Origin: Candidatus Poribacteria bacterium
Lineage (GTDB): Bacteria > Poribacteria > WGA-4E > WGA-3G
DNA: 64,000 nucleotides
Assembly (NCBI GenBank): GCA_965214095.1
Contig: OZ243938.1
Location: 5,088,001 to 5,152,000, forward strand
Direction: 5' to 3'
This document shows, piece by piece, positions 1 through 64,000 of the stretch (the stretch's first letter is position 1; each line of letters begins with the position of its first letter). Both the position numbers and the translations under genes were made by a program. Below the pieces are notes generated by a model. That model was not told where the DNA came from. It saw only the letters and a list, made by a program, of their open reading frames with translations, and made no database searches.

Positions 1-740
1 CAAGGTTCTTTGCGGTTATAGTCTTGAAGATATTGCTTTGCTTGTTGTCCAACGTATACATCCGCATCATTTTCAAGTCCGAGTGGAGTGGGACGAACAA
101 GATGAGGTCTCGTTTTGAAACGTTCCTGATAGTCCTCACGGTATGCTTTCCAGATACCTTTCTCTTCCCACATTTCTGTCATATAGGATAGGCATTTCAT
201 ACTTGCTCGGGGACCACCAATCTCATTCACATCGTCTAATCCGTAAGCGTGCATCAAATGCTCACGTTTACGAAGATCACCAGTATTCGTGTGGAGATGT
301 GTTTTACCGAATAGACTCGTGCGATATCCTGCCTCTCGGACAGCTTGCATCCATGTTGGAGTATCAGGTTTCATCTTATGCTTTTGGTTGTTCCAAACGC
401 CGGTGTTGTGTGGATACAATCCTGTTGCTAAACTGAGGCGTGCAGGAACACAAACAGGTGATGTAGTAACACAATTAGTAAAACGTACACCCTCGTTTGC
501 AATTCTGTCCATGTTTGGTGTTTGAACCCAATCACCACTGCACCCCATGGCATCCCACCGTTGCTGGTCTGTCATCAGAAGAAGGATGTTCGGTTTCTTG
601 GACTCACTTGCAGGTTGTTGATCTGCCTTCGCTCCCTGTACACCAGTGTTTGTGGCAACAAGTGATATAGCACCTGCTCCTGCTACACCTAGATTCTTGA
701 TGAACGTTCTGCGATTGATTTTATCGGATTTAGTCTTCAT
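1..740 (-). CDS. Sulfatase with Tat signal peptide (3' end runs off the window; missing from the ORF track)
   Basis: Manual translation from ATG at 740: MKTKSDKINRRTFIKNLGVAGAGAISLVATNTGVQGA...KKPNILLLMTDQQRWD...SPVCVPARLSLATG. RRTFIK Tat motif and CxPxR formylglycine motif; frame open to position 1. Confidence 0.9.
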   Translation of the reverse strand, partial: MKTKSDKINRRTFIKNLGVAGAGAISLVATNTGVQGAKADQQPASESKKPNILLLMTDQQRWDAMGCSGDWVQTPNMDRIANEGVRFTNCVTTSPVCVPARLSLATGLYPHNTGVWNNQKHKMKPDTPTWMQAVREAGYRTSLFGKTHLHTNTGDLRKREHLMHAYGLDDVNEIGGPRASMKCLSYMTEMWEEKGIWKAYREDYQERFKTRPHLVRPTPLGLENDADVYVGQQAKQYLQDYNRKEP

Positions 741-744
741 AGGA

Positions 745-2121
745 TTATTTTTTGGTTTGTGTGTGAAATAGGTGTTCTAAAATTTGCAGCCTTAGTTCTG
801 TTTCTAACTCTTTCATTTCGGGTTGTCCAGCAAGGTTATTTATTTCATCTGGGTCATCTTGCACATTAAAGAGAAGATAAGGTATACTATCACCGTTTAG
901 CGCAATCTTCCATTCCTTATTGAGCAGCATGATTTCACCCGATATTTCAGAGATCGCAAACTCACGGTGCGTTGCTTCGGTGTCAGCAATAGCGGGACAT
1001 AACGACTTGCCATACTGCCGATGTTTCAATTCACCGTCAGCCATTTCAACAAATGTTGGACCGATATCAATCCATTCAACAGGATTGTCGTTGATTATCC
1101 CTTCTGTGCCATTTTTTACTGTTTCGGGAGTTCGGACAAGTAGAGGGATACGCACTGATCCATTGAGGAAGTTACCTTTGTATATCAGTCCGTAATCTCC
1201 GTTCATTTCACCGTGGTCTGAAGTGTGAATGATGACGGTATTATCAAGTTCACCCCATGCTTCAATTGCTTCAAGTATTTCACCAATCTGATCGTCTATG
1301 AGTGTTATATTACCAGCATAGTCTGCACGTAACCTTTGTTCCTCACCCTCTTCAAATTTGGGATTCATCCGATTCATCATATTGTCTAAATTACCACGAG
1401 GACGATCTCCAGCAGGTTGACGTGGAATAGGTGGTGGCATATCTTTTGGGTCATACATACTGGCATAAGGTTCGGGTGTATCCCACGGTTCATGAGGTCC
1501 ACCGAAACTTACCCAGCAGCACCACGGTTCTTGTCGGTTGTAATTCTGTATATACTTCTTTGATTGTTGACCGACGTAAACATCAGCATAGTTTTCAAGA
1601 CCAAGTGTTGAAGGACGAACTATGTAGGGTTTTGTGCTGAATCTTTCTTTATAATCCTCACGGTAACCTTGCCAAAGTCCTTTCTCCTCCCACATCTCTG
1701 TCATGTGAGACAGAACTCGACTACTTGCTCGTGGTCCGCCTATTTCATCAACATCATCTAAACCATACGATTTCATTAAATCTTCTCTGTCACGTAAATC
1801 TCCGTTGTGCGGATGAAGGTGTGTTTTTCCGAAAAGACTGGTGCGGTAGCCTGCATCACGTACCGTCTGCATCCAAGTTGGAGTATCAGCAGACATCGAA
1901 TGATGCATGTTATTCCAAACACCCGTATTGTGCGGATATAAACCCGTTGCTAAACTGAGACGTGTAGGGATACAGACCGGAGATGTGGTCACGCAGTTAG
2001 TAAAACGGACACCTTCATTTGCAATTCTATCTAAATTAGGTGTTTGCACCCAATCACCACTGCAACCCATTGCATCCCATCGTTGTTGGTCTGTCATGAG
2101 GAGAAGTATATTTGGTTTCAT
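745..2121 (-). CDS. Sulfatase (formylglycine-dependent, no signal peptide)
   Basis: PNILLLMTDQQR, CIPTRLSLATG, GKTH and SDHGE motifs. Confidence 0.93.
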   Translation of the reverse strand: MKPNILLLMTDQQRWDAMGCSGDWVQTPNLDRIANEGVRFTNCVTTSPVCIPTRLSLATGLYPHNTGVWNNMHHSMSADTPTWMQTVRDAGYRTSLFGKTHLHPHNGDLRDREDLMKSYGLDDVDEIGGPRASSRVLSHMTEMWEEKGLWQGYREDYKERFSTKPYIVRPSTLGLENYADVYVGQQSKKYIQNYNRQEPWCCWVSFGGPHEPWDTPEPYASMYDPKDMPPPIPRQPAGDRPRGNLDNMMNRMNPKFEEGEEQRLRADYAGNITLIDDQIGEILEAIEAWGELDNTVIIHTSDHGEMNGDYGLIYKGNFLNGSVRIPLLVRTPETVKNGTEGIINDNPVEWIDIGPTFVEMADGELKHRQYGKSLCPAIADTEATHREFAISEISGEIMLLNKEWKIALNGDSIPYLLFNVQDDPDEINNLAGQPEMKELETELRLQILEHLFHTQTKK

Positions 2122-2212
2122 AGATATCCTTATATGCTATTTGAAATGTTTGGCAAGATGTAATCGGTGGAGACGTAGGAAACTAACAAAAATTAGAATC
2201 TATATTCTTCAA

Positions 2213-3055
2213 TTAATTTCGCTCAATACCAGCATCAACAAATGCTTTTGACAACGTTTCATAAGAGAGGGTCGCAGCAGCAAGTGGATCATAATTCTCG
2301 CGTGCTTGCACCATAAAACTCACTTCGGCAGTGATGAATCCATCATAACCTTCTGCTTGCATCTGCTTTAGATAATCCACATAATCAAAAGTGCCTTCAC
2401 CGGGAATTAGGAATTCAAAATCTGGATGGATACCGCGTTGATCTTTGACATGTGTATGTGCCGAAACTGCTGCTAAAGCGGATACTGTCTCCTCAGTCGG
2501 CATGCCAACAATGTCAAAATGGCTAATGTCAAAGTTGACTTTGAGATATGGGGAATTGACGATATCAAGAAGTTCAAGCACTTTATTTGGAGTGTCAACA
2601 ATTGCACCGATGTGCGGTTCCATTGCGATGGTCACACCGCGGGATTCCCCATACTCCACCAACTCACCGAGACGTTCAGCAAGGAAATCTTTTTTGGCAT
2701 CCCACATGTCAGGCTTCCCACCAGGTGTCGTATTCACTGCTGGTAGTTCTCCATCTTGTGCAAGGTCAACTGCCAAGTCAACACCACCCTTGAGTCGCCA
2801 CATATTCTTTGCATGTGCTTCTGGGTCTGTTTCCAGCAAACTGGAGTGCGCAGCAATCGCAGGTAATGCTAAATTATTCTGTTTCAACAGAGAGGCAATT
2901 CGTTTCCGTTCTGCTGTATCAAGAGAACTGAGTTCGGTAGTGAAACGTGGGATGATAGTCAGTTCAATCCCATCAAATCCGAGTTGTGCGAGATGTGATA
3001 TTGCAGTATCAATGGCGACTGTCGGCATTCCCCATGTGCTATATCCGAGTTTCAT
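2213..3055 (-). CDS. Sugar phosphate isomerase/epimerase (xylose isomerase-like TIM barrel)
   Basis: GFDGIEL, MEPH, NFDISH, HTHVKD, GEG and GYDGFITAE motifs; AGGAG RBS. Confidence 0.88.
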   Translation of the reverse strand: MKLGYSTWGMPTVAIDTAISHLAQLGFDGIELTIIPRFTTELSSLDTAERKRIASLLKQNNLALPAIAAHSSLLETDPEAHAKNMWRLKGGVDLAVDLAQDGELPAVNTTPGGKPDMWDAKKDFLAERLGELVEYGESRGVTIAMEPHIGAIVDTPNKVLELLDIVNSPYLKVNFDISHFDIVGMPTEETVSALAAVSAHTHVKDQRGIHPDFEFLIPGEGTFDYVDYLKQMQAEGYDGFITAEVSFMVQARENYDPLAAATLSYETLSKAFVDAGIERN

Positions 3056-3108
3056 GTGCTATACTCCTTATAGTTGAACATAATGATGTTGGGGTTATCA
3101 GGTCTTCA

Positions 3109-3801
3109 TCAGAAAATGCTACCCATCCAATCATTCAATAGGAAACCAACACGGTGAATCAAGAGAGCAAGACGCCCCATAACGGTATTCCCAAATGCAG
3201 CTCCAAATCCTATCATTAGGAAAGCAATACCTACCTTTGAAAGCAACTTGATAGGACCGCGGTGTTCCACAGAAAAGAAAAAATATGTAAGGGTGCATAT
3301 TACACCAATGACTATGATGACAGCTCCGAAAGTATCCCAAGCGGAAAGCGTTCCTGCATTCATTGCAGCAAAGGGTTCAATTGTTCCGCGTGTCTGAGCA
3401 AAGATATTTGCCTGCAACACATTTGGAATTGCGACACCAGCCCCAAATCCGATCAGAATAGCTATAGGATAACGAATTAACCACGTATGACGCGAGGACA
3501 AACGGGCAAAAAACAATAAACCGATGGCAATTGGTAATATTCTAAATAACCCCCAAAGTGCATTTCGTGTTTCTGGTGTTGTTGTCCCCACTATCTCTGC
3601 CCAGAGCGCGCTGGTTGCTTCAGATAAAGGTTCCCAAGCTAATGGTATAACCCCTTGATGGATACTAATAATAATAATGTATCCAACCGAAATTCCTACA
3701 AAGAGATGTTCTGCAAAACGATAGAATGGATTATCTCTATAAAGAAAACTATAAATGCAGAGTGTTAAGAAAGCTGCAACCCAGATTCCAATAATTTCCA
3801 T
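3109..3801 (-). CDS. Uncharacterised polytopic membrane protein (gene 4 of the DUF6754-type cluster)
   Basis: About 7 hydrophobic segments; YSFLYRDNPFYRFAEHLFVG and MIGFGAAFGNTVMGR. Start moved to ATG 3801 (MEIIG), just after the upstream stop. Confidence 0.8.
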   Translation of the reverse strand: MEIIGIWVAAFLTLCIYSFLYRDNPFYRFAEHLFVGISVGYIIIISIHQGVIPLAWEPLSEATSALWAEIVGTTTPETRNALWGLFRILPIAIGLLFFARLSSRHTWLIRYPIAILIGFGAGVAIPNVLQANIFAQTRGTIEPFAAMNAGTLSAWDTFGAVIIVIGVICTLTYFFFSVEHRGPIKLLSKVGIAFLMIGFGAAFGNTVMGRLALLIHRVGFLLNDWMGSIF

Positions 3802-3805
3802 CAAT

Positions 3806-4621
3806 TTAACCCTCCCTTCTTCGCTGAATAAAAAATGCAATATTGCCTAGAATGACCAAACCGATAATCAAAAGATGTGCATAGGTTGCGGTGTTTAATC
3901 CTATAGTTCCATCCCCAGGTGCATTCAACAGTTCCTCATAATTTGCGGCTCCTAAATAACCGGGCATTAAGCCTATCAACTGTCCTGTTTGCAAATAAGG
4001 ATACATCTGGGCAATAATTACTGCTGTAACGCCTGCAGCAACCTTCAAACCGTACCTTGTGTTGGCATAAATGATCCAAGCTTCGGTTGTACTTCCGGAA
4101 GCAAGATCAAGCAACAAATCAATCTGATCATAGTTTGTGATATTTGCCATCATCGGAATTTCGTCAACAGTTTTATTTTCATAGTCGGTTTCAAAGACAC
4201 TGCTGATGTCGGTTCCCATACCAAGGATAACTTGTAATGTTCCGGGACGGTAACCCAGAAATACATAATCTTCACCATAGACAGCATTGTTTTCTGCAGC
4301 AATCTTTCGCATGAGTTTATGAGCCAAGGTTGGTGTATTAGGGAGAAGGGTCATACCGATGATTTTTATCCCTTTACTGAAACAGTGTTGCATTACTGCC
4401 TTTGCCATCGGTTCTGGTTCGGCGAGAGAAGATGGTCCATAGTCAAAAGCAATCATAATCGTTGATCCTGAGGGGAGTGCTTCAATAAAATCGTAAAGAT
4501 TTCGTGTTGGTTCTGAAACTGTAATTGGCATCCTTACTGGGACAAGGGTTGGAAAGATAACAACTAAAGCAACTAATATAAAAATTACTCGTCTGTCCAT
4601 ATTCATGATTTTTTCAAGCAT
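3806..4621 (-). CDS. Uncharacterised membrane-anchored protein (gene 3 of cluster)
   Basis: N- and C-terminal TM helices around an alpha/beta domain (DYGP, YGEDYVFLGYRPG, PYLQTGQ, GAANYE). Confidence 0.8.
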   Translation of the reverse strand: MLEKIMNMDRRVIFILVALVVIFPTLVPVRMPITVSEPTRNLYDFIEALPSGSTIMIAFDYGPSSLAEPEPMAKAVMQHCFSKGIKIIGMTLLPNTPTLAHKLMRKIAAENNAVYGEDYVFLGYRPGTLQVILGMGTDISSVFETDYENKTVDEIPMMANITNYDQIDLLLDLASGSTTEAWIIYANTRYGLKVAAGVTAVIIAQMYPYLQTGQLIGLMPGYLGAANYEELLNAPGDGTIGLNTATYAHLLIIGLVILGNIAFFIQRRREG

Positions 4622-4624
4622 TGA

Positions 4625-5275
4625 CTAATCTCCTCCACCAAGATACGACCGTTCAATTCCTAATATAATTCGGATAGATTGTGAAATGACCCCTAAACTT
4701 ACACCAAGAATAATACCACGTCGTGCAGCATTGTTTAGAACATCTAAAATCCATTGGCGTAACCATGATGCACCGTCTGTCCAAGGCATCCAAGACATTA
4801 CCTTATTCCAAACGAGATCGCCAACGGGGACATTTCCGATCATGACAATCATGGCAGTAGCAAGAAGTAAGAAAGCCTCAAACGACCGTGCACGGAAAGC
4901 ACGAAAAGCCGCTGAAGCTATAAAAAAGGCAAGCAAAGAAAACATCGTTGCATCCATTGGGACTTGGACGTTATTATATAACCACTCAACTGTTGAGTTT
5001 TGCGGTCCATAGGGAATACCAATTAAAACCATCACTATCATGCCAACGAATACAATCAGACTGTATTGCCAATGTTCTGTACGAAGGTTGATGCGTGTAA
5101 CGTGTGTCTGGATGAGCGTCACTACTGCCAATACCATAGCGAATGGCGATATTATTAACCCCCAATCGATCACTTCTTTGTAAACTGCTTGGGAATATGA
5201 ATGTGGACTAAATTGGGTGAAGATCATCGCTATGCCAAAAAGAAAGCAGAATGCTAAGGGTATTTGTCTCTTCAT
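4625..5275 (-). CDS. Uncharacterised polytopic membrane protein (gene 2 of cluster)
   Basis: About 6 TM; TMFSLLAFFIASAAFRAFRARS and RIILGIERSYLGG; GGAG RBS. Confidence 0.8.
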   Translation of the reverse strand: MKRQIPLAFCFLFGIAMIFTQFSPHSYSQAVYKEVIDWGLIISPFAMVLAVVTLIQTHVTRINLRTEHWQYSLIVFVGMIVMVLIGIPYGPQNSTVEWLYNNVQVPMDATMFSLLAFFIASAAFRAFRARSFEAFLLLATAMIVMIGNVPVGDLVWNKVMSWMPWTDGASWLRQWILDVLNNAARRGIILGVSLGVISQSIRIILGIERSYLGGGD

Positions 5276-5283
5276 ATATTCTC

Positions 5284-6441
5284 CTATCTCACACTCTGTA
5301 AAAGTGTAGTAATCCAGTTGATACCGAACAACTCAAGAGTCACACCAAGGATGATCGTCACAAAAATGACGATTTTACCCCAGTCTTGTCCTCTGAGACT
5401 TCCTAGAAGCATTGGTTCTTTGGAAAGATACGCACTTGCTGCATAGAGTTCTTCACCTATCAAGGTATAGTCACAGGCTGCGATGAAGAAGGGGAGTTGA
5501 TGTTCTGAATCTGTGCCAGCAATTTGTATGGCACCGATGGAATTACCGGTTTCAGCCATAAGAAGTGATTCCGCATAAAATGTACCTTGTAGAAAGACTG
5601 CTGCTGGTTTTTCGCGAATCATCATACCATCAACACCTGCTGCATAAGCGAATTGATCACCGGTAAGATAGAAGATGTTCTGTTCCTGGTAGGCATCTGG
5701 ACGACCTTCGTCAATGTAAGAAGTTTTAACCATCTCCCGAACAACGTTCAACACAATGGGATCATTACAAGGTACGCGTAGGGGTGTTTCATAGTCAGCA
5801 GTTCGTCGTGCAACCTGTCCAAGAATGGTCATACTGGCAATAGTTGCAACATTTTCAACACCTCCTAACCCTAACACATATAAAATTGAACGGCCCATCT
5901 CGGTTGCCCTTCCGATTGCTTCATCGACAGCTTCAAGTCCAGGAATACGACGAACAAATACATCTTGATTATTACGGCAAAGGTATATACTTACAAGAAT
6001 TGCTGCACATAAAATTATCATGACAATAAAAAGTGAGGTCTTACCCGTGTGAAACCATTGTCCAGTAGCTATTACTCCTTCTGTCTGTTGCGAATTTACT
6101 ATCGCTTCAGAATCAGTAATTGCCTGTACAAAATATGCATGTGTTTTCCCTTTTTCTATATAAGAATCCTTATATTGAGTCGTAGTCGGTTTTAACTGTT
6201 CACCAATCTCCTCAAACTCACCCGAATCAGTGTTGCGTAGGATTTTGTATCCTGTTATCCCACTATCCTCAGGTGCAGCATCCCATGTGACGGTGATACT
6301 TGAGCCATCGTCATTAGGTGTATCTTTCGCAGTGACGTTTGTCGGAGGTGAAAACGTCGGTTCTTGACTAAATGCATAAGTGCCGCATAAAAAAATAAGC
6401 AAACATGCGGCTATACATATAAATGTCTTGTTATGTGTCAT
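5284..6441 (-). CDS. Fibronectin type III domain plus DUF6754-like membrane protein (gene 1 of cluster)
   Basis: Signal peptide; FN3 (PPTNVTAKDTPNDDG..ITVTW..GYKILR); TM; RRIPGLEAVDEAIGRATEMGR and QLPFFIAACDYTLIGEELYAASAYLS. Confidence 0.8.
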   Translation of the reverse strand: MTHNKTFICIAACLLIFLCGTYAFSQEPTFSPPTNVTAKDTPNDDGSSITVTWDAAPEDSGITGYKILRNTDSGEFEEIGEQLKPTTTQYKDSYIEKGKTHAYFVQAITDSEAIVNSQQTEGVIATGQWFHTGKTSLFIVMIILCAAILVSIYLCRNNQDVFVRRIPGLEAVDEAIGRATEMGRSILYVLGLGGVENVATIASMTILGQVARRTADYETPLRVPCNDPIVLNVVREMVKTSYIDEGRPDAYQEQNIFYLTGDQFAYAAGVDGMMIREKPAAVFLQGTFYAESLLMAETGNSIGAIQIAGTDSEHQLPFFIAACDYTLIGEELYAASAYLSKEPMLLGSLRGQDWGKIVIFVTIILGVTLELFGINWITTLLQSVR

Positions 6442-6471
6442 TTATTCCCTCAAAAGAATTTGGGTTAAGAA

Positions 6472-7560
6472 CTAATTACATTGTGAAATTGCTTCAATAA
6501 TTTGTGTATCAGTTACATCGTCTCGGATAACTACTTCCCCAATACGAGTCGGCAAAATAAGACGTAGATTGCCATCCAATGCTTTTTTGTCATAATACAT
6601 AGTTTCACATATAGTTTTTGGGGTAAGATATGATGGAAAGGTTAACGGAAGTTGTGCCTGAATTAATAGATTACGTTGACGTTCAAAATCAGTTTTCGAA
6701 AACATACCCAAATTGACTGCTAATCGTGCGGCGCAATTCATGCCGATAGACACTGCTTCTCCGTGTCTTAATCCATCGTAGTCTGTCAATGCTTCAAGTG
6801 CATGTCCAAATGTATGTCCATAGTTTAGCACCATCCGTAACCTGCTCTCTTTTTCATCTTTCGCGACTATATCTGCCTTGTTTGCACAAGCACGAGCGAT
6901 CAATTCAATGAGTGTTTCTGCATCTAAGTCTAATATTGCGTCTAAGTTTTCCTCCACCATCTCAAACAAGTATTCATCTCTGATGACCCCCATTTTTATC
7001 ACTTCAATCAGTCCTGCGCGTAGGTCTCGCTCCGGTAAGGTTTTGAGCGTGTCAACATCAATCAATACTAATTTAGGTTGATGAAACGCACCTATAAGAT
7101 TTTTTCCTTTTTCATGATTAATTGCTGTCTTTCCGCCAACACTCGCGTCAACTTGTGCTTGTAAAGTCGTAGGAATTTGAATGTAATCTATCCCTCGCAT
7201 GTATATTGCTGCAGCAAATCCAGCTAAATCACCCACAACCCCACCACCAAGAGCAATCACCATTGAACTCCTATCAAGTTGATGGGCAACCAAACTATCC
7301 AATACGCTGGTTAATTGTTCTAACGCCTTACTACTTTCACCAACAGGCACTTCAATCATAGCAGTATCAAAACCTACCTGTTTCAAATACGCGAGAACTG
7401 AAGGTGCATAATGTTGTTGGACGGTCGTGTCTGTAACAATGAGCACTCTCGTAGATTTACTCAGTGATTTAAGACATTCACCAATTCGGGTTAAATTCCC
7501 TGAACCAACGATGAGAGGGTAACGGTTTTCTTTGAGTTCTACGTGTAATGTCTTTTCCAT
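6472..7560 (-). CDS. aroB: 3-dehydroquinate synthase
   Basis: ALGGGVVGDLAGF, PTTL.AQVDASVGGKT, LNYGHTFGHALE, HGEAV; start ATG 7560 abuts the aroK stop. Confidence 0.97.
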   Translation of the reverse strand: MEKTLHVELKENRYPLIVGSGNLTRIGECLKSLSKSTRVLIVTDTTVQQHYAPSVLAYLKQVGFDTAMIEVPVGESSKALEQLTSVLDSLVAHQLDRSSMVIALGGGVVGDLAGFAAAIYMRGIDYIQIPTTLQAQVDASVGGKTAINHEKGKNLIGAFHQPKLVLIDVDTLKTLPERDLRAGLIEVIKMGVIRDEYLFEMVEENLDAILDLDAETLIELIARACANKADIVAKDEKESRLRMVLNYGHTFGHALEALTDYDGLRHGEAVSIGMNCAARLAVNLGMFSKTDFERQRNLLIQAQLPLTFPSYLTPKTICETMYYDKKALDGNLRLILPTRIGEVVIRDDVTDTQIIEAISQCN

Positions 7561-7561
7561 T

Positions 7562-8131
7562 TTACGCATCGGGATTTTTGGGCACAAATGTTTTCATCTT
7601 CCTGAAATAGATGTTTTTTATATGAACAACTATTTCATCAAAGGACCTTCCAGTGGTATCCATCGTATAGTCAGCCTTGGCATAGTAAGGGGCGCGTTCA
7701 TCTAACATGGTTCGAATTGTTTCCAATGGATCGGGGGTCTGCAATAAAGGACGGTGTGTCTGATGGCCAACGCGTTCATATATCTCTTCTGGAGATGCCG
7801 TTAAGCAAAAAACAATTCCATTTTCTTTAAGTTTAGCAACGTTTTCCTCTTTTAAAACAACGCCACCGCCTGTTGATATAACAAAATTGTATAGATTAGA
7901 TACTTGTTCGACCGCTTCACTCTCAAGTTGACGAAACACTGATTCTCCATCTTTTTCAAAGATATCGCTAATTGCCCGATCATTATCCCTTTCAATCACA
8001 CTGTCCGTATCAATATACCGCATCCTCATAAGTGATGAAATCCGTTTACCGACAGAGGTCTTTCCAGTACCCATAAAACCGACAAGAACAATATTGGGTT
8101 TATTTTTAGAAGTTCTATTCAACTGATCCAC
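7562..8131 (-). CDS. aroK: Shikimate kinase
   Basis: GFMGTGKT P-loop, DTD, GESVFRQLE, STGGG, RPLL; start probably GTG 8131 or TTG 8122 rather than 8251. Confidence 0.95.
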   Translation of the reverse strand: MDQLNRTSKNKPNIVLVGFMGTGKTSVGKRISSLMRMRYIDTDSVIERDNDRAISDIFEKDGESVFRQLESEAVEQVSNLYNFVISTGGGVVLKEENVAKLKENGIVFCLTASPEEIYERVGHQTHRPLLQTPDPLETIRTMLDERAPYYAKADYTMDTTGRSFDEIVVHIKNIYFRKMKTFVPKNPDA

Positions 8132-8323
8132 CTCTATAGAATAAAAACAATTTAGTGCTTTTTGATTGATACCGATATATGTAATTATAGCATTATCCAT
8201 AATTAATGTAAAGGTATTCGTTAAATTGCACCCGAACCATTCAAGTGTCACATATAGTTATTGTTGGAGGGGTTTCTAACCCCGATATTCAGAATCTCAA
8301 CAATTAAGTACAAGACCATTTAG

Positions 8324-8489
8324 TCCTGATAAGTTATGATTTCAACCGTCTACATCCCACAAACTACAGCATGGGATTTGACGGAATAGTGTTAAATTCG
8401 GTTGTGAGAAATCAACTTCAATTCAGGATGGGGTCTCTGTGTCCCACCTGAACCACTAATCATGAGACATGGCGGGACACAAAGATACC
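8324..8489. repeat. Two adjacent imperfect inverted-repeat elements (MITE/REPIN-like)
   Basis: tcctga..agtt..tgatttc..aaccg / cggtt..gaaatcaactt..tcagga (8324-8428); ggtctctgtgtcccacc / ggcgggacacaaagatacc (8432-8489). Confidence 0.5.
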
Positions 8490-8603
8490 GCAATAAAATG
8501 TGGTATGGTGCTGTGAAAACTTAAAATCCGACGCGACAATGTGGTGGTAGGTTGGGTTAGGAAAGTCGTATATTCTTGGAAATCAAATAATTCGAATCAA
8601 CTA

Positions 8604-9371
8604 TCAATTTTTTAGTTTGAGATCAACAGCGATGGCTTTCTTCTTTTCTATCAACATCTTGTATTCTGCTTTCCCCAAATCCTTTTCAATCTTTGCTACT
8701 TCTTTCATCACAGTTTTTATTTCCTTCTCATTCTTTTTCATCATTTTCGCCAATCTCTTCTTTTCTGCCGCAATGTCAGTTGATTTAGAGCGAGATCTTC
8801 TTTGATTGTTTCTTTCATTATCACTGTTTTTTTCGTATTGAGAAGATGAACTTGAGCGGGACGGACTATTACCGGTCTTGAGAAATCCCGTACTATCAGT
8901 ATTGAAGGTAATCATTTCACCATTTTTGTATAAAGTTATCTTTTTATCATCAATGTTCTTAACTACAGCATCACCAATTTCATCACCAACACTAACAACA
9001 TAAAACTGATTTGAACGTCTTTCCACTACAAAAGCCTCTGAATTCGTTCCTAAAGTGCCAATAGCAGTTCCAATCAAGGTATATTCTGGTTCTTCCTTAG
9101 GAGGTGTCCATCCAAGAGGACGAAAAATATTATTCTCTACTATAACCTGATAGAAACCTGAATTATCTTTGGATTTTTCACTATGGGATTCTTGTTTACG
9201 CTTTTCATACGCCACCAGTTCCTGTTTCAGTTGTGCTTTTGATGCGTTCACATCTGCATCATCTGTTTCCATTTTCGCAAGATTTCCCCACTGTAGGTCT
9301 ACACCAAATACGAAAAGAAAACCTACAACAGAAGCAATTCCCAATAGAATTAAGACTTTTGAATATTTCAC
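8604..9371 (-). CDS. Bitopic protein with GspC/PilP-like (T2SS protein C HR) domain and C-terminal coiled coil
   Basis: N-terminal TM; NIFRP; YTLIGT..AFVV..FYVVSVGDEIGDAVVKNIDDKKITL; Lys/Glu-rich helical tail. Confidence 0.6.
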   Translation of the reverse strand: MKYSKVLILLGIASVVGFLFVFGVDLQWGNLAKMETDDADVNASKAQLKQELVAYEKRKQESHSEKSKDNSGFYQVIVENNIFRPLGWTPPKEEPEYTLIGTAIGTLGTNSEAFVVERRSNQFYVVSVGDEIGDAVVKNIDDKKITLYKNGEMITFNTDSTGFLKTGNSPSRSSSSSQYEKNSDNERNNQRRSRSKSTDIAAEKKRLAKMMKKNEKEIKTVMKEVAKIEKDLGKAEYKMLIEKKKAIAVDLKLKN

Positions 9372-9442
9372 AACAATTCACTTTCTTAGTAAAACGGTCA
9401 GTAGAAAAATCCGAGTATTTTATAAACGCTCAACTTTAACTT

Positions 9443-9556
9443 ATACCATTTCTAATAGAAAACGCCGCATTTTTGTAGCACAAACTGCCAGTTTGTGCCG
9501 TCGTTCAAGACATCCTTAAGAAATGTTAATGGGATAAACATTTATAGAAATGGTAT
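9443..9556. mobile_element. 114-bp MITE (family A) carrying a GTAG REP palindrome
   Basis: TIR ataccatttcta/tagaaatggtat; internal gtagcacaaactgccagtttgtgc; near-identical copy at 50820-50933. Confidence 0.8.
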
Positions 9557-9758
9557 TATTCTCTTAACAGTAAATATTGTACTATGTTTCTAATAGAAAA
9601 GCAATAAAAAAATACAATTTATCTGAAATTGCATGTGTGCGCGATGTTGATAAATGTATTGCATTAGTGGGGACAGGGAAGCGCGCTTCAACGGTATGAT
9701 TGGTATGTAGCCGGAAACCACGCGATACAATCATTTATGAGATACGATCACATTTCTA

Positions 9759-10808
9759 TTACGTATGGTCTCTATGCCATTCCTGAACTGCTCTTGGAAT
9801 TTCCTGCAGGTTTTCAATAGTGGTTTGAAGGGGGATAGCACACTCAGGACCAATCAGCGGGACACCTGCATCAAGATTTTTCATAACTTCTGCTCTTACG
9901 TCTTCCGGTTCTTTGGCAAAAAGCGTTTCAGGATTGTTGATATTGCCAACCAGGGCGATCCGTTTCTGGACAATATCCATAGATTCTTTCGGTTCGTTCT
10001 TTGAGTCGTAGTGGAAGGCTGCCATTCCTGTTTGCGCAATGTATTCCATCCGATCCACAGTGCGTCCACAGATATGTAAAATTAATGGTATAGGAATTCT
10101 ATCTACAAATTCAATGTGTAGGTCGCGGAGATAACGTTGATAGTATTCTCCACTCACAAGGTCACCTGTTGCGTGATCGGGGAGTGTAAGAGCATCTGCA
10201 CCTGCTTCTATCTGTGCAATACCAAACTGCACTGTCGCTTCCTTCATACGATCCAATGCGAGTTTTGTTTTACCCGGATCATCAAGCGATAACAACAGGA
10301 ATGGTTCTACACCGAAGCAGTGGTATCCGAGCGACCAAGGTCCCATCGTCTTACCGATGACAGCAACTTCATCACCATATTCTTTTTTCAATATCTTAAT
10401 CGCTTCAAGCACACATTGAGTATCGGGATGTGTGAGGAAATCATTGGGAATAGAAATGTCGTCAACATCTTCCCATATCGGTTCACGCATCTTGACGGTG
10501 GGCCAGTTATCCTTCTGTTCCCACTGTATTTTGCAGCCGAGAGCACTGGATTCTTGGATAATCGTGAAAACTGGCATAATCGTGTCAAAACCGAGTTCCG
10601 TATAACCTGTAGCGGCAAGCCTTGCCATTAGTTCAGGTTCACGATTTGCTTGTGGAAAGGGGGCATCAACTAAATCCATCAATTCCACTGTTGCAACGGA
10701 GGTAGGATTGCAAACAGGGGTGCGGTCAGTCGGTTCATTGCGGAGAGCAGCAAGAACACGTTCACGACCTGTCATCGCCTTTATGGTTTCACCATCTTTA
10801 TTATCCAT
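9759..10808 (-). CDS. MtaA/CmuA-family (UroD-fold) corrinoid methyltransferase
   Basis: MTGRERVLAAL..DRTPV, GPWS, QIEAGAD, Zn motif LHICG...PEC, GNI. Confidence 0.88.
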   Translation of the reverse strand: MDNKDGETIKAMTGRERVLAALRNEPTDRTPVCNPTSVATVELMDLVDAPFPQANREPELMARLAATGYTELGFDTIMPVFTIIQESSALGCKIQWEQKDNWPTVKMREPIWEDVDDISIPNDFLTHPDTQCVLEAIKILKKEYGDEVAVIGKTMGPWSLGYHCFGVEPFLLLSLDDPGKTKLALDRMKEATVQFGIAQIEAGADALTLPDHATGDLVSGEYYQRYLRDLHIEFVDRIPIPLILHICGRTVDRMEYIAQTGMAAFHYDSKNEPKESMDIVQKRIALVGNINNPETLFAKEPEDVRAEVMKNLDAGVPLIGPECAIPLQTTIENLQEIPRAVQEWHRDHT

Positions 10809-10817
10809 TACATTAAC

Positions 10818-11456
10818 CTATATCTGTTGACTGGGTGCAGAAAGCACACCACGGGAAGCAGTTGTTTCCTCTTCACGCATAATAACACGGACATTTGGCG
10901 CACGAACTAATAGCAAACCGACAAGTGCATCATGGGACCGTCCACACGGAAAAGAGACAGTATCACCATCACTATCCAGTCCTGCATGCATTTCACCAAG
11001 CTTCATCAATCCACCAGCAATCGCAGATACACGCCGTTCAGCACCGCGTCCCTCACCATCGGAAGTTACACGGTAAGAGCCGCTTCCTAACGAATCAACA
11101 GTCATCATTAACTTAGATTTTTTGTCAAGTGTATTCAATGGACGGGGTTCGGCCGGTGTGTTCGGTGGAATTTTGCAGGCTTCTAAAAAGACTCTACGAC
11201 ACGCTGCCTCATGACTGTCACCACAAGAAAAGAAAACCTTCTCATTTGACAACTCACTCATTCCACCTAAGACCTGCATAGAATTGGCAACTTCCTGAAT
11301 TCTCCCAGAGGCACCTTCTTTACAGCTGTAAGTGTGGATTCGGAAAATAGTACACGCGTCAAGCTCCTCTAGGTAAAGTGCAATCGTAATATCATGAAAA
11401 TGAGTGTCAATCGGAACGAGTTCAATACGTCTACCGATATTTACTACTGATGGCAT
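10818..11456 (-). CDS. Hypothetical protein with internal duplication and two F-x-C-G-x-x-H motifs
   Basis: LGGM..VFFSCGDSHEA and LGEM..VSFPCGRSHDA; 9 bp upstream of the methyltransferase start. Confidence 0.75.
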   Translation of the reverse strand: MPSVVNIGRRIELVPIDTHFHDITIALYLEELDACTIFRIHTYSCKEGASGRIQEVANSMQVLGGMSELSNEKVFFSCGDSHEAACRRVFLEACKIPPNTPAEPRPLNTLDKKSKLMMTVDSLGSGSYRVTSDGEGRGAERRVSAIAGGLMKLGEMHAGLDSDGDTVSFPCGRSHDALVGLLLVRAPNVRVIMREEETTASRGVLSAPSQQI

Positions 11457-11490
11457 ATATTTGTCCTAATGGTGGATCATTGGTGAAAAA

Positions 11491-12387
11491 CTACCAGCGA
11501 TATACGTTATTTATATAATCATACACCTTTTCAGATACTCTTCGTAGCACATTTGCACGTTGACCGACCCAGGCACCAAATGAAATACGCCGTCTACGTG
11601 TGTTTGTTTTTGATTTATCCTCTATCAATCCCGTAAAGACATAAGGTCTGAGTTTACCGTTTGCATCACGCATCACAATAATGCCGCTATCTCCAATCAG
11701 TCCATATACAGTACCCGTTTTATTGTAGACCTTGACTGATGCAGGGATGCGCGTCTTTTTATAGATATAATCACCATTCGGAAGTTCAAAGTAATACTTC
11801 ATCTTATCCGAGTATGGAAGTGTTTTATTCCACATCTGAACATAGAATTTATTCAGATCACGTGCACTAGTCATATTCTTGTAAGTCCGTCCATTACTAG
11901 GTATAGTTTCAACGATTTCTGTCTGTTTGAAATAAGGATAGTTTGCTTTCAACTTACGATGCATCTGCCGAGGTCCCCCGACCAATCGAATAAAGTAATT
12001 CGTTGAAGTGTTTGAACTATAGCGGATCATCTTTTCCAAATGGTATCGATTTCTATTAGTATGTTGTAAACGTCCATGCTTAACTTCATGAAAATATACA
12101 AGCATCACAAAGTTTTTGATTAATGATGCAGCCATCCGTGGTTTTTCCTCATTAATGGAAACTAATTTAACATCATTTGAAAGATCATATACCACAAAAC
12201 TTGTCCGGTCAGAATGGGTTAACCCTCCTCTGGGACGGAATTGTTTTACAAGTCCATCAACTTTTGCTTCAAGTGGGGAATCAATTGAAAGATCGCGTGT
12301 TGCCTGAACACTTGTGATTCCACTGAGTAAGACGGTGAGACTACAACATACCAGTAATATGATGAGTTTAAATATATAGGTTTTCAT
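11491..12387 (-). CDS. Secreted class A beta-lactamase-like serine hydrolase
   Basis: Signal peptide; ASLIK (SxxK), YSSN (SxN), KTG. Confidence 0.85.
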   Translation of the reverse strand: MKTYIFKLIILLVCCSLTVLLSGITSVQATRDLSIDSPLEAKVDGLVKQFRPRGGLTHSDRTSFVVYDLSNDVKLVSINEEKPRMAASLIKNFVMLVYFHEVKHGRLQHTNRNRYHLEKMIRYSSNTSTNYFIRLVGGPRQMHRKLKANYPYFKQTEIVETIPSNGRTYKNMTSARDLNKFYVQMWNKTLPYSDKMKYYFELPNGDYIYKKTRIPASVKVYNKTGTVYGLIGDSGIIVMRDANGKLRPYVFTGLIEDKSKTNTRRRRISFGAWVGQRANVLRRVSEKVYDYINNVYRW

Positions 12388-12475
12388 CTGTTATATGTCA
12401 TCCTCTTATTGTATAATATGTCCCAATATGGGGTAATAAATGCTCGTGAAAAATTGTGTATTGACTATATAAACT

Positions 12476-13990
12476 CTAATTGGTAGAAAGTCGGTAACAG
12501 GCTGCCTCTCGATTATTGCGAACAAGTAGATAATTACCTACGAGGGCAGGATTGTTCCAAGTCTGTCCATTAATTGCTTGGAATCGTGCCAGTTCTTTGT
12601 GCTTATTAGGATTGGGTTCTAATAAAACGAGTTCACCCGATTCTGTCAGGACTAATAATATATCAGAGATTAACATTGTTTGACCATGTCCGTAACGACC
12701 GCGTTTCCATTGCCGCTTGCCATCGTCTGCATTGATACATGCAAAAATTCCATCGTCAAGACCGTATAAATAACCGTCATGATATATTATAGTAGAGAAT
12801 TTAACTTTAAATTGGATAGTTTCCCATAGTAGATTAACGCTAAAATCTCCCGATGGGTTACCTCTTGAAATCTGAAAAAGTTTAGAACCTATACCGTAAG
12901 CAGTAGAAATAAGAAGTTTGTCACCAGGAAGAGGAGTCGGTTGTGCGGCACATTCTGCAGCAGGCCATGACTGCTTCCATAAGAGTTCACCTGTGACAGG
13001 ATTATGTGAAGTGACAAGACCGTTGTCAAATAATACAACTTGCTCAGTTCCTACAAAAGATAAAAGTGTTGGAGAACTATAACCACTCTGATGTTTGTGT
13101 CCTTTCCAAGCGATATCACCTGTATCCTTGTAATATGCAATAGCACCACCCGCACTGAGGATCACCAAATCATCATACACAAGAGGAGAACAACTGATAC
13201 CCCATGGTGGTTTATTTGCCTTGTTTTCTTCAAAGATGTTGGTAGACCATATCCTCGCACCTGTTTCAAAATTTAAGCAATTCAAAATGCCAGTAGAACC
13301 GAGAGTATACACATATTCACCATCAATGGTTGGTGTTGCACGTGGTCCAAGTCCACCAAGCGCGGTATAATATCTCGCATTATCTCTATGTGTCCACTTT
13401 TCCTTGCCGGTAAGTAAGTCATAACAAACAACCTTTTCCCATTCGTCCTCCTGTTCCTGTGTAATTGCAGAATTACCTACTACAGCAAAACCACCCCAAC
13501 CATCACCTATTGGTTGTTTCCATATCAATTCTGGCGGATGTTCTTTCCAATCTGTATTTAACTTTATACTAGTAATAACTGCGTTGTGATTCGGACCGAG
13601 GAACTGTGGAAAATCTGTCAGAGGTATTCCGGTTGTTTCATTTGTCAAAGATGAATCAATGGAACTTGTTGAGAAATTACCCCAACGGTATGCAAATCTG
13701 GGGACAAGGTCTCCACTGAACCCATCAAAACGGAATAGGAAAAAAGATGCAACAACGGATAAAAGGAATACAATAAATGAGGTAAATCTAACTTTCCACT
13801 TTAAACGAGAAAATCCAACTAACCAAATTAAATCAAGAACAACTGTAATGAAAAGAATAAAAACCGTAAGTGCTACTTTATCTTGCCGATGTCCGGCTTC
13901 CATTAACCACACAAAACCTATTGCTAAAACTGTGAGGCAATGAATGAGGAATAAAGGCCACAAACGGATACCTTTTTTATCTTGGTTCAT
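12476..13990 (-). CDS. Membrane-anchored PQQ-binding-like (BamB-type) beta-propeller protein
   Basis: 3 N-terminal TM; FPQFLGP, GPRATP, YSSP and TG..xW repeats. Confidence 0.85.
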   Translation of the reverse strand: MNQDKKGIRLWPLFLIHCLTVLAIGFVWLMEAGHRQDKVALTVFILFITVVLDLIWLVGFSRLKWKVRFTSFIVFLLSVVASFFLFRFDGFSGDLVPRFAYRWGNFSTSSIDSSLTNETTGIPLTDFPQFLGPNHNAVITSIKLNTDWKEHPPELIWKQPIGDGWGGFAVVGNSAITQEQEDEWEKVVCYDLLTGKEKWTHRDNARYYTALGGLGPRATPTIDGEYVYTLGSTGILNCLNFETGARIWSTNIFEENKANKPPWGISCSPLVYDDLVILSAGGAIAYYKDTGDIAWKGHKHQSGYSSPTLLSFVGTEQVVLFDNGLVTSHNPVTGELLWKQSWPAAECAAQPTPLPGDKLLISTAYGIGSKLFQISRGNPSGDFSVNLLWETIQFKVKFSTIIYHDGYLYGLDDGIFACINADDGKRQWKRGRYGHGQTMLISDILLVLTESGELVLLEPNPNKHKELARFQAINGQTWNNPALVGNYLLVRNNREAACYRLSTN

Positions 13991-14174
13991 AAATCCGAGT
14001 TTTACTGTATACCTTTCTACAGATTAACGTTAATTATATAATAATAATTTATATAATTTTTGTCAAGTAAAAAATCTCTTAAACAGAGTTATTTTGTCTT
14101 ACAGAATCTTTCATTGTTTGGGTTATTTGAAAATCCTAAAACTAAATATCGCTCCTTACAACTAAAATTTAAAA

Positions 14175-14203
14175 TTGACACTACGCTATGTTGGTGTTAC
14201 AAT
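14175..14203 (+). promoter_or_regulatory. Sigma70 promoter of serA
   Basis: TTGACA-17-TACAAT with extended -10 TG. Confidence 0.75.
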
Positions 14204-14240
14204 GTTAACAGATTGATGCGTTACCGGAGGAGATACTATT

Positions 14241-15824
14241 ATGGACAAGGTGTTGGTGAGTGACTTGCTTTCACAGCAGGGGTTAGATGTTCTCATCAAG
14301 AGTGGCAACTTTCAGGTAGATGTTGCATTAGACTTAACACATGAAGAATTGATAGAACGTATTTCTGACTATGACGCATTATTAATAAGAAGTGGAACAA
14401 GAGTAACAACAGATGTGATTAATGCAGCACAGCGACTAAAGGTAATTGGTCGCGCGGGAGTTGGCGTAGATAACATTGATGTGGAAGCAGCTACGCGTAA
14501 TGGAATTTTAGTTGTCAATACACCTACCGGTAATACGATTGCTGCAGCAGAGCACACAATTGCCATGTTATTGGCACTTGCTCGAAACATTGTCCCCGCA
14601 GGAATCTCTCTTAAAAATCGCACATGGGAACGCAATGACTTTATCGGTGTTGAACTCTACGGTAAAGTATTTGGTACAATCGGTCTTGGTAGAATCGGAC
14701 GCGAAGTTGCCAAACGCGCACAAGCTTTCGGTATGCAACTTATAGCCTTTGATCCGTTTATCTCCGCAAATGCTGCAGACGATTTGGGTGTTCGTCTCGT
14801 TGATCGAGAGACCTTGTTTCAAGAATCAGATTATATCTCAATCCATACCATCCTTGACGGTGAAACGTACCATAGTATCGGTGAATCAGAATTTCAGCTC
14901 ATGAAACCGACCACTCGCCTGATAAACTGTGCCCGGGGTGGTATTATTGACGAAAAAGCACTTTATACTGCCCTAAAGGAAAGACAAATTTCTGGTGCCG
15001 CTTTGGATGTATTTGAGAATGAACCTGCTACTGATAGTCCACTGCTTGAATTAGATAATTTTCTCGCACTACCACATCTGGGAGCATCAACAACAGAGGC
15101 ACAGGAACATGTTGCTGTTGAAGTAGCACAACAGGTCATTGATGCCCTACGTGGGAAACCCGTTGCTAACGCTGTTAATCAACCTAAACTTGACCCGAGA
15201 GTCTTTGAAATCTTGGGTCCATATCTTGAACTTGCAGAAAAAATAGGTAGTTTCCATGCACAAATTGTAGAAGGACAGATGTCAGCAATAAAAATACACT
15301 ATAGCGGTTCACTCTTTCAGAAAGAGGATGTAACACCTATCACCGTAGCACTACAAAAAGGCCTATTGTCTCCTGTATTAACAGAAGTAAATTATGTTAA
15401 CGCACCTTTTTTAGTAAAACAAAGAGGGATTTCTGTCACGGAAACCAAGAGTGAATCGCAAGCAGATTTTGCTAACTTGATGACAGTGACCATCATCACA
15501 GATAAAGGTGAAACAATACTGGCAGGGACAACATTTGGAAAGAAAGATATACGCATTGTCCGCATAAATCAGCTGCATCTGAATGCAACACCGGATGGAT
15601 ACATACTTTTGATATATAATCGTGATCATCCCGGTATGATCGGATTAATCGGAACTATCTTAGGTGAACATGACATCAACATAGCGGATATGACGGTTGG
15701 ACGGTCCCGTGTTGAAGATGTTGCACTTACATTGATCAATATTGACAGTTTAGCTCCGCGTGATGTTATACAAAAAATCGCTTCACAAGATAAAATAGCT
15801 TTTGTTAAGCAGGTCATCCTATAG
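14241..15824 (+). CDS. serA: D-3-phosphoglycerate dehydrogenase (type I, with ACT domain)
   Basis: RAGVGVDNID, GLGRIG, NCARGG, PHLGASTTEAQ, C-terminal ACT (DHPGMIG); GGAG RBS. Confidence 0.97.
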   Translation: MDKVLVSDLLSQQGLDVLIKSGNFQVDVALDLTHEELIERISDYDALLIRSGTRVTTDVINAAQRLKVIGRAGVGVDNIDVEAATRNGILVVNTPTGNTIAAAEHTIAMLLALARNIVPAGISLKNRTWERNDFIGVELYGKVFGTIGLGRIGREVAKRAQAFGMQLIAFDPFISANAADDLGVRLVDRETLFQESDYISIHTILDGETYHSIGESEFQLMKPTTRLINCARGGIIDEKALYTALKERQISGAALDVFENEPATDSPLLELDNFLALPHLGASTTEAQEHVAVEVAQQVIDALRGKPVANAVNQPKLDPRVFEILGPYLELAEKIGSFHAQIVEGQMSAIKIHYSGSLFQKEDVTPITVALQKGLLSPVLTEVNYVNAPFLVKQRGISVTETKSESQADFANLMTVTIITDKGETILAGTTFGKKDIRIVRINQLHLNATPDGYILLIYNRDHPGMIGLIGTILGEHDINIADMTVGRSRVEDVALTLINIDSLAPRDVIQKIASQDKIAFVKQVIL

Positions 15825-15863
15825 TCAAATTGTCAGCATTGCATACCACAAGGGAGTTTTAGT

Positions 15864-17273
15864 TTGGATGAAAAACAATTATGTCTGTTTATAAATAATG
15901 AAATTCCAAAAGAGAAGTTATTCTCTGCTGAAAAAAGGGAAATACACCCCAACTGCAATACTTCATGGAGAATCTCACCGGAACCTTTCCTGATTTCCAA
16001 AGAGGAGTTAGATTGGTTTGAGAAACTTGGTCCGCATCTTTTACAGTTCTATCGTGCATGTAATTTACTCTATTCGCAAAGTGTACGAGGAATCCAACCG
16101 ACTTGGGTATCGGAATATTTAGATATAGGAAAACCAGAAAGTGTTATCCAGCAGGGTCGAATGAATCGCTTTAAGAGTCAAATCCCCGGTGTAATTCGTC
16201 CTGACATTTTGCCTACATCAGATGACACAAGAATGATTACAGAGTTAGATTCTATCCCAGGTTTCATCGGCGCGACAGGGTCCTTAGCAAGACTATATAC
16301 GAAACTCGGTTATTCTATTATCGGTGGAAAAGATGGTATGGTGAATGGATTTGCCGAGATGATACGCGCTTTGGCGAAAAATGACGATCCTAATCTGGCG
16401 ATTGTCGTTTCCGATGAATCTGAAGATTATCGACCGGAAATGCTATGGCTTGCCAACGCACTTTGTGATGCTGGACTCAAAACAGCAGCTGTGCAACCAC
16501 ACGAGGTAATCTTTACTGAAGATGGTCTAATCGTTGAAAGTCAATACGGGAAAATCAACGTTGATGTGGTCTACCGGTTCTATGAAATGTTCGACCTTCC
16601 TAATATTCCAAAGGCAGAATTAATCTTCTATAGTGCCAAGAAGCGCACGGTTGTAATGACACCGCCACCAAAGACATATTTGGAAGAGAAATTATGTCTG
16701 GCACTTTTCCATCATCCTTCTCTGCAACCTTTCTGGCAACGTCAACTCGGTAAGAAAACCTATCCTTTTCTACAAGAAGTTATCCCACAAACTTGGATAC
16801 TTGATCCACGTCCGCTACCACCTCATGCTGTCATTCCAAATTTGGAAATAGACAATTTTCCTGTAACTGATTGGCGGCAACTCAGCAACATTACACAGAA
16901 ACAACGTGAGTTGGTTATCAAACCTTCAGGCTTTTCGGAGCTTGCATGGGGAAGTCGTGGGGTAAAAATCGGACATGATTTACCTACGGAGGAGTGGGAA
17001 ACCGCAATTGAAGATAGCCTTAGAAACTTTGAAAAGACACCCCACGTCCTTCAAGAGTTCCACACCGCGCATCGCGTTCGTATGCAATACTACGATTTTG
17101 AGACTGAGGAAATACAGGAAATGCCATCACGACCACTCCTGCGCCCATACTATTTTGTCTCTGGTAATACTGTAAAACTTGGTGGAATTCAAGCAACCGT
17201 TTGTCCTGCAGATAAAAAATTGCTACACGGAATGGTAGATTCTATTATTGTGCCTTGTGCACTTAGAGACTAA
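15864..17273 (+). CDS. Glutathionylspermidine synthase-like ATP-grasp ligase
   Basis: RPD, ITELDSIPG, VYRFYE, EEK, IPQT, LVIKPSG..AWGSRGV, VLQEF; TTG start after GGAG. Confidence 0.65.
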   Translation: MDEKQLCLFINNEIPKEKLFSAEKREIHPNCNTSWRISPEPFLISKEELDWFEKLGPHLLQFYRACNLLYSQSVRGIQPTWVSEYLDIGKPESVIQQGRMNRFKSQIPGVIRPDILPTSDDTRMITELDSIPGFIGATGSLARLYTKLGYSIIGGKDGMVNGFAEMIRALAKNDDPNLAIVVSDESEDYRPEMLWLANALCDAGLKTAAVQPHEVIFTEDGLIVESQYGKINVDVVYRFYEMFDLPNIPKAELIFYSAKKRTVVMTPPPKTYLEEKLCLALFHHPSLQPFWQRQLGKKTYPFLQEVIPQTWILDPRPLPPHAVIPNLEIDNFPVTDWRQLSNITQKQRELVIKPSGFSELAWGSRGVKIGHDLPTEEWETAIEDSLRNFEKTPHVLQEFHTAHRVRMQYYDFETEEIQEMPSRPLLRPYYFVSGNTVKLGGIQATVCPADKKLLHGMVDSIIVPCALRD

Positions 17274-17282
17274 CTGAGATGT

Positions 17283-18305
17283 CTAATTTTCTGTCTTTAC
17301 ATGCCCCCAGAAAGTTAAGTATCTGCTTAATGCTGTTACATCCAGACTATCAATATTATATTCCTCTACAGTAGGTAATATTTGAGGACCAAGACCCTCC
17401 GCAACACCACCAATAGCGTAAATGTGATTATCTACAACATCTGAGCCCAAAAACACACGTGCAGTTGGCATATCTGCCCCTTTTTGCCATTCGTCTGTTA
17501 ACGGGTCGTAAATTTCAACCGTCATTTCGCCTGCACCTTGAACAACTGTAGTCCCACCAATTGCATAGATTTTAGAATTAACAACACTTGCTGTCAATGC
17601 AGTTCGGGGTGTGGGTATCGCAGCTTTTTCAGTCCAAGTGTCAGTCTTTGGATCGTATTCAGCAACGTTTTTAATAAAAGGTCCCGCAACCCCTTCAACA
17701 CCACCAATTAGGTATATTTTACCATGATGTTCTGCAGCTGCCATTCCAGAACGAGGGTTAGGCATATCCGTTTTTTGTGTCCATTTGTCCGTGGTTGGAT
17801 CATACTCCTCAACAACCGATAACACAGGACCCACATTCATGGCAACGCCTCCAAAAGTGTATATTTTCCCTTCCACAGCAACAGCGGAGAAAAATGAACG
17901 TGGTGTTGGCATATCTGCCTTTTGCGTCCAAGTATCAGTCTTAGGGTCATATTCTTCTACTGTGCCAACAGCAGGATTTTCACCATCCCATCCTCCGATC
18001 GCATATAACTTACCATCTACTTCACATGTTTCTACACCAGCACGTGCAGATGGCAAACTTGCTTTCTGAACCCATTCGTCTGTTTCTGTATTGTATGCCT
18101 CCACACTGTCTATCGGTTGAGCAAGCATTCCTCCTACAGCATAAACCTCTTTGTCTACTGCAGTAACAGAAAAGAAAAGTCTCGGATTTATCATTCCCGT
18201 TTTCTCAACCCATTCTTGAGCATTGACACTGTTAATAAATAAGAATAATATCAAAATGCAAAATAGCCAACTTGATCTACGAATAAAATTATGATGTGCT
18301 TTCAT
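17283..18305 (-). CDS. Secreted Kelch-repeat beta-propeller protein
   Basis: Signal peptide; six repeats of MPTPR..KIYAIGG..VEEYDP.TD.W; C-terminal LTFWGHVK. Confidence 0.92.
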   Translation of the reverse strand: MKAHHNFIRRSSWLFCILILFLFINSVNAQEWVEKTGMINPRLFFSVTAVDKEVYAVGGMLAQPIDSVEAYNTETDEWVQKASLPSARAGVETCEVDGKLYAIGGWDGENPAVGTVEEYDPKTDTWTQKADMPTPRSFFSAVAVEGKIYTFGGVAMNVGPVLSVVEEYDPTTDKWTQKTDMPNPRSGMAAAEHHGKIYLIGGVEGVAGPFIKNVAEYDPKTDTWTEKAAIPTPRTALTASVVNSKIYAIGGTTVVQGAGEMTVEIYDPLTDEWQKGADMPTARVFLGSDVVDNHIYAIGGVAEGLGPQILPTVEEYNIDSLDVTALSRYLTFWGHVKTEN

Positions 18306-18341
18306 ATAAATCCTTTCAATTGTTAAAATTAGATTTTTACT

Positions 18342-18941
18342 TTAACTACGATAAATCGTTACTTCCATGCCGTCTCGTCTCCGTTCCCTTTGTCCTTCCC
18401 CATCATTACTGCCACGTCTTCGTCTCCAACTTTCAAACCAGTGTGTTTCTGATTCATAGTTGGAACGCACATGCTCCAGATAATCTGCCATCTGATCCAC
18501 TCTACTGACATTATCTGCCACAATCGTTGCTGGATTTGTGAGTCGTGATTCAATAGCTTGGAAGCATGGAAAATACCCATCTTTGTTGTTATCAAGAAAC
18601 AGAAAATCAACAGGTTCCTCTATAGTCTTCAAGACTTCTGCAGCATCTCCGATTCGGGAATCCACAAGGTCCGAAACACCTGCTCTTTCAAAATTAGCAC
18701 GAGCACGTTCCGCATTTGCATCCTCTATTTCAACAGTGATCAACTTTCCGGACCCAATTGTTTGCAAAACGCGAGATATCCACAAACCTGAATAACCGAT
18801 CGCTGTTCCACATTCAACAATCAGAGAAGGTTTTGCCTTCTCAATACAACTCGCGAGCAGTTTTGCTTTATCAGGTCCGAGCATCGGCACCCGTTCTGCT
18901 CTACACTGTTCCTCAACTTCTTCTATAACCTTATCTAACAT
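18342..18941 (-). CDS. Class I SAM-dependent O-methyltransferase
   Basis: VECGTAIGYSG, GDA, DFLFLD, VADN. Confidence 0.9.
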   Translation of the reverse strand: MLDKVIEEVEEQCRAERVPMLGPDKAKLLASCIEKAKPSLIVECGTAIGYSGLWISRVLQTIGSGKLITVEIEDANAERARANFERAGVSDLVDSRIGDAAEVLKTIEEPVDFLFLDNNKDGYFPCFQAIESRLTNPATIVADNVSRVDQMADYLEHVRSNYESETHWFESWRRRRGSNDGEGQRERRRDGMEVTIYRS

Positions 18942-20131
18942 TAGCGTTTCTCCATGTTTTCTGAATTATGCAGACTGACTATAGTATAATCAAACAACAT
19001 ATCACTCTTTTTATGATGATCTTCATGAACGTAATGTTCAAAAAGTGTTCTTGGACCGTTATTTAACGCAAAAATACCGTAGTCCTTTCCATTGGGTGAA
19101 CGGGTAACTGTATGGACGTGGTTCGGTCTACCGTCGTTCCGAGCTTCATCATTGAATTCAATCCATATTGCAGGATTAAAGACACGATAGTAGATGGAAT
19201 CAGTTTCGGTTGTACCTCCAATCCAAACAAAATATGTATCCTCTAAATCTGTTTCAATATCAGTCATCCAGATGTCAGCAAACTCAGATTCAAGATTGTA
19301 GACATACGATTTGATCAGATCTCTTAGTTTCTCTTTTTGAGCATCATTCATGGCTGATGCCTTTAAACCAACACCCACAAAATCAGAATAATCGTAATTC
19401 AGAAACGGATCGGTTGTACTCCCAGGACCCACTTTCAACCCACGTCGACCTGTCTGAATCGCAATTTCTTTTTGTTCCTTCTCAAGACTATTCAGAAGTG
19501 ATAATGCGTTACCTCTTTCACCTTCAAGCACTTCAGTGCCGTTAACAAATGTTGGCTGCGTTCCAAAATGTGCAGGAACAATTGAGACTTCATCTCCGTG
19601 CACTAAAAAGTTAAGTGACAGATGATGTCCATCTAACTGGAATCCCCACGAACCGTCTGTTCTTGGATTTCCAAATAACGCAATAAAGTAGGGACGTGAT
19701 GACCAAAATCCGTGGGTAACATTGATGAAATCTGTATCAGATCTTGTTGTAATTAGAGAAACTTTTGTGTAACCTTCATCACTCAAGAAAGCATCTAACA
19801 CTTTTTGAAAAAGAGACAATTGATCAACTGACAACTTACTGAATTCAATGCCACCACGATCCTGATTCCTTGATGGCGGCAAATTAGACCAAGAATACAT
19901 TTCTTTATGTCCCAATGGATAGGAGGCATCAGTAAGCAGATCTTCACTCAGCGAATCGCGAAAATTATTCATAACTGTTGCTAACACGACAATGGAAGGT
20001 TTCTTGGAAATTTTAGCGATTTCTATCTCTTTCTCTGCATCCACTTCAGCAGAATTATATATGTTCAATACTGCTGCTATGATGCAGGCTGCCAAAAATA
20101 CAATCAGGATGGAAACTATTTTTCGTAACAT
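18941..20131 (-). CDS. DUF3500-family protein
   Basis: WSNLP, LSDEGY, WGFQLDGHHLSLN, YFVWIG, YYRV, IEF, HVHTV.R.PNGKDYG. Confidence 0.85.
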   Translation of the reverse strand: MLRKIVSILIVFLAACIIAAVLNIYNSAEVDAEKEIEIAKISKKPSIVVLATVMNNFRDSLSEDLLTDASYPLGHKEMYSWSNLPPSRNQDRGGIEFSKLSVDQLSLFQKVLDAFLSDEGYTKVSLITTRSDTDFINVTHGFWSSRPYFIALFGNPRTDGSWGFQLDGHHLSLNFLVHGDEVSIVPAHFGTQPTFVNGTEVLEGERGNALSLLNSLEKEQKEIAIQTGRRGLKVGPGSTTDPFLNYDYSDFVGVGLKASAMNDAQKEKLRDLIKSYVYNLESEFADIWMTDIETDLEDTYFVWIGGTTETDSIYYRVFNPAIWIEFNDEARNDGRPNHVHTVTRSPNGKDYGIFALNNGPRTLFEHYVHEDHHKKSDMLFDYTIVSLHNSENMEKR

Positions 20132-20162
20132 ACAAACCCTTTTTTATTTTTATACATAACTG

Positions 20163-20254
20163 ATACCAAATCAACCTAAATTGTAGGGGCAGGGTTCCCC
20201 TGCCTGTCCGTGTTCTCAGCATCAAAAGCAATACAGATCTCGTTAATTTGGTAT
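20163..20254. mobile_element. 92-bp MITE with internal GTAG REP
   Basis: TIR ataccaaat/atttggtat; gtaggggcagggttcccctgcc at 20183. Confidence 0.6.
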
Positions 20255-20264
20255 GACAATGAAT

Positions 20265-21617
20265 CTATTCCAGTGAAAGAGTTACATCAATCTGTTCACC
20301 ATTACGTAGTAATTTCACCAGCAAAGACTTTGCTTGTGCTTGTTCTTGTAACACATAACCGATTACACCGCTTTCTGAAAGGCGGTCTGTACGTTCACCG
20401 AAACCAACAATGATGTCACCACGACGGATTCCTGCCCTTTGTGCATTCGTCTGTCCACCACCTCTACGTCTATCGCGACGAGCAAGATTCTCAACATGTA
20501 ATGCCATCGCAGTGTGATCAATCCCACTTTGTTTTCGTTCAGCATCAGACAAGTCTTGAAGCGTCATCCCACCGAGGGCAACAAGACGCAGTTCACCTGT
20601 TGTCGTACGCCAAGAGATATCGCTCTGTTTACGCCAACCAGGGTTGAGTGTAAGATTGAGAGAAATCTCTTCTCCATGACGATTTACTTTTGCCGGTAAT
20701 GTAGTGTTTTCTGGAGAACGGTGCAACACCCACTGCAAATCTGCAATAGAGATGATCGGTTGTCCAGCAAGCGTTAAGACTTCATCCGCCCGTTCAAATC
20801 CATCTTTTTCTGCAGAAGAACCTGGTGTGACTCTACTAACTTTCGCACGATGTTTTGAAGAAAAGTGAATACCTAACAGGTCTGGCATTGGAAAAGGATA
20901 TAACACTTCATCTGGCACCGGTTTCCTATCATACCAGTGAATCTCACGCCTTGCTTCACCAATTTGATGGCAATGAATACACTGTCCTCCAAGCCGTTGA
21001 TTGAGATTCACATCGGATGGAAAACGTAATAAAGCAGGATAAGCCTCGGGTGTTTTCTTTAACGGTTCAGGACCTGTTTTGGCTGCTAAAATATCCTTGT
21101 TCTCTGGGTAACCTTCATGTAATTCAAGAGCGGCTTCAAGTGCAAGTTTAAATCCCTCTATAGATATATCTTTGCCAGCATTTCGGAAGTCAGTCCGTGT
21201 TCCGAAACGTCCGTAAATTGTTCTGTCTGCATTCATGAAAAATACTGCAAAAGTGAGATCATAATCAAATTGAAACAGAGATAGATCAATTCCGTTTCCC
21301 TGTACAATCCGAACCCGTACAAACTGTTCCATTAAATCTTTGATTTCTTTATCGTGACGAACAACCTGTTCGTCAAAGTCTTGGCAAGACACTCACGGCA
21401 CTCAGCGGAAAACTACTAATAACGGTTGTTCTGTCTTTTCCGCTTGTTCAATCCCCTTATCAAGGTCGTTATAGATCCAATAGCCAGTAGATTTCACCAT
21501 CACTTGATCTTGTGCGACTTCTCTGTCTCCATCTCCAAAACACAGGATAACTGCAGACACGAAAATCATAAAGATCAAAAAATGTTTCAATAATTTCATC
21601 AACGTTTCAAACTCCAT
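20265..21617 (-). CDS. Thioredoxin-like/PDZ selenoprotein with two in-frame UGA (U-V-P-U), about 450 aa
   Basis: ORFs 21402..21617 and 20265..21392 are in frame and read PLLVVFR-TGA-V-P-TGA-VSCQDFDEQV; signal peptide, Trx fold, CIHCH, two PDZ-like domains. Confidence 0.85.
21355..21390 (-). promoter_or_regulatory. Candidate bacterial SECIS hairpins
   Basis: mRNA GUCUU-GCC-AAGAC (21390-21378), then perfect 9-bp stem UGACGAACA-GGU-UGUUCGUCA (21375-21355); G-led loop 26 nt after the second UGA and 35 nt after the first. Confidence 0.7.
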
Positions 21618-21752
21618 ATATCAAAAAAATGTAATGTGTTTTACATGTTTTTTGATATACAAGTATTGAAATTGTTCGTTATTTTCAAAATGTTTTGTTT
21701 GACAAGAAATTTGGAATCTTTGGATAAGAAACGCTTACTCTATGACATTCTA

Positions 21753-24002
21753 TCATTTATCTGTAATATCCCAAATGAGTACCGTGCCATCCAAACTGCC
21801 ACTCGCAAGCGTGCTTCCATCAGAACTATATGCAAGGGAAGTTAACCCGAACTGCCCACTAAAGGACGAAATGATTTGAAATAAATTCATGTCCCAAAAG
21901 TGGATAGAACCATCACCATTCCCATTTGCCAGTATTTTTCCATCAGGACTGTAAACGAGTGAGGATACCTTACTTCGACCTCGCGCAGTGATATTTGGTG
22001 GGTCATCAATTTCCCTTGGCAGACTCGGAGACGGGTCAAAAAGATCGTTTCCAATAAGAGAAACTTTGTGCTTACCTGTATTTGGATCCCATAAATGGAT
22101 TGAACCATCTCCACATCCACTTGCAAGTGTTCTCCCATCAGGACTGAAGGTGACAGTCTGTATTCTATCTGTATGTCCTTCAAGCGTAGTAATAAGTTTC
22201 CGATTACGTACATCCCATAGACATATAGTTTTATCCTTACTACCACTTGCAGCTATACTTCCATCTGGACTCAAAGCAACTGAAGTGATTTGGTCTGTAT
22301 GTCCCTTTAGTTTTGCTTTCTGGGGACCAATGAAAAATCCCAAAACTCGTTGGAATATTGAATCTGATTCTGCAGCCTTTGCATCCCAAATTCGTAGCAT
22401 TCCATCTGAACCACCTGTTACAAAGATATTGCCTTCGGTATTATACGATATTCCACCACCATGTGATATATGATAACTATTCTTATCTATTGCTTTACTA
22501 TGTCCTTTTTGAGTCTTCTGATATGCGCCTGTTTCCGCGTTCCAAAAGAAGATTTCTGCTTTTCCTGCAGGACGCATATTTAGGCTTGCTAACGTTTTTC
22601 CGTGTGGAACAAATGTCAGAGATTGAATATATAATTGATACGGATACCCATCACAAGTAGTATTGAGTTTTCCATTTACCACATCCCATAGCCTAATCTT
22701 CTCTAGATGATGACCACTTGCGAGAATATTTCCCTCATTATTAAATGCAATAGAACTTACTTCACCGTTATGGCGTTTAATGATATGACGTAGTCCAGAT
22801 TTTTTTGTATTTTCTTTATCTATTTTCCATAAGTAAATACGTGTTTCTTCATTATTCATAGAACTTCGTGCAGCAAGCGTGCGTCCATCTGGACTAAACA
22901 TTAGATAATAGAAGTGTCCATTTTCTCTAAATAAAAATTTGGGTTCTCCATCCTCAGTATTCCAAAAGATTATACCACCATTTGTTGATACAGCGAGTGT
23001 GCGTCCATCTGGACTGAATTTAATTGATGTAACTCTTTTTGTTGGATAATTCACTATCTTAGGTATGTTATTAGCTATAGCCAGGATTTTTAAATTTCGT
23101 GGATCGTTGGCCAGTGTATTCTTCAGTTGACCTGTCTGTGTATCCCATAACTGCACCTTATAATCATCGATTCGTGCCGTAGCGAGTGTCTGCCCATCTG
23201 GTGATATTGTAAATGGATGTCGATAATGACCTTCAAGTTCAATTCTCATTTGCAACTTACCAGTATTTGAATCCCAGAACTTCGCTTCATTTTTAGAAAA
23301 ACAGAATAGAGCACTCCCATCGTTGATAAAAACAATGTTATTAGCACCTGTTGTATCTTCTAATTTTGCTATAAAACTTCCAGTTTCAATGTCCCATACC
23401 AGAACTTCTTTTTTTTTGCTACTTACTATAGTTTTTCTATTCGGACTAAACATCACACTGGAAACTCTTTTGTGGGGTGTTGTAATCACACGGTGTTCCC
23501 CATTTTCAATGTTCCATAGCCTTATTTTGTTCGAATAATCTGTACTTGCAAGCATTTTTCCATCAGAACTAAAACTGACTGATAAAACTCTATTGGTATG
23601 ACCCTCAAGGGTGGTTTTGATTTGGTTGGAATTTAAATCCCATATATCAATCTTATGCTTTCGCATATTTGCACAGAGTTGTAAATCTGGACTTAGAATG
23701 ATATTATCTGTCAAATATCCATTTATTTTTGATAAACTTATCTCTTTTCCTGTCATAACATCGTATAACCAGACACCAATAGAAGTTATCACAGCAAGTT
23801 TCGTATTGTCAGATGAAAATTGATATGAATTTCCCTTTCCTATAGTCGTGAGATGGCTTTCCAGGTTTGCCATTTTGCCCTTACCAAGTCTCAACTTTGC
23901 ACCTTTTGGCAATTCCCATAGTGTGTAGTCATCCGAATATGAGTATGAAAGAAATGTCAAAGTTAATAGAGATATTGCAATCATTGCATGAATCGTTCTC
24001 AT
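21753..24002 (-). CDS. Secreted WD40-repeat protein
   Basis: Signal peptide; WELPKGAKLRLGKG cap; many GH..V.S..FSPDG.LAS..D..I.LWD repeats. Confidence 0.92.
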   Translation of the reverse strand: MRTIHAMIAISLLTLTFLSYSYSDDYTLWELPKGAKLRLGKGKMANLESHLTTIGKGNSYQFSSDNTKLAVITSIGVWLYDVMTGKEISLSKINGYLTDNIILSPDLQLCANMRKHKIDIWDLNSNQIKTTLEGHTNRVLSVSFSSDGKMLASTDYSNKIRLWNIENGEHRVITTPHKRVSSVMFSPNRKTIVSSKKKEVLVWDIETGSFIAKLEDTTGANNIVFINDGSALFCFSKNEAKFWDSNTGKLQMRIELEGHYRHPFTISPDGQTLATARIDDYKVQLWDTQTGQLKNTLANDPRNLKILAIANNIPKIVNYPTKRVTSIKFSPDGRTLAVSTNGGIIFWNTEDGEPKFLFRENGHFYYLMFSPDGRTLAARSSMNNEETRIYLWKIDKENTKKSGLRHIIKRHNGEVSSIAFNNEGNILASGHHLEKIRLWDVVNGKLNTTCDGYPYQLYIQSLTFVPHGKTLASLNMRPAGKAEIFFWNAETGAYQKTQKGHSKAIDKNSYHISHGGGISYNTEGNIFVTGGSDGMLRIWDAKAAESDSIFQRVLGFFIGPQKAKLKGHTDQITSVALSPDGSIAASGSKDKTICLWDVRNRKLITTLEGHTDRIQTVTFSPDGRTLASGCGDGSIHLWDPNTGKHKVSLIGNDLFDPSPSLPREIDDPPNITARGRSKVSSLVYSPDGKILANGNGDGSIHFWDMNLFQIISSFSGQFGLTSLAYSSDGSTLASGSLDGTVLIWDITDK

Positions 24003-24037
24003 AATTAAATACTCCTCACATTAACAATCTATAACAA

Positions 24038-24457
24038 TTAACCCATCTGATACAGCATCAGATAAATTAGAACTCCAGTAACAGAAACATATAGCCAAAT
24101 TGGCAAAGTGATTTTAGCAATACGTCTGTGTTTATCAAACCTTTCTCTCCACGCCAAATAAAGCGTGACCAAGGCTAAAGGAATTATAATAAACGCTAAT
24201 ATTATATGCGAAATCAGTATCGTAAAGTAGACTGGTCGTATCCATCCCTCATGCAAAAACTTTGTAGATCCAGCATTGGCGTGATATATACAATAACTTA
24301 TCAAAAAAAGTATTGAGACACCGAATGCAGCAAGCATACACTTCTTATGCTGTTCAATTTTCCGATTACGAATAAAGACATATCCTACAATTAAAAGGAC
24401 AGCACTGGTTGTATTTAGGATTGCATTGACAGTAGGTAGATTTGATATTTCAAACAT
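24038..24457 (-). CDS. DUF420 family membrane protein
   Basis: LPTVNAILN, HKKCM, YFTILISHIILA, HRRIA..TLPIWLYVSVTGV. Confidence 0.9.
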   Translation of the reverse strand: MFEISNLPTVNAILNTTSAVLLIVGYVFIRNRKIEQHKKCMLAAFGVSILFLISYCIYHANAGSTKFLHEGWIRPVYFTILISHIILAFIIIPLALVTLYLAWRERFDKHRRIAKITLPIWLYVSVTGVLIYLMLYQMG

Positions 24458-24471
24458 GTTTTCTCTCTATC

Positions 24472-25350
24472 TTACCGAAGCCATCGGTATGCTTGCACAC
24501 CTTTGGAATTCTGCAGGGCAAACTCCCACCTTTTACACCATGTTTCATAATCTGTTTGACATGCTTCAGGACGCAGACGACTCCGCATCAAAAAAGATGG
24601 GTAGTAGGGTCTACCTGTCGGTTGATACACATCGTGATAACGCAAATCTAAACTCCATCGAACTGTATCAGATTTATTCGGTTTAGCACTGTGTAGCGTG
24701 TAATTATGAAACAAAATTACACCACCAGCGCGTATTGGCAAAACCTCTGGTGTTAAGTTCGGTGGTTGATGTTCAGGTGGAACTGCTAATCCTGCTTCAT
24801 TCCAACCGTGCGTTAACAACCCAAATTTATGACTACCCGGTAGCACTTGTAGACACCCATTTTCTTCAGTCACATCTACAATTGGAATCCAGATCGTAAG
24901 CATGAAGTATGGGTCTGTGTCTGGCCAACACACTCCTGCGTCCTGATGCCAAGGTATCGGCAATTGTTGAGTCTTCTCTATTGGTAGAATTGGACGGATA
25001 TGTTGTATTGGATTACACACAATCTCAGAACCAACAAGTGATTCTGCAAGATCAAGGATCTTTGGATTTTTGAGGAAGTTGAACGTTGCTTCTCCGCGCG
25101 CTCGCATAATGTCTAAGTCTGATGTTACCTCTGATGCTTCGGCAGCAAGGCACAGCAGACGTTCAGTGAATGGTTTTTCAGTGTATGTAGAAGTTGTCTT
25201 CCCTCCCTTGTATAGTTTCTCAGCACGTTTATCAATAATATCAGAATACTCATCAATCACAGAAGCTAAGTCCCTCTCATCCAATATATCTTCAAGTAGA
25301 AGATACCCGTTCTCATGGAAAAACGATACTTCCGATTCAGTTAGACGCAT
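24472..25350 (-). CDS. Phytanoyl-CoA dioxygenase (PhyH) family
   Basis: FFHENGYL, PWHQD, NGCLQVLPGSH, distal H..R; start moved to ATG 25350 after GGAGG. Confidence 0.9.
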   Translation of the reverse strand: MRLTESEVSFFHENGYLLLEDILDERDLASVIDEYSDIIDKRAEKLYKGGKTTSTYTEKPFTERLLCLAAEASEVTSDLDIMRARGEATFNFLKNPKILDLAESLVGSEIVCNPIQHIRPILPIEKTQQLPIPWHQDAGVCWPDTDPYFMLTIWIPIVDVTEENGCLQVLPGSHKFGLLTHGWNEAGLAVPPEHQPPNLTPEVLPIRAGGVILFHNYTLHSAKPNKSDTVRWSLDLRYHDVYQPTGRPYYPSFLMRSRLRPEACQTDYETWCKRWEFALQNSKGVQAYRWLR

Positions 25351-25372
25351 AAAAACCCTCCATGTGTCGTCT

Positions 25373-26179
25373 TTATCCCCATCTCTGTTCAGGCGGATCA
25401 AAGACAAATCCGTGAAAAAACTTACGTTGTTCAGGTGAAAGTTGTGAGTTATAGAAGTCTTTTGGATACCCCCAATGTTCTTGTGAGGCAATCATCCATG
25501 GATGTTCATAAGCGTAATATAACATTTCACGTGTCGCTTCCGGCTTGGTAAAAATACCGGCTGAATGCCAGAGCGCGTTATGAAACAGTATAGCACTGCC
25601 TGCAGGTGCACATACCTCCAATGCTCCAGGATATTGATACGGATAACGCAAGTCTTCATGATTTGGTTCATTCAACGCTTTATGACTACCCGGTATGAGC
25701 CAAAGATTACCTTGTCCACTATCTGTCATATCTGTGAGATAGTACCCAACTTTGAGTTGTAGCAAGGGAATTGGACGCAGGTTGCGAAAACCATCATCAT
25801 GTCCATCAATGTGCCATCCCATCGGACGATCCATAAGTTCCTCGCCAAATTCAACAAGGGCATCTGATGCGTGGTGGTGCGGCATCTGATTGAGAAGACC
25901 CGCGACATAAGGTAGCATCGGCTGCCAATCCAACAGTTCTAAGAACAGCGGATGATCACCAAGAATATAGAAGATACGTGTGCTCTTCTCTCCGTGAATA
26001 TGTGTCATTCCTGTTTGCTGTAAACCTTTTTCCTCACATTCACGACGTTTATCAATTGTGTCTGCAAGGGTACTTCTAAGAGAAGTTATATGTGCTTCTT
26101 CAAGAAAAGACTCTAATACCAAATATCCGTTGTTTTCAAAGAAGAAACGTTGTGCATCCGTTAACTCGTGTGTCATCAT
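25373..26179 (-). CDS. Phytanoyl-CoA dioxygenase (PhyH) family
   Basis: FENNGYL, WHID, IPGSH, AGSAILFHNALWH. Confidence 0.9.
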   Translation of the reverse strand: MMTHELTDAQRFFFENNGYLVLESFLEEAHITSLRSTLADTIDKRRECEEKGLQQTGMTHIHGEKSTRIFYILGDHPLFLELLDWQPMLPYVAGLLNQMPHHHASDALVEFGEELMDRPMGWHIDGHDDGFRNLRPIPLLQLKVGYYLTDMTDSGQGNLWLIPGSHKALNEPNHEDLRYPYQYPGALEVCAPAGSAILFHNALWHSAGIFTKPEATREMLYYAYEHPWMIASQEHWGYPKDFYNSQLSPEQRKFFHGFVFDPPEQRWG

Positions 26180-26194
26180 ACTTTTCCTTTAGAC

Positions 26195-26297
26195 TATGGT
26201 GAAGCATAGAATTATATCTACACTTTCTATCAACGGTAGGCGAGGTTTCCTAACCTCGCCTAAGCAATGTATAGAATTAATTCAATAATTTACCATA
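26195..26297. mobile_element. 103-bp MITE (family B, diverged) with GTAG REP
   Basis: Ends tatggtgaa/tttaccata; cggtaggcgaggtttcctaacctcgcc identical to the 38208 and 56841 copies; same length. Confidence 0.7.
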
Positions 26298-27261
26298 AAT
26301 CAAATAGTGCGGCTGCGTTTTCTCCAAATATCCGTTCTTTTGCCTTTTTAGGAATATCCATTTCTTCAATTAAGGATACAAATCTCGGCATATCCACCCA
26401 AGGATGATCTGACCCAAAAAGAAGATGGTTCTCTCCAGAAAACTGATATGCAAAATGCAGTGCCTGAAGCGAAGGTGATACAGTGTCCAGATAGACGCGA
26501 CGCAAATATGCACTCGGTGGTTTTGTAATGTTCTCCCTTGCTCTACCCAATACTTCTGTTTGGTGATCTATACGACCGCTCATATAAGGTAGAATCCCAC
26601 CCACATGTGGCAGAACAATTTGTAATTCTGGTAGCCGTTCCAAGATACCACTCAGAATCAGTCGTAATAACGCGAAACTGCTATCGACTTGTAATCCCAT
26701 CATACCGATCATCCAGTGATCTTTTATCGCATCCCCCCAAGTTGGTACCGTGGGATGCATGACAATAGGCATCTGCAATGAAACTGCATGAGCAAAAACT
26801 GGTTCAAATTCAGGTGCATCAACAGGTTTCCCACCAATATGAGAATAGAGCATTATCCCACGGAATCCCATTTCCTTCACTCTATCCATCTCTGTTATGG
26901 CTTCATCAGGGTTCTGCCAAGGTAGGCATGCCAATCCCGCAAATCGGTGAGGATACTGTGCTACAAGTTCAGCGATAGCATTGTTTATGGCTTGTGCTCC
27001 TTTGTTACCAAATTCAGGCGAGAGCATGCATGGAGGCGGTATATTGGTACTAAGCAGTGCCATGTCCACCTCTGCTACATCCATATCCTTGAGTTTTTGC
27101 TTCGGGTCATATACATCGTTCTGCAGTCGAAATGTTTGGACATTACCATAGGTAACGATAGACTCCTTTCCACGACGAATTACCTGCGGCGGATGTGGGT
27201 TTTGTGCAAGTATTTCAATGTATTCGCTTGGAAATATGTGACTTTGACAATCAATTCGCAT
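26290..27261 (-). CDS. Amidohydrolase_2 family (ACMSD-like metal-dependent decarboxylase/hydrolase)
   Basis: IDCQSH, MHP, HVGG, LFGSDHP, IFGENA. Confidence 0.88.
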   Translation of the reverse strand: MRIDCQSHIFPSEYIEILAQNPHPPQVIRRGKESIVTYGNVQTFRLQNDVYDPKQKLKDMDVAEVDMALLSTNIPPPCMLSPEFGNKGAQAINNAIAELVAQYPHRFAGLACLPWQNPDEAITEMDRVKEMGFRGIMLYSHIGGKPVDAPEFEPVFAHAVSLQMPIVMHPTVPTWGDAIKDHWMIGMMGLQVDSSFALLRLILSGILERLPELQIVLPHVGGILPYMSGRIDHQTEVLGRARENITKPPSAYLRRVYLDTVSPSLQALHFAYQFSGENHLLFGSDHPWVDMPRFVSLIEEMDIPKKAKERIFGENAAALFDLW

Positions 27262-27315
27262 TATTCATCAATCATAATTGGACAGAAATCTAATCAAATG
27301 CTAAAACTACGTGTA

Positions 27316-30300
27316 TTACATTCCTCCACGCGGACTCCATTGTACCATATAATCGGAAGGCACTTCGCGGATGAACATAGACGTAGAAAGCTCACGATCA
27401 CCATATCGGTAGATTGTAGATGACAGAAACAGTTGCTTCTGAGCACGAGTCATACCTACGTAAAAAAGCCGACGTTCCTCTTCAAGCTCAGCATCAGTGG
27501 TGTCCTGTTTCCACATCGGAAAACTCCCTTCCTCCATTCCGATGATTATGACAACAGGAAATTCCGTGCCTTTTGCAGCATGAAGTGTCATTAATGTAAT
27601 CTGTTCTGTGTCATCATCTATCTCATCATAATTCGTCAGTAATTTCTGAAAACCCAAGAACTCTAATAGGCTGTTCCCTTGATCTGACTTCAGATATTGC
27701 AAAAGTAGAGTCCGAAACTTTGATTTAGTTTCTATCCAAGCAGTGTCCTCTTGCATAATAGGAACATCAGTCTCTTCTAACTCTTTAAAGTAAGCTTCAA
27801 CTTGTTCCTCTTCTGTTGACTCAAAGGGGAGATCTTCATGTATCTGTTGAGAACCTTCCTTGACCACACGTATAGCAGCGTTTAAAAATGCCCTCTCTTC
27901 TGTAATATTCTTGTCGTTTTTAACTGAAATATCTGTTTTGTCAAGAATACCAAGACCAACAAACGGCAATAAATCGGTAAGTGATTGCACTTCTCGCTTC
28001 TTTAGGTCAATCCTTATCAATTCCTTGAAAATTTGTCTGTTTACTTCAACATCTTCCATAGCACGATGTAAAGTTTTGTGTTCAATTCCAAATTTCTCAG
28101 CAAGTGATTCAATACCACATCGTTGACGAGGAAATAGTCTACGTGCGGTGACAAGTGTATCGTAGTAGGGATTTGTCAGATTCTGATCTAAACAATCCTG
28201 TAATCCACGTTCCAGAATTGGGTTGTCATACTGCGCGACATTATGTCCAATTAGGATACGATCTTGAATGAAACTATAGAATTTCGGGAGAACCATCTCA
28301 ATACTCGGTGCGTCCTTTACATCCTCACTACTTATACCGTGAACTTTCGTAACTGACGGTGGTATGTATCCACCGGGTGGTTTCACTAAGCGAGAAAACT
28401 TCTCAACTTCATTGCCAATTACATTAAGCCGTTTCGCTGCAATCTCAACAATATTTGCGCGTCTGATATCAACACCTGTAGTTTCTAAATCATAAATCAC
28501 CATATCAGACATATTCGGTGTTTCAAATCTACTCAATAACCGTTGGCAAAGTTTTAATGCGGCGATACAACGTATCTTACCTGAACCAAGTTGAATCACA
28601 TCTGACTGTTCAGAGATGGTAGTACCGATAAGAATTGATCTCGTCTCTATACCCTTTTCTCCCAGTTCTCCAAAGTCGCCAATAAGTATATTAACTGCAT
28701 TTCTGTTGAGTAGCTGTTCACTGTCACCATCTGAGGTTTCATTTTTGGGTAAATATTGGACTTCTACATTCTGATCAAGATAAGATTGTAGTGTTTGACT
28801 AATTATATATGCTGAACAATATTCATCTATGCCATAACTTGCAGTGATCTGAATTTGTTCACCACGATCAAGAACACTATACAGAACATCTTGGGCCAAA
28901 CCCAAATTTGATAAATCCGACTTATTCTCAATAGCAGCTAACTCTTTGTTGCGGTATGGACTTCGTATCATGTCTAATTTTTCAAATAGAATATTGACAA
29001 TTTTATCTATTTTTTTATCTTCAATTTCATCTTCCAATGTTGCCAATTGTTCCCAAAAACTACTGATGTTCTTTCGTGTTAATGGACCGACATCCTCTGG
29101 ATACTGTTCAATATTCCGTAGGAGTTCTTCCAATTCTAATTTTTCACGTTTTGCTAACCACTTCAGTCGCACCCAAGTAAGATCGTCAACCCTTTTTTCA
29201 GGAAAGTTAATTGCGATTTCTAAGTCACGTGGAAGTCGCCACTGAATATAACAGAGATATGAAAGAATACCCTTCAGTCTTTCGTCATCAAAGGAATTGG
29301 TTGGTCGTATCCGTTGAAATTTTATTTTAGATCGTATCAATTCTTCTGTCAGAACATCCGCGAGTCTGTGTGTCCTGTAAAATACGGCAATGTCGCGATA
29401 TGAAACATTCCGTTCACTAATCAATTTACTGATAATCCTGATAATAGTGCGTGCTTCCTCAACAGGAGTCATAAATGTATAGTGAAATATATCCCGTCCT
29501 TCATCTTTGTGGGATATAAGACTGTGCTGAGCCTGTCGCAAAGGATTATTCGCAATTACTTCTTCTGCAGCGCGTAGAATCGTTTCACTACATCTATAAT
29601 GATCGTCTAATTCAACTGTATATGGAGAGTAATTAGTTTTGAAATCGTCTATGAACTGCGGATTTGACCCGCGCCAACTGTAGATAGACTGGTCAGCATC
29701 CGCAACAACCATCAGATTGTTCTCTGGTGGAGCAGTAAGGAAACGAAGAAGTTGGTATTGAACTTCGTTCACATCATGATATTCGTCAACAAGGATGTGT
29801 GAAATCTTTTGATGGTATTCCTGCTGTACTTCAGCAACTTGTTCAAAAAGTATCACCGTTCTTATCAACAGATCATCAAAATCAAAGGCATTGTATTCAT
29901 TAAGTTTGCTATGATAGGCATTGAAGGCATTTACTATATTCGCTTCAGCATCAGGATCGTCTATTTCCGCGATATAATCCTGTTTAATCTCTATATTATT
30001 CTGAGCATAATCAAGTTTGCATTTTGCGTCGCTGATTGCATTCCGTAGTAACCACACAGGATAATCATTTGGGTGAAGATTCAACTCCTTTATGACTTCT
30101 ACGAGTATTTCATCCTGTATTTCTTGGTCAAAAATAGCAAAGTTTTCACTCAGACCGATGTGATGTACGTGACTTCTGAGCACCTTCACACAAAAAGCAT
30201 GAAATGTGGAAACATTAATATTTGAACCGTGCGGTTCTCCAATTTCATTGTTGACACGATCACGCATCTCTTGTGCGGCTTTATTCGTAAAAGTAATCGC

Positions 30301-30465
30301 AAGGATATTACCAGGCTTGATTCCGTGATGACGAATTAGGTAAGCAATACGGTGCGTAATGACTTTTGTTTTACCCGTACCAGGACCTGCAATTACAAGT
30401 ATCGGTCCAGTGTTGTGTTTTACTGCTTCTGTCTGTTTTTCATTTAAATCGTGGAGAATGTTCAT
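27316..30465 (-). CDS. UvrD/PcrA-type SF1A helicase with inserted degenerate RecJ-DHH and DEDDh exonuclease domains
   Basis: AGPGTGKT, TFTNKAA, TFH, VDEYHD, DADQSIYSWRG, YR, TLHAAKGTEF, EERRLFYVGMTRA; insert has DLETTG, GHN..YD and HRAMED. Confidence 0.9.
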   Translation of the reverse strand: MNILHDLNEKQTEAVKHNTGPILVIAGPGTGKTKVITHRIAYLIRHHGIKPGNILAITFTNKAAQEMRDRVNNEIGEPHGSNINVSTFHAFCVKVLRSHVHHIGLSENFAIFDQEIQDEILVEVIKELNLHPNDYPVWLLRNAISDAKCKLDYAQNNIEIKQDYIAEIDDPDAEANIVNAFNAYHSKLNEYNAFDFDDLLIRTVILFEQVAEVQQEYHQKISHILVDEYHDVNEVQYQLLRFLTAPPENNLMVVADADQSIYSWRGSNPQFIDDFKTNYSPYTVELDDHYRCSETILRAAEEVIANNPLRQAQHSLISHKDEGRDIFHYTFMTPVEEARTIIRIISKLISERNVSYRDIAVFYRTHRLADVLTEELIRSKIKFQRIRPTNSFDDERLKGILSYLCYIQWRLPRDLEIAINFPEKRVDDLTWVRLKWLAKREKLELEELLRNIEQYPEDVGPLTRKNISSFWEQLATLEDEIEDKKIDKIVNILFEKLDMIRSPYRNKELAAIENKSDLSNLGLAQDVLYSVLDRGEQIQITASYGIDEYCSAYIISQTLQSYLDQNVEVQYLPKNETSDGDSEQLLNRNAVNILIGDFGELGEKGIETRSILIGTTISEQSDVIQLGSGKIRCIAALKLCQRLLSRFETPNMSDMVIYDLETTGVDIRRANIVEIAAKRLNVIGNEVEKFSRLVKPPGGYIPPSVTKVHGISSEDVKDAPSIEMVLPKFYSFIQDRILIGHNVAQYDNPILERGLQDCLDQNLTNPYYDTLVTARRLFPRQRCGIESLAEKFGIEHKTLHRAMEDVEVNRQIFKELIRIDLKKREVQSLTDLLPFVGLGILDKTDISVKNDKNITEERAFLNAAIRVVKEGSQQIHEDLPFESTEEEQVEAYFKELEETDVPIMQEDTAWIETKSKFRTLLLQYLKSDQGNSLLEFLGFQKLLTNYDEIDDDTEQITLMTLHAAKGTEFPVVIIIGMEEGSFPMWKQDTTDAELEEERRLFYVGMTRAQKQLFLSSTIYRYGDRELSTSMFIREVPSDYMVQWSPRGGM

Positions 30466-30580
30466 CTATGAAAACCTATGTATTATAATGATAATTAAAT
30501 CTTATTTCAATGTTCTGATAGTATATCTAATATTATGTCATATTACAAGCATTTTGAGTGAAATAATTGCGTTTGTAATG

Positions 30581-31633
30581 CTATTTTGTGGGTCTAAAGA
30601 GTTCGTCCAACACAACCGTCGCATACCCTCCTGCCGGCAAAGTAAAACAGAGGTGTAACCCATGATCAATAGGTTGAATCTCATGGACTTCCATTTTTAT
30701 ACGAAATGGTCGACGAGTACCGGGTAACCTTATCCCAGCTACCTTGCGAAATGTTTCCAGTTTCACATCTTCCTCTAATAGGAGTTCCATTTCCATCTTT
30801 TCCACATGACCAGTAGGTTGCCGCATCTTGTAGCCGAAGATAGGACCTGTCGGACTAATCTCAAATACATCTGCTCGCATCTGTTCAACTGAAGCGTTGT
30901 CAACATTGAACGGAGCACCGTTGCTGTGCTTAACTGCTACATCTCCATCTAAAAGTTCTCCGATATTAGGAAAACGTCTTGCCAAAATGCAATTAAACAG
31001 ATGTGCTTGATAAGCAGACAAATACAACTTTCTGAGTCGATGTGGAATATATCTAATCGCTTTTACTTCATCTAATCGCTGTGGAAGCCTACTGATTTGT
31101 CCTGTCTCGTTTGTTGATAAATGCACTATTACTTCTTCCCAATTACCTTTCATCAACGCTTTGCCAATCAGGTGGGTGTTTTGCTTGTTCCCAAATCTTT
31201 GTGAACCAAACCAATTTGGAACTCCCTCTTTTGCCAACTGTTCTAATCTCTCAGAAATAATTGAGTAATCATCTCTAACAACATCACGCAATGTAATAGT
31301 GAATCTATTCCCTTGAAGATGACCAACCCGCAATTTATGTTCATGTCTTTCTGCCCACAACACCTCTATAGATGGCAGTTCTATGGTCATTATCTTTTCT
31401 GGTGTGATTCCATCTATTGACAAAACTTGGGTAGTGATTGCCCTTTTATCCTTCAATCCTGCATAACCTATATCTCTTTGATTGACTTGTAAAGTCTCTG
31501 CGATTTTCTTAATCGCATCAAAAGTGCTGATATTCCGTTTGAGAATTGCAAAATAGGTATGTGTACCAATACCGGTCGGTTCATATAATGGTATTTCTTC
31601 AACAATGAAATCTTCCGGTTCAAATTGCATCAT
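30581..31633 (-). CDS. truD: tRNA pseudouridine(13) synthase
   Basis: PEDFIVEE, YAGLKDKRAITTQ, GNRF, PNWFGSQRFG, FTLPAGGYAT; start ATG 31633 after GGAGG. Confidence 0.93.
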   Translation of the reverse strand: MMQFEPEDFIVEEIPLYEPTGIGTHTYFAILKRNISTFDAIKKIAETLQVNQRDIGYAGLKDKRAITTQVLSIDGITPEKIMTIELPSIEVLWAERHEHKLRVGHLQGNRFTITLRDVVRDDYSIISERLEQLAKEGVPNWFGSQRFGNKQNTHLIGKALMKGNWEEVIVHLSTNETGQISRLPQRLDEVKAIRYIPHRLRKLYLSAYQAHLFNCILARRFPNIGELLDGDVAVKHSNGAPFNVDNASVEQMRADVFEISPTGPIFGYKMRQPTGHVEKMEMELLLEEDVKLETFRKVAGIRLPGTRRPFRIKMEVHEIQPIDHGLHLCFTLPAGGYATVVLDELFRPTK

Positions 31634-31647
31634 TTCCTCCGTTTGTA

Positions 31648-31741
31648 TCATAATGCTTATTGTATCTGATTGTCAAGAATTAATAATGTGGTAAAGGGTG
31701 ATTCATATACACTTGACAATTCCACATGAATGTGCTAAATT
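31648..31741. promoter_or_regulatory. Divergent sigma70 promoters for truD (-) and mutL (+)
   Basis: Minus strand TTGACA-18-TATGAT (31677-31648); plus strand TTGACA-17-TAAATT with TG (31713-31741). Confidence 0.6.
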
Positions 31742-31790
31742 AACTACCAATTAATGATAGAAAATCCGTGTCAAATTCTTGGAAAAACAC

Positions 31791-33674
31791 ATGCCAAAAA
31801 TCAAAATACTCTCAGCCGATGTGGCAAATAAAATTGCTGCAGGTGAAGTCGTTGAACGACCTGCCTCGGTTGTCAAAGAACTCATAGAAAACGCCGTTGA
31901 TGCTGATAGCACCAGCATCCGTGTTGAAATACGCGCAGGTGGAAAACGACTCATACGTGTCACTGATAACGGCACAGGTATGGAACGTGAGGACGCACTC
32001 CTCGCATTAGAACGTCATGCCACAAGTAAGGTCAACCGGATTGAAGACCTTGAAAATATACAAACTTTCGGGTTTCGTGGTGAAGCGTTGGCAAGTATAG
32101 CATCTGTCTCTAACTTTGAACTGCTTACGCGTACTGCTGATGCAATACAAGGCACAAAAATCAATGTAGATAGTGGTGTTTTCCGTTCAGTTGAAGAAAG
32201 CGGATGTTCTCCAGGAACACATATTTCTATCAACAATCTATTCCACAATGTTCCGGCTCGTTTGAAATTTCTCAAAACCGACACCACCGAGATGAACCAT
32301 ATCACCAAGCAGGTAACATGGGCTGCATTAGCACATCCCAAAATACATTTCTTCTTATCACATAACGGCAAGACTGTACTTGATGTGCGAGCATGTGATT
32401 CTAATCTGGAACGGGCACGCCTGATATATGGCAAAGAATTTGCTGACAATCTGATTGAATTTGGTGAGGAATTACCCGATTTCAAACTCTCTGGTTTACT
32501 CGGAAAACCTGAATTTACGAAGCCGAATCGGGATAATCAACTCTTTTTTATGAACCAACGTCCGATCCGAAGTCCTATGATTGGGGCTGCACTAAAAGAA
32601 GCACTCGGTGCAACTGTTCAGTCCGGACGACATGCAGTGGCAATTCTCTTTATGACACTTGAACCTGATACGGTTGATGTCAACGTCCATCCAGCAAAGA
32701 TTGAAGTGCGTTTCAAAAATGAGCGGACGATATTCACCGGTATTGTCAAGATGATCCGCAGCGTGATCAACAAAGAGAAGTTCATACCCAAGATTGAGAC
32801 ATCTACAGAGACACAACACACTCCTATTGAAAAGAGTAATATAGAAACAAAAACACCAATATCATCTAAACCATTCACAAGACCACGACCCACTATTGTC
32901 CCTGAAATAGAAACAGAGACACCTGATGCCACTAAGACAGAGGAAAAGGCAACAAAGAGAGTTGAGACCAAAAGAATAGAGACATTACCAACTGAAAATG
33001 TTGAAACTGAACCGAAACACGAAGAAACAAAGACTGTTGTGCAACCCTCTCAACAGACAATTCCAGAAGGAGCAACGCTCAAACTCCTTGACTTTGAGAA
33101 TGTTGAACTCAAAACAAACCTATTCAAAACATATATTGTCGCTGAAGGAGAAGATAGGGTTTTCTTTATTGACCAGCACGTTGCAGCAGAACGTGTGTTA
33201 TATGAGAGATTTGTGAACCAGTTAAAATCAGACGGTATCCCAGTGCAAGGCTTATTACTGCCTGTGACTGTAGAAGTAACACCACAACAGCTTGCTATAC
33301 TCAAGGTTCATGCAGAACTGTTCAGCAACGTCGGCTTTGAATTGGAGGAATTTGGTGCAAATACAATACTGATTCGCGCTATACCCGCACCTCTGCCAAC
33401 ACGAACAGCAGCACAGACTATCACAGACCTACTGGACAAACTCCCTGACCAACGGCATGAAGAAGTAGAATTGCCCAAGGCAATTGATGATGCATTGATT
33501 ACACTTGCTTGTCGTTCAGCAGTGAAAGCAGGGGATACCTTGGACTCCAAAGAGATGATAAATCTAATCCGAGAGTTATCTGAGGCGAAACTTCCTTTCA
33601 ACTGTCCGCATTCTCGACCTATCATTATTGAAATGGGACGCGATGAATTGGAACGAAGATTTCATCGCTCATAA
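31791..33674 (+). CDS. mutL: DNA mismatch repair endonuclease MutL
   Basis: IAAGEVVERPASVVKEL.EN, GFRGEAL, DVNVHPAK, DQHVAAER...YE, QGLLLP clamp motif, ACR, CPHSRP. Confidence 0.97.
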   Translation: MPKIKILSADVANKIAAGEVVERPASVVKELIENAVDADSTSIRVEIRAGGKRLIRVTDNGTGMEREDALLALERHATSKVNRIEDLENIQTFGFRGEALASIASVSNFELLTRTADAIQGTKINVDSGVFRSVEESGCSPGTHISINNLFHNVPARLKFLKTDTTEMNHITKQVTWAALAHPKIHFFLSHNGKTVLDVRACDSNLERARLIYGKEFADNLIEFGEELPDFKLSGLLGKPEFTKPNRDNQLFFMNQRPIRSPMIGAALKEALGATVQSGRHAVAILFMTLEPDTVDVNVHPAKIEVRFKNERTIFTGIVKMIRSVINKEKFIPKIETSTETQHTPIEKSNIETKTPISSKPFTRPRPTIVPEIETETPDATKTEEKATKRVETKRIETLPTENVETEPKHEETKTVVQPSQQTIPEGATLKLLDFENVELKTNLFKTYIVAEGEDRVFFIDQHVAAERVLYERFVNQLKSDGIPVQGLLLPVTVEVTPQQLAILKVHAELFSNVGFELEEFGANTILIRAIPAPLPTRTAAQTITDLLDKLPDQRHEEVELPKAIDDALITLACRSAVKAGDTLDSKEMINLIRELSEAKLPFNCPHSRPIIIEMGRDELERRFHRS

Positions 33675-33713
33675 CACCTTATCTAACACCAAATATCAGA
33701 GGAAGGCAGATAA

Positions 33714-35624
33714 ATGAAAACAACACCACTGTACCTTCTAATAACCTGCCTACTATTTGCCATATTTCTCCCAATTGTTTCTTCACAAGAATATAATACT
33801 TGGGGGTTACCAGAAGGTGCAATTGCGCGACTGGGAAAAAGTGAAATCACTGGAAATGTTGCCTTCTCACCAGATGGTAATCGGTTGGCTGTTGCAAGTT
33901 CAATCGGAATTTGGATTTATGATGTACGTCCCGGTGAAGAAACTGAACTGGAACTTATCACTGGACATACGCTTGATGTTACGACACTTGCTTATTCACC
34001 CGATAGTAGCATACTCGCGAGTGGTAGTAGAGATGGATCAATACGACTGTGGGATGCTCTTAGCGGCAAACAAATTACTTTGTACCAAGGAGAAAGGGAA
34101 GAAGTTATCACACTTGTAATTTCAACAGATGGGAAAATGCTTGCAAGTGGACATCATAATTGGTCTAATAATGAACACCAAGTAAGACTATGGAACTTAC
34201 AAACAAAAGAACTCTTAACAACAATAGATGACCATACAAACTACATCTCATCTTTAGCATTTTCACCTGATGGTAAAACACTTGCTACAGGGAGTAGGGA
34301 CAAGACTGTAAGATTATGGGACACACAAACAGGTGAACACAAATCTACACTTGTAGATCATAAAATTTCTATATCTACGCCTATATCTACGGTAGTGTAT
34401 TCCCCTGATGGGAAGACACTTACGACTGTAAGTCCACTTGATACTGTTTTGCAGTGGGATACAGAAACAGGAACTTATGATACAACATTATTCAAACGTG
34501 TTGGACAGATTCATTCACTTGCATTTTCTCCAGATGGCAGCACGATAGCAATAGAGCACATCAATTATGTGAAGTTGATTAATTCTGAAACAGGAAAACT
34601 AGAAGCTGTCTTCAGAGGACACAAAAAAACAATCGAATCCATTGCTTTTTCTCCTGACGGAAACACACTCGCTACTGCTGATTCTGATAATATCATAATG
34701 CTATGGGATACACAAACTCGAAAGCGCAGAACTACCATCAAAGGACATACTTCAAGGGTTCAATGTTTAACCTATTCACCTGATGGGAAAACTATAGCTT
34801 CAGGCAGCTTTAAAGGACTCGGTTTCCTATGGGATGCTCAGACTGGAAAACATAAAGCAACGCTCATAAGAAGATATAGCCTTGACATAACAGGAATAAC
34901 ATATTCACCTGATGGAAAAACAATTGCTACATGTAGTGGTGTTGGCACTGTTGAACTATGGGAAGAACGAACACGTGCGTTTCAGGTACGTAGCAGAAAA
35001 CCGAAATCAACACTTATTGAGCTGTCCACGGAACTACATTGTATTGCTTATTCACCTGATGGAAAAACAATTGCGATAGGAGACGATAAAGGGGATATAA
35101 GTTTATTGAATGCAGATAAAAGTGAAATAATAACTACTCTCTCAGGACACGTAAGAAGGATCAATTCACTTGCATTCGCACCTGATGGATTTACACTTGC
35201 AAGTGCCAGTAGTGATGGAACTGTCAGAATGTGGGATATACAATCTGAGGGCATCATCGCATCACCAGGAGGAAATAGAAGAGGGTCCTATGCTGTAGCG
35301 TATTCTCCTGATGGAAACTTAGTAGCAAGCGCAGGTGATGACAATAATATCCAACTGTGGGATGTACATAGTCAAACTACAAAGAGAATAATTAGAACAC
35401 CGCAAAACCAAGTTACATGTATTGCTTTCTCTCCGAATGGCGTATTTTTCGCATCCAGCAGTCGTGATGGTAGCATTGAATTATGGAGCACGCAATCAGG
35501 TGAACATATTTCATCATTCAAAGCGAATGATGGGTGGATATCAGCAATTGCATTCTCTCCAAATGGTGATACATTAGCAAGTAGCAGTTCTGACGGCACT
35601 ATTCTCTTGTGGAAACTACGTTGA
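33714..35624 (+). CDS. Secreted WD40-repeat protein
   Basis: Signal peptide; WGLPEGAIARLGK cap; about 13-14 WD repeats. Confidence 0.92.
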   Translation: MKTTPLYLLITCLLFAIFLPIVSSQEYNTWGLPEGAIARLGKSEITGNVAFSPDGNRLAVASSIGIWIYDVRPGEETELELITGHTLDVTTLAYSPDSSILASGSRDGSIRLWDALSGKQITLYQGEREEVITLVISTDGKMLASGHHNWSNNEHQVRLWNLQTKELLTTIDDHTNYISSLAFSPDGKTLATGSRDKTVRLWDTQTGEHKSTLVDHKISISTPISTVVYSPDGKTLTTVSPLDTVLQWDTETGTYDTTLFKRVGQIHSLAFSPDGSTIAIEHINYVKLINSETGKLEAVFRGHKKTIESIAFSPDGNTLATADSDNIIMLWDTQTRKRRTTIKGHTSRVQCLTYSPDGKTIASGSFKGLGFLWDAQTGKHKATLIRRYSLDITGITYSPDGKTIATCSGVGTVELWEERTRAFQVRSRKPKSTLIELSTELHCIAYSPDGKTIAIGDDKGDISLLNADKSEIITTLSGHVRRINSLAFAPDGFTLASASSDGTVRMWDIQSEGIIASPGGNRRGSYAVAYSPDGNLVASAGDDNNIQLWDVHSQTTKRIIRTPQNQVTCIAFSPNGVFFASSSRDGSIELWSTQSGEHISSFKANDGWISAIAFSPNGDTLASSSSDGTILLWKLR

Positions 35625-35642
35625 TTACATAATTACCAGTAA

Positions 35643-36206
35643 TTAGAAGTTTTCTGTGAAAGTTACCGTTACTTTCCCATCGTTGATTGAATTTCTAAAT
35701 CTATCCAACAACGCTTCTTCAGTCTCATTAGGATATACATAAGACAAACGAAGATATTCAATAATCAATGGGTCAAATGTTCGAATGAATTCAAAGTAGA
35801 ACTTGCCAAATGTGTTTTCTATTAGTCTCATAGCCATACTGTTTTCTAATGAAGTAAATCCATCCAGAACTGTTGAGTCTTCACGCTTCTCATCTTTATA
35901 TATATCAACCAATTCCACCCAAAATGCTCTTCCGAAACCAAGTTCCTCATTGAATATTATTTCAGAATCATCAAAAACAATTTGATAATCACCTGCTGCG
36001 TCTGCCTTTTGAAGTGATTCTGTCCGCCTCTGATTAACCCGATCCATAGCCTCTCGCGCTCGTTCTATGTGGGTCTGAGTCGGTGGTTCAGGTGGAGAAA
36101 TAATCTCCATCATCGGCTTTGTCATCGGTTGATCACAACCGAATGAAAACACTATTAAGATAATTGCGCATAATTTAAGCAGGATTATCCTCGTAATACA
36201 AATCAT
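35643..36206 (-). CDS. Hypothetical lipoprotein
   Basis: ATG 36206 after AGGAGA; lipobox FSFGC; helical body. Confidence 0.65.
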   Translation of the reverse strand: MICITRIILLKLCAIILIVFSFGCDQPMTKPMMEIISPPEPPTQTHIERAREAMDRVNQRRTESLQKADAAGDYQIVFDDSEIIFNEELGFGRAFWVELVDIYKDEKREDSTVLDGFTSLENSMAMRLIENTFGKFYFEFIRTFDPLIIEYLRLSYVYPNETEEALLDRFRNSINDGKVTVTFTENF

Positions 36207-36275
36207 TTCGTCTCCTATATTTATATATTTATGTATTAGTTCAGACTTACATTCGTACCGTCCAAACATCGTCAA

Positions 36276-38162
36276 CTAAAAGACCCAAACTGCCATTTGT
36301 CCTGCACCACGATTGCACCAAGTATAATAGGGAATTGCTGTAACAGGCAGTCGCTTTGCACTTGGCTCAGAAAGATAGAGGTTGTTACCCCACTCTTCAA
36401 TATCATAGATAGTCCCTGTTCCACGAATTAGTGTTATACCACCAAGAGTTTCACTGTCATAAACAACTTCTACTTTACCATTTTCAGCAAGCGTGAGTGT
36501 CTCAAATGCACCATCAGGATTATCAACATCTTCAAAACAGTAAACAAGTGGGCCGCGACGCAATGCTGATCGTCCAAGATTATCTCTTACATTCGGATGT
36601 GCATATATTCTATCTACTGACATATCCAATTGCAATTCAACGCTATCATTTGCTTGCCACGTTCTTCCAATTGATAGATATCCATTTTTAGTATCCTTAA
36701 CGTTAATCGTTTCCCCATTGATACTCACATCAAAGTCTTTACACCAACCCGGTATTCGCAAATTCAGGTTAAACTTAGCAGGTTTCTCTGGGTTTACAGT
36801 AAGTTTTACATCTCCTGACCACGGATAATCAGTGTCTTGTGTAATACACAGTGAGACATCATCTGCTATAGTTGTTTCTGCATTCCCACCAACATAGAGA
36901 TTAACCCATAAGTCATTGTCATCAATAGCATAGATATATTGACCAAGAGAACCGAGTAGACGAGCAATATTTGGCGGACAACACGCACACCCGAACCACG
37001 GATTCCGTTGTCTACCACCACGACTCGCCAGCGGATTTTGATAGAAGAAGTCCGTCCCTTCAAGAGAAACACCTGAAAGTGCGCCATTGTATAGTGCCGT
37101 TTCTAATACATCCATGAAACGTGACTCACCTTTCAATAGGAACATCCGATGCGCCCAGAAAATCAAACCGATGGATGCACAAGTCTCCGCATAGGCAGAG
37201 AAATTTGGTAATTCATAATCTTGTGTGAACCCCTCATTGTGTCCCGATGGTCCTACACCGCCAGTAATGTATAATCGCTTTTCTACATTCTGCCAAAGAG
37301 CATCAAGAGCATTGGTTATTGCTGCATCACCTGTTTCCGAGGCAATATCTGCAGCTCCTGCATAGAGATACATGGCTCTTACTGCATGTCCAACACATTC
37401 TGTTTGTTCCTGAATTGGCAAGTGTGCTTGCGAATATGTGCCATCATATTTCTCATCGCGTGTGTAGTGATGTTTATACGCCCCTAACCCACCCGGTAAA
37501 TCAGGATTTTCCAATTCTTGCTCAAAAACTGTCGGTCTATGTCCGCGTTTCGTGACAAAGTATTCCGCAAGAGACATGTAACGCTTTTCACCTGTAACAC
37601 GGGCTAATTTTACTAAAGCAAGTTCAATCCCTTGGTGTCCTGGAAGACCATCCCGTTTGCCTTCACCGAATATGTTATCAATAAGGTCAGCAAATTTGCA
37701 TGCCACATCAAGAAGAGTTTGTTTACCTGTTGCTTGATAATGTGCAACGCCTGCTTCGAAAAGATGTCCTGCACAATACAACTCGTGCATCATACCGAGA
37801 TTCTGCCACTTCTTTTCAGGTTCAACCAATGTAAAATAGGAATTCAGATAACCATCTTTCTGTTGACTTTTGGCTATCGTATCAATAACTCCATCCAAAT
37901 CACCTTCCCAATCAGGATTTGGGTGGGAGTGTAAAGTGTATGCGGCAGCTTCTACCAACTTATGAACGTCAGAATCGTTGAAAAAGATGCCTTCAAAATT
38001 CCCTTCCATTGACCCCGCAGCTTTAGCAAAGTTACTAATTCTGCCCGTTATCCGACACTGTTCTAACTCGTGTGGAATCGTCTCCTTTGAATTCGTTTCT
38101 TGACGTGGTGACCAGAATCTATCATCAATCGTAACTGCTGCAAAAGAAATTGCTTTCAACAT
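36276..38162 (-). CDS. GH127 beta-L-arabinofuranosidase family glycoside hydrolase
   Basis: DSDV.K, HELYCAGH, GHAVRAMY, EGF, YAETCA, CACCPPN, AIPYY.W.NRG; start moved to ATG 38162. Confidence 0.93.
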   Translation of the reverse strand: MLKAISFAAVTIDDRFWSPRQETNSKETIPHELEQCRITGRISNFAKAAGSMEGNFEGIFFNDSDVHKLVEAAAYTLHSHPNPDWEGDLDGVIDTIAKSQQKDGYLNSYFTLVEPEKKWQNLGMMHELYCAGHLFEAGVAHYQATGKQTLLDVACKFADLIDNIFGEGKRDGLPGHQGIELALVKLARVTGEKRYMSLAEYFVTKRGHRPTVFEQELENPDLPGGLGAYKHHYTRDEKYDGTYSQAHLPIQEQTECVGHAVRAMYLYAGAADIASETGDAAITNALDALWQNVEKRLYITGGVGPSGHNEGFTQDYELPNFSAYAETCASIGLIFWAHRMFLLKGESRFMDVLETALYNGALSGVSLEGTDFFYQNPLASRGGRQRNPWFGCACCPPNIARLLGSLGQYIYAIDDNDLWVNLYVGGNAETTIADDVSLCITQDTDYPWSGDVKLTVNPEKPAKFNLNLRIPGWCKDFDVSINGETINVKDTKNGYLSIGRTWQANDSVELQLDMSVDRIYAHPNVRDNLGRSALRRGPLVYCFEDVDNPDGAFETLTLAENGKVEVVYDSETLGGITLIRGTGTIYDIEEWGNNLYLSEPSAKRLPVTAIPYYTWCNRGAGQMAVWVF

Positions 38163-38207
38163 ATTTCCCTCATCTATGGATAAAATGTTGCGGGACAACG
38201 GAAATAT

Positions 38208-38310
38208 TATAGTGAATTATAAATATAAGTTGACACCCGCGACCCACGGTAGGCGAGGTTTCCTAACCTCGCCAATGCTGAGTGTTCAAGTAATTTCAAA
38301 ATCTACTATA
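38208..38310. mobile_element. 103-bp MITE (family B) with GTAG REP
   Basis: Ends tatagt/actata; near-identical to 56841-56943. Confidence 0.8.
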
Positions 38311-38348
38311 GTTAACAATATCCATTGTCCAACAAGTGTAATATAATG

Positions 38349-39035
38349 TTAGTGACTATTTACACTAATCTGTTTGAATTCTTCTGAAGGTAAGTATTCA
38401 CCCAATACTTGCTGCACATCTGCTTTATTGAGCCGTTTTGCTGTAATAATAACACATCTTTTTTGCGATTCTTTATCCCAAGCCTTCTCAAACTCCTTGA
38501 AAGTCAATCTACGTTTACTTTCACTATTAGGACTCTGAAGGTGGACCATACCTGATGTGTTGTTGTAATGTGATATAGGTGAAATAAACGGTGTATGTTC
38601 TCGTATTTGAATCATTACAATTGGTGCCCAACCTTTTGCAACAAATGCCTTTAAGATATCTAATGAACAGTTGGATAGAAAAGCACTATGTTGTCCAATT
38701 TCACGTATCTTATTATGAAAATTAACGAGTGCTAATCTATTACGAGGAATAGATGGTTTTTTGTATACATTTCTCAAATATGGAGTCTTTTGAAAATTAA
38801 TAGTGGCTGATTCTGGTAGATTTGATTTAGCAAGTGGTGATTTGACATTCGTGGTTTTGTTAGATGACGGTATAGTATTTTTGGGCACTTCAAATTCACT
38901 TGTGGGAACAGGACCGCAGCTACTTATAAAAAACACAAACATAATTAAGAAAATACTTTTGTGAAATATTGAATATTCAAGAGACCTTGACAATATCTGA
39001 CGAAGGTTATTGAAGGACAACAATACATGCTTCAT
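38349..39035 (-). CDS. Hypothetical lipoprotein with degenerate peptidase C39-like domain
   Basis: Lipobox ISSC; LDILKAFVAKGWAPIV...VHLQSP..LTFKEFEKAW. Confidence 0.55.
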   Translation of the reverse strand: MKHVLLSFNNLRQILSRSLEYSIFHKSIFLIMFVFFISSCGPVPTSEFEVPKNTIPSSNKTTNVKSPLAKSNLPESATINFQKTPYLRNVYKKPSIPRNRLALVNFHNKIREIGQHSAFLSNCSLDILKAFVAKGWAPIVMIQIREHTPFISPISHYNNTSGMVHLQSPNSESKRRLTFKEFEKAWDKESQKRCVIITAKRLNKADVQQVLGEYLPSEEFKQISVNSH

Positions 39036-39074
39036 GTTTTTCTCCTCGTGTTATTTTAGTTGAATTGACCATGT

Positions 39075-40094
39075 TTAATTGATTTTAACTGTAGCTTCTC
39101 TTTTTTCTTTCCATGATTCTACTATTGCTTCTGTGATTCGCAGTGCTTGCAAGCCATCACGACCAGTTGGTGCGGGTATTCGATCATTCAGCAAATCATC
39201 CACTAACGCTGCCATACGGAGTGCAAATGTACCATCAAAGGCAAGCTGTTCCATTCTAAAAATAGATGGACGATATTCCTCCACAACCTGATTGTCACGT
39301 TTCATCAAAGTGGCTTTGCTAAGCACATTATCAACAACGATCTCTCCCGCAGAACCACAAATTTCTAATCTCTCAATCGGATGAATAAAATCGCTATCCC
39401 AACTCGCCAAAAGCGTTGCAACAACTTCAGTTTCATACTTAAATGAAATTGCCATGCTCGTATAGCAAGCATCTTCTCCATTACGCGCTTCGTGTTCTCT
39501 GGGTTTCGCCATCTGTGCACACACCGAGACTATCTCCCCACCAAACCAACGTAGTAAGTCAAGTGCGTGTGTTTGAAGTTCATAGAGTAAGTAATACTCA
39601 CCCTTCCAAGTTGAGGAGGGGCCACCTTGCGACAGTTTCATATCCAAGTAATATGTCTGTCCAATTGTCTCTGCATCAAACCATTTTCTCGCTTGTACAT
39701 AACCTGGAGCAAACCTTCTATTATAGTCTATAGCAAGATGTACCTCTTTCTCTTCTGCTTTCGCAACCATCTGTTCCGCTTCATCAATATAAAGGGATAA
39801 GGGTTTCTCAGAAATAACGTGTTTTCCCGCATCAAGACATTCCATTACCGGTTCAAAGTGTAAGTGATCTGCAGTTACAACATCAACAAGGTCACATTCT
39901 TCATTCTCAAGCATTTCCTTAATGGATGGATACCAGTTCGGTATACCGAGTGATTCAGCCCTCTCTTTTGCTTTATTCGCATCAATATCGCATACTGCGA
40001 CTAATTCCGCACCCTGATGTTGTAAATATCCGCGTTGGTGTAATAATCCTATCCCACCACAACCAACAGCTGCAACTTTTAGTTTTCCAGCCAT
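39075..40094 (-). CDS. Gfo/Idh/MocA oxidoreductase
   Basis: VGCGGIG, GKHVISEKPL, YNRRF; start moved to ATG 40094 after AGGAGA. Confidence 0.92.
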   Translation of the reverse strand: MAGKLKVAAVGCGGIGLLHQRGYLQHQGAELVAVCDIDANKAKERAESLGIPNWYPSIKEMLENEECDLVDVVTADHLHFEPVMECLDAGKHVISEKPLSLYIDEAEQMVAKAEEKEVHLAIDYNRRFAPGYVQARKWFDAETIGQTYYLDMKLSQGGPSSTWKGEYYLLYELQTHALDLLRWFGGEIVSVCAQMAKPREHEARNGEDACYTSMAISFKYETEVVATLLASWDSDFIHPIERLEICGSAGEIVVDNVLSKATLMKRDNQVVEEYRPSIFRMEQLAFDGTFALRMAALVDDLLNDRIPAPTGRDGLQALRITEAIVESWKEKREATVKIN

Positions 40095-40206
40095 AATAGA
40101 GTTCTCCTTATATAATGAGAACGGTGTTTGTAACTCCCTATAAATATAATATACAATACACAAAAAAATAGCAAGAAAGAAAATCAGGAATGGAATTACA
40201 ATTTCA

Positions 40207-40343
40207 TTTAGCAAAAACCATAATTATTTACACACTACGGTAGGTTCGGTTTCCTAACCGAACCGGTGTTTATTCAGTCACATTGATGCGGTTAGGTAAC
40301 CGAACCTACTGGGAGTGTGCACATATTTTTAGATTTCACTATA
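40207..40343. mobile_element. 137-bp MITE (family C) with inverted REP doublet
   Basis: Near copy of 62957-63094; gtaggttcggtttcctaaccgaacc ... gcggttaggtaaccgaacctac. Confidence 0.8.
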
Positions 40344-40402
40344 GCAAAAAGTTGGAAATGTGCTATAGGCGTAACTACTAAATTTACAAAGAGAAGAAAA
40401 AC

Positions 40403-40513
40403 ATGAAACGTTATGGAAACCACCACGGAAACTCTGGAATCGCTGCTTATGAAGCGGGAACTAAGTTTATTAGAATCCAGTTTACTAGCGGCAGTATCTA
40501 TCTGTACACCTAA
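40403..40513 (+). pseudogene. Truncated small KTSC-like hypothetical gene (36 codons)
   Basis: MKRYGNHHGNSGIAAYEAGTKFIRIQFTSGSIYLYT then TAA, followed within 16 bp by a REP/MITE remnant (40529-40620). Confidence 0.6.
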
Positions 40514-40528
40514 TCAAAATAGGTGTTT

Positions 40529-40550
40529 GTAGTCGCGCAATTCATTGCGC
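40529..40550 (+). repeat. GTAG REP palindrome family gtagtcgcgcaattcattgcgc
   Basis: Copies at 40529, 43462, 46212 (-), 50977 and a degenerate copy at 60042 (-). Confidence 0.8.
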
Positions 40551-40655
40551 CTCGGACATTCTCTCGCTAAGTTAGAATTTATACTCTCATAATGAGATAT
40601 TCTCTATTAGAAATGGTATAGCTTGATGAAAAAGTGTTAGAATATCAATATTAGC

Positions 40656-40720
40656 AGCCCCAGCGGGGCGGAATGTGTATAGCACATCGTGAACAAACCA
40701 CTTATAGCCCCAGCGGGGCG
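40656..40720 (+). repeat. Direct pair of palindromes agccccagcggggcg, 50 bp apart
   Basis: Identical 15-mers at 40656 and 40706, each followed shortly by gtgtat. Confidence 0.7.
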
Positions 40721-40861
40721 ACAGGTGTATCATTGAAGAAATAGGTATGATGACTGTGATTCTCCTTGTCCAGACTATTATATATTAAACGAGAACGATA
40801 ACAGATCTTTGATAAATTAATGCATTAGGCCTGTGCGAATGGAATTTTGGCGATCGGAAAG

Positions 40862-40890
40862 TTGACACACTTTCATAACAGTGCTATAAT
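40862..40890 (+). promoter_or_regulatory. Perfect-consensus sigma70 promoter
   Basis: TTGACA-17-TATAAT with extended -10 TG. Confidence 0.8.
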
Positions 40891-41052
40891 TTTGCTTATT
40901 ACAAGGTAGGTTATTGAAATCGTTCAAATCATCTATGATACAATTCAAAGATGTTTATAACTCTCGTGTCAGGTTCAGTATAATCCTTGACACCCCATCT
41001 ACAACCACATACAATAAACCTCAAAATAAAATGATCTTTGCGGAGATTTTTC

Positions 41053-41685
41053 ATGCCAACAATCGAAAAAGTATTTGACTCACCCGGTCCTCAACCAAAC
41101 GGTATGCAAGCGACTGAAGAAGGACTCTGGATAATTGACCAACGCAGCAATGAAGTTCATCTCGTCTCTTATGATGGTGAGGTGAAAAAGACACTTGAAA
41201 CTGGTTCGGATAGAGGCAGCGGCATTACGGATACAGGTACTACGCTTTGGCTTGCTTCAACCTATAGTTGTGAAATATTGTCTATCGATCCAGAAAATGG
41301 TAAAACACTTGCCTCTTACGAAACACCAGGTGCTGGACAAACAGGGGCACACGGTTTGGAGTGGCGAGACAATAAACTGTGGACGGCAGTACCACCCTCG
41401 GCTACAATCTATCAGGTTGATGTAGAAGATGACTTCAAGGTAATCCACACAATACCTGCGCCTGACGATAGACCCCACGGAATTGCATGGGTAGGAGACG
41501 ATCTGTGGTGTGTTGAGACGAACCATCGCGCAATATATCAACTCAACCCAGAAAATGGTGAACACATTAGCAAAATTGATATTCCAGAACCACACCCAGA
41601 ACCCCATGGTATGACCTATTGGCAAGGACATTTCTGGTATTGTGATGCACATACAACTGCTGTCTGTCGTGTGGAACTATCCTAA
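41053..41685 (+). CDS. Beta-propeller protein (Vgb/glutaminyl cyclase-like)
   Basis: Repeated P..P.HG..W....LW blades; ATG 41053 after GGAG. Confidence 0.7.
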   Translation: MPTIEKVFDSPGPQPNGMQATEEGLWIIDQRSNEVHLVSYDGEVKKTLETGSDRGSGITDTGTTLWLASTYSCEILSIDPENGKTLASYETPGAGQTGAHGLEWRDNKLWTAVPPSATIYQVDVEDDFKVIHTIPAPDDRPHGIAWVGDDLWCVETNHRAIYQLNPENGEHISKIDIPEPHPEPHGMTYWQGHFWYCDAHTTAVCRVELS

Positions 41686-42467
41686 TGTTGACCAATGGTA
41701 GACTCTTGAAAATGGGCAAAAACTGTGCTGCAATGAACATGGCAATTGATGAAGCAATTCTAATTTCGCAGAAGAACCATCCCATTCCTACTCTAAGGTT
41801 TTATGATTGGATGACACCCGCGTTCAGTTTCGGTTATTTTCAAAATATAACGTCAGATGTAGACGTGCACGCATGTCGTGAAGAGAACATAGAGTTGGTT
41901 AAACGGATGACCGGAGGTGGTACAGTCATACACGGTTGGGATTTGACCTATTCACTGATTAAACCGCGTTATTCTGGAGAAGAGACAGTCTCAGAGATGT
42001 ATCAACAAATTGGGAAAAACCTTGTCAACGCGTTCCGCAAACTCGGTATTCCTGCAACACGTTATATTCCGTCTACAAATCAGGCTACTTTGTCTCAAAA
42101 TATATGTTTGACAAATCTCGCTGAACATGATGTATTATGCAACAAGAAAAAGGTTGCAGGCGTGTCAGTCAGACGTAACAGAAACGGTATTTTATTTCAA
42201 GGATATATCTCGTTGGATTCGCCACCAAATCCTATTCTTAAAAGAGTATCAAAACATAAAGAGGGACAAAAGGTAGTAAAGGAGAATTCATCTGCAATAA
42301 ATACGGAAGAATGTTTCATCAATAGAAATATACTTATCCAAACTATTTGTGAAACATTTGATATAGGAATTACGTTTAATGTTGGTAAAATGTCGGAGAA
42401 AGAATTGGTGTTTGCAGAGGAGTTAGCAAAGAACAAATATGAAACAGATGCATGGAACTTCAATTGA
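41685..42467 (+). CDS. Lipoate-protein ligase/octanoyltransferase family
   Basis: NMAIDEA, PTLRFYDW, SFGYFQ, KRMTGGG.V.H, KKVAG. Confidence 0.9.
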   Translation: MLTNGRLLKMGKNCAAMNMAIDEAILISQKNHPIPTLRFYDWMTPAFSFGYFQNITSDVDVHACREENIELVKRMTGGGTVIHGWDLTYSLIKPRYSGEETVSEMYQQIGKNLVNAFRKLGIPATRYIPSTNQATLSQNICLTNLAEHDVLCNKKKVAGVSVRRNRNGILFQGYISLDSPPNPILKRVSKHKEGQKVVKENSSAINTEECFINRNILIQTICETFDIGITFNVGKMSEKELVFAEELAKNKYETDAWNFN

Positions 42468-42479
42468 TTTAATTTCATA

Positions 42480-42508
42480 TTGACAGGTTTTCCTAAAAAT
42501 ACTACACT
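42480..42508 (+). promoter_or_regulatory. Sigma70 promoter
   Basis: TTGACA-17-TACACT upstream of the PhyH gene. Confidence 0.6.
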
Positions 42509-42557
42509 CTGTGCACATCTATATTTATTGGGCATTTCGCTAAGATAGAGGCAAACA

Positions 42558-43406
42558 ATGGATCCACTATGTTTAGAACACTGCATAACTGAATCTGAAA
42601 AACAACAATTTGAAGAAAACGGTTACTTTGCTGTTGAGGATGCAATTCCTCAAGAAATGGTTGAAAAATTATTAGTTGCATTTGACCGTATTGGTGCTGA
42701 GCATTTGGGTAAAGACGAATTCCCACCCCATGCAAGGTTCAATATACTTGACTTTGTAGGCAGAGATGACATCTTTATTGAACTTCTTGATTGGCACACA
42801 ACATTTCCAAAGGTATGGGGTATTTTGGGGTGGAATATCAAACTCTATCATTCACATATGATTGCCTTACCGCCTCTTCCAGAGAAAGAACATGATAAAC
42901 AAAAACGACTTGGTTGGCATCAGGATAGTGGAAGATTGAACATAGAATTGGAAGGAGACCCGCGTCCTCGTGTCTCATTGAAAGTTGCCTATTTCTTGAC
43001 TGATACATCGGTACCAGGACGTGGCAATTTCAGTGTGTTACCCGGCAGTCAAAAATTAAATAAAATAGAAATGCCTGAAGATGGCACTGCAGATCCTGAA
43101 ATCGCAACACCCGTTTTTGCAAAGCCTGGTACTGCTGTATTCTTTGACAGACGTTTATGGCATTCTGTCGGACGAAATACATCAGACATTACACGTAAAG
43201 TGATATTCTATGGATATAGTTATCGGTGGTTGCAGCCGCGGGACGATATGACGGTTGAGCATTATATGGAAAAATCTGACCCAATCCGCCAACAAATCTT
43301 AGGTAAGAGTACAGGAGGGATGGGGTATACTTCCCCTGGTGATAAAGATGTCCCGCTGCGTATATGGATTCAAGAAAACCTCGGTTCTGAAGCGGTTGCA
43401 AGATAA
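42558..43406 (+). CDS. Phytanoyl-CoA dioxygenase (PhyH) family
   Basis: FEENGY, WHQD, LPGSQ, PGTAVFFDRRLWH. Confidence 0.9.
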   Translation: MDPLCLEHCITESEKQQFEENGYFAVEDAIPQEMVEKLLVAFDRIGAEHLGKDEFPPHARFNILDFVGRDDIFIELLDWHTTFPKVWGILGWNIKLYHSHMIALPPLPEKEHDKQKRLGWHQDSGRLNIELEGDPRPRVSLKVAYFLTDTSVPGRGNFSVLPGSQKLNKIEMPEDGTADPEIATPVFAKPGTAVFFDRRLWHSVGRNTSDITRKVIFYGYSYRWLQPRDDMTVEHYMEKSDPIRQQILGKSTGGMGYTSPGDKDVPLRIWIQENLGSEAVAR

Positions 43407-43518
43407 TCTATAGTTATCTTTAACAGAAATAATTTTCCTTAATTCTACTTTAAACGTGTTTGTAGTCGTGCAATTTATTGCGCCTCGGACATTCTTCTTA
43501 AATTGATACGGTAAATTT

Positions 43519-44718
43519 CTACCAATCACCCCGCCGATCCTCCCAGAGACGCTCTTTCAAAACATCCTCATTAAGTTCTGTTCCCCAACCAGGACCTGTT
43601 GGTATTTTCATATTGCCATCAACAATTTCAGGTACATCTGTCGTCAAATCATCTTTCCAAGGCACATCATCAATATCAACTTCCATAATACGCACATTCG
43701 GCAAAACAGCACAGAGACTCGCACTGACAAATGTCGCAAGATGGCTATAATAGTTGTGTGGAGCAACATTGAATTGATACACATCCGCTAAATCACCAAT
43801 TTTCTTTGACTGAGCAAAACCATTCCAAGGCACATCAATCATAAACACATCCGCAGCACGAGAATCAAAGTATGGAATATATTCACGCATATAGTATAGA
43901 TTTTCACCGGTGCAAATCTTAGTTGTCGTAGAATCCTTAATCTGCCGAATTGCTTCATGGTCATACATATCTATTTCCAACCACAATAAGTTGTAGGGTT
44001 CCAACATCTTAGCTATTTGCATACATGCCTCAGGTTTGAAATTAAAGTTCAGATCAAGATTGAGACCGATATCAGGACCGATGGCTTCTCTAAATGTTGC
44101 TATCAATGTTTCAATGTGATTAAGAAGTTGTGTTGATACATTTCCGTCAGTAGAACCAGGTCCTTCCCCAAATCCGCTGAAATAAACAGATGCTGGATCT
44201 CCCGGTATGACAATATTTGTCTTTAATGCAGTGAAACCTTTCTCAACCACTTCATGACCTAAGGCAGCAATGTCCGCCATTGTTCTTAAAGGTGGAACAC
44301 CCATCAACTCATAATATCTTGCACGAGACGACCCACAATGTGACCAGTAGACACGAACTTCATCACGAGTCGGTCCACCGAAGAGCTCCACAACGGATAT
44401 TCCCAATGCCTTTGCCTTGATGTCAACAAGAGCCAATTCAATTCCTGCAATTGCTTTTGCCGCGATGCCACCTGGACTCTGTCGTGAACCGCGTATCATA
44501 TCCCAAAACCGCATTTCATAAGCACGCGGATCACGACCAATCAGTAGCGGTGTTAGGTCTTTAATTGCACCTGAAACTCCGTTAGGGTTTCTCCCGTCAC
44601 TACATTCACCATAACCAGTGACACCTTCATCCGTTTCAACCTTGACAAATATCCACGGTCTCCATCCACCATCAACAATAAATGTATCAATATTTGTTAT
44701 CTTCATAGATTTACTCAA
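43519..44718 (-). CDS. Mandelate racemase/muconate lactonizing enzyme (enolase superfamily)
   Basis: VKVETDEGVTGYGE, IELALVDIKAK, WLE, TGE, PHN, P.GPGWG; start may be ATG 44706. Confidence 0.92.
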   Translation of the reverse strand: MSKSMKITNIDTFIVDGGWRPWIFVKVETDEGVTGYGECSDGRNPNGVSGAIKDLTPLLIGRDPRAYEMRFWDMIRGSRQSPGGIAAKAIAGIELALVDIKAKALGISVVELFGGPTRDEVRVYWSHCGSSRARYYELMGVPPLRTMADIAALGHEVVEKGFTALKTNIVIPGDPASVYFSGFGEGPGSTDGNVSTQLLNHIETLIATFREAIGPDIGLNLDLNFNFKPEACMQIAKMLEPYNLLWLEIDMYDHEAIRQIKDSTTTKICTGENLYYMREYIPYFDSRAADVFMIDVPWNGFAQSKKIGDLADVYQFNVAPHNYYSHLATFVSASLCAVLPNVRIMEVDIDDVPWKDDLTTDVPEIVDGNMKIPTGPGWGTELNEDVLKERLWEDRRGDW

Positions 44719-44727
44719 AAAAGTTTG

Positions 44728-45720
44728 CTACAACACTACAATTTCACCACATTGTTCAGATGCACGCAATGCATCACAGACACGCATTGTGTCTACCGCA
44801 GCACTTGTCCAAATAGGTTCAAGATTATCTGATTGAACATTAGACGAAAAACGCTCAATCATATTGACTTCCTGAATACAAACATCAGTCTCATATTTGT
44901 CGTTATTTTCTCCGTGAATCCAAAACCTTGCCGTTTCTTCAGAACTTGGTATAGTGAAATCATCACAGACAAGTGATCCTTGCGTTCCTGCCACCTCAAA
45001 CCATCTTCTCAATCCCGTATCAAACCCGCAGTCGAATGTCGCAATCCGTTCACCTTCAAACCAAAGTAGACCTGAAAAATTGTAATCAACACCGACCTTA
45101 TATCGTGCTGTTGCATAAACTTGTGTAGGTAACGCTTCAAATGCCCAAAGTATAGCACGAACACAATAATAACCGAGATCCCCAAGACAACCGCCACCTA
45201 ACTCTGGTTTTGCCCTAATATTATTTATCTGTATCGTTTGCCAGTTGAATGTAAAGGCTGCAGTAACCCTACGCAGGTCCCCTAAACTATCCAGCTTTTG
45301 CTTCATCAACTCAGTTCGATCATGATGTACCCACATCACACCATCCATAAGTTGGACACTGTTTTTTTGGCAAGTTTCCGCCATCATTTTTGCTTCATCA
45401 GAATTAGTAGAAAGCGGTTTCTCGCAAAGGATATGCTTACCAAGTTTTGCTGCTCGGATTGTCCATTCTGCATGCATTGATGGTGGAAGTGGGATGTAGA
45501 CCGCATCTATGGTCTCATCAGAAAGGAGTTCATCGTAAGAACCGTAAGCGTTTGGCACATTATGATTCTGTGCCCATGATGCCGCCCGTTCTTCTGTGCG
45601 ACTGGCAATAGCAATCAACTCTGCATTTGAGGAAAGGTTGATAGCACGCGCAATTTTTGTGGCAATATTCGCAGTACTTAAAATACCCCATCGGACAGGT
45701 GCTTTTGTTTCAGTTTTCAT
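44728..45720 (-). CDS. Gfo/Idh/MocA oxidoreductase
   Basis: WGILSTANIA, AVYIPLP, KHILCEKP, GGGCLGDLG.Y. Confidence 0.92.
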   Translation of the reverse strand: MKTETKAPVRWGILSTANIATKIARAINLSSNAELIAIASRTEERAASWAQNHNVPNAYGSYDELLSDETIDAVYIPLPPSMHAEWTIRAAKLGKHILCEKPLSTNSDEAKMMAETCQKNSVQLMDGVMWVHHDRTELMKQKLDSLGDLRRVTAAFTFNWQTIQINNIRAKPELGGGCLGDLGYYCVRAILWAFEALPTQVYATARYKVGVDYNFSGLLWFEGERIATFDCGFDTGLRRWFEVAGTQGSLVCDDFTIPSSEETARFWIHGENNDKYETDVCIQEVNMIERFSSNVQSDNLEPIWTSAAVDTMRVCDALRASEQCGEIVVL

Positions 45721-46148
45721 ATATTAATTCTGTTGTAATTTGTGATAGTACTTGTTCATTACTATATCCAAAAACACAGAATTCGTCAAGCGATAATAGT
45801 AGTGTTCTGTCTACACCAATCTTGTAGGTCGGGTAGAGGCACGAAACCCGACATGCAATGTCCGAATGGACACTCCAGTAGTATACAGTTTTTTAGTTTT
45901 AGGGTTTTTGTTCAATATTATTTACAAACGTAAAATTCATTATGGGTTTGGCTCTGCAAAGTTCCTATTCCCAGGTTGACGTTTATTTTCTTAATGGCAC
46001 TTTGATATTTCAGACTCTTATCCTGAAAATCCTATAATCCTGAAAATCCTGGTTCAGACAAGAATCAATATATCCAATAAATTCAGTGATGGGACCGATG
46101 CGGGGACTTAACAGCAAGTTAACCTCAATAATTACGAAAACTTAAAAC

Positions 46149-46285
46149 TATAGTAAAACGGACAATTAATGAAACATATTGTCCCAATTGCCTATTCATA
46201 TAATGTCCGAGGCGCAATGAATTGCGCGACTACAAACGTGTTTTCCTAAATGTAAAGTGTATTGTTAATTTCAAATTTCACTATA
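46149..46285. mobile_element. 137-bp tatagt/actata MITE carrying a REP on the minus strand
   Basis: Ends tatagtaaaa/tttcactata; gcgcaatgaattgcgcgactac at 46212. Confidence 0.65.
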
Positions 46286-46311
46286 AATATCCCTAAAATG
46301 TACATAAAATA

Positions 46312-46340
46312 TTGACATCTATCTCTCTTAATGATAAACT
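46312..46340 (+). promoter_or_regulatory. Sigma70 promoter of argC
   Basis: TTGACA-17-TAAACT with TG. Confidence 0.65.
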
Positions 46341-46373
46341 ATGTCAATTAAAATCAATACAAAGGTAAGAGCA

Positions 46374-47417
46374 ATGACAAAGATAGGTATTGTAGGCGCA
46401 TCTGGTTATGGCGGAAGTGAATTACTCAGATTCCTCGTCAACCATCAAGGTGGACTAAACATTGAACTCGCCACCTCCGAGACCTACGCAGGTAAGCGCG
46501 TGGATCATGTCTTACCACATCTGCGAGGATTCGTAGATATTGAGTTCGAACCATTGGAAATAGATTCACTAAGAGAGCGAGTGGATGTTGTCGTGCTTGC
46601 CGTTCCGCACAAAGTCGCTATGACGTATGCACCACAGATTCTTGAACAAGACTTACGGGTGGTTGATTTTAGTGCGGATTACCGATTGAATGACGTAGAC
46701 ACATATACCAACTGGTACCACGTTGACCATACCAGTCCGGAACTTATACAAAATGCTGTCTACGGATTGCCAGAACGTTATCGTGAGAAAATCAGAGATG
46801 CACAACTCGTCGCAAATCCCGGCTGTTATCCAACAAGTTCAATACTTGCCACAATACCACTGTTAAACAATAGACTCATTGAATTGGATTCTATCATCAT
46901 AGATTCAAAGTCGGGTATTTCTGGGGCAGGACCTAAACCTAAAGACACTACACACTATCCAAATCGTGAGTCAAATCTTGTCGCCTACAACATCGGAAAA
47001 CACCGACACACACCAGAGATTGAACAAGAGTTAGCCGCAGTTGCTGGAGAGGATGTTACTTTGACCTTCACGCCACATTTAGTTCCTATGACGCGCGGCA
47101 TCTTAAGCACTGTCTATGCACGCCTAAAAAATCCTCTTGATACAGAGACATTACTCGAAACTTACACATCATTTTATAGTAACGAACCATTCATCAGAGT
47201 TCTTGATAAAGACATTTATCCAGAAACAAAAGCTGTTCTCGGTAGCAATTATTGTCATATCGGTATAGATGTAGACGAGAGAACACAACGTATCGTCGCT
47301 ATGGCAGCACTTGATAATCTTGGCAAAGGTGCAGCAGGTGCCGCTTTACAAAATCTTAATCTCATGTTCGGCTACGACGAAACAGATGGACTTAATTCAC
47401 CAGGATTAATGCCATAA
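46374..47417 (+). CDS. argC: N-acetyl-gamma-glutamyl-phosphate reductase
   Basis: GASGYGG, DFSADYR, ANPGCYPT, SGISGAG, HRHTPEI, DNLGKGAAG. Confidence 0.97.
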   Translation: MTKIGIVGASGYGGSELLRFLVNHQGGLNIELATSETYAGKRVDHVLPHLRGFVDIEFEPLEIDSLRERVDVVVLAVPHKVAMTYAPQILEQDLRVVDFSADYRLNDVDTYTNWYHVDHTSPELIQNAVYGLPERYREKIRDAQLVANPGCYPTSSILATIPLLNNRLIELDSIIIDSKSGISGAGPKPKDTTHYPNRESNLVAYNIGKHRHTPEIEQELAAVAGEDVTLTFTPHLVPMTRGILSTVYARLKNPLDTETLLETYTSFYSNEPFIRVLDKDIYPETKAVLGSNYCHIGIDVDERTQRIVAMAALDNLGKGAAGAALQNLNLMFGYDETDGLNSPGLMP

Positions 47418-47620
47418 CTACGGTAAAATGACCATTCTCTGTTGTTGCTATAGTTTAGACAGTTTTTAATGGATTTACGCATTTTTGTGATTGTTCCAAT
47501 AATTCTGAATAAAAGTTGGAATTATTATCAAATTTCTGAGTAGTCAGCACCTACAAAGCACGTCTACTACCTATGTTCACATGACCTATAATTTCGAATT
47601 GAAACTGGAATAGGAGAAAT

Positions 47621-48406
47621 TTGATGATGGTAAACTTAATACTTTCGCGATACTTTATGATATTTGTTGTATTTATGGTATCTATCTTGCCTCAATCCAT
47701 TTATGCCCAAGATAAAAACACTGTTCTATTGTATACATTTGATTCCGGGGACGGTGATGTTGTCAAAGACTTATCTGGAAACGGGAACGATGGCACATTA
47801 ATGGGAAGTGCAGATTGGGATAATGGAAAACTTGGAAACGCGCTTGTTTTTGGTGGAAACGGACCAAAAGATTTCGTTGATATTCCTGATAGTGACAGTC
47901 TTGATCTTGTGACCGAACTCACAGTTGAAATGTGGGTTTATCTGAATGCACATTCAACAGCTGGAGGTACCGGGGTTACAAAAGAGAAATCATATAAAAT
48001 TGGACCGAGAAGCAACAAAAGATCTATACTTCGAATGACGACTACTAAAAATGACTGGGTGAGTGCTATTGTAATTGGGGAAAAACCGTTACCGCTTAAC
48101 ACTTGGTTTCATATAGCAGGCACTTACGATGCAAAGTCTGGTGATGGTATATTATACTTCAATGGAGAATTGGACAGTGAAAACAATATTGGTGGTGATA
48201 TTGTACCAAACGATGGTGTAGTTTGGCTTGGACGCGGTTCTAGCCCGTTTTTAGATGGGTATATGGATGAAGTACGAATCTCCAATGTAGTACGTCCACT
48301 GAAAGAAATACAACATTTGATGAACGCTGGCATTGAAGGTGTGCTTTCTGTGTCACCAAATGATAAATTAGCAACTTCATGGGGAAAACTCAAAAGCAAA
48401 TTATAA
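47621..48406 (+). CDS. Secreted LamG/concanavalin A-like protein
   Basis: Signal peptide; DLSGNGNDG, LTVEMWV, WFHIAGTYD, GYMDEVRISN; C-terminal VSPNDKLATSWGKLK. Confidence 0.9.
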   Translation: MMMVNLILSRYFMIFVVFMVSILPQSIYAQDKNTVLLYTFDSGDGDVVKDLSGNGNDGTLMGSADWDNGKLGNALVFGGNGPKDFVDIPDSDSLDLVTELTVEMWVYLNAHSTAGGTGVTKEKSYKIGPRSNKRSILRMTTTKNDWVSAIVIGEKPLPLNTWFHIAGTYDAKSGDGILYFNGELDSENNIGGDIVPNDGVVWLGRGSSPFLDGYMDEVRISNVVRPLKEIQHLMNAGIEGVLSVSPNDKLATSWGKLKSKL

Positions 48407-48547
48407 TAACGTGAGTTTGATAAATCAAATTCTTGTATTCGGTGAAGTTAGGAAACCCGCTATAGTCGTCAATTTCAGGAGATATTCTCTTGTTGGAGGG
48501 TTTCCAACCCGATTACCACTTTTTTACAAACCTAGTCCACCCCGTCT

Positions 48548-49702
48548 ATGAAACTTATGATTGTTGTAGGAGAACCTTCTGGTGACCTGCAAGCCTCACA
48601 TGTCGCACATGCACTTAGAACGCGCTGCCCAGATATTAGTCTATATGGAATGGGTGGCGATATGATGAAAGAGGCGGGTGTGTCACTTGTTATCCACATA
48701 CAAGATTCGGCAGTTATGGGGATCGCTGAAGCCTTCGCAGTCCTACCGAAGTTCCTAAAAAAACAATCACTCTTAAAACAACATCTCAGAGAAAACCGTC
48801 CAGATGCTTTACTCCTCGTGGATTTTGCGGAATTCAATACTCCTTTAGCAAAATACGCTAAATCGCAAGGAGTACCAGTCATCTATTATATCCCACCGAA
48901 AGCGTGGGCATGGCGACCAGGTAGAGCAAAAAAACTCGCAAAACGCACAAATGTCATCGCTTCTATCTTCCCATTTGAAACGGAATTCTATCAAAAAGCA
49001 GGGGCAAATGCAGTATTCGTTGGACACCCATTGGTTGACTTTGCTAAGACACACATATCTATGAGGAAAGCACGGCAAAAACTCAACCTTAAAGAACATA
49101 CCTCTGTTATTGGCTTAATGCCCGGTAGCAGACGTTCTGAAGTCCAACGTATTCTCCCAATCATGCTAAAAGCAGCTGCAAACATATCGCAGCTTATCCC
49201 TGATACAGAATGGGTTCTACCCATCGCACCTAGTATTTCTGAAGAATTAATATCCGACTGCAAGAAAGGAATAGAAGGAATTCCAACAATCAAAATAATT
49301 CATGATGAAACTTATACAGCCATGCGCGCTGCGCATTTGATGCTTGTCACTTCTGGTACAGCTACACTTGAAACGGCATGCATTGGTACTGCGATGATCA
49401 TCCTATATCGCACATCGTGGCTCAATTGGAGGATAATCAAAGCACTAACACCTTTAGAACATAGCGGGTGGCCTAATCTCATTGCAGGAAAACGGATCGT
49501 CCCAGAACTTCTTCAATCAGATCTTTCATCCGAATCACTAACAGAACAGACAATTGAACTGATTAAAAACCCCAAATTATGGGTTACACAACGGGAAGCA
49601 CTTGAAGCAGTACATAAACAACTCGGTGAACCTGGTGCTGCAGAAAGAACAGCACAATTGGTCTTAGACGAAATTAAATCATCACACCACCCTACACAAT
49701 GA
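48548..49702 (+). CDS. lpxB: Lipid-A-disaccharide synthase
   Basis: GEPSGDL, VMG, YYIPP..WAWR, FVGHPL, MPGSRRSE, SGTATLE, PELLQ. Confidence 0.96.
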   Translation: MKLMIVVGEPSGDLQASHVAHALRTRCPDISLYGMGGDMMKEAGVSLVIHIQDSAVMGIAEAFAVLPKFLKKQSLLKQHLRENRPDALLLVDFAEFNTPLAKYAKSQGVPVIYYIPPKAWAWRPGRAKKLAKRTNVIASIFPFETEFYQKAGANAVFVGHPLVDFAKTHISMRKARQKLNLKEHTSVIGLMPGSRRSEVQRILPIMLKAAANISQLIPDTEWVLPIAPSISEELISDCKKGIEGIPTIKIIHDETYTAMRAAHLMLVTSGTATLETACIGTAMIILYRTSWLNWRIIKALTPLEHSGWPNLIAGKRIVPELLQSDLSSESLTEQTIELIKNPKLWVTQREALEAVHKQLGEPGAAERTAQLVLDEIKSSHHPTQ

Positions 49703-50817
49703 AACGCACCTTCTATAATTTCATCACGACAGAACAACGTGGTTTCCTTCCAAACCTATTCCGCATATTCCTAATGCCGTTGTGTGGTCTCTACAGTCTC
49801 ATCGCCATGATACGAAATTACTGCTACAATGTAGGTATCTTTAAGCAGCAGAAACTTCCGTGCGTTGTCATTAGTATTGGGAATATAGTTGTGGGAGGAA
49901 CAGGAAAAACACCAACTGTCGCCGCAATTGCAAAGATGCTGCAAAATAACGAAACAAAAGTCGCAATACTACTCCGGGGCTACAAACGCAAGAGCGACAA
50001 CGAAATAACAATAGTATCGGATGGTAAGAACTTGTTATGTTCAAGAGAAGAAAGCGGTGATGAAGCGAACATGCTGGCACACCAACTCTCTGAAATTCCA
50101 ATCATCGTTGGAAAACAACGATACCTTATAGGTGAAGCAGCCATTAGTAAATTCAACAGTCAAGTACTAATCCTTGACGATGGATATCAACACCGGAGAT
50201 TAGCACGAGACCTTGACATTCTCATAATTGATGCAACGCAACCCTACGGTACTGGTTCACTCCTACCTATAGGAACATTGAGAGAACCCAAATCATCCAT
50301 AAAACGTGCAGACATCATTCTCCTGACACGGACAGATGTAAAGGGTATAAACATTGAACAACTGAAGACAGAACTCAACCAATTAGCACCGAATACACCT
50401 ATCTTAGAAAGTATCCACAAACCAACATCGTTGTCCCAACTAAATCAAACAGACGATAACTCCACGATGCCTCTGAATTATCTCTCAGGGAAACGACTAC
50501 TTGCTGTGAGTGGAATCGGAAACCCAAATGCATTCGCTAAAACACTTGAAAAACATCATCCTGACAAAGTTGAGTTGTTAGCCTTTCCAGATCACCATGT
50601 CTATTCCGAATCCGATATACAACAGATTCAACGGAAGTTCAAACAGGTTAATGCAGAATGCATCATAACCACCCAAAAAGATGAACATAAATTCGCAGAT
50701 CTCAACACAGACTTGCCGATATTTGTATTAGCGATAGATTTAGTCATCACAGAAGGTAAGAAAGTCCTCTTAGATAAATTGCTAATTTATCAAAAAGCCG
50801 AAACCATTTCTCAATAA
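49699..50817 (+). CDS. lpxK: Tetraacyldisaccharide 4'-kinase
   Basis: SIGNIVVGGTGKTP, LRGY, GDE, LDDGYQH, GIGNP, FPDHH; ATGA overlap with lpxB. Confidence 0.96.
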   Translation: MKRTFYNFITTEQRGFLPNLFRIFLMPLCGLYSLIAMIRNYCYNVGIFKQQKLPCVVISIGNIVVGGTGKTPTVAAIAKMLQNNETKVAILLRGYKRKSDNEITIVSDGKNLLCSREESGDEANMLAHQLSEIPIIVGKQRYLIGEAAISKFNSQVLILDDGYQHRRLARDLDILIIDATQPYGTGSLLPIGTLREPKSSIKRADIILLTRTDVKGINIEQLKTELNQLAPNTPILESIHKPTSLSQLNQTDDNSTMPLNYLSGKRLLAVSGIGNPNAFAKTLEKHHPDKVELLAFPDHHVYSESDIQQIQRKFKQVNAECIITTQKDEHKFADLNTDLPIFVLAIDLVITEGKKVLLDKLLIYQKAETISQ

Positions 50818-50819
50818 TA

Positions 50820-50933
50820 ATACCATTTCTAATAGAAAACGCCGCATTTTTGTAGCACAAACTGCCAGTTTGTGCAGTCCTTCAAGAGATTCCTAACAAA
50901 TTTTAATGGGACAAACATTTATAGAAATGGTAT
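50820..50933. mobile_element. 114-bp MITE (family A) with GTAG REP
   Basis: Near-identical to 9443-9556; sits immediately after the lpxK stop. Confidence 0.8.
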
Positions 50934-51042
50934 AACTTCACTATAAGAAACAGACCTTTTGTAAATGAACACTCCAGTAGTCGCGCAATTCATTGCGCCT
51001 CTTACATTCATTTATGGGATTTACTTGTCAGAATTGGCATAA

Positions 51043-51948
51043 CTACTCAGGTATTGCAACACCTTCATTTGCTGTCATTTCAGCATATAACTCCTGCAAA
51101 CGTGCTGTCATCGGACCAGGATTCCCCGTGCCAATCTGTCTGCCATCCACTTCCAACACCGGACTTAACTCCCCTACAGTACCTGTAGTGAACATCTCGT
51201 CAGCAGTATATACCTCTGTCAAAGAGACGTTCCGCTCCACCATAGGGATCTCAGCTTGTCGTGCAAGATGGATAACATTACCGCGCGTAATACCCGGCAG
51301 ACAACTATCCGCGTGTGAGGTAATCACTTCCCCACGTTTCACTATAAAGATATTGGTTGCATTCGTTTCAGAGACAAAACCGAATACGTCAAGCATGATC
51401 GCATCGTCTACGCCTGCCACATTCGCTTCAATCTTCGCAAGAATGTTATTAATCAGATTGTTATGATGAATCTTGGAATCGATACACTGTGCAGGATTTC
51501 TCCGAATAGCTGATGTTACCAAACGAACACCAGTACTTGCATATATCGGTGCTTTCCATTCTGCCAATACTATAAGACAAGTACCATACTGATTGACATG
51601 TGGGTTCATGCTTGAGGTAACCTTTTTCCCACGGCTTAACGTCAGACGTATATGTACTTCATCGCGCATGCCATTTGCTTGGAGCGTTTCAAAGATTGCA
51701 GCTTTGATCTCATCACGAGAAGGTATCCCTTCAAACGCCATCGCATGTGCCGAGTCTATCAATCGGTCTAAGTGTGGATCCAAGGCAAAGATCTTTCCTT
51801 TATAGATACGTAAACCTTCCCAAACACCATCTCCTCCTTGTACAAGACTATCAAATACAGATATTTTCGCATCTTCACGCGGTAGCAATTCACCACCAAC
51901 ATGTATCAATATATTTTCATTACGCGCATCAGGCAATTGTGGTTGCAT
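51043..51948 (-). CDS. Class IV aminotransferase (branched-chain amino acid aminotransferase-like)
   Basis: GDGVWEGLR, HLDRL, PLP lysine in SKIHH, E.NATN, LPGITR, TGT.GE. Confidence 0.9.
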   Translation of the reverse strand: MQPQLPDARNENILIHVGGELLPREDAKISVFDSLVQGGDGVWEGLRIYKGKIFALDPHLDRLIDSAHAMAFEGIPSRDEIKAAIFETLQANGMRDEVHIRLTLSRGKKVTSSMNPHVNQYGTCLIVLAEWKAPIYASTGVRLVTSAIRRNPAQCIDSKIHHNNLINNILAKIEANVAGVDDAIMLDVFGFVSETNATNIFIVKRGEVITSHADSCLPGITRGNVIHLARQAEIPMVERNVSLTEVYTADEMFTTGTVGELSPVLEVDGRQIGTGNPGPMTARLQELYAEMTANEGVAIPE

Positions 51949-52050
51949 TCATTCTCCTCTTTCCATTAGTTTTATTTTATTCAATCAATTTCTCAATACA
52001 TATATAATACCAAAACACAGATGAAATGGCAATTAACTTCCATAACAGAA

Positions 52051-53982
52051 TCATATCCAACTATATACCGCAGACCGTAAAACCAGACTCAATAGAGGCC
52101 AGAAACACCCCATCAACGCTTCACCTAATACCAATCCTATGAAAAAGGGTATTGCACGACGATACGCTTTTATGCCTCCATTCCGTAAGATAATCCATTT
52201 CGCTACCATTGCAATCAGCAGGGGAAACCAGATAATATCTGTTGTGCCAGGAGCAACACCAATAACATATCCCGCAGGATGCAGCGGACACCAAACAAAA
52301 CGAGAACGTAGAAATATAATACCTAAATTTGACATGAATGTTAACCCAAGCACTGTTGTTGCTAACCAGTCCATCGGTTTCGGATTGACTAACCACGAAG
52401 AGAGGAAATTATAGGTATCTGCACCACCCGCATGAATCTGCTCTGAGCCTGCTGCAACTCCCTCTCTATATATCGTATACGGATAGAGTATCAAACTTGA
52501 TAAGATACCGACAAGGCTGGCTATGACTAACACCGTGAACATCGTTCGGTTACGCACGCCGGTCCTTTCACCAAGTTTGAACGATTCCAACTGATCAGGC
52601 ATCGGATGCGTACGGAATGACGCATAACTTGCACCACTTAGCCAATTCAATAAGGATAGCATTGTCAGATTACCTGCTCGCAATCTACGCGTGCCAAGCA
52701 GTGAAATCATCATATATTGCGGTGTTAGGTATCCGATTGCATGTATCGGTGGACCAAGTTCTGCACGCATACGCGTCAGTCCAACAACAATCATCAGATA
52801 TATAACTATGAAAACAGAAAATGCCCATAACGACATACCCCCTCGAACACATAAGACAGCAAGTAGAAGAAGGGATAAACCGAGTGTAATAACAGTACTA
52901 CGAGGTGATATTGCTTCATTTTTTGAAGCGGAACGATCATGACGAATTACCTGTGAGAATACGAGAGCAAAATGCTGCCTACCATGCCAACAAGCAATAG
53001 CAAGCAGTGCCAGCAACGCACCTGCTCCCTGCTCACCTAAAAACGGATATCCCGGTACTTTCGACACACCTGTTGAGCTGCCAAATATAAGCTGCACCTT
53101 CTTCATCAAATAAAAAAATGTGCATGAAAATGCTAAATCCAATGGCAGTATAAAGGAAAACCCTATCAGATACGGATGAAAACGGAGCGGTGTATTACCA
53201 ATCGCATTCCACGGTTTCTGCGTAAAATAGATATTCAGGTTATACTTCTTCACCGGTATCTCAGGAAGTACAGGATAGAAGTATTGAAGTCCGTTCAACA
53301 GATTTATCCCAAATGCTATACCGAAACCGATCCAGAGCAGACGGTTCCTAAATATACGACGGTTTGTCGTTATCTCAAGTGGGATCTGAATGATCGGATA
53401 CGCGAGTTTTTCGTTCTCTATCCACTGCTTGCGTATCAACGATGTCAAGCAGAGGAATATCAGCATCAACAGAAATATAACTGCTGTCCAAGAAAGTATC
53501 GGAACAATCCAATGTTGCACATAGCCTTCAGTGAAAAAGTTGACATTTCCTTCATAGAAATCGTTGACAGTCTTCGGGTCTTTGACAACAAGCCATTCTG
53601 GCAAATGGTGAAACAGGAGTGCCTCCCAATCATTTTCAGCAGTGGCAAAACGAAACGCGTATGGAATCAATCCCATAAGACGTGGCATACAATCATGACC
53701 TGAAAAAGCACTACCGACTGCAAGCATGCTGTAAACAACGATCAAGTCCCGTTGTGATAGTGCAGCCGTCGGTGCGAAACTCCGTATCCACATGTTCAGC
53801 ATCGTGATTACAAATATCCCGAACATAACATTGACCGACATCGCTACGGTTGTCAAATGTGCTGTGTGCCATATCATTTCTACATAGGCTATCCAGTAAC
53901 TGTTGCCAATTATCAGAACAGTACCTATCAAGACCGCGCGTTTCGTGATTCTTGAGGTGGGATGTAAGTTAGTTTGATGCAT
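52051..53982 (-). CDS. DUF6785/DUF6784-type (OPT-like) polytopic membrane protein
   Basis: Many TM; RKQWIENEKLAYPI, TRMRAELG, PLHPAGY, PFFIGLVLGE; start uncertain (ATG 53982). Confidence 0.75.
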   Translation of the reverse strand: MHQTNLHPTSRITKRAVLIGTVLIIGNSYWIAYVEMIWHTAHLTTVAMSVNVMFGIFVITMLNMWIRSFAPTAALSQRDLIVVYSMLAVGSAFSGHDCMPRLMGLIPYAFRFATAENDWEALLFHHLPEWLVVKDPKTVNDFYEGNVNFFTEGYVQHWIVPILSWTAVIFLLMLIFLCLTSLIRKQWIENEKLAYPIIQIPLEITTNRRIFRNRLLWIGFGIAFGINLLNGLQYFYPVLPEIPVKKYNLNIYFTQKPWNAIGNTPLRFHPYLIGFSFILPLDLAFSCTFFYLMKKVQLIFGSSTGVSKVPGYPFLGEQGAGALLALLAIACWHGRQHFALVFSQVIRHDRSASKNEAISPRSTVITLGLSLLLLAVLCVRGGMSLWAFSVFIVIYLMIVVGLTRMRAELGPPIHAIGYLTPQYMMISLLGTRRLRAGNLTMLSLLNWLSGASYASFRTHPMPDQLESFKLGERTGVRNRTMFTVLVIASLVGILSSLILYPYTIYREGVAAGSEQIHAGGADTYNFLSSWLVNPKPMDWLATTVLGLTFMSNLGIIFLRSRFVWCPLHPAGYVIGVAPGTTDIIWFPLLIAMVAKWIILRNGGIKAYRRAIPFFIGLVLGEALMGCFWPLLSLVLRSAVYSWI

Positions 53983-54066
53983 GCTTTTAACGGGGTGAGA
54001 TAGGTTACTGTGTCGTAAAACTTGAAGGTAATATATCAAATTTTATGGATATATTTTCTATAATAT

Positions 54067-54095
54067 GTTATACTAAACAATCAGAAGTCTGTCAA
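54067..54095 (-). promoter_or_regulatory. Sigma70 promoter
   Basis: TTGACA-17-TATAAC on the minus strand. Confidence 0.65.
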
Positions 54096-54297
54096 GGTGA
54101 AATTCAGAACGTGATGCTTTAGTTATTACTTATACGAAGCGGTTCCAATAGGATTAAACCCGATCTTATGGTTTTTACATTATGGACACCTGACAATCGA
54201 TTTCAACGTTGTGAAGTACAATAATATATTTCAATATAACATTCTTTCAAAGAACTATTTCAATGACTAAATATTGTCATATACAGGAGTGACCAAT

Positions 54298-55419
54298 ATG
54301 CAATTGACTTTTCAAAAAGACGAACTTTTACACACACTTCAGATGGTGCAGGGAATTGCTGGGGGACGAAATACCTTGCCAATATTGTCAAATGTACTCA
54401 TACGCGCACAAAACGGGAACATAGAATGTGCTGCGACTGATTTAGAAGTTGGCATTAGAATAAAAGTTTTGGGGGACATCAAAGAAGAAGGTGCTATTAC
54501 CGTCTCTGCAAAGAAATTATCTGACATCGTACGTGAATTACCTGATGCGCCGATTGAACTGGTAACGACAGCAAATGACAGAGTCGAAATCACATGTGGT
54601 GAAGGTGTCTACAAAATAATTGGACTCTCCGATGAAGAATTTCCTGAACTCCCATCTGCAAATGGGGTAGGTATTCCTATTGATGGTGAAACTTTATGCT
54701 CTGTTATTCACAAAACGCAGTTTGCTGCATCAACGGATGAAGTGCGATATACATTGAACGGTTTGTATTTCAGTCTTATGGATGACAAAACTGAAGTGGT
54801 AGCAACGGATGGCACAAGACAGCTCGCTTTAACTTATTGTCCTTCCTTAAAAAGTTCGGATGAAGTCGCAGGATTTATCGTTCCATTGAAGACAATTAGA
54901 GAGGTTGCGAGAATTTTCGCGGAATCAGCTGAAGTTAAGATTTCTCACCAAAAAAACCAGCTCCTCTTTTCCGATGAAAACACGACACTAACGACACGTC
55001 TAGTTGAAGGTGAATATCCACCATATCAGAAACTGTTTCGTGATGCTTCTGATGGACGGACAGTTATCTCAAAAGAGGCTATCTTACGCGCCGCAAAACG
55101 AGTCTCTTTGCTCTCAGACCCAAAGAACTTCCTAATCTGCTTAGAAATCGATACAGAACAGATTCGGATTTCAGCGAAAACACCAGAACTCGGTGAGGCA
55201 CATGAGACAGTCTCTGTGGAATCTGGGACTGGCAGTGTACGCATCGGTTTGGATGCACGTGTGCTTTTAGATGTATTGACGCATATTGAAACTGATTCAC
55301 TCATTTTTGAGTTCACTGGAGAGTTTATACCATTGATCGTGAAACCTACAGGAGATATTGAGCATACTTGTTTTATCATGCCTATGCGTTTAGAACCTGC
55401 TTCACCATTGGAATCTTAA
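54298..55419 (+). CDS. dnaN: DNA polymerase III beta sliding clamp, paralog 1
   Basis: TLPILSN, ATDLE, ELP, EEFP, LNG, VATDG, RLVEGEYP, IMPMRL; ATG after AGGAG. Confidence 0.93.
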   Translation: MQLTFQKDELLHTLQMVQGIAGGRNTLPILSNVLIRAQNGNIECAATDLEVGIRIKVLGDIKEEGAITVSAKKLSDIVRELPDAPIELVTTANDRVEITCGEGVYKIIGLSDEEFPELPSANGVGIPIDGETLCSVIHKTQFAASTDEVRYTLNGLYFSLMDDKTEVVATDGTRQLALTYCPSLKSSDEVAGFIVPLKTIREVARIFAESAEVKISHQKNQLLFSDENTTLTTRLVEGEYPPYQKLFRDASDGRTVISKEAILRAAKRVSLLSDPKNFLICLEIDTEQIRISAKTPELGEAHETVSVESGTGSVRIGLDARVLLDVLTHIETDSLIFEFTGEFIPLIVKPTGDIEHTCFIMPMRLEPASPLES

Positions 55420-55516
55420 TTCCTGCTTATATTTACCGATTGTACAGTATACTTCCTGTATGCAGTTCGCATAAAGCATTCATTATAGCAATTGATTAAT
55501 AATAGGAGATTTCTAT

Positions 55517-56626
55517 ATGGAACTTGCCTTTGAAAAAGATGAACTCCTTGATAACCTACAAACAATCCAAGGCGTAACAAGTGGACGCAACACTTTGCCG
55601 ATACTTGCAAACATTCTCATTCGCGCACAAGATGAGGGAATAGAATGTGCCGCGACCGACTTGGAAGTTGGCATAAAAGTAAAAGTAGACGGGACGATAG
55701 CAGATACAGGTGAAATTACCGTCTCTGCAAAAAAACTCGTTGACCTCGTGCGGGAATTACCTGATAAACCAATTAAACTCGTTACGACTGCAAATGATAG
55801 AATTGAACTCACTTGTGGCGATGGCACATATAAGATAATCGGACTTTCAAGTGAGGAATTTCCACCAGTACCGTCTACTAATGGAGAAGGATTAACTATT
55901 GATGGTGAAATGCTAAACTCCGTTATCCGAAAAACTATTTTTGCAGCATCTACTGAAGAGGTACAATTCCTTCTGAACGGTCTCTATTTCAACCTACTTG
56001 AAGATAGAACAGAGGTGGTCGCAACCGATAGAAACTATCTGGCATTAGCACATTGTGCCCCACTGCAGACATCTGAAGACGTTGAAGGGTTTATAGTGCC
56101 TTTGAAAGCAGTTAAAGAGATTGAACGCACGTTTGCTGATTCAGAAAGTGTGAGGATCTCTCTCCAGAATAGCCAACTGCTGTTCTCTGATGAAAATGCG
56201 ACGCTGATGACACGATTAGTAGATGGGAGATATCCTGAATACCAAACGATTATCCCGGAGTCTACAGAAAGCCGTGCTGTTGTATCAAAGGACTCATTTC
56301 TGCGCGCATCGCGCCGCGTGTCCCTTCTTTCCAATCCAAAGAACAATGCAATATGTTTAGAGATAGATAGTGAAAGAATTCATCTATCTGCAAATACTCC
56401 TGAACTTGGTGAAGCACACGAGACGATTGCAGTGGAATCCAGTACTGGAAGTGTGCGGATAGGACTGGATGCTCGGATGTTAACAGATGTGTTGTCGCAT
56501 ATTGAAACGACATCTCTCGTTTTAGAGTTCTCAGATGATGCCTCACCCTTCTTAGTCAAACCTGAAGGAGATGACGGACATCTATGTATCATTTCACCGA
56601 TGCGATTAGATGCAATCCACCAATAG
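55517..56626 (+). CDS. dnaN: DNA polymerase III beta sliding clamp, paralog 2
   Basis: TLPILAN, ATDLE, EEFP, LNG, VATD, RLVDGRYP, ISPMRL; AGGAG RBS. Confidence 0.92.
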   Translation: MELAFEKDELLDNLQTIQGVTSGRNTLPILANILIRAQDEGIECAATDLEVGIKVKVDGTIADTGEITVSAKKLVDLVRELPDKPIKLVTTANDRIELTCGDGTYKIIGLSSEEFPPVPSTNGEGLTIDGEMLNSVIRKTIFAASTEEVQFLLNGLYFNLLEDRTEVVATDRNYLALAHCAPLQTSEDVEGFIVPLKAVKEIERTFADSESVRISLQNSQLLFSDENATLMTRLVDGRYPEYQTIIPESTESRAVVSKDSFLRASRRVSLLSNPKNNAICLEIDSERIHLSANTPELGEAHETIAVESSTGSVRIGLDARMLTDVLSHIETTSLVLEFSDDASPFLVKPEGDDGHLCIISPMRLDAIHQ

Positions 56627-56649
56627 AATATGCTGATGTTTACATCATT

Positions 56650-56821
56650 CATAGACGTCAATTTAGCGTCCTTCCAAGTACCGGTAGGTTCGGTTTCCTA
56701 ACCGAACCGGCTTTGTGCCAAATACCTTCATAGAGGTTCTCGCGTAGGATCCGGTTCGGTTAGGAAACCGAACCTACCGTCCTGGGGAAAACGCCTAATT
56801 TACACTAAATTGACGCTTATG
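56650..56821. mobile_element. 172-bp MITE with CAT..ATG ends, about 20-bp flanking direct repeat and internal REP doublet
   Basis: TIR catagacgtcaatttag / ctaaattgacgcttatg; DR atgctgatgtttacatcatt at 56630 and 56822; inverted REPs at 56684-56777. Confidence 0.8.
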
Positions 56822-56840
56822 ATGCTGATGTTTACATCAT

Positions 56841-56943
56841 TATAGTGAATTATAGATATAAGTTGACACTTTCGACCCACGGTAGGCGAGGTTTCCTAAC
56901 CTCGCCGATGCTGAGTGCTCAAGTAATTTCAAAATCTACTATA
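56841..56943. mobile_element. 103-bp MITE (family B) with GTAG REP
   Basis: Near-identical to 38208-38310. Confidence 0.8.
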
Positions 56944-57085
56944 ATATCAAATCTACTTTAGCTGCCTGATGTAATACAGTCAAATGTCCACATCCATCCC
57001 GCATATACAAAAAGAGTTTGAATCTGGTAAATTTGTTGTTAAGTTTGTCTTATACAAATTCTATTTGTTCTTATCTCATTTTTTC

Positions 57086-57165
57086 GTAGGTCGGGTAGAG
57101 GCACGAAACCCGACATGATGACTACAATCAAGACGTGTCGGGTTTCGTGCCTCTACCCGACCTAC
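57086..57165. repeat. Perfect REPIN: inverted 30-bp GTAG REP doublet
   Basis: gtaggtcgggtagaggcacgaaacccgaca, 20-nt spacer, then exact reverse complement; single copy at 45824; family A TIR tagaaatggtat ends at 57198. Confidence 0.85.
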
Positions 57166-57198
57166 AGAAGAATGAGGTATTATTAATTAGAAATGGTA

Positions 57199-59922
57199 TT
57201 ATTTATTGTCTATCTCCCAAAGAAACACAGAACCATTATTACAACCGCTAACAAGGGTTTTTCCATCAGGACTAAACGCGATACTATCAACCCGCCCTAT
57301 ATGACCCATCAGTGTTTTCTTGTGTTCGCTGGTGTGTGTATCCCATAATTGAATCGTGCCATCTCCACACCCACTTGCGAAGGTTTTTCCATCCGGACTG
57401 AACGCTAAACACATCAAAAATGTATCTCCGCTAATTGTAATTTTGATTTTCCATGTGTCTATATCCCATAGATGGATAATCCCATCATTGCCTCCACTTG
57501 CGAGGATTTTTCCATCCGGACTGAACGCTAAACCTTCCACCCAATCATTATGTTCGGTAAGTACGATTTTATTTTCACCAGTTGCAACATCCCAGAGACA
57601 AATAGTTTCATCATTACTTCCGCTTGCAAGGATTTTACCATCCGGACTGAACGCGATACTATTGATCAACTTCTTATGTCCAATAAGTGTCCTTTTATGT
57701 TCGCCAGTGTGTGCATCCCAGAGGTGGATAGTATCGCCATCTTCACTTGCAAGTATATTTCCATCCGAACTGAGTGCTATATGCTTAACAAAACTGGTAT
57801 GTCCAGTAAGTATCAATTTGTGTTCGCCAGTGTGTGCATCCCAGATGTGGATGTCATCGTCAGTCCCACAAAAAAGAGTTTTTCCATCAGGGCTGAACAC
57901 TATACTGTAAGCCGATTCTATCTGTCCATTTTTAGGCTCGTTAAGTGTTCTTATGGGTTGCCTTGTATCCGCATCCCATAGACGAATAATTCCACTGGCA
58001 TCCCCACTTGCGATATAGTACCCATTCGGATTGAACGCAACACTGTGTACCTCCTGCGAATGTCCAGTAAATATTTTTTTCGCGTTGCCGGTGTGTACAT
58101 CCCAAAACCGTATGGTGCCATCGCCACCTCCACTTGCAAGTGTTTGTCCACCCGGACTGAACGCTAACCCACCGCGCCCTACATTTCGCGGGTGCTCGGT
58201 GATTATTTCCCTGTGTGTGCCAGAGTGTACATCCCACAGACAGATTGTTTCATCGCCATAGGACGTAGTAGCAATTGTTTTTCCATCAGGACTAAACGCT
58301 AAGTGGATAACGTGATCCTTATGCTTAGAGAGAATCATCTTGAGTTCGCCTGTGTTTAAGTCGTAGAGATAGACAGTGCCACTTACACTACCAACAGCGA
58401 CTATTATTCCATCTGGACTTAACGCAGCACTAATAGCAGAGCAATCAGGGTGCATAGCAAAAGTTTTCTTGTGTTTACCCGTGATCGAATTCCAAAGACT
58501 GATTTTGTCTCCCCTACTCATACTGACAAGAGTCTGTCCGTCTGGCGTGAATGATAAATCAGAACCATTATACGGATCATTCGAGAGTGTATACTTTTCC
58601 TCTCCAGTGATGGCATCCCATAATCGGATAGTGCCTTGCCGATTATTACTCGCAAGTATTTTGCCATTCGGGCTGAATGTTAAGCATGTGATATACTCTG
58701 TATTACGTCCAATGAGCGTTTCTTGCGTCCCTGTGATTCTATCATACAGGGTAATATTACCATCGGCATTTCCACTTGCTAAGATGCGTCCATCTGGGCT
58801 AAAAGCAAGGTGGAAGGCATGACTCGTATCAGCTGTGATTAGACTTGCCTCTTGATGTACTGTCACATCGTAAAGCCAAATACCGATGCCACTCGCAACA
58901 GCCAGCAACTTACCGTCAGGAGAATATTTTATATCGGCTATATACCCTTTACTGAGGCGCACTTTAGCATCTTCAGGCAGGTTCCATTGCATAGCATCTT
59001 GTGTTAGGTTGTTTTCCACGGTTTTTGTTCCTTTTGTTAAACCGTTGTTACTGTTTTTGCTGAGGTTAGTACCACCAACCCGGTTTTTCAATTTGGGTTT
59101 TGATTGAAGATTCAAAATAATAGGCGCGTCAACTATTTCAATTGTGGGTTCTGATTTTGCGTCAACGCTATACGGGCTCTGAAAATTAGCGGTGAATTGC
59201 TTACTTGCTCCCATCAACAAAATAACCAAAATAGCAGATGCGCCTAAAGCTGCAAACGGTAGCAACGGTTTACTTCCTAATGGAGATGTTTGTTTGATTG
59301 TGTCAATACGTCGTATGATGTTTTCAGTTAGATCTGGACTTAATGGGATGCTGCCGAGGGTTTCCCGAATTATGGACTCTTCGTTCTGTAAACGTTCTCG
59401 TGCCCGTTTAAGTCGACTTTTAACAGTGTTTGAAGATACACCTAAAAACTTGCTAATCTCTTCACAACTCATTTCACCGAGGTAGTGCAGGACCATCACC
59501 GTGCGTTCACTTTCTGGAAGTTTTTCCATGAGCTTCTGCACGATTTTACGTCTGTGTTCAACGGCTGCGTCCTCACGCTGTTCACAGACATAGTCCGCAT
59601 AAGCAGTTTTTTCAAGTGTCTTTTCACTGGTGGAATCCAAGGATTTCATGTCCATCCGCTTCTTTCTGAACCATGCTTTGCATTGTCGATTGGCGATGAC
59701 GTAAAGCCAACCAGCAAACTGACCCGGATTTTTCAACGAGGCGAGTCTTTGGTATGCCAGTAGGAAAGTATCCTGTGTAATTTCTTCAGCGATATGGAAA
59801 TCACCGATTTTCCGCCAGGCAAGCGCGTGAACGCTTTTTTGATATTTCTCAACTAACGCACTGAAAGCAGTTTCGTCACCTGACAATACTTCTTGAATCA
59901 GTTCAAAATCATCTCTTTCCAT
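57199..59922 (-). CDS. ECF sigma factor fused to TM helix and WD40 propeller (copy 1)
   Basis: Sigma2 (AEEITQDTFL..F.GWLY), sigma4 (EEISKFLG..TVKSRL.RAR), TM, WNLPEDAK cap, WD repeats. Confidence 0.93.
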   Translation of the reverse strand: MERDDFELIQEVLSGDETAFSALVEKYQKSVHALAWRKIGDFHIAEEITQDTFLLAYQRLASLKNPGQFAGWLYVIANRQCKAWFRKKRMDMKSLDSTSEKTLEKTAYADYVCEQREDAAVEHRRKIVQKLMEKLPESERTVMVLHYLGEMSCEEISKFLGVSSNTVKSRLKRARERLQNEESIIRETLGSIPLSPDLTENIIRRIDTIKQTSPLGSKPLLPFAALGASAILVILLMGASKQFTANFQSPYSVDAKSEPTIEIVDAPIILNLQSKPKLKNRVGGTNLSKNSNNGLTKGTKTVENNLTQDAMQWNLPEDAKVRLSKGYIADIKYSPDGKLLAVASGIGIWLYDVTVHQEASLITADTSHAFHLAFSPDGRILASGNADGNITLYDRITGTQETLIGRNTEYITCLTFSPNGKILASNNRQGTIRLWDAITGEEKYTLSNDPYNGSDLSFTPDGQTLVSMSRGDKISLWNSITGKHKKTFAMHPDCSAISAALSPDGIIVAVGSVSGTVYLYDLNTGELKMILSKHKDHVIHLAFSPDGKTIATTSYGDETICLWDVHSGTHREIITEHPRNVGRGGLAFSPGGQTLASGGGDGTIRFWDVHTGNAKKIFTGHSQEVHSVAFNPNGYYIASGDASGIIRLWDADTRQPIRTLNEPKNGQIESAYSIVFSPDGKTLFCGTDDDIHIWDAHTGEHKLILTGHTSFVKHIALSSDGNILASEDGDTIHLWDAHTGEHKRTLIGHKKLINSIAFSPDGKILASGSNDETICLWDVATGENKIVLTEHNDWVEGLAFSPDGKILASGGNDGIIHLWDIDTWKIKITISGDTFLMCLAFSPDGKTFASGCGDGTIQLWDTHTSEHKKTLMGHIGRVDSIAFSPDGKTLVSGCNNGSVFLWEIDNK

Positions 59923-59960
59923 CAGAGACCTCCATAATCAATTTTGGCTTACAATTATCG

Positions 59961-59990
59961 GTGACGCGTTTTTTCGGTGGATAGGTTGCA
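59961..59990 (-). promoter_or_regulatory. Putative ECF autoregulatory promoter
   Basis: TGCAACC-N15-CGCGTCAC; same boxes and spacing at 62893-62922. Confidence 0.7.
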
Positions 59991-60090
59991 GAATTGTCAT
60001 AATTGAAACAAAACCTGTCTTTTTTGTGTGTAGACGAAACACGGACAATGAATTGTGCAGCTACCAACGTAGGTATGATGAATTGGGACA

Positions 60091-62832
60091 TTACGGATTT
60101 ATTTCCCAGAGCAGCACAGTGCCATCATCACTACCACTAACGAGGGTTTTGCCATCAGGACTGAACGCGATGCTTCTAACCCAAGCTGTATGTCCAGTCA
60201 GCGTTTTCTTGTGTTCGCCAGTGTGTGCATCCCATAAGTTGATGATACCGTCTACACCTCCACTCACAAGAGATTTTCCATCAGGACTGAATGCCAAACT
60301 GAACACCCAATGTGAATGTCCAGTGAGTGTCATCTTACTTTTGCCTGTCCCTATATCCCATAGGTGAATGATCTTGTCACCACCTCCACTAGCAAGGGTT
60401 TTGCCATCAGGACTGAATGCAACGGTCTTAACACCTTCAAAACTGTATCGACTATTCTTATCTTCTAATTTCTCGGTATGTCCAGTGAGTATCATCTTGG
60501 TATCGCCAGTGTCAACATCCCATAGTCGTATCGTAGCGTCCTCACTACCACTGGCGAGGGTTTTGCTATCCGGACTAAAGGCAACGCTATAGACTCTGTG
60601 CTTATGTCCGTTGAGCGTTATTTTATGTTCACCAGTATGCATATTCCAAAGTCGTATAGTCATATCCTCGCTACCACTCGCGAGTGTCCTTCCATCGGGG
60701 CTGAGTGCTATGCTATGGATACCCCACGTATGTCCGGTGAGTAGCATTTTGTGTTCTCCGGTGTGTGGATCCCAAAGACGGATGCCATCGTCAGTCCCAC
60801 AAGCGAGAGTATTTCCATCAGGACTGAAGACCATACTTGATGCTGCGTCATTAAACTCTTTGAATGTTCTCATTTGGTGTCCAGTCTTCGCATCCCACAA
60901 ACGAATAGTGCCATCGGCATACCCACTTGCAACAATTTGCCTATTGGGGTTGAACGCTACGCTATAAACATAGTCCGAATTTCCAGTGATTGCAGACTTT
61001 TGGTTGCCGGTGTTCATATCCCAGAAACGGATGGTGCCATCTCCACTTCCACTACTTGCGAGTGTTTTCCCATCAGGACTGAATGCTAAACCCCAAATAT
61101 CTCCCGTGTGTTCAGTGAGAATAATCCTCTGTTCACCAGTGTGCACATCCCAGATACGTACTGTTTCGTCTATATATGATGAACTTGCGAGTGTTTTCCC
61201 ATCCGGACTAAAGGCTATGCTTTGAACGTCCACAGAATGTCCTATGAGTTTTCGCTTGAGTTCACCTGTGTTTAAATCTGAAAGGTAGATAATACCATCT
61301 CTACTGCCAATAGCAACTGTTTTGCCATCCGGACTGAACGCTGCGCAAAATACACTATCAGTATTTTCCACTTTGAATGTTTTCTTATGTTTACCAGTGA
61401 TTGCATCCGATATACAGACTTCGCTACCCCCAGTCACACTAACAATTGTCTTGCCATCCGGGCTGAATGAAATATAACCGATATTTTCCGGGAGTCCAGT
61501 GAAACTATCCTTATGTTCTCCGGTGATAGTATCCCAAAGTTGGACAGTATCACCGTCTCCACTTGCTACTATTTTTCCATCAGGACTGAATACAATGGTT
61601 GTGTGCGAGTTCGTATGACCTATAAGTGTTTTTTGTGCACCTGTGCTTCTATCCCACAGAATAATCGTCCCATTCCAGTCTCCACTCACAAAAGTGTGTC
61701 CATCCGGACTAAATGTGAGGCGATTGACTAAACCCGTATGGTCTGTGAGCAGGGCGACCTCTTGATGTGTTGTTGCGTCGTAGAACCAAATTCCGACACC
61801 ACTTGCAACAGCAAGAATTGTCCCATCAGGAGAATACTGTATTTCACTTATCATACCTTTACCAAGGCGGGCTTTAGCATCTTCAGGTAGGTTCCATTGC
61901 ATAGGGTCTTGTGCTAAGTTGTTTTTCACTGTTTTTGTTCCTTCTGTTAGACCGTTGTTACTGTTTTTGCTGAGGTTAGTACCACCAACCCGGTTTTTCA
62001 ATTCAGGTTTTGATTGAAGATTCAAAATAATAGGCGCATCAACAATTTCAATAGCAATTTCTGATTTTGAATCTACACTATACGGCTTCTGAAAATTTGT
62101 GATGAGTTGTTTGCTCGCGCCCATCAACAAAATCACCAAAATAAAGGATGTACCTAAAGCTGCAAACGGTAGCAACGGTTTACCTCCTGATGGAGATGTT
62201 TGTTTTATGCTGTCAATACCTTGCATGATGTTTTCGGTTAGATTTGGAGGTAATGAAACACTGCCGAGTGTTTCCCGAATTATGGACTCTTCGTTCTGTA
62301 AACGTTCTCGTCCCCGTTTAAGTCGACTTTTAACAGTGTTCGAAGATACACCTAAAAACTTGCTAATCTCTTCACAACTCATTTCACCGAGATAGTGAAG
62401 GACCATCACCGTGCGTTCGCTTTCTGGAAGTTTTTCCATGAGCTTCTGCACGATTTTACGTCTGTGTTCAACGGCTGCGTCCTCACGCTGGTCACAGACA
62501 TAGTCCGCATAAGCAGTTTTTTCAAGTGTCTTTTCACTGGTGGAATCCAAGGAGTCCATGTCCATCCGCTTCTTTCTGAACCATGCTTTGCATTGTCGAT
62601 TGGTGATGACGTAAAGCCAACCAGCAAACTGACCCGGATTTTTCAACGAGGCGAGTCTTTGGTATGCCAGTAGGAAAGTATCCTGTGTAATTTCTTCAGC
62701 GATATGGAAATCACCGATTTTCCGCCAGGCAAGCGCGTGAACGCTTTTTTGATATTTTTCAACTAACGCACTGAAAGCAGTTTCGTCACCTGACAATACT
62801 TCTTGAATCAGTTCAAAATCATCTCTTTCCAT
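60091..62832 (-). CDS. ECF sigma factor fused to TM helix and WD40 propeller (copy 2)
   Basis: Same architecture; sigma domain almost identical to copy 1. Confidence 0.93.
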   Translation of the reverse strand: MERDDFELIQEVLSGDETAFSALVEKYQKSVHALAWRKIGDFHIAEEITQDTFLLAYQRLASLKNPGQFAGWLYVITNRQCKAWFRKKRMDMDSLDSTSEKTLEKTAYADYVCDQREDAAVEHRRKIVQKLMEKLPESERTVMVLHYLGEMSCEEISKFLGVSSNTVKSRLKRGRERLQNEESIIRETLGSVSLPPNLTENIMQGIDSIKQTSPSGGKPLLPFAALGTSFILVILLMGASKQLITNFQKPYSVDSKSEIAIEIVDAPIILNLQSKPELKNRVGGTNLSKNSNNGLTEGTKTVKNNLAQDPMQWNLPEDAKARLGKGMISEIQYSPDGTILAVASGVGIWFYDATTHQEVALLTDHTGLVNRLTFSPDGHTFVSGDWNGTIILWDRSTGAQKTLIGHTNSHTTIVFSPDGKIVASGDGDTVQLWDTITGEHKDSFTGLPENIGYISFSPDGKTIVSVTGGSEVCISDAITGKHKKTFKVENTDSVFCAAFSPDGKTVAIGSRDGIIYLSDLNTGELKRKLIGHSVDVQSIAFSPDGKTLASSSYIDETVRIWDVHTGEQRIILTEHTGDIWGLAFSPDGKTLASSGSGDGTIRFWDMNTGNQKSAITGNSDYVYSVAFNPNRQIVASGYADGTIRLWDAKTGHQMRTFKEFNDAASSMVFSPDGNTLACGTDDGIRLWDPHTGEHKMLLTGHTWGIHSIALSPDGRTLASGSEDMTIRLWNMHTGEHKITLNGHKHRVYSVAFSPDSKTLASGSEDATIRLWDVDTGDTKMILTGHTEKLEDKNSRYSFEGVKTVAFSPDGKTLASGGGDKIIHLWDIGTGKSKMTLTGHSHWVFSLAFSPDGKSLVSGGVDGIINLWDAHTGEHKKTLTGHTAWVRSIAFSPDGKTLVSGSDDGTVLLWEINP

Positions 62833-62852
62833 CAGAAACCTCCATAATCAAT

Positions 62853-62883
62853 AATTGCATAGGAATTGCATAGGAATTGCATA
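62853..62883. repeat. 11-bp tandem repeat in the leader of ECF copy 2
   Basis: aattgcatagg aattgcatagg aattgcata. Confidence 0.8.
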
Positions 62884-62892
62884 CAATCTATA

Positions 62893-62922
62893 GTGACGCG
62901 ATTTTGTAAGGGATGGGTTGCA
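62893..62922 (-). promoter_or_regulatory. Putative ECF autoregulatory promoter
   Basis: TGCAACC-N15-CGCGTCAC. Confidence 0.7.
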
Positions 62923-62956
62923 AGAATGTCAAAGTTGAAAGAAAAAATCTAAATTT

Positions 62957-63094
62957 TATAGTAAAAATCATAATTATTTACACACTACGGTAGGTTCGGT
63001 TTCCTAACCGAACCGGTGTTTGTTCAGTGTTATAGATGCGGTTAGGAAACCGCATCTACCGTGGAGTGTGCACGTATTTTTACATTTCACTATA
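62957..63094. mobile_element. 138-bp MITE (family C) with inverted REP doublet
   Basis: Ends tatagtaaaa/tttcactata; near copy of 40207-40343. Confidence 0.8.
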
Positions 63095-63284
63095 AAGAAA
63101 ATACCCAATTAACGAGATAAATCCCGATAATTGGGTAATATCAAGAAGGAATAGCAGGTTTGCAGCAACTTTTATAAACAGACAATTTCGTCCAATAAAA
63201 GTTAAGGTATATCTTTCTATGACGTTTCGACAGAACTAAAGATACCTGTGAAACATTTGCTATAAGAATCGCATCTCTGTGAGG

Positions 63285-64000
63285 TTAACTAACTTCTGTG
63301 CCAGACATTTGCTCTAAAGCCAACAGCAATGCTTGCGTTCCTAAACGTCCATGTCCTTGTGCTTGCACAGCAGTGTAAAGTTGATGCACCAAGGCAAGTC
63401 CCGGTAGACTCAGGTTCATTTTTCTTGCTTCATCCAGTGCAATGCTCATATCCTTGATGAAATGTTCCACAAAGAAACCAGGGTCAAAGTCGCGCTTGAG
63501 AACCCGTGGGGCTAAGTTATCCAACGACCAACATGCAGCTGCTCCACCGCTGATTGAAGATAGCATCGTCTCCAAATCCAAACCCGCTTTATGACCATAA
63601 ATCAATCCTTCACACACACCGATCATCGTGCCAGAAATGGTAATCTGATTGCACATTTTGGTATGTTGACCAGCACCAGCACCGCCTTGATGAACGATGT
63701 TCTTACCCATAGCGGAAAATAGCGGCATAATTGCTTCTACCGCTGAGTCATCACCCCCGACCATGATAGAGAGTCGTGCTTCTCGCGCACCAACATCACC
63801 ACCTGAAACAGGGGCATCTACAGATGATACATTCTGTTCACTTGCAGCAGCATATATCTCCTGTGCAAGAGAGGGTTCAGTAGTCGTCATATCAACGATA
63901 ATACTACCTGATTTTGCGCCATTCAGAATACCGTTTTCACCGAGATAAACCTCTCTCACATCGGGTGGAAACCCAACGATTGTAAAGATGACATCTGAAA
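63285..64000 (-). CDS. 3-hydroxyisobutyrate dehydrogenase/2-hydroxy-3-oxopropionate reductase family (5' end outside the window)
   Basis: [30 protein letters not shown]...HFIKDM; frame open to the window edge. Confidence 0.92.

Follow-up and report, generated by a model that had tools for sequence, protein, structure and literature searches.

A Trx7/PDZ (seleno)protein gene with two conserved in-frame UGA codons and one candidate SECIS hairpin in Candidatus Poribacteria

[quoted passage not shown] Bacterial selenoproteins with a UxxU motif have been described in other families—a Prx-like thiol:disulfide oxidoreductase, the NF041115 metal-binding protein, the FmdB family and Group 4 [NiFeSe] hydrogenases (PMC13188914, PMC13582414)—and for the hydrogenases a single SECIS has been proposed to serve both UGA codons (PMC13582414). 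MamE and MamP of magnetotactic bacteria, in turn, belong to the HtrA-type PDZ proteins and carry small c-type haem units known as 'magnetochrome' (PMC3971196).

Here we analyse a gene of the NF041199 family from Candidatus Poribacteria, located in a 64,000-nt stretch of contig OZ243938.1 (hereafter the window, whose numbering is used throughout). The gene shares the architecture and the Cys-type homologues of this family, and its residue 75 corresponds to the U of the published CxxU; unlike the published form with one Sec, it also carries a UGA at residue 72, so that the motif reads UxxU followed by xxC. With the other bacterial UxxU selenoproteins it has in common two UGAs three codons apart, a single downstream stem-loop and a G in the loop, but those families are unrelated to it, and the present case adds a third conserved Cys and unusually strong comparative RNA support. 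MamE and MamP resemble it in their short CxxCH unit immediately ahead of DegP-like PDZ domains and in their export, which is predicted for the present protein, and NCBIfam MamE hits fall over its PDZ part; however, the protein considered here has a single CxxCH and no trypsin domain, its haem binding is putative, and the likeness is one of architecture only. The only solved structures that its thioredoxin domain matches by sequence are the thioredoxin-like disulfide isomerase 3fk8 and AGR2/AGR3, whose CxxC/CxxS aligns with U75-V-S-C78, but which have neither a Cys at the residue-72 position nor the CxxCH and PDZ parts. Finally, selenoprotein L, reportedly described by Shchedrina and colleagues in 2007, is a eukaryotic Prx-like redox protein of thioredoxin fold with a UxxU diselenide and a 3'-UTR SECIS. 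It would provide a precedent for a diselenide of Sec residues three positions apart and for UxxU in a thioredoxin-fold redox protein, but no homology is claimed, and the canonical CxxC register of the present protein is apparently U75/C78, not U72/U75.

Reading frame, domains and family membership

Translated with TGA as U, the minus strand from 21617 to 20265 yields 450 residues with just two internal TGAs—at residues 72 (U72, 21404-21402) and 75 (U75, 21395-21393)—in the context FR-U-V-P-U-V-S-C (codons CGC TGA GTG CCG TGA GTG TCT TGC). Table 11 splits the locus into a 71-aa ORF (21617..21402) and a 375-aa ORF (21392..20265) in one frame, and both the translation and the DNA string agree with an earlier, sequence-only reading of this stretch, which had joined two in-frame ORFs through the two TGAs. 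No other convincing TGA-joined ORF pair was found within the 64-kb window. The features of the locus are the following.

20265..21617, minus strand: read-through ORF of 450 codons plus a TAG stop (TGA=U translation, NF041199 match)
21531..21599, minus strand: hydrophobic signal-peptide-like segment MKLLKHFLIFMIFVSAVILCFGD, by inspection
21228..21479, minus strand: Thioredoxin_7 domain, residues 47-130 (PF13899, E 1e-15, 58 bits vs cutoff 27)
21402..21404, minus strand: UGA1, residue 72 (P0001 numbering), putative additional Sec position of the lineage (TGA conservation, Cys in most of the family)
21393..21395, minus strand: UGA2, residue 75, the published Sec site of the family (TGA conservation, PDB alignments)
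21384..21386, minus strand: Cys78 (TGC), third of the triad (invariant Cys, PDB alignments)
21378..21390, minus strand: 5-bp hairpin GUCUU-GCC-AAGAC, with a fold near chance and probably not functional alone
21355..21375, minus strand: candidate SECIS with a 9-bp stem (8 bp conserved) and a GGU loop at 21366-21364 (fold, pairing, synonymous constraint)
20967..20981, minus strand: C-I-H-C-H (C213, H215, C216, H217), a CxxCH conserved almost without exception and a candidate site for attachment of a c-type haem
20646..20876, minus strand: PDZ domain 1, residues 248-324 (PDZ_2, PF13180, E 2.5e-12; aligns with DegP/DegQ PDZ1)
20271..20447, minus strand: PDZ domain 2, residues ~391-449, a weaker match (PDZ_6 E 7e-4 and PDZ_2 E 8e-3, both sub-gathering, from a Pfam run on the C-terminal 120 aa)

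In 22 of 25 sequences the first ATG is found 65 codons 5' of UGA1, and the ATG at 21599 is more likely to be the true start than 21617; the predicted product would then measure ~444 aa. Its hydrophobic N-terminal leader—the signal peptide of the sequence-only reading, judged here by inspection—implies export of the protein, and all Cys-type homologues begin with a comparable leader. The predicted order of parts is a signal-like leader, a thioredoxin-like domain, a linker with the CxxCH (the CIHCH noticed earlier, present at 20981-20967) and two DegP-like PDZ domains, which align in tandem with PDB 22kg_A over residues 247-439. The PDZ-like domains had also been proposed from the letters alone, and they are found with the first above its Pfam cutoff and the second sub-threshold.

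The read-through protein scores 391.4 bits against NF041199 (E 4e-117, curated cutoff 300) over profile positions 1-389 of 390, which bears out the Trx7/PDZ (seleno)protein family named in the sequence-only reading, and relatives at loci L011, L026, L027 and L028 also exceed the cutoff (389, 413, 374 and 396 bits, respectively). The architecture that defines the family, Thioredoxin_7 followed by PDZ, is present as PF13899 and PF13180. Where the gene departs from the CxxU, one-Sec description is in its two Sec codons, a difference of state and not of homology, and this UxxU state is fixed in 24 Poribacteria-type and two Verrucomicrobiales loci. The family as a selenoprotein with one Sec has been known since 2008; the second UGA, at residue 72, is new, and our literature search turned up no published reference to the NF041199 family in a UxxU form. 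The gene had been called 'hidden', which holds for its split annotation and fails for the family, listed as a CxxU selenoprotein since 2008. Poribacteria records indeed carry the two fragments that had been foreseen, a 65-aa 'hypothetical protein' and a 354-aa 'peptidase', and across public Poribacteria records the downstream piece measures 350-375 aa and is called 'peptidase'. Moreover, 50 of the best 150 cluster representatives start just past the redox motif and, together with the split records, this indicates that the family is probably under-annotated as a selenoprotein. At E up to 1e-30 the family counts 550 clusters. An identity as an HtrA/DegP serine protease, the label used in some sources, is not supported: model TIGR02037 reaches 55 bits against a cutoff of 416, over residues 253-446 (the PDZ part) only, and the Pfam scan of the read-through protein contained no protease domain of the trypsin-like or any other type.

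Alignments with PDB 3fk8 (CTDC) and AGR2 (CPHS), made with the single sequence and with a 48-sequence profile at weak E-values of 0.0017 to 0.1, place the canonical CxxC at U75/C78 and residue 72 upstream of it. In this register the two Sec are not simply 'the CxxC', and U72 would represent an extra upstream site. The sequence-only reading had set both TGAs exactly where a thioredoxin fold carries its CxxC; according to these weak alignments, this applies to U75, the first CxxC position, and does not apply to U72. On the other hand, the C-[IV]-P-C at positions 72-75 looks like a classic CGPC, and C72 is retained in distant family members in which C78 or C75 is lost.

The CxxCH is invariant in 31 of 31 aligned sequences and nearly so among 122 representatives (C213 in 119, C216 in 119, H217 in 120; the following Q218 in 31), and it lies in a protein whose export is predicted from the leader. 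Given this near-invariance across the family, a c-type haem at the CxxCH is possible. Two haem-related Pfam models gave sub-threshold matches: Magnetochrome PF18509 over the CIHCHQ stretch (E 0.079, 13 bits vs gathering 30.4) and Paired_CXXCH_1 in L027 only (E 0.042, 14 bits vs 20.6).

Conservation of the two UGA codons

Of 29 related loci, 26 have both TGAs at matching codons—24 Poribacteria-type loci, with 72-96% amino-acid identity in the tblastn table, and two from Verrucomicrobiales—and the pattern is therefore far beyond chance. The exceptions are L026, which has TGC...TGC, and L024 and L029, which are without that gene region. Both codons are TGA in all 25 Poribacteria-type sequences, while the neighbouring Cys78 codon drifts (TGC in 20, TGT in 5). 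The 45 codons 5' of UGA1 are stop-free in every one of these 25 sequences, and their entropy by codon position (0.40/0.22/1.09 bits) follows a coding pattern in frame. Both UGAs are under purifying selection, the frame is continuous and the homology to Cys holds.

The sequence-only reading had predicted Cys at both sites in homologues, and this is what the Cys-type relatives display: C72, C75 and C78 (CxxCxxC) are invariant in 31 of 31 aligned sequences, and residue 72 is Cys in 33 of the 33 family representatives possessing an N-terminus. Among 148 N-terminal proteins (P0122-P0269), 110 are fragments with the Cys triad, 23 end at R, 4 end at RCVP, 1 has an odd tail and 10 have no match—a partial census, as the profile search for short N-terminal fragments was dominated by longer Cys-type fragments. 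N-terminal fragments of other lineages stop at ...FRCVP, which fits Sec at residue 75; for most family members, what stands at residue 72 is read from ORF end points and not from DNA. A quick ML tree returned three clean groups and does not separate one from two origins of UxxU.

Two close relatives have lost the gene, by a ~1.1-kb deletion in L029 and a 5' truncation in L024, and frameshifts interrupt it in L019 and L023, which indicates that it is not essential. A DUF3500 gene follows it in 18 of 26 Poribacteria-type loci and a methyltransferase gene does so in 23 of 26; neither is present at L026-L028, so no partner gene is shared across phyla.

The hairpin downstream of the UGA codons

The perfect 9-bp hairpin with a GGU loop that had been noticed earlier is present at 21375-21355 (UGACGAACA-GGU-UGUUCGUCA), and the distances of 26 and 35 nt given for it were reproduced when measured from UGA2 and UGA1, respectively, to the loop start; both are identical in 27 sequences (ungapped alignment A1). 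It folds with -10.3 kcal/mol (z -4.5; 0 of 200 shuffles as good), and the corresponding energies in loci L027 and L028 are -11.6 and -10.2 kcal/mol. Across 8 pairs and 27 sequences, 215 of 216 cells are paired (99.5%), a value as high in none of 500 shuffles, and sliding the partner columns lowers the paired cells to 13-60%. Pairing is preserved through changes from A-U to C-G in both Verrucomicrobiales, from C-G to U-G in 7 sequences and from A-U to G-U in 2, and the loop is GGU in 25 sequences and GUU in 2. The proposed check for covariation in relatives accordingly returned a conserved hairpin with wobble changes and one compensatory change. Covariation is limited to that single compensatory pair, which two related sequences share; conservation makes up most of the signal.

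The codons of the hairpin encode D-E-Q-V-V-R-H and are constrained at synonymous sites. In a set of 112 conserved columns of 4/6-fold codons, an invariant third base is confined to two, the GTT Val codons of the hairpin. The four 6-codon windows of lowest entropy (0.16-0.21 bits) all cover part of the hairpin or of the codons immediately 5' to it, and no other window falls below 0.56. The hairpin is under RNA-level constraint. The same codons also encode a conserved peptide, FDEQVV.

The published bSECIS model specifies a loop of 3-9 nt, a stem of 4-16 bp, a spacing of 16-37 nt, an MFE <= -7.5 kcal/mol and a G at loop position 1 or 2, or at both, as a rule G then G/U (PMC13188914). Loop length, stem, loop G, MFE and the spacings from both UGAs are all within these limits, and the element at 21375-21355 is our candidate for a bacterial SECIS. 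At the Cys-type locus L026 there is no such hairpin (-3.1 kcal/mol, z -0.06, no covariance-model hit). A search with the covariance model (R1) turned up no further copy within the window and gave no hit in L024, L026 or L029, and Rfam yielded 0 hits over the whole window at gathering thresholds and 0 on 21250-21500 at E up to 10.

Decoding of the UGA pair and competing readings

A search of the 64-kb window and of the 29 loci turned up no selA, selB or selD and no tRNA. By column count in Table S4 of PMC5649159, Ca. Poribacteria WGA3G has SelA 2, SelB 1 and SelD 1, and Poribacteria are named among the phyla with Sec-type hydrogenases (PMC13582414). Within the window TGA still acts as an ordinary stop, ending 7 of 49 complete ORFs.

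We consider it likely that the locus is one intact gene for an exported Trx7/PDZ protein in which both UGAs are recoded, most likely as Sec, through a single SECIS, giving a U-x-x-U-x-x-C product. One SECIS would serve both codons, and the residue inserted at each would be Sec. In the mechanism that we envisage, the G-rich loop of the hairpin would tether SelB with Sec-tRNA(Sec) while UGA1, 35 nt 5' of the loop, is decoded; three codons on, UGA2 (26 nt 5' of the loop) would be decoded from the same hairpin, which the ribosome would then melt while reading D-E-Q-V-V-R-H. In E. coli, SelB-dependent decoding is affected by how far the UGA lies from the SECIS, and serving two UGAs 9 nt apart from one hairpin is therefore mechanistically demanding. 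The resulting triad U72-x-x-U75-x-x-C78 would sit at the thioredoxin active site, with U75 and C78 in the canonical CxxC places and U72 standing for a Cys present in every full-length relative examined. Chemically, the triad could act as a relay through a selenylsulfide or a diselenide, to which a haem bound at the CxxCH might be coupled.

The same conserved UGAs, hairpin and Cys homologues would fit equally well if the codons were recoded through SECIS and SelB with Cys inserted at one or both by tRNA-ReC or SelC*, a reading that we regard as unlikely. tRNA-ReC inserts Cys at a SECIS-dependent UGA, so that either or both UGAs may be read as Cys, and tRNA-ReC-like tRNAs occur in ~56% of UXXU-hydrogenase genomes vs ~2.3% of other Sec-type genomes (PMC13582414); given this enrichment with UXXU, Cys could be inserted at one or both positions. 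However, the lack of tRNAs of any kind in the window and the 29 loci extends to tRNA-ReC, and a Cys product would make the one-step change from TGA to TGC or TGT neutral or favoured, whereas none of the 25 Poribacteria-type sequences has it at either codon, and the Cys codon next to them varies freely between TGC and TGT. The number of SECIS elements invites a different question, as the sequence-only reading had allowed for one or for two in tandem. If tandem, the small hairpin at 21390-21378 would act on UGA1 and the 9-bp hairpin on UGA2, and some features lean that way: the loop of the small hairpin (GCC) begins with a G at a distance of 16 nt from UGA1, right at the limit of the 16-37 nt range, RNAalifold places a weak helix across alignment columns 11-30 in this region, and the Q and G codons there have somewhat low synonymous entropy. 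Yet the small hairpin reaches -2.9 kcal/mol against the model limit of -7.5 (z -0.94, equalled in 39 of 200 shuffles), its stretch takes another shape in other Poribacteria and its helix is broken in both Verrucomicrobiales, with one-sided changes only and 1-3 breaks in each pair. We give such a tandem very little weight, and the 5-bp hairpin was rejected as an independent SECIS because its fold is no better than chance. Of the two SECIS-like hairpins proposed earlier, the 9-bp one stands, with a conserved and strong fold, as the one supported SECIS; the 5-bp one exists but folds at chance level, leaving a second SECIS unsupported.

Two further readings fare worse. A split or decaying gene, in which translation stops at UGA1 after 65-71 aa and a PDZ protein of 375 (or 354) aa starts separately downstream, would agree with the split public annotation, with TGA as the normal stop elsewhere in the window and with the deletions or frameshifts of some relatives. 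We nevertheless find it highly improbable: the two pieces are in frame with exactly two TGAs in 24 of the 24 loci holding the region, the upstream piece is under coding-type constraint, the downstream piece alone would be without the signal-like leader, the first thioredoxin strand and the active site, the Cys-type homologues are single proteins, and the constraint on the hairpin would have no purpose. For sequencing or assembly errors, or a reassignment of TGA to sense, we found nothing in favour and regard the probability as negligible. The same two TGAs recur in 26 independent assemblies, TGA terminates ordinary ORFs of the window and the homologues carry Cys there instead of Trp or Gly, which effectively refutes both.

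Beyond the preferred reading of two Sec from a single SECIS, a more specific role for residue 72 may be put forward, although we hold it to be rather doubtful. Residue 72 would be a third, family-universal chalcogen outside the CxxC that works with the CxxCH haem, present as Sec in Poribacteria and some Verrucomicrobiales, and it might coordinate the haem or, alternatively, open a relay that runs Sec72-Sec75-Cys78. If true, the protein would be an exported, haem-coupled di-selenoenzyme with two UGAs on one minimal SECIS, and a natural test case for the reach of SelB (35 and 26 nt).

The locus is a natural and well-conserved example in which two UGAs lie 9 nt apart, one hairpin is supported and an RNA constraint is visible at synonymous sites. 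With an element so short and defined, and a constraint that can be measured, the UXXU question (one SECIS versus Cys from tRNA-ReC) becomes directly testable. The gene occurs in abundant sponge symbionts, a group in which Sec machinery has been reported to be enriched (PMC5649159). For the family itself, the putative U-x-x-U-x-x-C triad, together with a near-invariant CxxCH in a predicted exported PDZ protein, suggests a chemistry that has not been described for it.

Reading frame, codon conservation and genomic setting

The gene lies on the minus strand and is split, under translation table 11, into two ORFs of the same frame, which fuse into a single protein of 450 residues (P0001) with exactly two internal TGAs once TGA is read as U. 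The in-frame junction proposed in the sequence-only reading was thereby confirmed, with both UGAs embedded in the residue context VVFR-U-V-P-U-V-S-C:

21617..21402, minus strand: upstream ORF (table 11), 71 aa
21404-21402, minus strand: U72, the first UGA (UGA1), from translation with TGA=U
21395-21393, minus strand: U75, the second UGA (UGA2), from translation with TGA=U
21392..20265, minus strand: downstream ORF (table 11), same frame as the upstream ORF, 375 aa

The conserved start is an ATG at 21599, 65 codons 5' of UGA1 and the first ATG in 22 of 25 sequences; by inspection, the protein begins with a hydrophobic, signal-like leader.

A scan of genome contigs for the gene yielded 29 loci, 26 of them Poribacteria-type (25 titled Poribacteria and one, L018, titled 'uncultured bacterium'), one from Planctomycetota (L026) and two from Verrucomicrobiales (L027 and L028). 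The same two codons are TGA in 26 of the 29 loci—24 Poribacteria-type (L001-L023 and L025) and both Verrucomicrobiales—and the Planctomycetota locus carries TGC...TGC at both positions (R-C-I-P-C-E-E-C). Locus L024 is without the first 129 codons of the gene, and a close relative (L029, ~91-92% nucleotide identity) has a clean ~1.1-kb deletion spanning window 21630..20535. This deletion (site L029:2895-3282, equivalent to window 21736..20254) takes out the start codon, both UGAs, the hairpin, the thioredoxin domain, the CxxCH motif and PDZ1, leaving 89 frameshifted codons; the C-terminal part is also frameshifted in L019 and L023. The gene is dispensable in some lineages.

Among 25 Poribacteria-type sequences, UGA1 and UGA2 are each TGA in all 25, and the next Cys codon (C78) drifts between TGC (20) and TGT (5). 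The 45 codons 5' of UGA1 are stop-free in 25/25 sequences, and their entropy by codon position (0.40/0.22/1.09 bits) is a signature of translation in the frame of the gene. Nor is the code reassigned, since 7 of the window's 49 complete ORFs end in TGA. The conservation of the UGAs across loci, the coding-type entropy and the continued use of TGA as a stop make a split gene, an assembly error and a code change all very unlikely. In an ungapped nucleotide alignment (A1; 27 sequences, 80 nt), we also observed that the base 3' of each UGA is G in 27/27 sequences (columns 4 and 13; window 21404-21393) and that CCG encodes the intervening Pro in 24 of the 25 Poribacteria-type sequences (columns 7-9), features that may mirror a demand placed on codon context when two neighbouring UGAs are decoded.

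The window has a G+C content of 41%, and its gene content includes sulfatases and WD40/TolB-propeller genes. A DUF3500 gene lies 3' of the Trx7/PDZ gene in 18/26 Poribacteria-type loci, and a methyltransferase gene follows it in 23/26; neither neighbour was found at the loci of other phyla. Between the gene stop and the DUF3500 gene, ~88 bp (20166-20253) have no counterpart at this site in L001 and L029, the closest relatives. This stretch folds into a 13-bp inverted repeat round a GC hairpin (GGCAGGG-GAA-CCCUGCC, z -2.8), its core is present in a single copy in the window, and the stretch may have arisen as a small mobile or REP-like insertion. Other features of the window were:

9759-10808, minus strand: MtaA/CmuA-family methylcobamide methyltransferase homologue, scoring over both NCBIfam cutoffs (NF004889 260 vs 244; TIGR01463 245 vs 235), hosted by a bacterium of a sponge-symbiont phylum
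27316-30465, minus strand: 1049-aa protein in which a PcrA/UvrD-type helicase (residues 4-522) is fused to a DEDD 3'-5' exonuclease domain (~653-836)
54274-55419 and 55517-56626, plus strand: tandem pair of dnaN genes (DNA polymerase III beta clamp), paralogues that share 65% identity and each score over the TIGR00663 cutoff
57199-59922 and 60091-62832, minus strand: tandem ~910-aa proteins, each joining a sigma-70 domain of the ECF type to a hydrophobic segment and a long propeller of the WD40/TolB-like kind (69% identity overall, first ~300 residues nearly identical)

A candidate SECIS hairpin

Positions 21375-21355 form a perfect 9-bp stem with a GGU loop starting 35 nt 3' of UGA1 and 26 nt 3' of UGA2, just as had been noted by eye; its energy of -10.3 kcal/mol (z -4.5) was reached by 0/200 shuffles. 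RNAalifold found an 8-bp helix in all 27 sequences of A1, with 215/216 cells paired (99.5%), a value matched by 0/500 shuffles, and sliding the partner columns as a control left 13-60% paired. Changes that keep pairing comprise C-G to U-G (7 sequences), A-U to G-U (2) and a single compensatory change, A-U to C-G in both Verrucomicrobiales, in which an E-to-A codon change is offset by a synonymous GTT-to-GTG; the sole mismatch is an A.C in L007. Of the 112 codon columns in which a 4/6-fold degenerate amino acid is conserved, only 2 have an invariant third base, namely the GTT Val codons from which the loop and the beginning of the 3' arm are built. The columns next in synonymous variability include the CGT of the 3' arm and the CCG that separates the UGAs, and the four lowest-entropy 6-codon windows (0.16-0.21 bits; next lowest 0.56) all take in part of the hairpin or of the codons immediately 5' to it. 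We consider this synonymous-site constraint the strongest evidence for a putative RNA element. At the same place in the Cys-type locus L026 no hairpin was found (-3.1 kcal/mol, z -0.06), and a covariance model of the hairpin gave no match in L024, L026 or L029.

The bSECIS model, as set out in PMC13188914, specifies a loop of 3-9 nt, a stem of 4-16 bp, a G within the first two loop positions, a distance of 16-37 nt from the UGA and an MFE at or below -7.5 kcal/mol. The 9-bp hairpin falls within all these structural limits, with spacing suited to both UGAs. The sequence-only reading had allowed for either one SECIS or two in tandem; the 5-bp hairpin (21390-21378) does exist, but its energy (-2.9 kcal/mol, z -0.94, 39/200 shuffles as good) is outside the limit and its shape is not conserved, so we favour one SECIS over two.

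Family membership, redox register and the CxxCH motif

P0001 scored 391.4 bits (E 4e-117; cutoff 300) against NF041199, the NCBIfam Trx7/PDZ domain-containing (seleno)protein family, in agreement with the family named in the sequence-only reading. Its Pfam domains are:

Residues 47-130: Thioredoxin_7
Residues 248-324: PDZ

The family profile aligns to the tandem PDZ1-PDZ2 of DegP/DegQ (PDB), and the C-terminal 120 residues give sub-threshold PDZ matches. P0001 has no protease domain (TIGR02037 55 bits vs cutoff 416, the match being confined to the PDZ region), and the source names 'serine protease Do' and 'peptidase' are therefore misleading.

The motif R-C-[IV]-P-C-x-x-C is present in all 19 full-length relatives (43-47% identity to the window protein), and C72, C75 and C78 are invariant in 31/31 aligned sequences, with C72 and C75 being the Cys residues predicted at the two UGA positions. 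In a census of 148 N-terminus-bearing proteins (P0122-P0269) from two N-terminal searches, 110 carry the Cys triad; 23 stop right after Arg (the named ones being Poribacteria records), which indicates a UGA at position 72; four finish in ...FRCVP (one named Verrucomicrobia), indicating Cys at 72 and a UGA at 75; and the rest comprise one with an odd tail and 10 without a pattern match. The census points to three states in the family: CxxCxxC, CxxUxxC and UxxUxxC. At 50% clustering, 550 NF041199-type representatives match at E up to 1e-30; among the best 150 of these, 34 are full-length Cys forms and 50 start just after the redox motif, the latter suggesting that Sec forms are common and routinely shortened by gene callers. 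A quick ML tree set the Cys, Poribacteria and Verrucomicrobiales groups cleanly apart, with one and two origins of UxxU indistinguishable.

Gapless alignments to the thioredoxin-like disulfide isomerase 3fk8 were obtained at weak E-values (0.05 for the single sequence, 0.0017 for a 48-sequence Cys-type N-terminal profile), and both queries also aligned gaplessly to AGR2. CTDC (3fk8) and CPHS (AGR2) coincide with residues 75-78, and neither structure has a Cys opposite residue 72. On this tentative register, U75 would occupy the canonical N-terminal nucleophilic position, C78 would be resolving and U72 would be an extra site three residues upstream. However, C-[IV]-P-C resembles the classic CGPC. 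Among distant members above the NF041199 cutoff, C72 is kept in 33/33, C75 in 28/32 and C78 in 28/38. Degenerate motifs among them (RCVKTADKG, RCVPCPPGR, RCVPGKVGA; P0291, P0292, P0320, P0324, P0339, P0301) retain the first Cys alone or the first two, making position 72 the best kept of the triad, a pattern that a simple CxxC model does not explain.

The CIHCH motif noted earlier (C213-I-H215-C216-H217) is invariant in 31/31 sequences. In a census of P0001 together with 121 cluster representatives, all of them 300 aa or longer, C213 and C216 are each kept in 119/122 and H217 in 120/122, vs 113/122 for H215 and 31/122 for Q218. This is exactly the pattern of a haem c site; curated models gave only sub-threshold matches (Magnetochrome, E 0.079, window; Paired_CXXCH_1, E 0.042, L027), and haem binding is a lead and not a result. 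H167, kept in 112/121, is a possible distal ligand. The arrangement, with a small CxxCH unit immediately N-terminal to DegP-type PDZ domains, is reminiscent of MamE (PMC3971196).

Proposed selenocysteine insertion and the known family

Neither selA, selB, selD nor a tRNA was found in the window, and the 29 loci likewise held no tRNA. According to PMC5649159, most sponge-symbiont bins contain SelA and SelB together, with SelA 2, SelB 1 and SelD 1 for Ca. Poribacteria WGA3G (Table S4, by column count); Poribacteria are also among the phyla with Sec-type hydrogenases (PMC13582414). The UGAs could instead be read as Cys by tRNA-ReC, which inserts Cys at SECIS-dependent UGAs and, according to PMC13582414, is enriched in genomes with UXXU motifs; yet TGA-to-TGY changes are wholly absent at both codons (0 among 25 sequences), which speaks against the residue being simply Cys.

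Beyond the frame continuity, selection, homology and RNA constraint demonstrated here, we infer the following course of Sec delivery, export and chemistry. At UGA1, Sec would be delivered by SelB-GTP-Sec-tRNA(Sec) bound at the GGU loop, 35 nt 3'; three codons on, the same hairpin (now 26 nt 3') would have to reload and deliver a second Sec, after which the ribosome would unwind it and decode it as D-E-Q-V-V-R-H. Once exported, the protein would perform thiol/selenol-disulfide chemistry at its U-x-x-U-x-x-C centre, possibly trading electrons with a haem on CxxCH, and the PDZ pair would serve peptide substrate binding or oligomerisation, as in DegP and MamP.

The UxxU motif occurs in eukaryotic SelL and has been reported in other bacterial families. 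The present family has been a predicted selenoprotein family since the GOS survey, where it is called 'Putative secreted serine protease MucD', is given the motif CxxU and comprises 2 Sec sequences alongside 12 Cys homologues (PMC2398784). Two reviews likewise give CxxU, which corresponds to C72/U75, and the 2026 review adds '1' Sec. No UxxU form of the family is mentioned in the literature searched. We regard this di-Sec form of a known family as real and well supported, and not as a new class: the published state is CxxU with one Sec, whereas the gene of the window carries UxxU, with two Sec codons.

What the first reader, a model, noticed from the sequence alone, without database searches (positions are those of the whole stretch)
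27316..30465. Nested helicase-nuclease: UvrD containing a dead RecJ DHH domain containing a DEDDh exonuclease
Seen: all SF1A motifs are present, but several hundred extra residues lie between motifs IV and V. The insert (about 28920-27860) follows RecJ motif order with catalytic residues lost. LGLAQDVLYSVLDRGEQIQITASYGIDEYCSAYI matches motif I (GDYDxDG), ILIGDFG motif II, SILIGTT sits where DHH should be, and AALKLCQRL matches GVAFKLxxAL. After an intact DnaQ-like domain (DLETTG, GHN..YD, HRAMED; about 28500-28020), DLLPFVGLGILD..EERAFL matches DLVALGTIAD..ENR. Walker B reads DEYHD rather than DEYQD. Inference: a RecJ-DEDDh module was captured into the 2B subdomain, giving a 3'-5' helicase with a built-in 3'-5' exonuclease on a DHH scaffold. 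It lies close to mutL, which fits an excision role in repair.
Basis: partly seen in the sequence, partly recalled or inferred. Interest (0 to 1): 0.8.

Follow-up and report, generated by a model that had tools for sequence, protein, structure and literature searches.

The report
Helicase carrying nested dead-RecJ and exonuclease
This gene encodes a UvrD-type DNA helicase whose regulatory 2B domain holds an inactivated RecJ nuclease domain that in turn holds an intact proofreading-type exonuclease, an uncharacterised helicase-nuclease design conserved across two bacterial phyla.

Summary
No structure could be computed.

- **The gene.** Window 27316-30465 (-) is one 1049-aa ORF: a complete SF1A UvrD/PcrA motor with about 390 extra residues (499-887) inside subdomain 2B.
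- **The exonuclease.** Residues 656-813 are an intact DEDDh exonuclease (Pfam RNase_T, 1.9e-29). Its catalytic residues are at least 90% conserved in 55 relatives.
- **The flanks.** They are a degenerate RecJ DHH domain. A flank profile finds RecJ as the top three of 177,635 PDB sequences (E about 0.002). hhalign against RecJ gives E=5e-6 (N-flank) and 2e-4 (C-flank), against E>=0.12 for the best of 40 shuffles.
- **A likely parent form.** I found full RecJ proteins, in Elusimicrobiota and Spirochaetes, with a DEDDh domain nested at the same point. The whole insert aligns to them continuously (E=2.8e-62).
- **Lost catalysis.** The DHH metal ligands are gone: 0 of 203 proteins keep the DHH triad.
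- **Distribution.** The protein occurs in 159 of 176 genomes of its phylum (Poribacteria) and in Chloroflexota.
- **Weak points.** The mutL link is weak, and exonuclease-domain trees do not make the two nested groups exclusive sisters.
- **Function.** A helicase coupled to 3'-5' excision is inferred, not shown.

The parts
27316..30465 (-). Whole gene: 1049-aa UvrD-family helicase with a nested insert (stop codon included)
   Evidence: ORF list; translation P0001; Pfam
29629..30447 (-). Motor domains 1A/1B (residues 7-279). Contains Walker A GPGTGKT (30367-30387), motif II DEYHD (29773-29787) and motif III DADQSIYSWRG (29668-29700)
   Evidence: PF00580 4.7e-82. K32, D227, E228, Q259 and R265 are invariant or at least 90% conserved in 55 relatives. 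Coordinates checked
28972..29613 (-). First half of 2A and the N-terminal part of 2B (residues 285-498). The position of the PcrA duplex-binding GIG motif reads EKRVDDLT (29176-29199)
   Evidence: Aligned to PcrA 8-489. At residues 426-428 the family has [ILV]-D-[ED], with D427 in 45 of 55
28501..28971 (-). N-flank (residues 499-655): degenerate RecJ DHH domain, strands 1-4 plus the following helix. Remnants: motif I SYGID (28825-28839), motif II NILIGDFG (28669-28692), motif III position SILIGTT (28618-28638)
   Evidence: RecJ is the top PDB hit for the flank profile. hhalign E=5.1e-6 against RecJ and 4.9e-8 against RecJ::DEDDh. Controls. No Pfam DHH hit
28027..28500 (-). DEDDh (DnaQ/RNase T-type) 3'-5' exonuclease domain, residues 656-813. 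Exo I DLETTG (28474-28491), Exo II HNVAQYDN (28222-28245), Exo III HRAMED (28051-28068)
   Evidence: PF00929 1.9e-29. PDB 2p1j PolC-type exonuclease 3.8e-22. D659, E661, D747, H800 and D805 at least 90% conserved
27841..28026 (-). C-flank (residues 814-875): remnant of RecJ strand 5 / motif IV (FVGLGILD, 27940-27963) and of the following PL..ENR segment (ITEERAF)
   Evidence: hhalign against RecJ columns 189-224, E=2.3e-4; against RecJ::DEDDh, E=6e-6. A phylum-only HMM against the PDB found nothing
27319..27840 (-). C-terminal part of 2B and second half of 2A (residues 876-1049). Contains motif V TLHAAKGTEF (27559-27588) and motif VI VGMTRA (27442-27459). The protein ends without the C-terminal extension of PcrA
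   Evidence: Aligned to PcrA 488-646 and to the genome's own PcrA 505-638; PF13538

Best explanation
Shown by sequence analysis:
- The gene encodes a paralogue of PcrA/UvrD (an SF1A motor with all ATPase and translocation motifs intact).
- Its 2B subdomain is interrupted by about 390 residues homologous to the N-terminal part of a RecJ variant that already carried a DEDDh exonuclease nested in its DHH domain.
- In the helicase lineage the DHH active site is destroyed; only one of six metal ligands is commonly kept. The DHHA1 and OB domains are absent.
- The DEDDh catalytic residues are as conserved as the motor.

Inferred mechanism:
- The motor translocates 3'-to-5' on single-stranded DNA, as SF1A enzymes do.
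- The DEDDh domain removes nucleotides from a free 3' end that unwinding exposes. The most likely substrate is the 3' tail of the loaded strand trailing behind the motor, or a 3' flap or end at a nick or gap.
- One polypeptide would thus do what UvrD plus ExoI/ExoX do as separate proteins in E. coli.
- The dead DHH domain would serve as a rigid adaptor, and perhaps as a single-strand guide, comparable to catalytically dead Cdc45.
- Placing the module in 2B, together with loss of the GIG duplex-contact motif, suggests altered autoinhibition and substrate engagement.

The likely role is nick- or gap-directed excision or end processing in DNA repair or recombination, alongside the canonical PcrA that the genome also has.
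For: Motor. Pfam hits are above cut-off and motif residues are invariant or nearly so in 55 relatives.

Exonuclease. PF00929 scores 103.8 bits and all five catalytic residues are at least 90% conserved. Mean pairwise identity of the domain is 41%, equal to the motor's 40-46%.

DHH origin.
- PDB profile search has RecJ as its top three hits.
- An earlier narrower profile had four DHH-superfamily chains among five weak hits.
- hhalign against RecJ, with controls.
- The alignment to 8 RecJ::DEDDh proteins is continuous, E=2.8e-62.
- Junction lengths match: 19 residues from 'KL' to D[LIV]ETTG in the query, P0214 and P0217, and 32 against 31 residues from HRA/HKA to the strand-5 motif (read).
- Flank HMMs hit 13 of 18 RecJ::DEDDh rows.

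Dead active site. Equivalents of drRecJ D79/D81/D83/D135/H159/D223 (ligand list from PMC4846377, passages read) are D in 5, 4, 41, 3, 0 (H) and 4 of 55. The DHH triad is present in 0 of 203.

Retention. The N-flank is present in 55 of 55 relatives, at least 107 aa long.

Vertical, housekeeping-like distribution.
- Present in 159 of 176 genomes and 26 of 31 genera, and in Chloroflexota.
- No conserved neighbour.
- The canonical PcrA, with its C-terminal extension, coexists in the genome.
- In the own genome no ExoI C-domain was found, and this gene holds the only PF00929 domain.

A relative's gene lies in contigs of two metatranscriptome libraries. This is not proof of transcription.
Against:
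- Pfam's DHH model does not hit the protein or any of 22 flank sequences at E<=10.
- The phylum-only C-flank HMM found no RecJ in the PDB.
- BLASTP and single-sequence comparisons are weak: E=0.075 and hhalign Prob 2.8%.
- Exonuclease-domain trees put the RecJ-borne exonucleases elsewhere. In FastTree they sit in a different clade. The AU test rejects UvrD-borne plus RecJ-borne exonucleases as one clade (p=0.0023). Even the 30 UvrD-borne rows alone are borderline (p=0.038).
- Nothing shows which nucleic acid or which end is the substrate.
- Four complete genomes of one genus lack the gene, so it is dispensable.
- mutL linkage is not conserved.
Confidence: 0.6

Rival explanations
1. The nested arrangement arose twice. 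On this view a DEDDh domain entered a permissive loop of a DHH domain independently in the RecJ lineage and in the ancestor of the helicase insert, or the exonuclease domain was later swapped. The helicase insert would then not descend from a RecJ::DEDDh protein as a unit.
For: - In the exonuclease-domain trees the RecJ-borne exonucleases are not sister to the UvrD-borne ones.
- The AU test rejects their joint clade (p=0.0023).
- The query's exonuclease scores higher against some other architectures (for example 2xRNase_T+BRCT, E about 1e-36) than against RecJ::DEDDh proteins (about 1e-24).
Against: - Both junctions align without gaps and with near-identical linker lengths.
- The 163-166-column trees have weak deep support: 0.65-0.89 in FastTree, and 31 of 82 branches open in the quick tree.
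- The free search missed better trees.
- The 'other' rows were chosen as nearest hits of each group, which biases against exclusivity.
Confidence: 0.2
2. The protein acts on RNA or RNA:DNA hybrids. The DEDDh domain would trim RNA 3' ends, or the RNA of R-loops that the motor strips, rather than DNA.
For: The RNase_T family includes RNases. The domain also hits the Rv2179c-like exoribonuclease model in relatives. It is the only PF00929 domain in the genome.
Against: The closest named and solved relatives of the domain are DNA exonucleases: PolC-type proofreading domains, DnaQ and DEDD-UvrC fusions. The host is a DNA helicase family, and the scaffold derives from RecJ, a DNA-specific nuclease (PMC4846377, passages read).
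Confidence: 0.1
3. It is an anti-phage or anti-plasmid defence helicase-nuclease, Gabija GajB-like or a stand-alone system.
For: PADLOC GajB models and the CRISPR-associated DEDDh model match it. UvrD-family helicases recur in defence systems (PMC13069673, passages read).
Against: - GajB models match any UvrD-family motor.
- No GajA or other conserved partner is present. There is no conserved neighbour in 12 distant loci.
- The gene is near-universal, mostly single-copy and vertically distributed: 159 of 176 genomes.
- It sits among housekeeping genes (truD, mutL).
Confidence: 0.06
4. The flanks are an unrelated Rossmann-like linker, and the RecJ resemblance is chance or convergence.
For: No Pfam DHH hit. 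Catalytic residues are absent. Single-sequence comparisons are insignificant. The C-flank HMM found nothing in the PDB.
Against: - RecJ chains are the top 3 of 177,635 PDB sequences.
- hhalign E=5e-6 to 5e-8, with shuffles at E>=0.12.
- Three colinear segments match.
- The similarity is specific to RecJ rather than to the genome's NrnA-like DHH protein (E=0.5).
- One relative keeps NDVDG at motif I.
Confidence: 0.04

Closest known systems
PcrA / UvrD / Rep (SF1A 3'-5' DNA helicases)
   Same: The full motor core is shared: Pfam UvrD-helicase and UvrD_C, 38% identity to the genome's own PcrA over residues 2-454. The 1A/1B/2A/2B layout is the same.
   Different: - About 390 residues are inserted in 2B.
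- The GIG motif position reads [ILV]-D-[ED].
- There is no C-terminal extension; the protein ends at the PcrA 646 equivalent.
- It scores far below the NCBIfam equivalog cut-offs for PcrA, UvrD and Rep.
- It coexists with a canonical PcrA.
RecJ proteins with a nested DEDDh domain.
   Same: The same DHH::DEDDh nesting at the same point, after the helix that follows the DHH strand and before the motif IV strand. The alignment to the helicase insert is continuous.
   Different: They keep all DHH motifs plus DHHA1 and the RecJ OB fold, and have no helicase. The helicase insert keeps only the DHH-domain part, with its ligands lost. I found no paper on them.
Cdc45 (eukaryotic CMG helicase subunit)
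   Same: It is a catalytically dead RecJ-type DHH fold working with a helicase. Cdc45 appeared among the weak PDB hits at motif I. Loss of metal ligands in Cdc45 is described in PMC4846377 (passages read).
   Different: Cdc45 is a separate subunit of a hexameric SF6 helicase and retains a C-lobe. Here the dead domain is fused inside an SF1 monomer and carries an active exonuclease.
Other helicase-nuclease fusions: AddA/RecB, Gram-positive DinG with an N-terminal DEDD exonuclease, WRN
   Same: One polypeptide combines a DNA motor with a nuclease. DinG-type exonuclease domains are among the nearest relatives of this exonuclease. DinG exonuclease activity is described in PMC12525004 and PMC3270479 (abstracts seen).
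   Different: In those proteins the nuclease is terminal, not nested. AddA/RecB use a different nuclease fold. DinG and WRN are SF2 helicases. (The AddA/RecB and WRN details are recalled, not from a call.)
PolC (DEDDh exonuclease nested in the PHP domain)
   Same: It is a precedent for a DEDDh domain nested within another domain. PolC exonuclease domains are the best solved and NCBIfam matches.
   Different: The host is a polymerase, not a helicase, and the nesting is one level deep rather than two.

Membership tests
UvrD/PcrA/Rep family (SF1A) | Pfam UvrD-helicase and UvrD_C above gathering score | tested here: met
   276.2 bits against a cut-off of 23, and 144 against 25.6
UvrD/PcrA/Rep family (SF1A) | Conserved ATPase/translocation motifs (Walker A, II, III, IV, V, VI) | tested here: met
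   All are present. K32, D227, E228, Q259, R265, R291 and R1007 are invariant or at least 90% conserved in 55 relatives
UvrD/PcrA/Rep family (SF1A) | Orthology to PcrA, UvrD or Rep (NCBIfam equivalog cut-offs) | tested here: not met
   PcrA 504.5 against 911.2; Rep 408.3 against 951.45; UvrD 372.3 against 1144.45
UvrD/PcrA/Rep family (SF1A) | GIG duplex-contact motif in 2B and a C-terminal extension (that these define the canonical enzymes is partly recalled) | tested here: not met
   PcrA KRGIGAST aligns to EKRVDDLT. D427 is present in 45 of 55. The protein ends at the PcrA 646 equivalent
UvrD/PcrA/Rep family (SF1A) | DNA-dependent ATPase and 3'-5' translocation | not testable with these tools
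   Needs biochemistry
DEDDh exonucleases (DnaQ/RNase T, PF00929) | Family HMM above cut-off | tested here: met
   103.8 bits against 24, residues 656-813 matching profile positions 1-164 of 164
DEDDh exonucleases (DnaQ/RNase T, PF00929) | Catalytic D, E, D, H, D | tested here: met
   D659, E661, D747, H800 and D805 are present and each at least 90% conserved in 55 relatives
DHH superfamily / RecJ | Pfam DHH (PF01368) hit | tested here: not met
   Absent at E<=1 for the whole protein, and in 0 of 22 flank sequences at E<=10
DHH superfamily / RecJ | Profile-level homology to the RecJ DHH domain | tested here: met
   PDB top hits are RecJ, E=0.0018-0.0035. hhalign E=5.1e-6 and 2.3e-4 against RecJ, and 4.9e-8, 6e-6 and 2.8e-62 against RecJ::DEDDh. 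Controls
DHH superfamily / RecJ | Metal ligands of motifs I-IV (drRecJ D79, D81, D83, D135, H159, D223; PMC4846377) | tested here: not met
   The window protein has S543, G545 and D547, no DHH triad, and K843 at the D223 position. Family counts are 5, 4, 41, 3, 0 and 4 of 55. The DHH triad is present in 0 of 203
DHH superfamily / RecJ | DHHA1 domain (motifs VI-VII) and RecJ OB fold | tested here: not met
   No PF02272 or PF17768 hit. After about 60 residues the C-flank returns to 2B sequence
DHH superfamily / RecJ | Five-stranded parallel sheet, strand order 21345 | not tested
Gabija (GajB) defence helicase | GajB-type helicase encoded with a GajA partner | tested here: not met
   GajB models match the motor, but there is no conserved neighbour in 12 distant loci and none in the window

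The most novel reading that the evidence does not exclude
This would be a self-contained strand-excision machine for bacteria whose MutL is itself the nicking enzyme. The motor loads at a nick. The embedded DEDDh degrades the 3' end as it is unwound. The dead RecJ domain acts as a Cdc45-like single-strand guide that couples the two activities. On this reading, a bidirectional RecJ::DEDDh exonuclease was domesticated by a helicase, and the family supplies the helicase and exonuclease for mismatch or nick-directed excision in Poribacteria and Chloroflexota.
Probability: 0.15. Interest if true: 0.8.

Novelty: new variant of a known kind. Interest (0 to 1): 0.62.

Why it matters
- **A new design.** Helicase-nuclease fusions are central to repair (RecBCD/AddAB, DinG, WRN), but the searched literature describes none with the nuclease placed inside the regulatory 2B domain of a UvrD-type motor, nor any two-level nesting through a dead nuclease domain.
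- **A natural experiment on 2B.** The 2B domain governs autoinhibition and partner activation of these helicases (PMC13646824, passages read). A family that rebuilt 2B around an exonuclease shows what that regulation can tolerate.
- **A scaffold precedent.** It is a bacterial case of a catalytically dead RecJ fold recruited as a helicase-attached scaffold, parallel to Cdc45.
- **A second uncharacterised enzyme class.** The RecJ::DEDDh proteins found here may be bidirectional single-strand exonucleases.
- **A testable question.** In this phylum the helicase insert is the only DnaQ/RNase T-type domain detected, which raises the question of how these bacteria do 3'-5' DNA trimming and proofreading.

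Tried and rejected
Each retry came only after the stated 20 calls. No model, fold search or whole-protein geometry was obtained.
- The protein-atlas search did not hold the sequence.

Searches that gave little:
- The search for related loci on genome contigs drew its patterns from helicase motifs and returned only 1 locus. Distribution outside the phylum therefore rests on names.
- Pfam on 22 flank sequences at E<=10 gave no DHH hit.
- The phylum-only C-flank HMM against the PDB gave only chance hits at E>0.6.
- hhalign of the flanks against the genome's NrnA-like DHH protein gave E about 0.5.
- BLASTP of the insert against the genome's own RecJ gave E=0.075, in the right register but insignificant.
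- Literature searches found no paper on a UvrD with an inserted exonuclease or on a RecJ with a DEDD insert. Two hits holding UvrD, DEDDh and 2B together were about unrelated defence systems.

Ideas tested and set aside:
- mutL adjacency as functional evidence is not conserved.
- DEYHD as a family signature fails: H in 29 and Q in 26 of 55.
- The exonuclease-domain phylogeny, run to test a single capture, did not support exclusive sisterhood. One 'other' row (P0124) was dropped as a fragment of the family before the AU tests. Near-identical Poribacteria cluster representatives not in A2 were left out of the trees.

RNA evidence: contigs from two metatranscriptome libraries cover a relative's gene, but DNA carry-over cannot be excluded, so expression is not claimed.


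Full report
**1. The observation**

Window 27316-30465 (minus strand) is a single 1049-aa ORF. Base composition is even across it (GC 0.35-0.41).

Pfam finds three things:
- UvrD-helicase at residues 7-279 (4.7e-82);
- UvrD_C stretched over 285-1016;
- RNase_T at 656-813 (1.9e-29).

The DHH and DHHA1 models do not hit at E<=1. NCBIfam's PcrA, Rep and UvrD equivalog models match, but at about half their cut-offs.

The position of the extra segment is fixed by two alignments:
- Against PcrA (1pjr), query 3-498 pairs with PcrA 8-489 and query 888-1040 with PcrA 488-646.
- Against the genome's own 728-aa PcrA, query 2-454 pairs with 4-448 and query 911-1045 with 505-638.

About 390-450 residues therefore replace a short stretch of subdomain 2B. 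The break in UvrD1 numbering (515/569) lies within the 2B domain, which PMC13646824 gives as aa 404-585 for M. smegmatis UvrD1 (passages read).

**2. Not an artefact, and not rare**

- The same architecture is found in 159 of 176 genomes of the phylum. That is 124 of 133 good-quality genomes and 26 of 31 genera. Named relatives are 'UvrD-helicase domain-containing protein [Candidatus Poribacteria bacterium]'.
- A search of 1.84 billion cluster representatives with the insert gave 22,249 hits at E<=0.001, most of them plain exonucleases.
- Of 45 long hits that I scanned, 42 have UvrD-helicase + RNase_T + UvrD_C.
- Distant members (27-36% identity) are named as Chloroflexi, Anaerolineae, Herpetosiphonaceae and Thermomicrobiales.
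- A run holding the identical sequence, possibly the source, has it in one contig. A 2418-nt contig of a relative about 90% identical, from another study's RNA library, crosses both insert junctions.

**3. The exonuclease is live and the motor is live**

In a 55-sequence alignment:
- D659, E661, D747, H800 and D805 are each at least 90% conserved.
- So are the Walker A lysine, D227/E228, and the motif III, IV and VI residues.

Mean pairwise identity of the DEDDh domain (41%) equals that of the motor domains (40-46%). The flanks (24-26%) resemble the rest of 2B (22-31%).

**4. Are the flanks a RecJ DHH domain?**

Weak signals came first.
- BLASTP of the insert against the genome's own RecJ gave E=0.075, but in register at motif I.
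- A phylum-only flank HMM against the PDB gave five weak hits. Four were DHH-superfamily chains (two archaeal RecJ-like proteins, Cdc45 and 7bhi), all aligned at motif I.

Widening the profile made the signal significant.
- With 31 sequences including Chloroflexota members (alignment A4), RecJ chains became the top three of 177,635 PDB sequences. These were 1ir6 at E=0.0018, 8y30 at E=0.0019 (aligned over profile positions 29-143 and RecJ residues 57-211, through to the helix before the exonuclease), and 2zxo at E=0.0035. 5x4i scored 0.063 and 5f54 scored 0.46.
- Local hhalign of the 55-sequence family columns against 24 RecJ sequences of the phylum gave N-flank Prob 86%, E=5.1e-6; a colinear second hit on the helix (E=0.047); and C-flank Prob 44%, E=2.3e-4 at RecJ columns 189-224.
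- The DEDDh domain thus sits between RecJ columns 186 and 189.

Controls behaved as expected: reversed profiles gave E=0.54 and 0.86, the best of 40 column shuffles gave E=0.18 and 0.12, and the genome's NrnA-like DHH protein gave E about 0.5.

Negative results:
- Pfam DHH hit none of 22 flank sequences.
- The phylum-only C-flank HMM found no RecJ in the PDB.

**5. A living version of the proposed donor**

Among the shorter hits, eight proteins of 730-761 aa are complete RecJ enzymes with RNase_T nested in the DHH domain. Their layout is DHH about 80-206 (profile positions 1-104 of 125), RNase_T about 220-375, DHHA1, and RecJ_OB.

Their sequences keep motifs I-IV intact. The exonuclease follows the helix after the DHH strand and precedes the motif IV strand.

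A search from one of them listed 53 of 120 clusters with both DHH and RNase_T. These are named RecJ in Elusimicrobiota/Endomicrobiia, Brevinematales/Spirochaetes and Firmicutes.

The helicase family's whole-insert profile aligns to these eight continuously: Prob 100%, E=2.8e-62, 346 columns, family columns 6-356 on RecJ::DEDDh columns 47-430. The flanks alone give E=4.9e-8 (132 columns) and E=6e-6.

Junction lengths agree:
- 19 residues between the helix 'KL' and D[LIV]ETTG in the query, P0214 and P0217.
- 32 against 31 residues between the Exo III histidine motif and the strand-5 motif (read).

HMMs built from the helicase flanks hit 13 of 18 RecJ::DEDDh rows.

The genome's own recJ has no such insert.

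**6. The DHH active site is dead**

I used the drRecJ ligand list D79, D81, D83, D135, H159 and D223 (PMC4846377, passages read).
- The window protein has S543, G545 and D547 at the three motif I positions, no DHH triad, and K843 at the D223 position.
- Across 55 relatives the ligand residue is kept in 5, 4, 41, 3, 0 and 4 sequences respectively. The motif II column is poorly aligned.
- None of 203 helicase-context proteins has DHH in the N-flank. One fragment keeps NDVDG at motif I.
- DHHA1 and the OB fold are absent.
- The N-flank is nevertheless never lost: it is present in 55 of 55 relatives, at least 107 aa long. This argues for a structural role.

**7. Evidence that complicates a single capture**

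- Exonuclease-domain trees put 110 of 112 helicase-borne exonucleases in one clade (support 0.93). The RecJ-borne ones sit elsewhere (FastTree, 230 domains).
- On 87 rows, an AU test rejects helicase-borne plus RecJ-borne exonucleases as one clade (p=0.0023).
- The 30 helicase-borne rows alone are borderline (p=0.038). The 18 RecJ rows are not rejected as a clade (p=0.88).
- These are quick trees on about 165 columns with weak deep branches. The 'other' rows were by construction the nearest hits of each group.

I take the nested arrangement as homologous, on the junction evidence. I leave open whether the exonuclease was later exchanged or other architectures derive from the same stock.

**8. 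Context and function**

Neighbours:
- In the window the gene is followed upstream by truD and a divergent mutL.
- mutL lies within 8 kb in 4 of 10 same-genus loci and in 0 of 12 more distant loci.
- No neighbour is conserved. Gene order therefore says little.

Other DNA enzymes in the genome:
- A canonical PcrA with its C-terminal extension.
- An AddA-like helicase, and a 571-aa UvrD-family helicase with a nested GIY-YIG domain.
- The ExoVII large subunit, and no ExoI C-domain.

The helicase insert is the only PF00929 domain in the genome. It is essentially the only one in the phylum: 158 of 176 genomes have a match, almost all exactly one, always in an ORF of about 1000-1150 aa. The genomes without it are, but for one, those lacking the helicase.

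The GIG duplex-contact position of 2B is replaced by [ILV]-D-[ED].

The H in DEYHD is lineage-specific: H in 29 and Q in 26 of 55.

PADLOC GajB models match the motor, but no partner gene exists.

**9. Mechanism (inferred)**

SF1A motors move 3'-to-5' on the strand they hold, so its 3' end trails behind the motor. A DEDDh enzyme needs a free 3'-OH. The simplest model is that the motor exposes a 3' tail, flap or nicked end, or keeps it single-stranded, and the in-cis exonuclease degrades it. The dead DHH domain would act as adaptor and possible single-strand guide. This combines in one chain the UvrD and ExoI/ExoX steps of E. coli excision (pathway knowledge recalled).

What is shown: the domain identities, their conservation, the nesting and its origin in a RecJ-type DHH domain.

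What is not shown: the fold, the geometry, the substrate and the pathway.

**10. Comparison with what is known, and novelty**

- The protein is a member of the UvrD family, but not an orthologue of PcrA, UvrD or Rep.
- Its insert holds a true DEDDh domain.
- The flanks are homologous to RecJ's DHH domain but fail every functional criterion of the DHH family.
- Helicase-nuclease fusions, nested DEDDh domains (PolC) and dead RecJ folds (Cdc45) are each known. Their combination inside 2B, and the RecJ::DEDDh proteins themselves, were not found in the searched literature. Supplements and subscription journals were not searchable.
- The family already sits in databases under a generic name.

I rate it a new variant of a known kind, interest about 0.6.

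**Limits**

- No structure prediction was possible.
- Distribution beyond two phyla is not established.

Noticed in passing
Whole genome G000 and 175 other genomes of the phylum; in the window, 28027-28500: The DEDDh domain inside this helicase is the only PF00929 (DnaQ/RNase T-type) match in the own genome. Across the phylum, 158 of 176 genomes have a match, almost always exactly one, and it always lies in an ORF of about 1000-1150 aa. No stand-alone dnaQ-, orn-, rnt- or exoX-type gene was detected with this model. The 18 genomes with no PF00929 match are, but for G017, the 17 that lack the helicase insert; four complete genomes of one genus are among them.
   Followed up: partly
P0214, P0217, P0230, P0198, P0267, P0260, P0247, P0205 and 53 of the 120 clusters listed: These are full RecJ enzymes with an intact DEDDh exonuclease nested in the DHH domain, possibly dual-polarity single-strand exonucleases. 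They are annotated only as RecJ, in Elusimicrobiota, Spirochaetes (Brevinematales) and Firmicutes. Some RecJs of about 710 aa cover the same region without a PF00929 hit, which may mean a degenerate insert.
   Followed up: partly
L006:1495-3207 (G000:C1, about 4358420-4360132): A second nested helicase-nuclease in the same genome: a 571-aa UvrD-family helicase with a GIY-YIG nuclease domain (residues 132-206) inside the N-terminal helicase domain.
   Followed up: no
L001 (G000:C1:4286026-4289466) and the RecJ loci L050-L079: RecJ in this phylum is long (about 850-910 aa open frames). In the own genome it carries a C-terminal Helicase_C domain (residues 632-729 of the 762 aa read). Genome G025 has four tandem RecJ-like matches, three of them in one 1860-aa frame.
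   Followed up: no
L048 (G027:C1:5352000-5371500), and also G019, G020, G023: Some genomes carry two paralogues of the helicase-exonuclease; in G027 and G020 they lie in tandem. The two are about 43% and 49% identical to the window protein.
   Followed up: no
P0114 (807 aa); G098:C2:890323-891171 (820-aa frame): This relative is 78% identical over 71% of the insert, and its Pfam list shows a DDE transposase domain (PF01609) with RNase_T but no helicase domains. It is probably a copy disrupted by, or fused to, an insertion sequence.
   Followed up: no
window 21753-24002 (-), 33714-35624 (+): Two large WD40-repeat proteins (749 and 636 aa) with hydrophobic N-termini flank the region. Similar genes recur next to mutL in relatives.
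   Followed up: no
window 31779-33674 (+): The MutL here contains DQHVAAERVLYE in its C-terminal domain. This looks like the endonuclease motif of MutH-independent MutL proteins; the motif identity is recalled, not tested.
   Followed up: no

Follow-up and report, generated by a model that had tools for sequence, protein, structure and literature searches.

The locus described here raises the question of why a sponge-associated member of the uncultivated Poribacteria carries two complete sliding-clamp (dnaN) genes in tandem, and whether the two clamps could serve the same partners. The relevant features of the window, by which we mean the whole 64,000-nucleotide stretch of DNA analysed, are as follows.

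52051..54039, minus strand: gene for a DUF6785/DUF6784 membrane protein (Pfam E 4.3e-152), divergent from dnaN and serving as the synteny anchor
54044..54100, plus strand: putative promoter block (TGGATA, 17 nt, TG-n-TATACT, followed by AAACAATCAGAAGTCTGTCAAGG) with the start of the leader, ahead of the first dnaN
54298..55419, plus strand: dnaN copy 1 (group A), 373 aa from the ATG at 54298 (ORF 54274/54298..55419), with a near-canonical cleft and a one-residue loop insertion
55420..55516, plus strand: inter-dnaN spacer of 97 bp, holding the Shine-Dalgarno sequence of copy 2
55517..56626, plus strand: dnaN copy 2 (group B), 369 aa, with a remodelled cleft in which PMRL is kept

A first-pass annotation of this DNA had described two full-length dnaN genes 97 bp apart and about two-thirds identical, and our analysis bears this out. 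Both ORFs are intact, BLASTP aligned the two products with 238 identities in 366 positions (65%; 81% positives, one gap, E 2e-179), and the three clamp domains (PF00712, PF02767 and PF02768) were each matched approximately end to end by both copies. The TIGR00663 DnaN equivalog scored 283.1 bits for copy 1 and 274.5 bits for copy 2, both above its cut-off of 137.65. The AF2 models reached a pLDDT of 88.6 for copy 1 and 87.8 for copy 2, with a pTM of 0.83 in each case. In Foldseek comparisons the copy 2 model superimposed on solved beta clamps with TM values of 0.88-0.93, the best match being the Bacillus subtilis clamp 4tr6_A (TM 0.92, E 1.3e-36), while copy 1 matched 55 distinct PDB clamp sequences by sequence (best E 3e-51).

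The position of the pair is unlike the dnaA-dnaN-recF-gyrB arrangement of E. coli. As noted in the first pass, dnaA, recF and gyrB are not adjacent; a Pfam scan of 48 window ORFs detected none of them (8 unscanned ORFs of at least 150 aa overlap longer ORFs), nor do they occur in the conserved gene clusters that flank 66 related loci. The implication that genes lying outside the dnaA locus are accessory copies did not survive comparison with the relatives. The DUF6785 family, with 32 members among the compared flanking genes, lies one to three genes upstream of dnaN in the loci that we call context I (the DUF6785 gene / dnaN site of Poribacteria, which includes the window locus), in both single-copy loci and arrays. 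Eight single-copy genes occupy the site DUF6785 / dnaN / dehydrogenase-LPG synthase-nadC and retain R152, Y153, G174 (in 7 of 8), K/H/R175, R176, P242, M362 and PMRL. Because in these relatives the same syntenic site carries the sole dnaN that was detected, and its pocket is canonical, the window pair is the native Poribacteria dnaN duplicated in place and not an accessory copy.

The duplication is old and widespread. Across 67 Poribacteria loci (66 related loci and the window), two tandem dnaN genes occur in 28 and three in 7. The scan behind this census used two peptide patterns, which recognise 94 of the 109 dnaN ORFs detected, and retained 80 of 89 relatives; the window's genome may hold a further dnaN elsewhere. 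The eight single-copy genes form the sister clade of a clade (support 100/100) composed of array genes only, which holds 55 sequences from 24 context-I loci, 17 of them doubles and 7 triples. Within it, group A (14 sequences) and group B (11 sequences) are each monophyletic, with supports of 100/99 and 100/98; the inner branches that order the duplications measure 0.015-0.02 with supports of 52-90, and a grouping of B with other last-gene paralogs was not rejected (AU p = 0.105). The dS between the window copies is 2.4, that is, saturated, and recent gene conversion between them can therefore be dismissed.

Both copies are under strong purifying selection. The median dN/dS was 0.075 among copy 1 orthologs (44 pairs) and 0.093 among copy 2 orthologs (33 pairs), and nearly all ortholog pairs fell between 0.04 and 0.14; for the window against L001 the values were 0.057 (copy 1) and 0.098 (copy 2), and against L021 they were 0.073 and 0.072. 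The first-pass annotation had allowed that one copy might evolve neutrally, or that the pair might be strain-specific with ordinary pockets. The two medians contradict the former, and the occurrence of arrays at many loci, together with the pocket divergence described next, contradicts the latter.

The partner-docking cleft of the beta clamp is described as one of the most conserved bacterial protein-protein interfaces and as a broad-spectrum drug target (PMC3290774, PMC11703123). According to the structural account in PMC11703123, M362 is the gate between two cleft subsites, R152 and H175 flank subsite I, and G174 and R365 provide backbone hydrogen bonds. In E. coli numbering, which we verified against K-12 dnaN for R152, D173-L177 and M362, the cleft of copy 1 (VRYTLNG, ATDGTRQLA, FIMPMRL) retains R152, Y153, M362 and PMRL. 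Its loop is one residue longer than the E. coli ATDGHRLA, and because of this insertion the loop alignment is ambiguous, with two alignments positioning the extra residue differently. The cleft of copy 2 (VQFLLNG, ATDRNYLA, IISPMRL) carries Q152, F153, R174, N175, Y176 and S362 while retaining PMRL; the motifs quoted for both copies in the first pass were all found in the translations. Among 123 diverse DnaN representatives, R152 is present in 108 and Q152 in 1, G174 in 108 and R174 in 2, R176 in 116 and Y176 in none, and M362 in 116 and S362 in 1, so that each cleft state of copy 2 is rare (0-3 of 123).

The differences between the copies are concentrated in this cleft, as had been claimed from the window alone. 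Between the two orthogroups, 13 of 177 comparable sites are fixed differences: 5 fall on the 12 pocket sites and 8 on the remaining 165 (Fisher p = 5.6e-4), with 0 of 64 in domain I. The pocket list behind this figure was extended to 22 residues, beyond the 11 named in papers; with those 11 alone the enrichment was weaker (3/7, p = 0.009). When group-specific residue states were counted over 366 positions in 14 orthogroups, the top four positions were G174 (9), R176 (8), M362 (8) and H175 (8), which are the docking-cleft loop and the gating methionine; the chance of all four falling within the 22-residue list is 1e-5. Conservation within the Poribacteria orthogroups at these four hot spots is 0.90-0.99.

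Such pocket divergence between long-kept copies suggests clamps specialised for different partners. We are inclined, if only somewhat, to the explanation that the partner-docking cleft was sub-functionalised after an old tandem duplication of the native dnaN, with both copies retained. After the duplication of the native gene, and with purifying selection holding both products, the copies would have split the partner-docking cleft between them. With its near-canonical cleft, copy 1 would be likely to serve the clamp loader and the replicative polymerase; the rebuilt loop of copy 2 and the replacement of its gating methionine would be expected to make it favour other clamp-binding motifs, whether another set or another class of them. 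A MutL protein encoded in the window carries the motif QGLLLP. The cell would thereby gain clamps, or clamp faces, that differ in the partners they prefer. This altered specificity, and the allocation of partners to the copies, are what we infer from the residues concerned.

The signals around the genes bear on whether the two products are made together. A promoter consensus match lies at 54046..54074 with a TG preceding the -10 element, and the block is approximately invariant across seven aligned loci despite saturated synonymous sites. An exact 18-mer, TGTTATACTAAAYAATCA, found at position 54066 of the window, is present a single time, ahead of the first dnaN, in 20 of the 66 loci, every one a context-I array; L014 and L023 carry it with one mismatch, and in L024, L027, L032 and L064 the single-copy genes are preceded by variants that have three mismatches but retain TGTTATACTAAAT. 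It seems that the conserved block works as a promoter. The consensus scan as a whole remained at the level of shuffled sequence (promoters 9 vs 9.4, terminators 3 vs 1.6), and only the promoter site conserved across loci was retained from it. Each gene has its own Shine-Dalgarno sequence, AGGAG at 54285-54289, 8 nt ahead of the ATG at 54298, for copy 1 and AGGAG at 55504-55508 for copy 2; among eight aligned orthologous spacers, conservation is limited to the ATAGGAG region ahead of the ATG. The scan placed no terminator-like site in the 97-bp spacer. The 223-nt leader folds no more stably than its shuffles (z = -0.61), and no Rfam family was matched in 50000-64000. Since the genes lie on the same strand, with one promoter-like block per array, a Shine-Dalgarno sequence per gene and a spacer free of terminators, the copies are probably co-transcribed from one conserved promoter.

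Joint synthesis of this kind, to which the single promoter-like block and the short array spacers (28-638 bp) are suited, would also fit a different arrangement, in which the copies regularly pair into one heterodimeric ring whose two clefts differ, an asymmetric tool belt; we consider this possible, though we would sooner doubt it. The cleft of copy 1 might then, equally tentatively, serve the clamp loader and Pol III, and that of copy 2 a dedicated second partner or an altered DNA residence time. Segments 73-80, 96-110, 268-280 and 296-306, which we take to be the E. coli head-to-tail interface, are almost identical across the paralog groups, including K73/K74, R96, Y106, I108, L272, L273, E298, E301 and E304. 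However, an unchanged interface equally permits two homodimers, and groups A and B do differ at positions 275, 279 and 280, which lie next to the interface strand. The middle paralog of triple arrays, which has lost the C-terminal PMRL (IIMSLHKPNY) at a dN/dS of 0.113, would be more understandable as half of a mixed ring. In Crenarchaeota, a heterotrimeric PCNA made of paralogous subunits, each docking its own partners, is an established heteromer. It belongs to a different clamp family, with three two-domain subunits, and would be a functional analogue of the Poribacteria pair if the two copies do form heterodimers. An engineered E. coli ring with one canonical and one disabled cleft (beta+/betaC) is reported to be loaded, to drive Pol III normally and to be poorly unloaded (PMC2685083), and a clamp with one functional cleft to support viability (PMC3022782). 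Because that ring works, a natural mixed ring is plausible; beta+/betaC, however, is a laboratory construct, whereas in Poribacteria selection maintains a second cleft that has been remodelled rather than deleted. On balance, mixed beta-clamp rings of two or three paralogous protomers, with a shared interface and different clefts, strike us as a doubtful but serious candidate. If they exist, they would be a bacterial counterpart of the heteromeric archaeal PCNA, with one face for the loader and replicase and the other for a repair or translesion partner, or for slower unloading.

Divided roles for clamp paralogs, as sub-functionalisation of the cleft would entail, have a precedent in Bacillus, where the paralogs dnaN-1 and dnaN-2 (B. 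anthracis; Yang and Miller 2008, as cited in PMC3290774) are described as differing in function, with apparently different roles. That source puts the "sequence homology" of the two Bacillus copies at about 40%, compared with the 65% identity of the window pair, and the Poribacteria genes differ from them in being tandem, on the same strand, at the native locus, up to three in number, present in many species, and divergent mainly in the cleft.

A second dnaN can also be valued for an altered response at the peptide-binding cleft. GriR and MypR are documented in PMC10817943 as self-resistance factors against griselimycin and mycoplanecin, and by analogy copy 2 might serve as a reserve clamp, resistant to an inhibitor of the cleft; that inhibitor could be a natural product from the sponge community, a toxin or a protein of phage origin. 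We judge this unlikely. The changes in copy 2 do fall on residues used by griselimycin-type ligands and other cleft binders, and the cleft loop, hypervariable from one Poribacteria orthogroup to the next, shows a pattern that an arms race could produce. Yet the cleft residues are fixed within orthogroups across a long span of divergence, as the four hot spots show, and dN/dS is low, which argues against ongoing diversifying selection. As described in PMC10817943, the GriR and MypR genes are embedded in NRPS clusters with transposase genes close by, each being the second DnaN gene in its genome, whereas copy 2 is a tandem duplicate of a housekeeping gene, conserved across species at its native locus. 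No NRPS, PKS, precursor-pathway or other biosynthetic genes were found among the 48 scanned ORFs of the 64-kb window, and the conserved flanks of the related loci had none either, which further disfavours self-resistance, and PADLOC returned no match for either clamp. The suggestion in the first-pass annotation that the pair protects against clamp-targeting compounds is thus without contextual support, unlike the case of griR and mypR. Finally, redundancy of the copies (a matter of dosage), or decay of one of them with drift as the source of the pocket differences, is very improbable: divergence from the single-copy clade is indeed symmetric (64-67% identity for copy 1, 62-67% for copy 2), but both ORFs are intact with a Shine-Dalgarno sequence each, arrays are kept in 24 context-I loci, the differences focus on cleft residues conserved elsewhere, and the low dN/dS, the pocket enrichment and the group-specific hot spots contradict it.

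What this lineage offers, then, is an in-place clamp duplication, carried to as many as three genes, that diversifies the docking interface under constraint. It amounts to a natural experiment on the ways in which a clamp can divide up the polymerases that use it, on whether bacteria can use asymmetric rings, and on which cleft residues may change in a clamp that still works. Our literature searches turned up no account of tandem or multiple dnaN genes in Poribacteria; the one paper that names both merely has dnaN as an entry in a table. The canonical cleft (R152, G174, a basic residue or His at 175, R176, M362, PMR) is a trait of the DnaN family that lies outside the curated family definition. 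A dnaN annotation alone is no guarantee of a canonical cleft.

Diversification of the same positions recurs at a second locus, where two further types of pair have diverged at these cleft residues too. The cleft loop varies as well among the single-copy Poribacteria genes there (MRW, SRW and AIR types), and a change of the loop is therefore not strictly dependent on duplication.

The two clamp genes lie on the same strand, separated by a spacer of 97 bp, with the following elements:

54044-54100, upstream of the first dnaN, promoter-like block (TGGATA, 17 nt, TG-n-TATACT)
54285-54289, + strand, AGGAG of copy 1, 8 nt 5' of the ATG
54274/54298..55419, + strand, dnaN copy 1 ORF, 373 aa from ATG 54298
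55504-55508, + strand, AGGAG of copy 2, 8 nt 5' of the ATG
55517..56626, + strand, dnaN copy 2 ORF, 369 aa

Because AGGAG lies 8 nt upstream of it, ATG 54298 is preferred over TTG 54274 as the copy 1 start. Alignment of the two products gave 65% identity (238/366) and 81% positives with one gap (E 2e-179), which bears out the first-pass annotation of two tandem intact dnaN genes, about two-thirds identical; all the motifs it quoted were found in the sequences, and its E. coli residue numbering was correct against K-12 dnaN. Both copies have full-length matches to the three beta-clamp Pfam domains and score 283.1 bits (copy 1) and 274.5 bits (copy 2) against the NCBIfam DnaN equivalog (cut-off 137.65). 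Copy 1 matched 55 distinct PDB clamp sequences (best E 3e-51; E. coli 3.8e-40). The AlphaFold2 models were confident (pLDDT 88.6 for copy 1 and 87.8 for copy 2, pTM 0.83 for both), and the copy 2 model superposed on solved clamps with TM 0.88-0.93.

Among proteins with a named source, those closest to the clamps come from Candidatus Poribacteria. A single scan of a species-representative genome collection, with an alignment of copy 1 and copy 2 as query, matched 168 stretches, 89 encoding relatives; 80 of the 89 were kept and yielded 66 loci, recorded as Poribacteria (64) or 'uncultured bacterium' (2). The scan worked from two peptide patterns matching 94 of the 109 dnaN ORFs called in the 66 loci and the window, so the remaining 15 were detected only because they adjoin a pattern match. 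One dnaN was present in 32 loci, two in 28 (window counted) and three in 7, the arrays being on the same strand in every case with spacers of 28-638 bp. Since such arrays recur among related loci (28 double and 7 triple of 67), the pair is not strain-specific, an outcome that the first-pass annotation had named as refuting.

When the genes flanking dnaN, three per side, were clustered and the clusters named with Pfam, two genomic contexts emerged, I (the window's) and II. In context I, a divergent DUF6785/DUF6784 membrane-protein gene is followed by one to three dnaN genes and then by a 3-hydroxyisobutyrate-dehydrogenase-like gene, an LPG-synthase-like membrane gene and nadC. The one or two dnaN genes of context II come after a halogenase-like flavoprotein, an NMT1-type binding protein and an M16 peptidase and before TPR, DsbD and PglZ genes. 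No DnaA, RecF or GyrB domain was found in these flanks (three genes per side) or among the 48 window ORFs. Context I also holds a single-copy dnaN at 9 loci, and the 8 of 9 that are full length carry the canonical form of the cleft where clamp-binding motifs dock (VRYFLNG, ATD-G(K/R)RLA or ATD-SHRLA, LIMPMRL), so the window locus is the ordinary Poribacteria dnaN locus. The earlier description of the pair as outside the dnaA locus is thus right in that no dnaA lies beside it, but this does not imply that the genes are accessory. Eight complete chromosomes carry context-I arrays, each yielding a single locus in the two-pattern scan; the window's own genome may carry a further, divergent dnaN. 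The complete chromosome OX638352.1 has unlinked dnaN loci in context I (L029) and context II (L050), as does one MAG (L026 and L048), which indicates that clamp multiplicity in the phylum arises by more than tandem duplication. In both genomes, the context-I gene has a canonical cleft and the context-II gene is of AIR/AIW type, named from its cleft-loop residues.

A quick tree of 131 sequences and a careful one of 70 (LG+C20+F+G4) agree on the following groups. Every one of the 55 genes from the 24 context-I arrays falls in one clade (100/100), whose sister group is the 8 single-copy genes of that context. Within it each paralog group is strongly supported: group A with window copy 1 (14 sequences, support 100/99), group B with window copy 2 (11 sequences, 100/98), a second first-gene group (9), a last-gene group (14) and the middle gene of triples (6). 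The branches separating the groups are only 0.015-0.02 and the trees do not fix their order; a topology joining B with the other last-gene paralogs was not rejected (AU p = 0.105). Monophyly of the groups across loci implies a duplication older than the divergence of many species, and the saturated dS of 2.4 between copy 1 and copy 2 argues that they have not been homogenised recently. One related locus has two near-identical last-gene copies 439 bp apart (L019:8458-9558 and L019:10001-11101, terminal branches 0.015 and 0.0035), which points to a recent extra duplication inside the array.

Pairwise Nei-Gojobori dN/dS between orthologs with 0.05 < dS < 1.5 had a median of 0.075 in group A (range 0.042-0.126, 44 pairs), 0.093 in group B (0.059-0.431, 33 pairs), 0.09-0.11 in the other paralog groups and 0.110 in the single-copy clade; the group B maximum is due to a single pair with a dS of merely 0.066. 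Neither copy evolves neutrally, a fate the first-pass annotation had allowed for one of them.

The promoter-like block is near-invariant across loci with saturated synonymous sites. Twenty of the 66 loci, all context-I arrays, have its 18-mer exactly once, 5' of the first dnaN; it is exact in the window too and has one mismatch in two further arrays, and 3-mismatch variants retaining TGTTATACTAAAT lie upstream of four single-copy genes. The 97-bp spacer contains no terminator-like site, and among 8 orthologous spacers conservation is limited to the ribosome-binding region. We infer a single putative ancestral dnaN promoter and a probably co-transcribed array. In the closest relatives the clamp spacer has a hairpin with an 8-bp stem (CTGCATAC...GTATGCAG; L001:11120-11222, L002:11120-11223); it is imperfect in the window, and no T run comes after it. 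Mobile-element-like insertions were also seen beside arrays, namely an IS605 OrfB/TnpB-like gene between promoter block and dnaN in L013 (L013:8483-9697) and L014, and an RRXRR-family ORF directly 5' of the array in L043 (L043:8942-9967) and L008.

The differences between the copies had been placed in pocket-lining residues, and the group comparison confirmed this. At the 177 alignment positions fixed (>=90%) within A and within B, 13 differ between the groups, with 0 of 64 in domain I. Five of the 13 lie in the cleft, out of 12 usable sites on a 22-residue list (Fisher p = 5.6e-4), which consists of 11 residues named in papers and a remainder that we take to belong to the cleft; with the 11 alone, 3 of 7 differ (p = 0.009). 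We then counted distinct consensus residues of 14 tree-defined orthogroups from both contexts at 366 E. coli positions. The four most group-specific were G174 (9 states), R176 (8), M362 (8) and H175 (8), each conserved at 0.90-0.99 inside the orthogroups; the chance of all four falling within the 22-residue list is 1e-5, and the mean number of states was 4.05 in the cleft vs 2.27 elsewhere (Mann-Whitney p = 1.2e-4). The same cleft positions have also diversified in the context-II pairs (AIW+MVK and FVQ+GVS types). Among 123 diverse DnaN representatives (50%-identity library), by contrast, the positions are conserved and the copy 2 states rare: R in 108 and Q in 1 at position 152, G in 108 and R in 2 at 174, H, R or K in 112 and N in 3 at 175, R in 116 and Y in 0 at 176, and M in 116 and S in 1 at 362. 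According to PMC11703123, M362 is the gate separating two cleft subsites, one of which, subsite I, has R152 and H175 at its edge, and G174 and R365 engage bound peptides by backbone hydrogen bonds.

Compared with the single-copy clade, copy 1 keeps R152, Y153, M362 and PMRL, its loop gaining one residue at a position that differs between two alignments, while copy 2 has R152 and M362 changed and the loop rebuilt (R-N-Y). Since overall identity to that clade is symmetric (64-67% for copy 1, 62-67% for copy 2), the asymmetry is cleft-specific. The cleft signature classes reappear among the best 120 clusters of a large protein collection, where 36 had the canonical signature GKR/M, 24 MRW/M and 9 Q[FY]-RNY-S, besides others. 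The middle gene of triples (L004, L005, L006, L015, L016, L023; e.g., L004:11184-12287) has a drastically altered cleft, with T172A, a V-P-M loop, P242L, LVNS for LNG and IIMSLHKPNY replacing PMRL; it scores 235.7 bits to TIGR00663 and is under purifying selection (median dN/dS 0.113).

The best-supported reading, favored on balance, is that after the native clamp gene duplicated in place its docking cleft was sub-functionalised between the copies; copy 1 would then give a near-canonical protomer and copy 2 one with altered motif preference. A live version of this reading, which we hold only tentatively, is a regular heterodimer of copy 1 and copy 2. The segments taken, by E. coli positions, to form the head-to-tail interface are near-identical in all paralog groups, so there is no sequence sign of blocked cross-dimerisation, and the genes are probably co-expressed; the middle paralog of triples, without PMRL, is still constrained. 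In two E. coli studies, a single-cleft ring was loaded and gave normal Pol III function with poor unloading (PMC2685083), and a ring with one working cleft supported viability (PMC3022782). Protection against clamp-targeting compounds, suggested earlier, would make one copy a self-resistance clamp in the manner described for griR/mypR in PMC10817943; this is improbable because neither the 64-kb window nor the related flanks contain a biosynthetic cluster, the two genes sit side by side at the native locus and each group keeps its cleft residues stable. The low dN/dS, the fixed A/B differences in the cleft and the cleft hot spots contradict redundancy or decay.

Second dnaN genes are already known, namely Bacillus dnaN-2 (PMC3290774) and the self-resistance genes GriR/MypR (PMC10817943). 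For native-locus arrays of 2-3 clamp genes across a lineage, with divergence centered on the cleft, we found no description in the main text of the open-access literature.

Other features of the window are as follows:

21753-24002 and 33714-35624, very large WD40-repeat proteins
27316-30465, - strand, UvrD-type helicase with embedded RNase_T (DnaQ-like) exonuclease domain (residues 655-812)
31779-33674, + strand, MutL with endonuclease motif DQHVAAERVLYE
56682-56779, 56890-56901, 57052-57199 and elsewhere, intergenic palindromic repeat family
57199-59922 and 60091-62832, - strand, very large WD40-repeat proteins downstream of the clamps

The UvrD/RNase_T protein, whose domain fusion is unusual, may be a client of the clamp. 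MutL has QGLLLP where its clamp-binding motif belongs, a ready test peptide for both clefts. With up to 1 mismatch allowed, the window contains 10 copies of the palindromic repeat core GGTTTCCTAACC against 0.2 expected, and downstream of copy 2 the family forms a perfect 29-nt and a 64-nt inverted repeat. The two WD40 genes 3' of the clamps are an insertion relative to the synteny of most related loci, and their N-terminal regions look ECF sigma factor-like by eye. Two clamp homologs, P0121 (576 aa) and P0124 (706 aa), carry a fused extension, N-terminal of ~208 aa or C-terminal of ~316 aa, and each has several members on long contigs.
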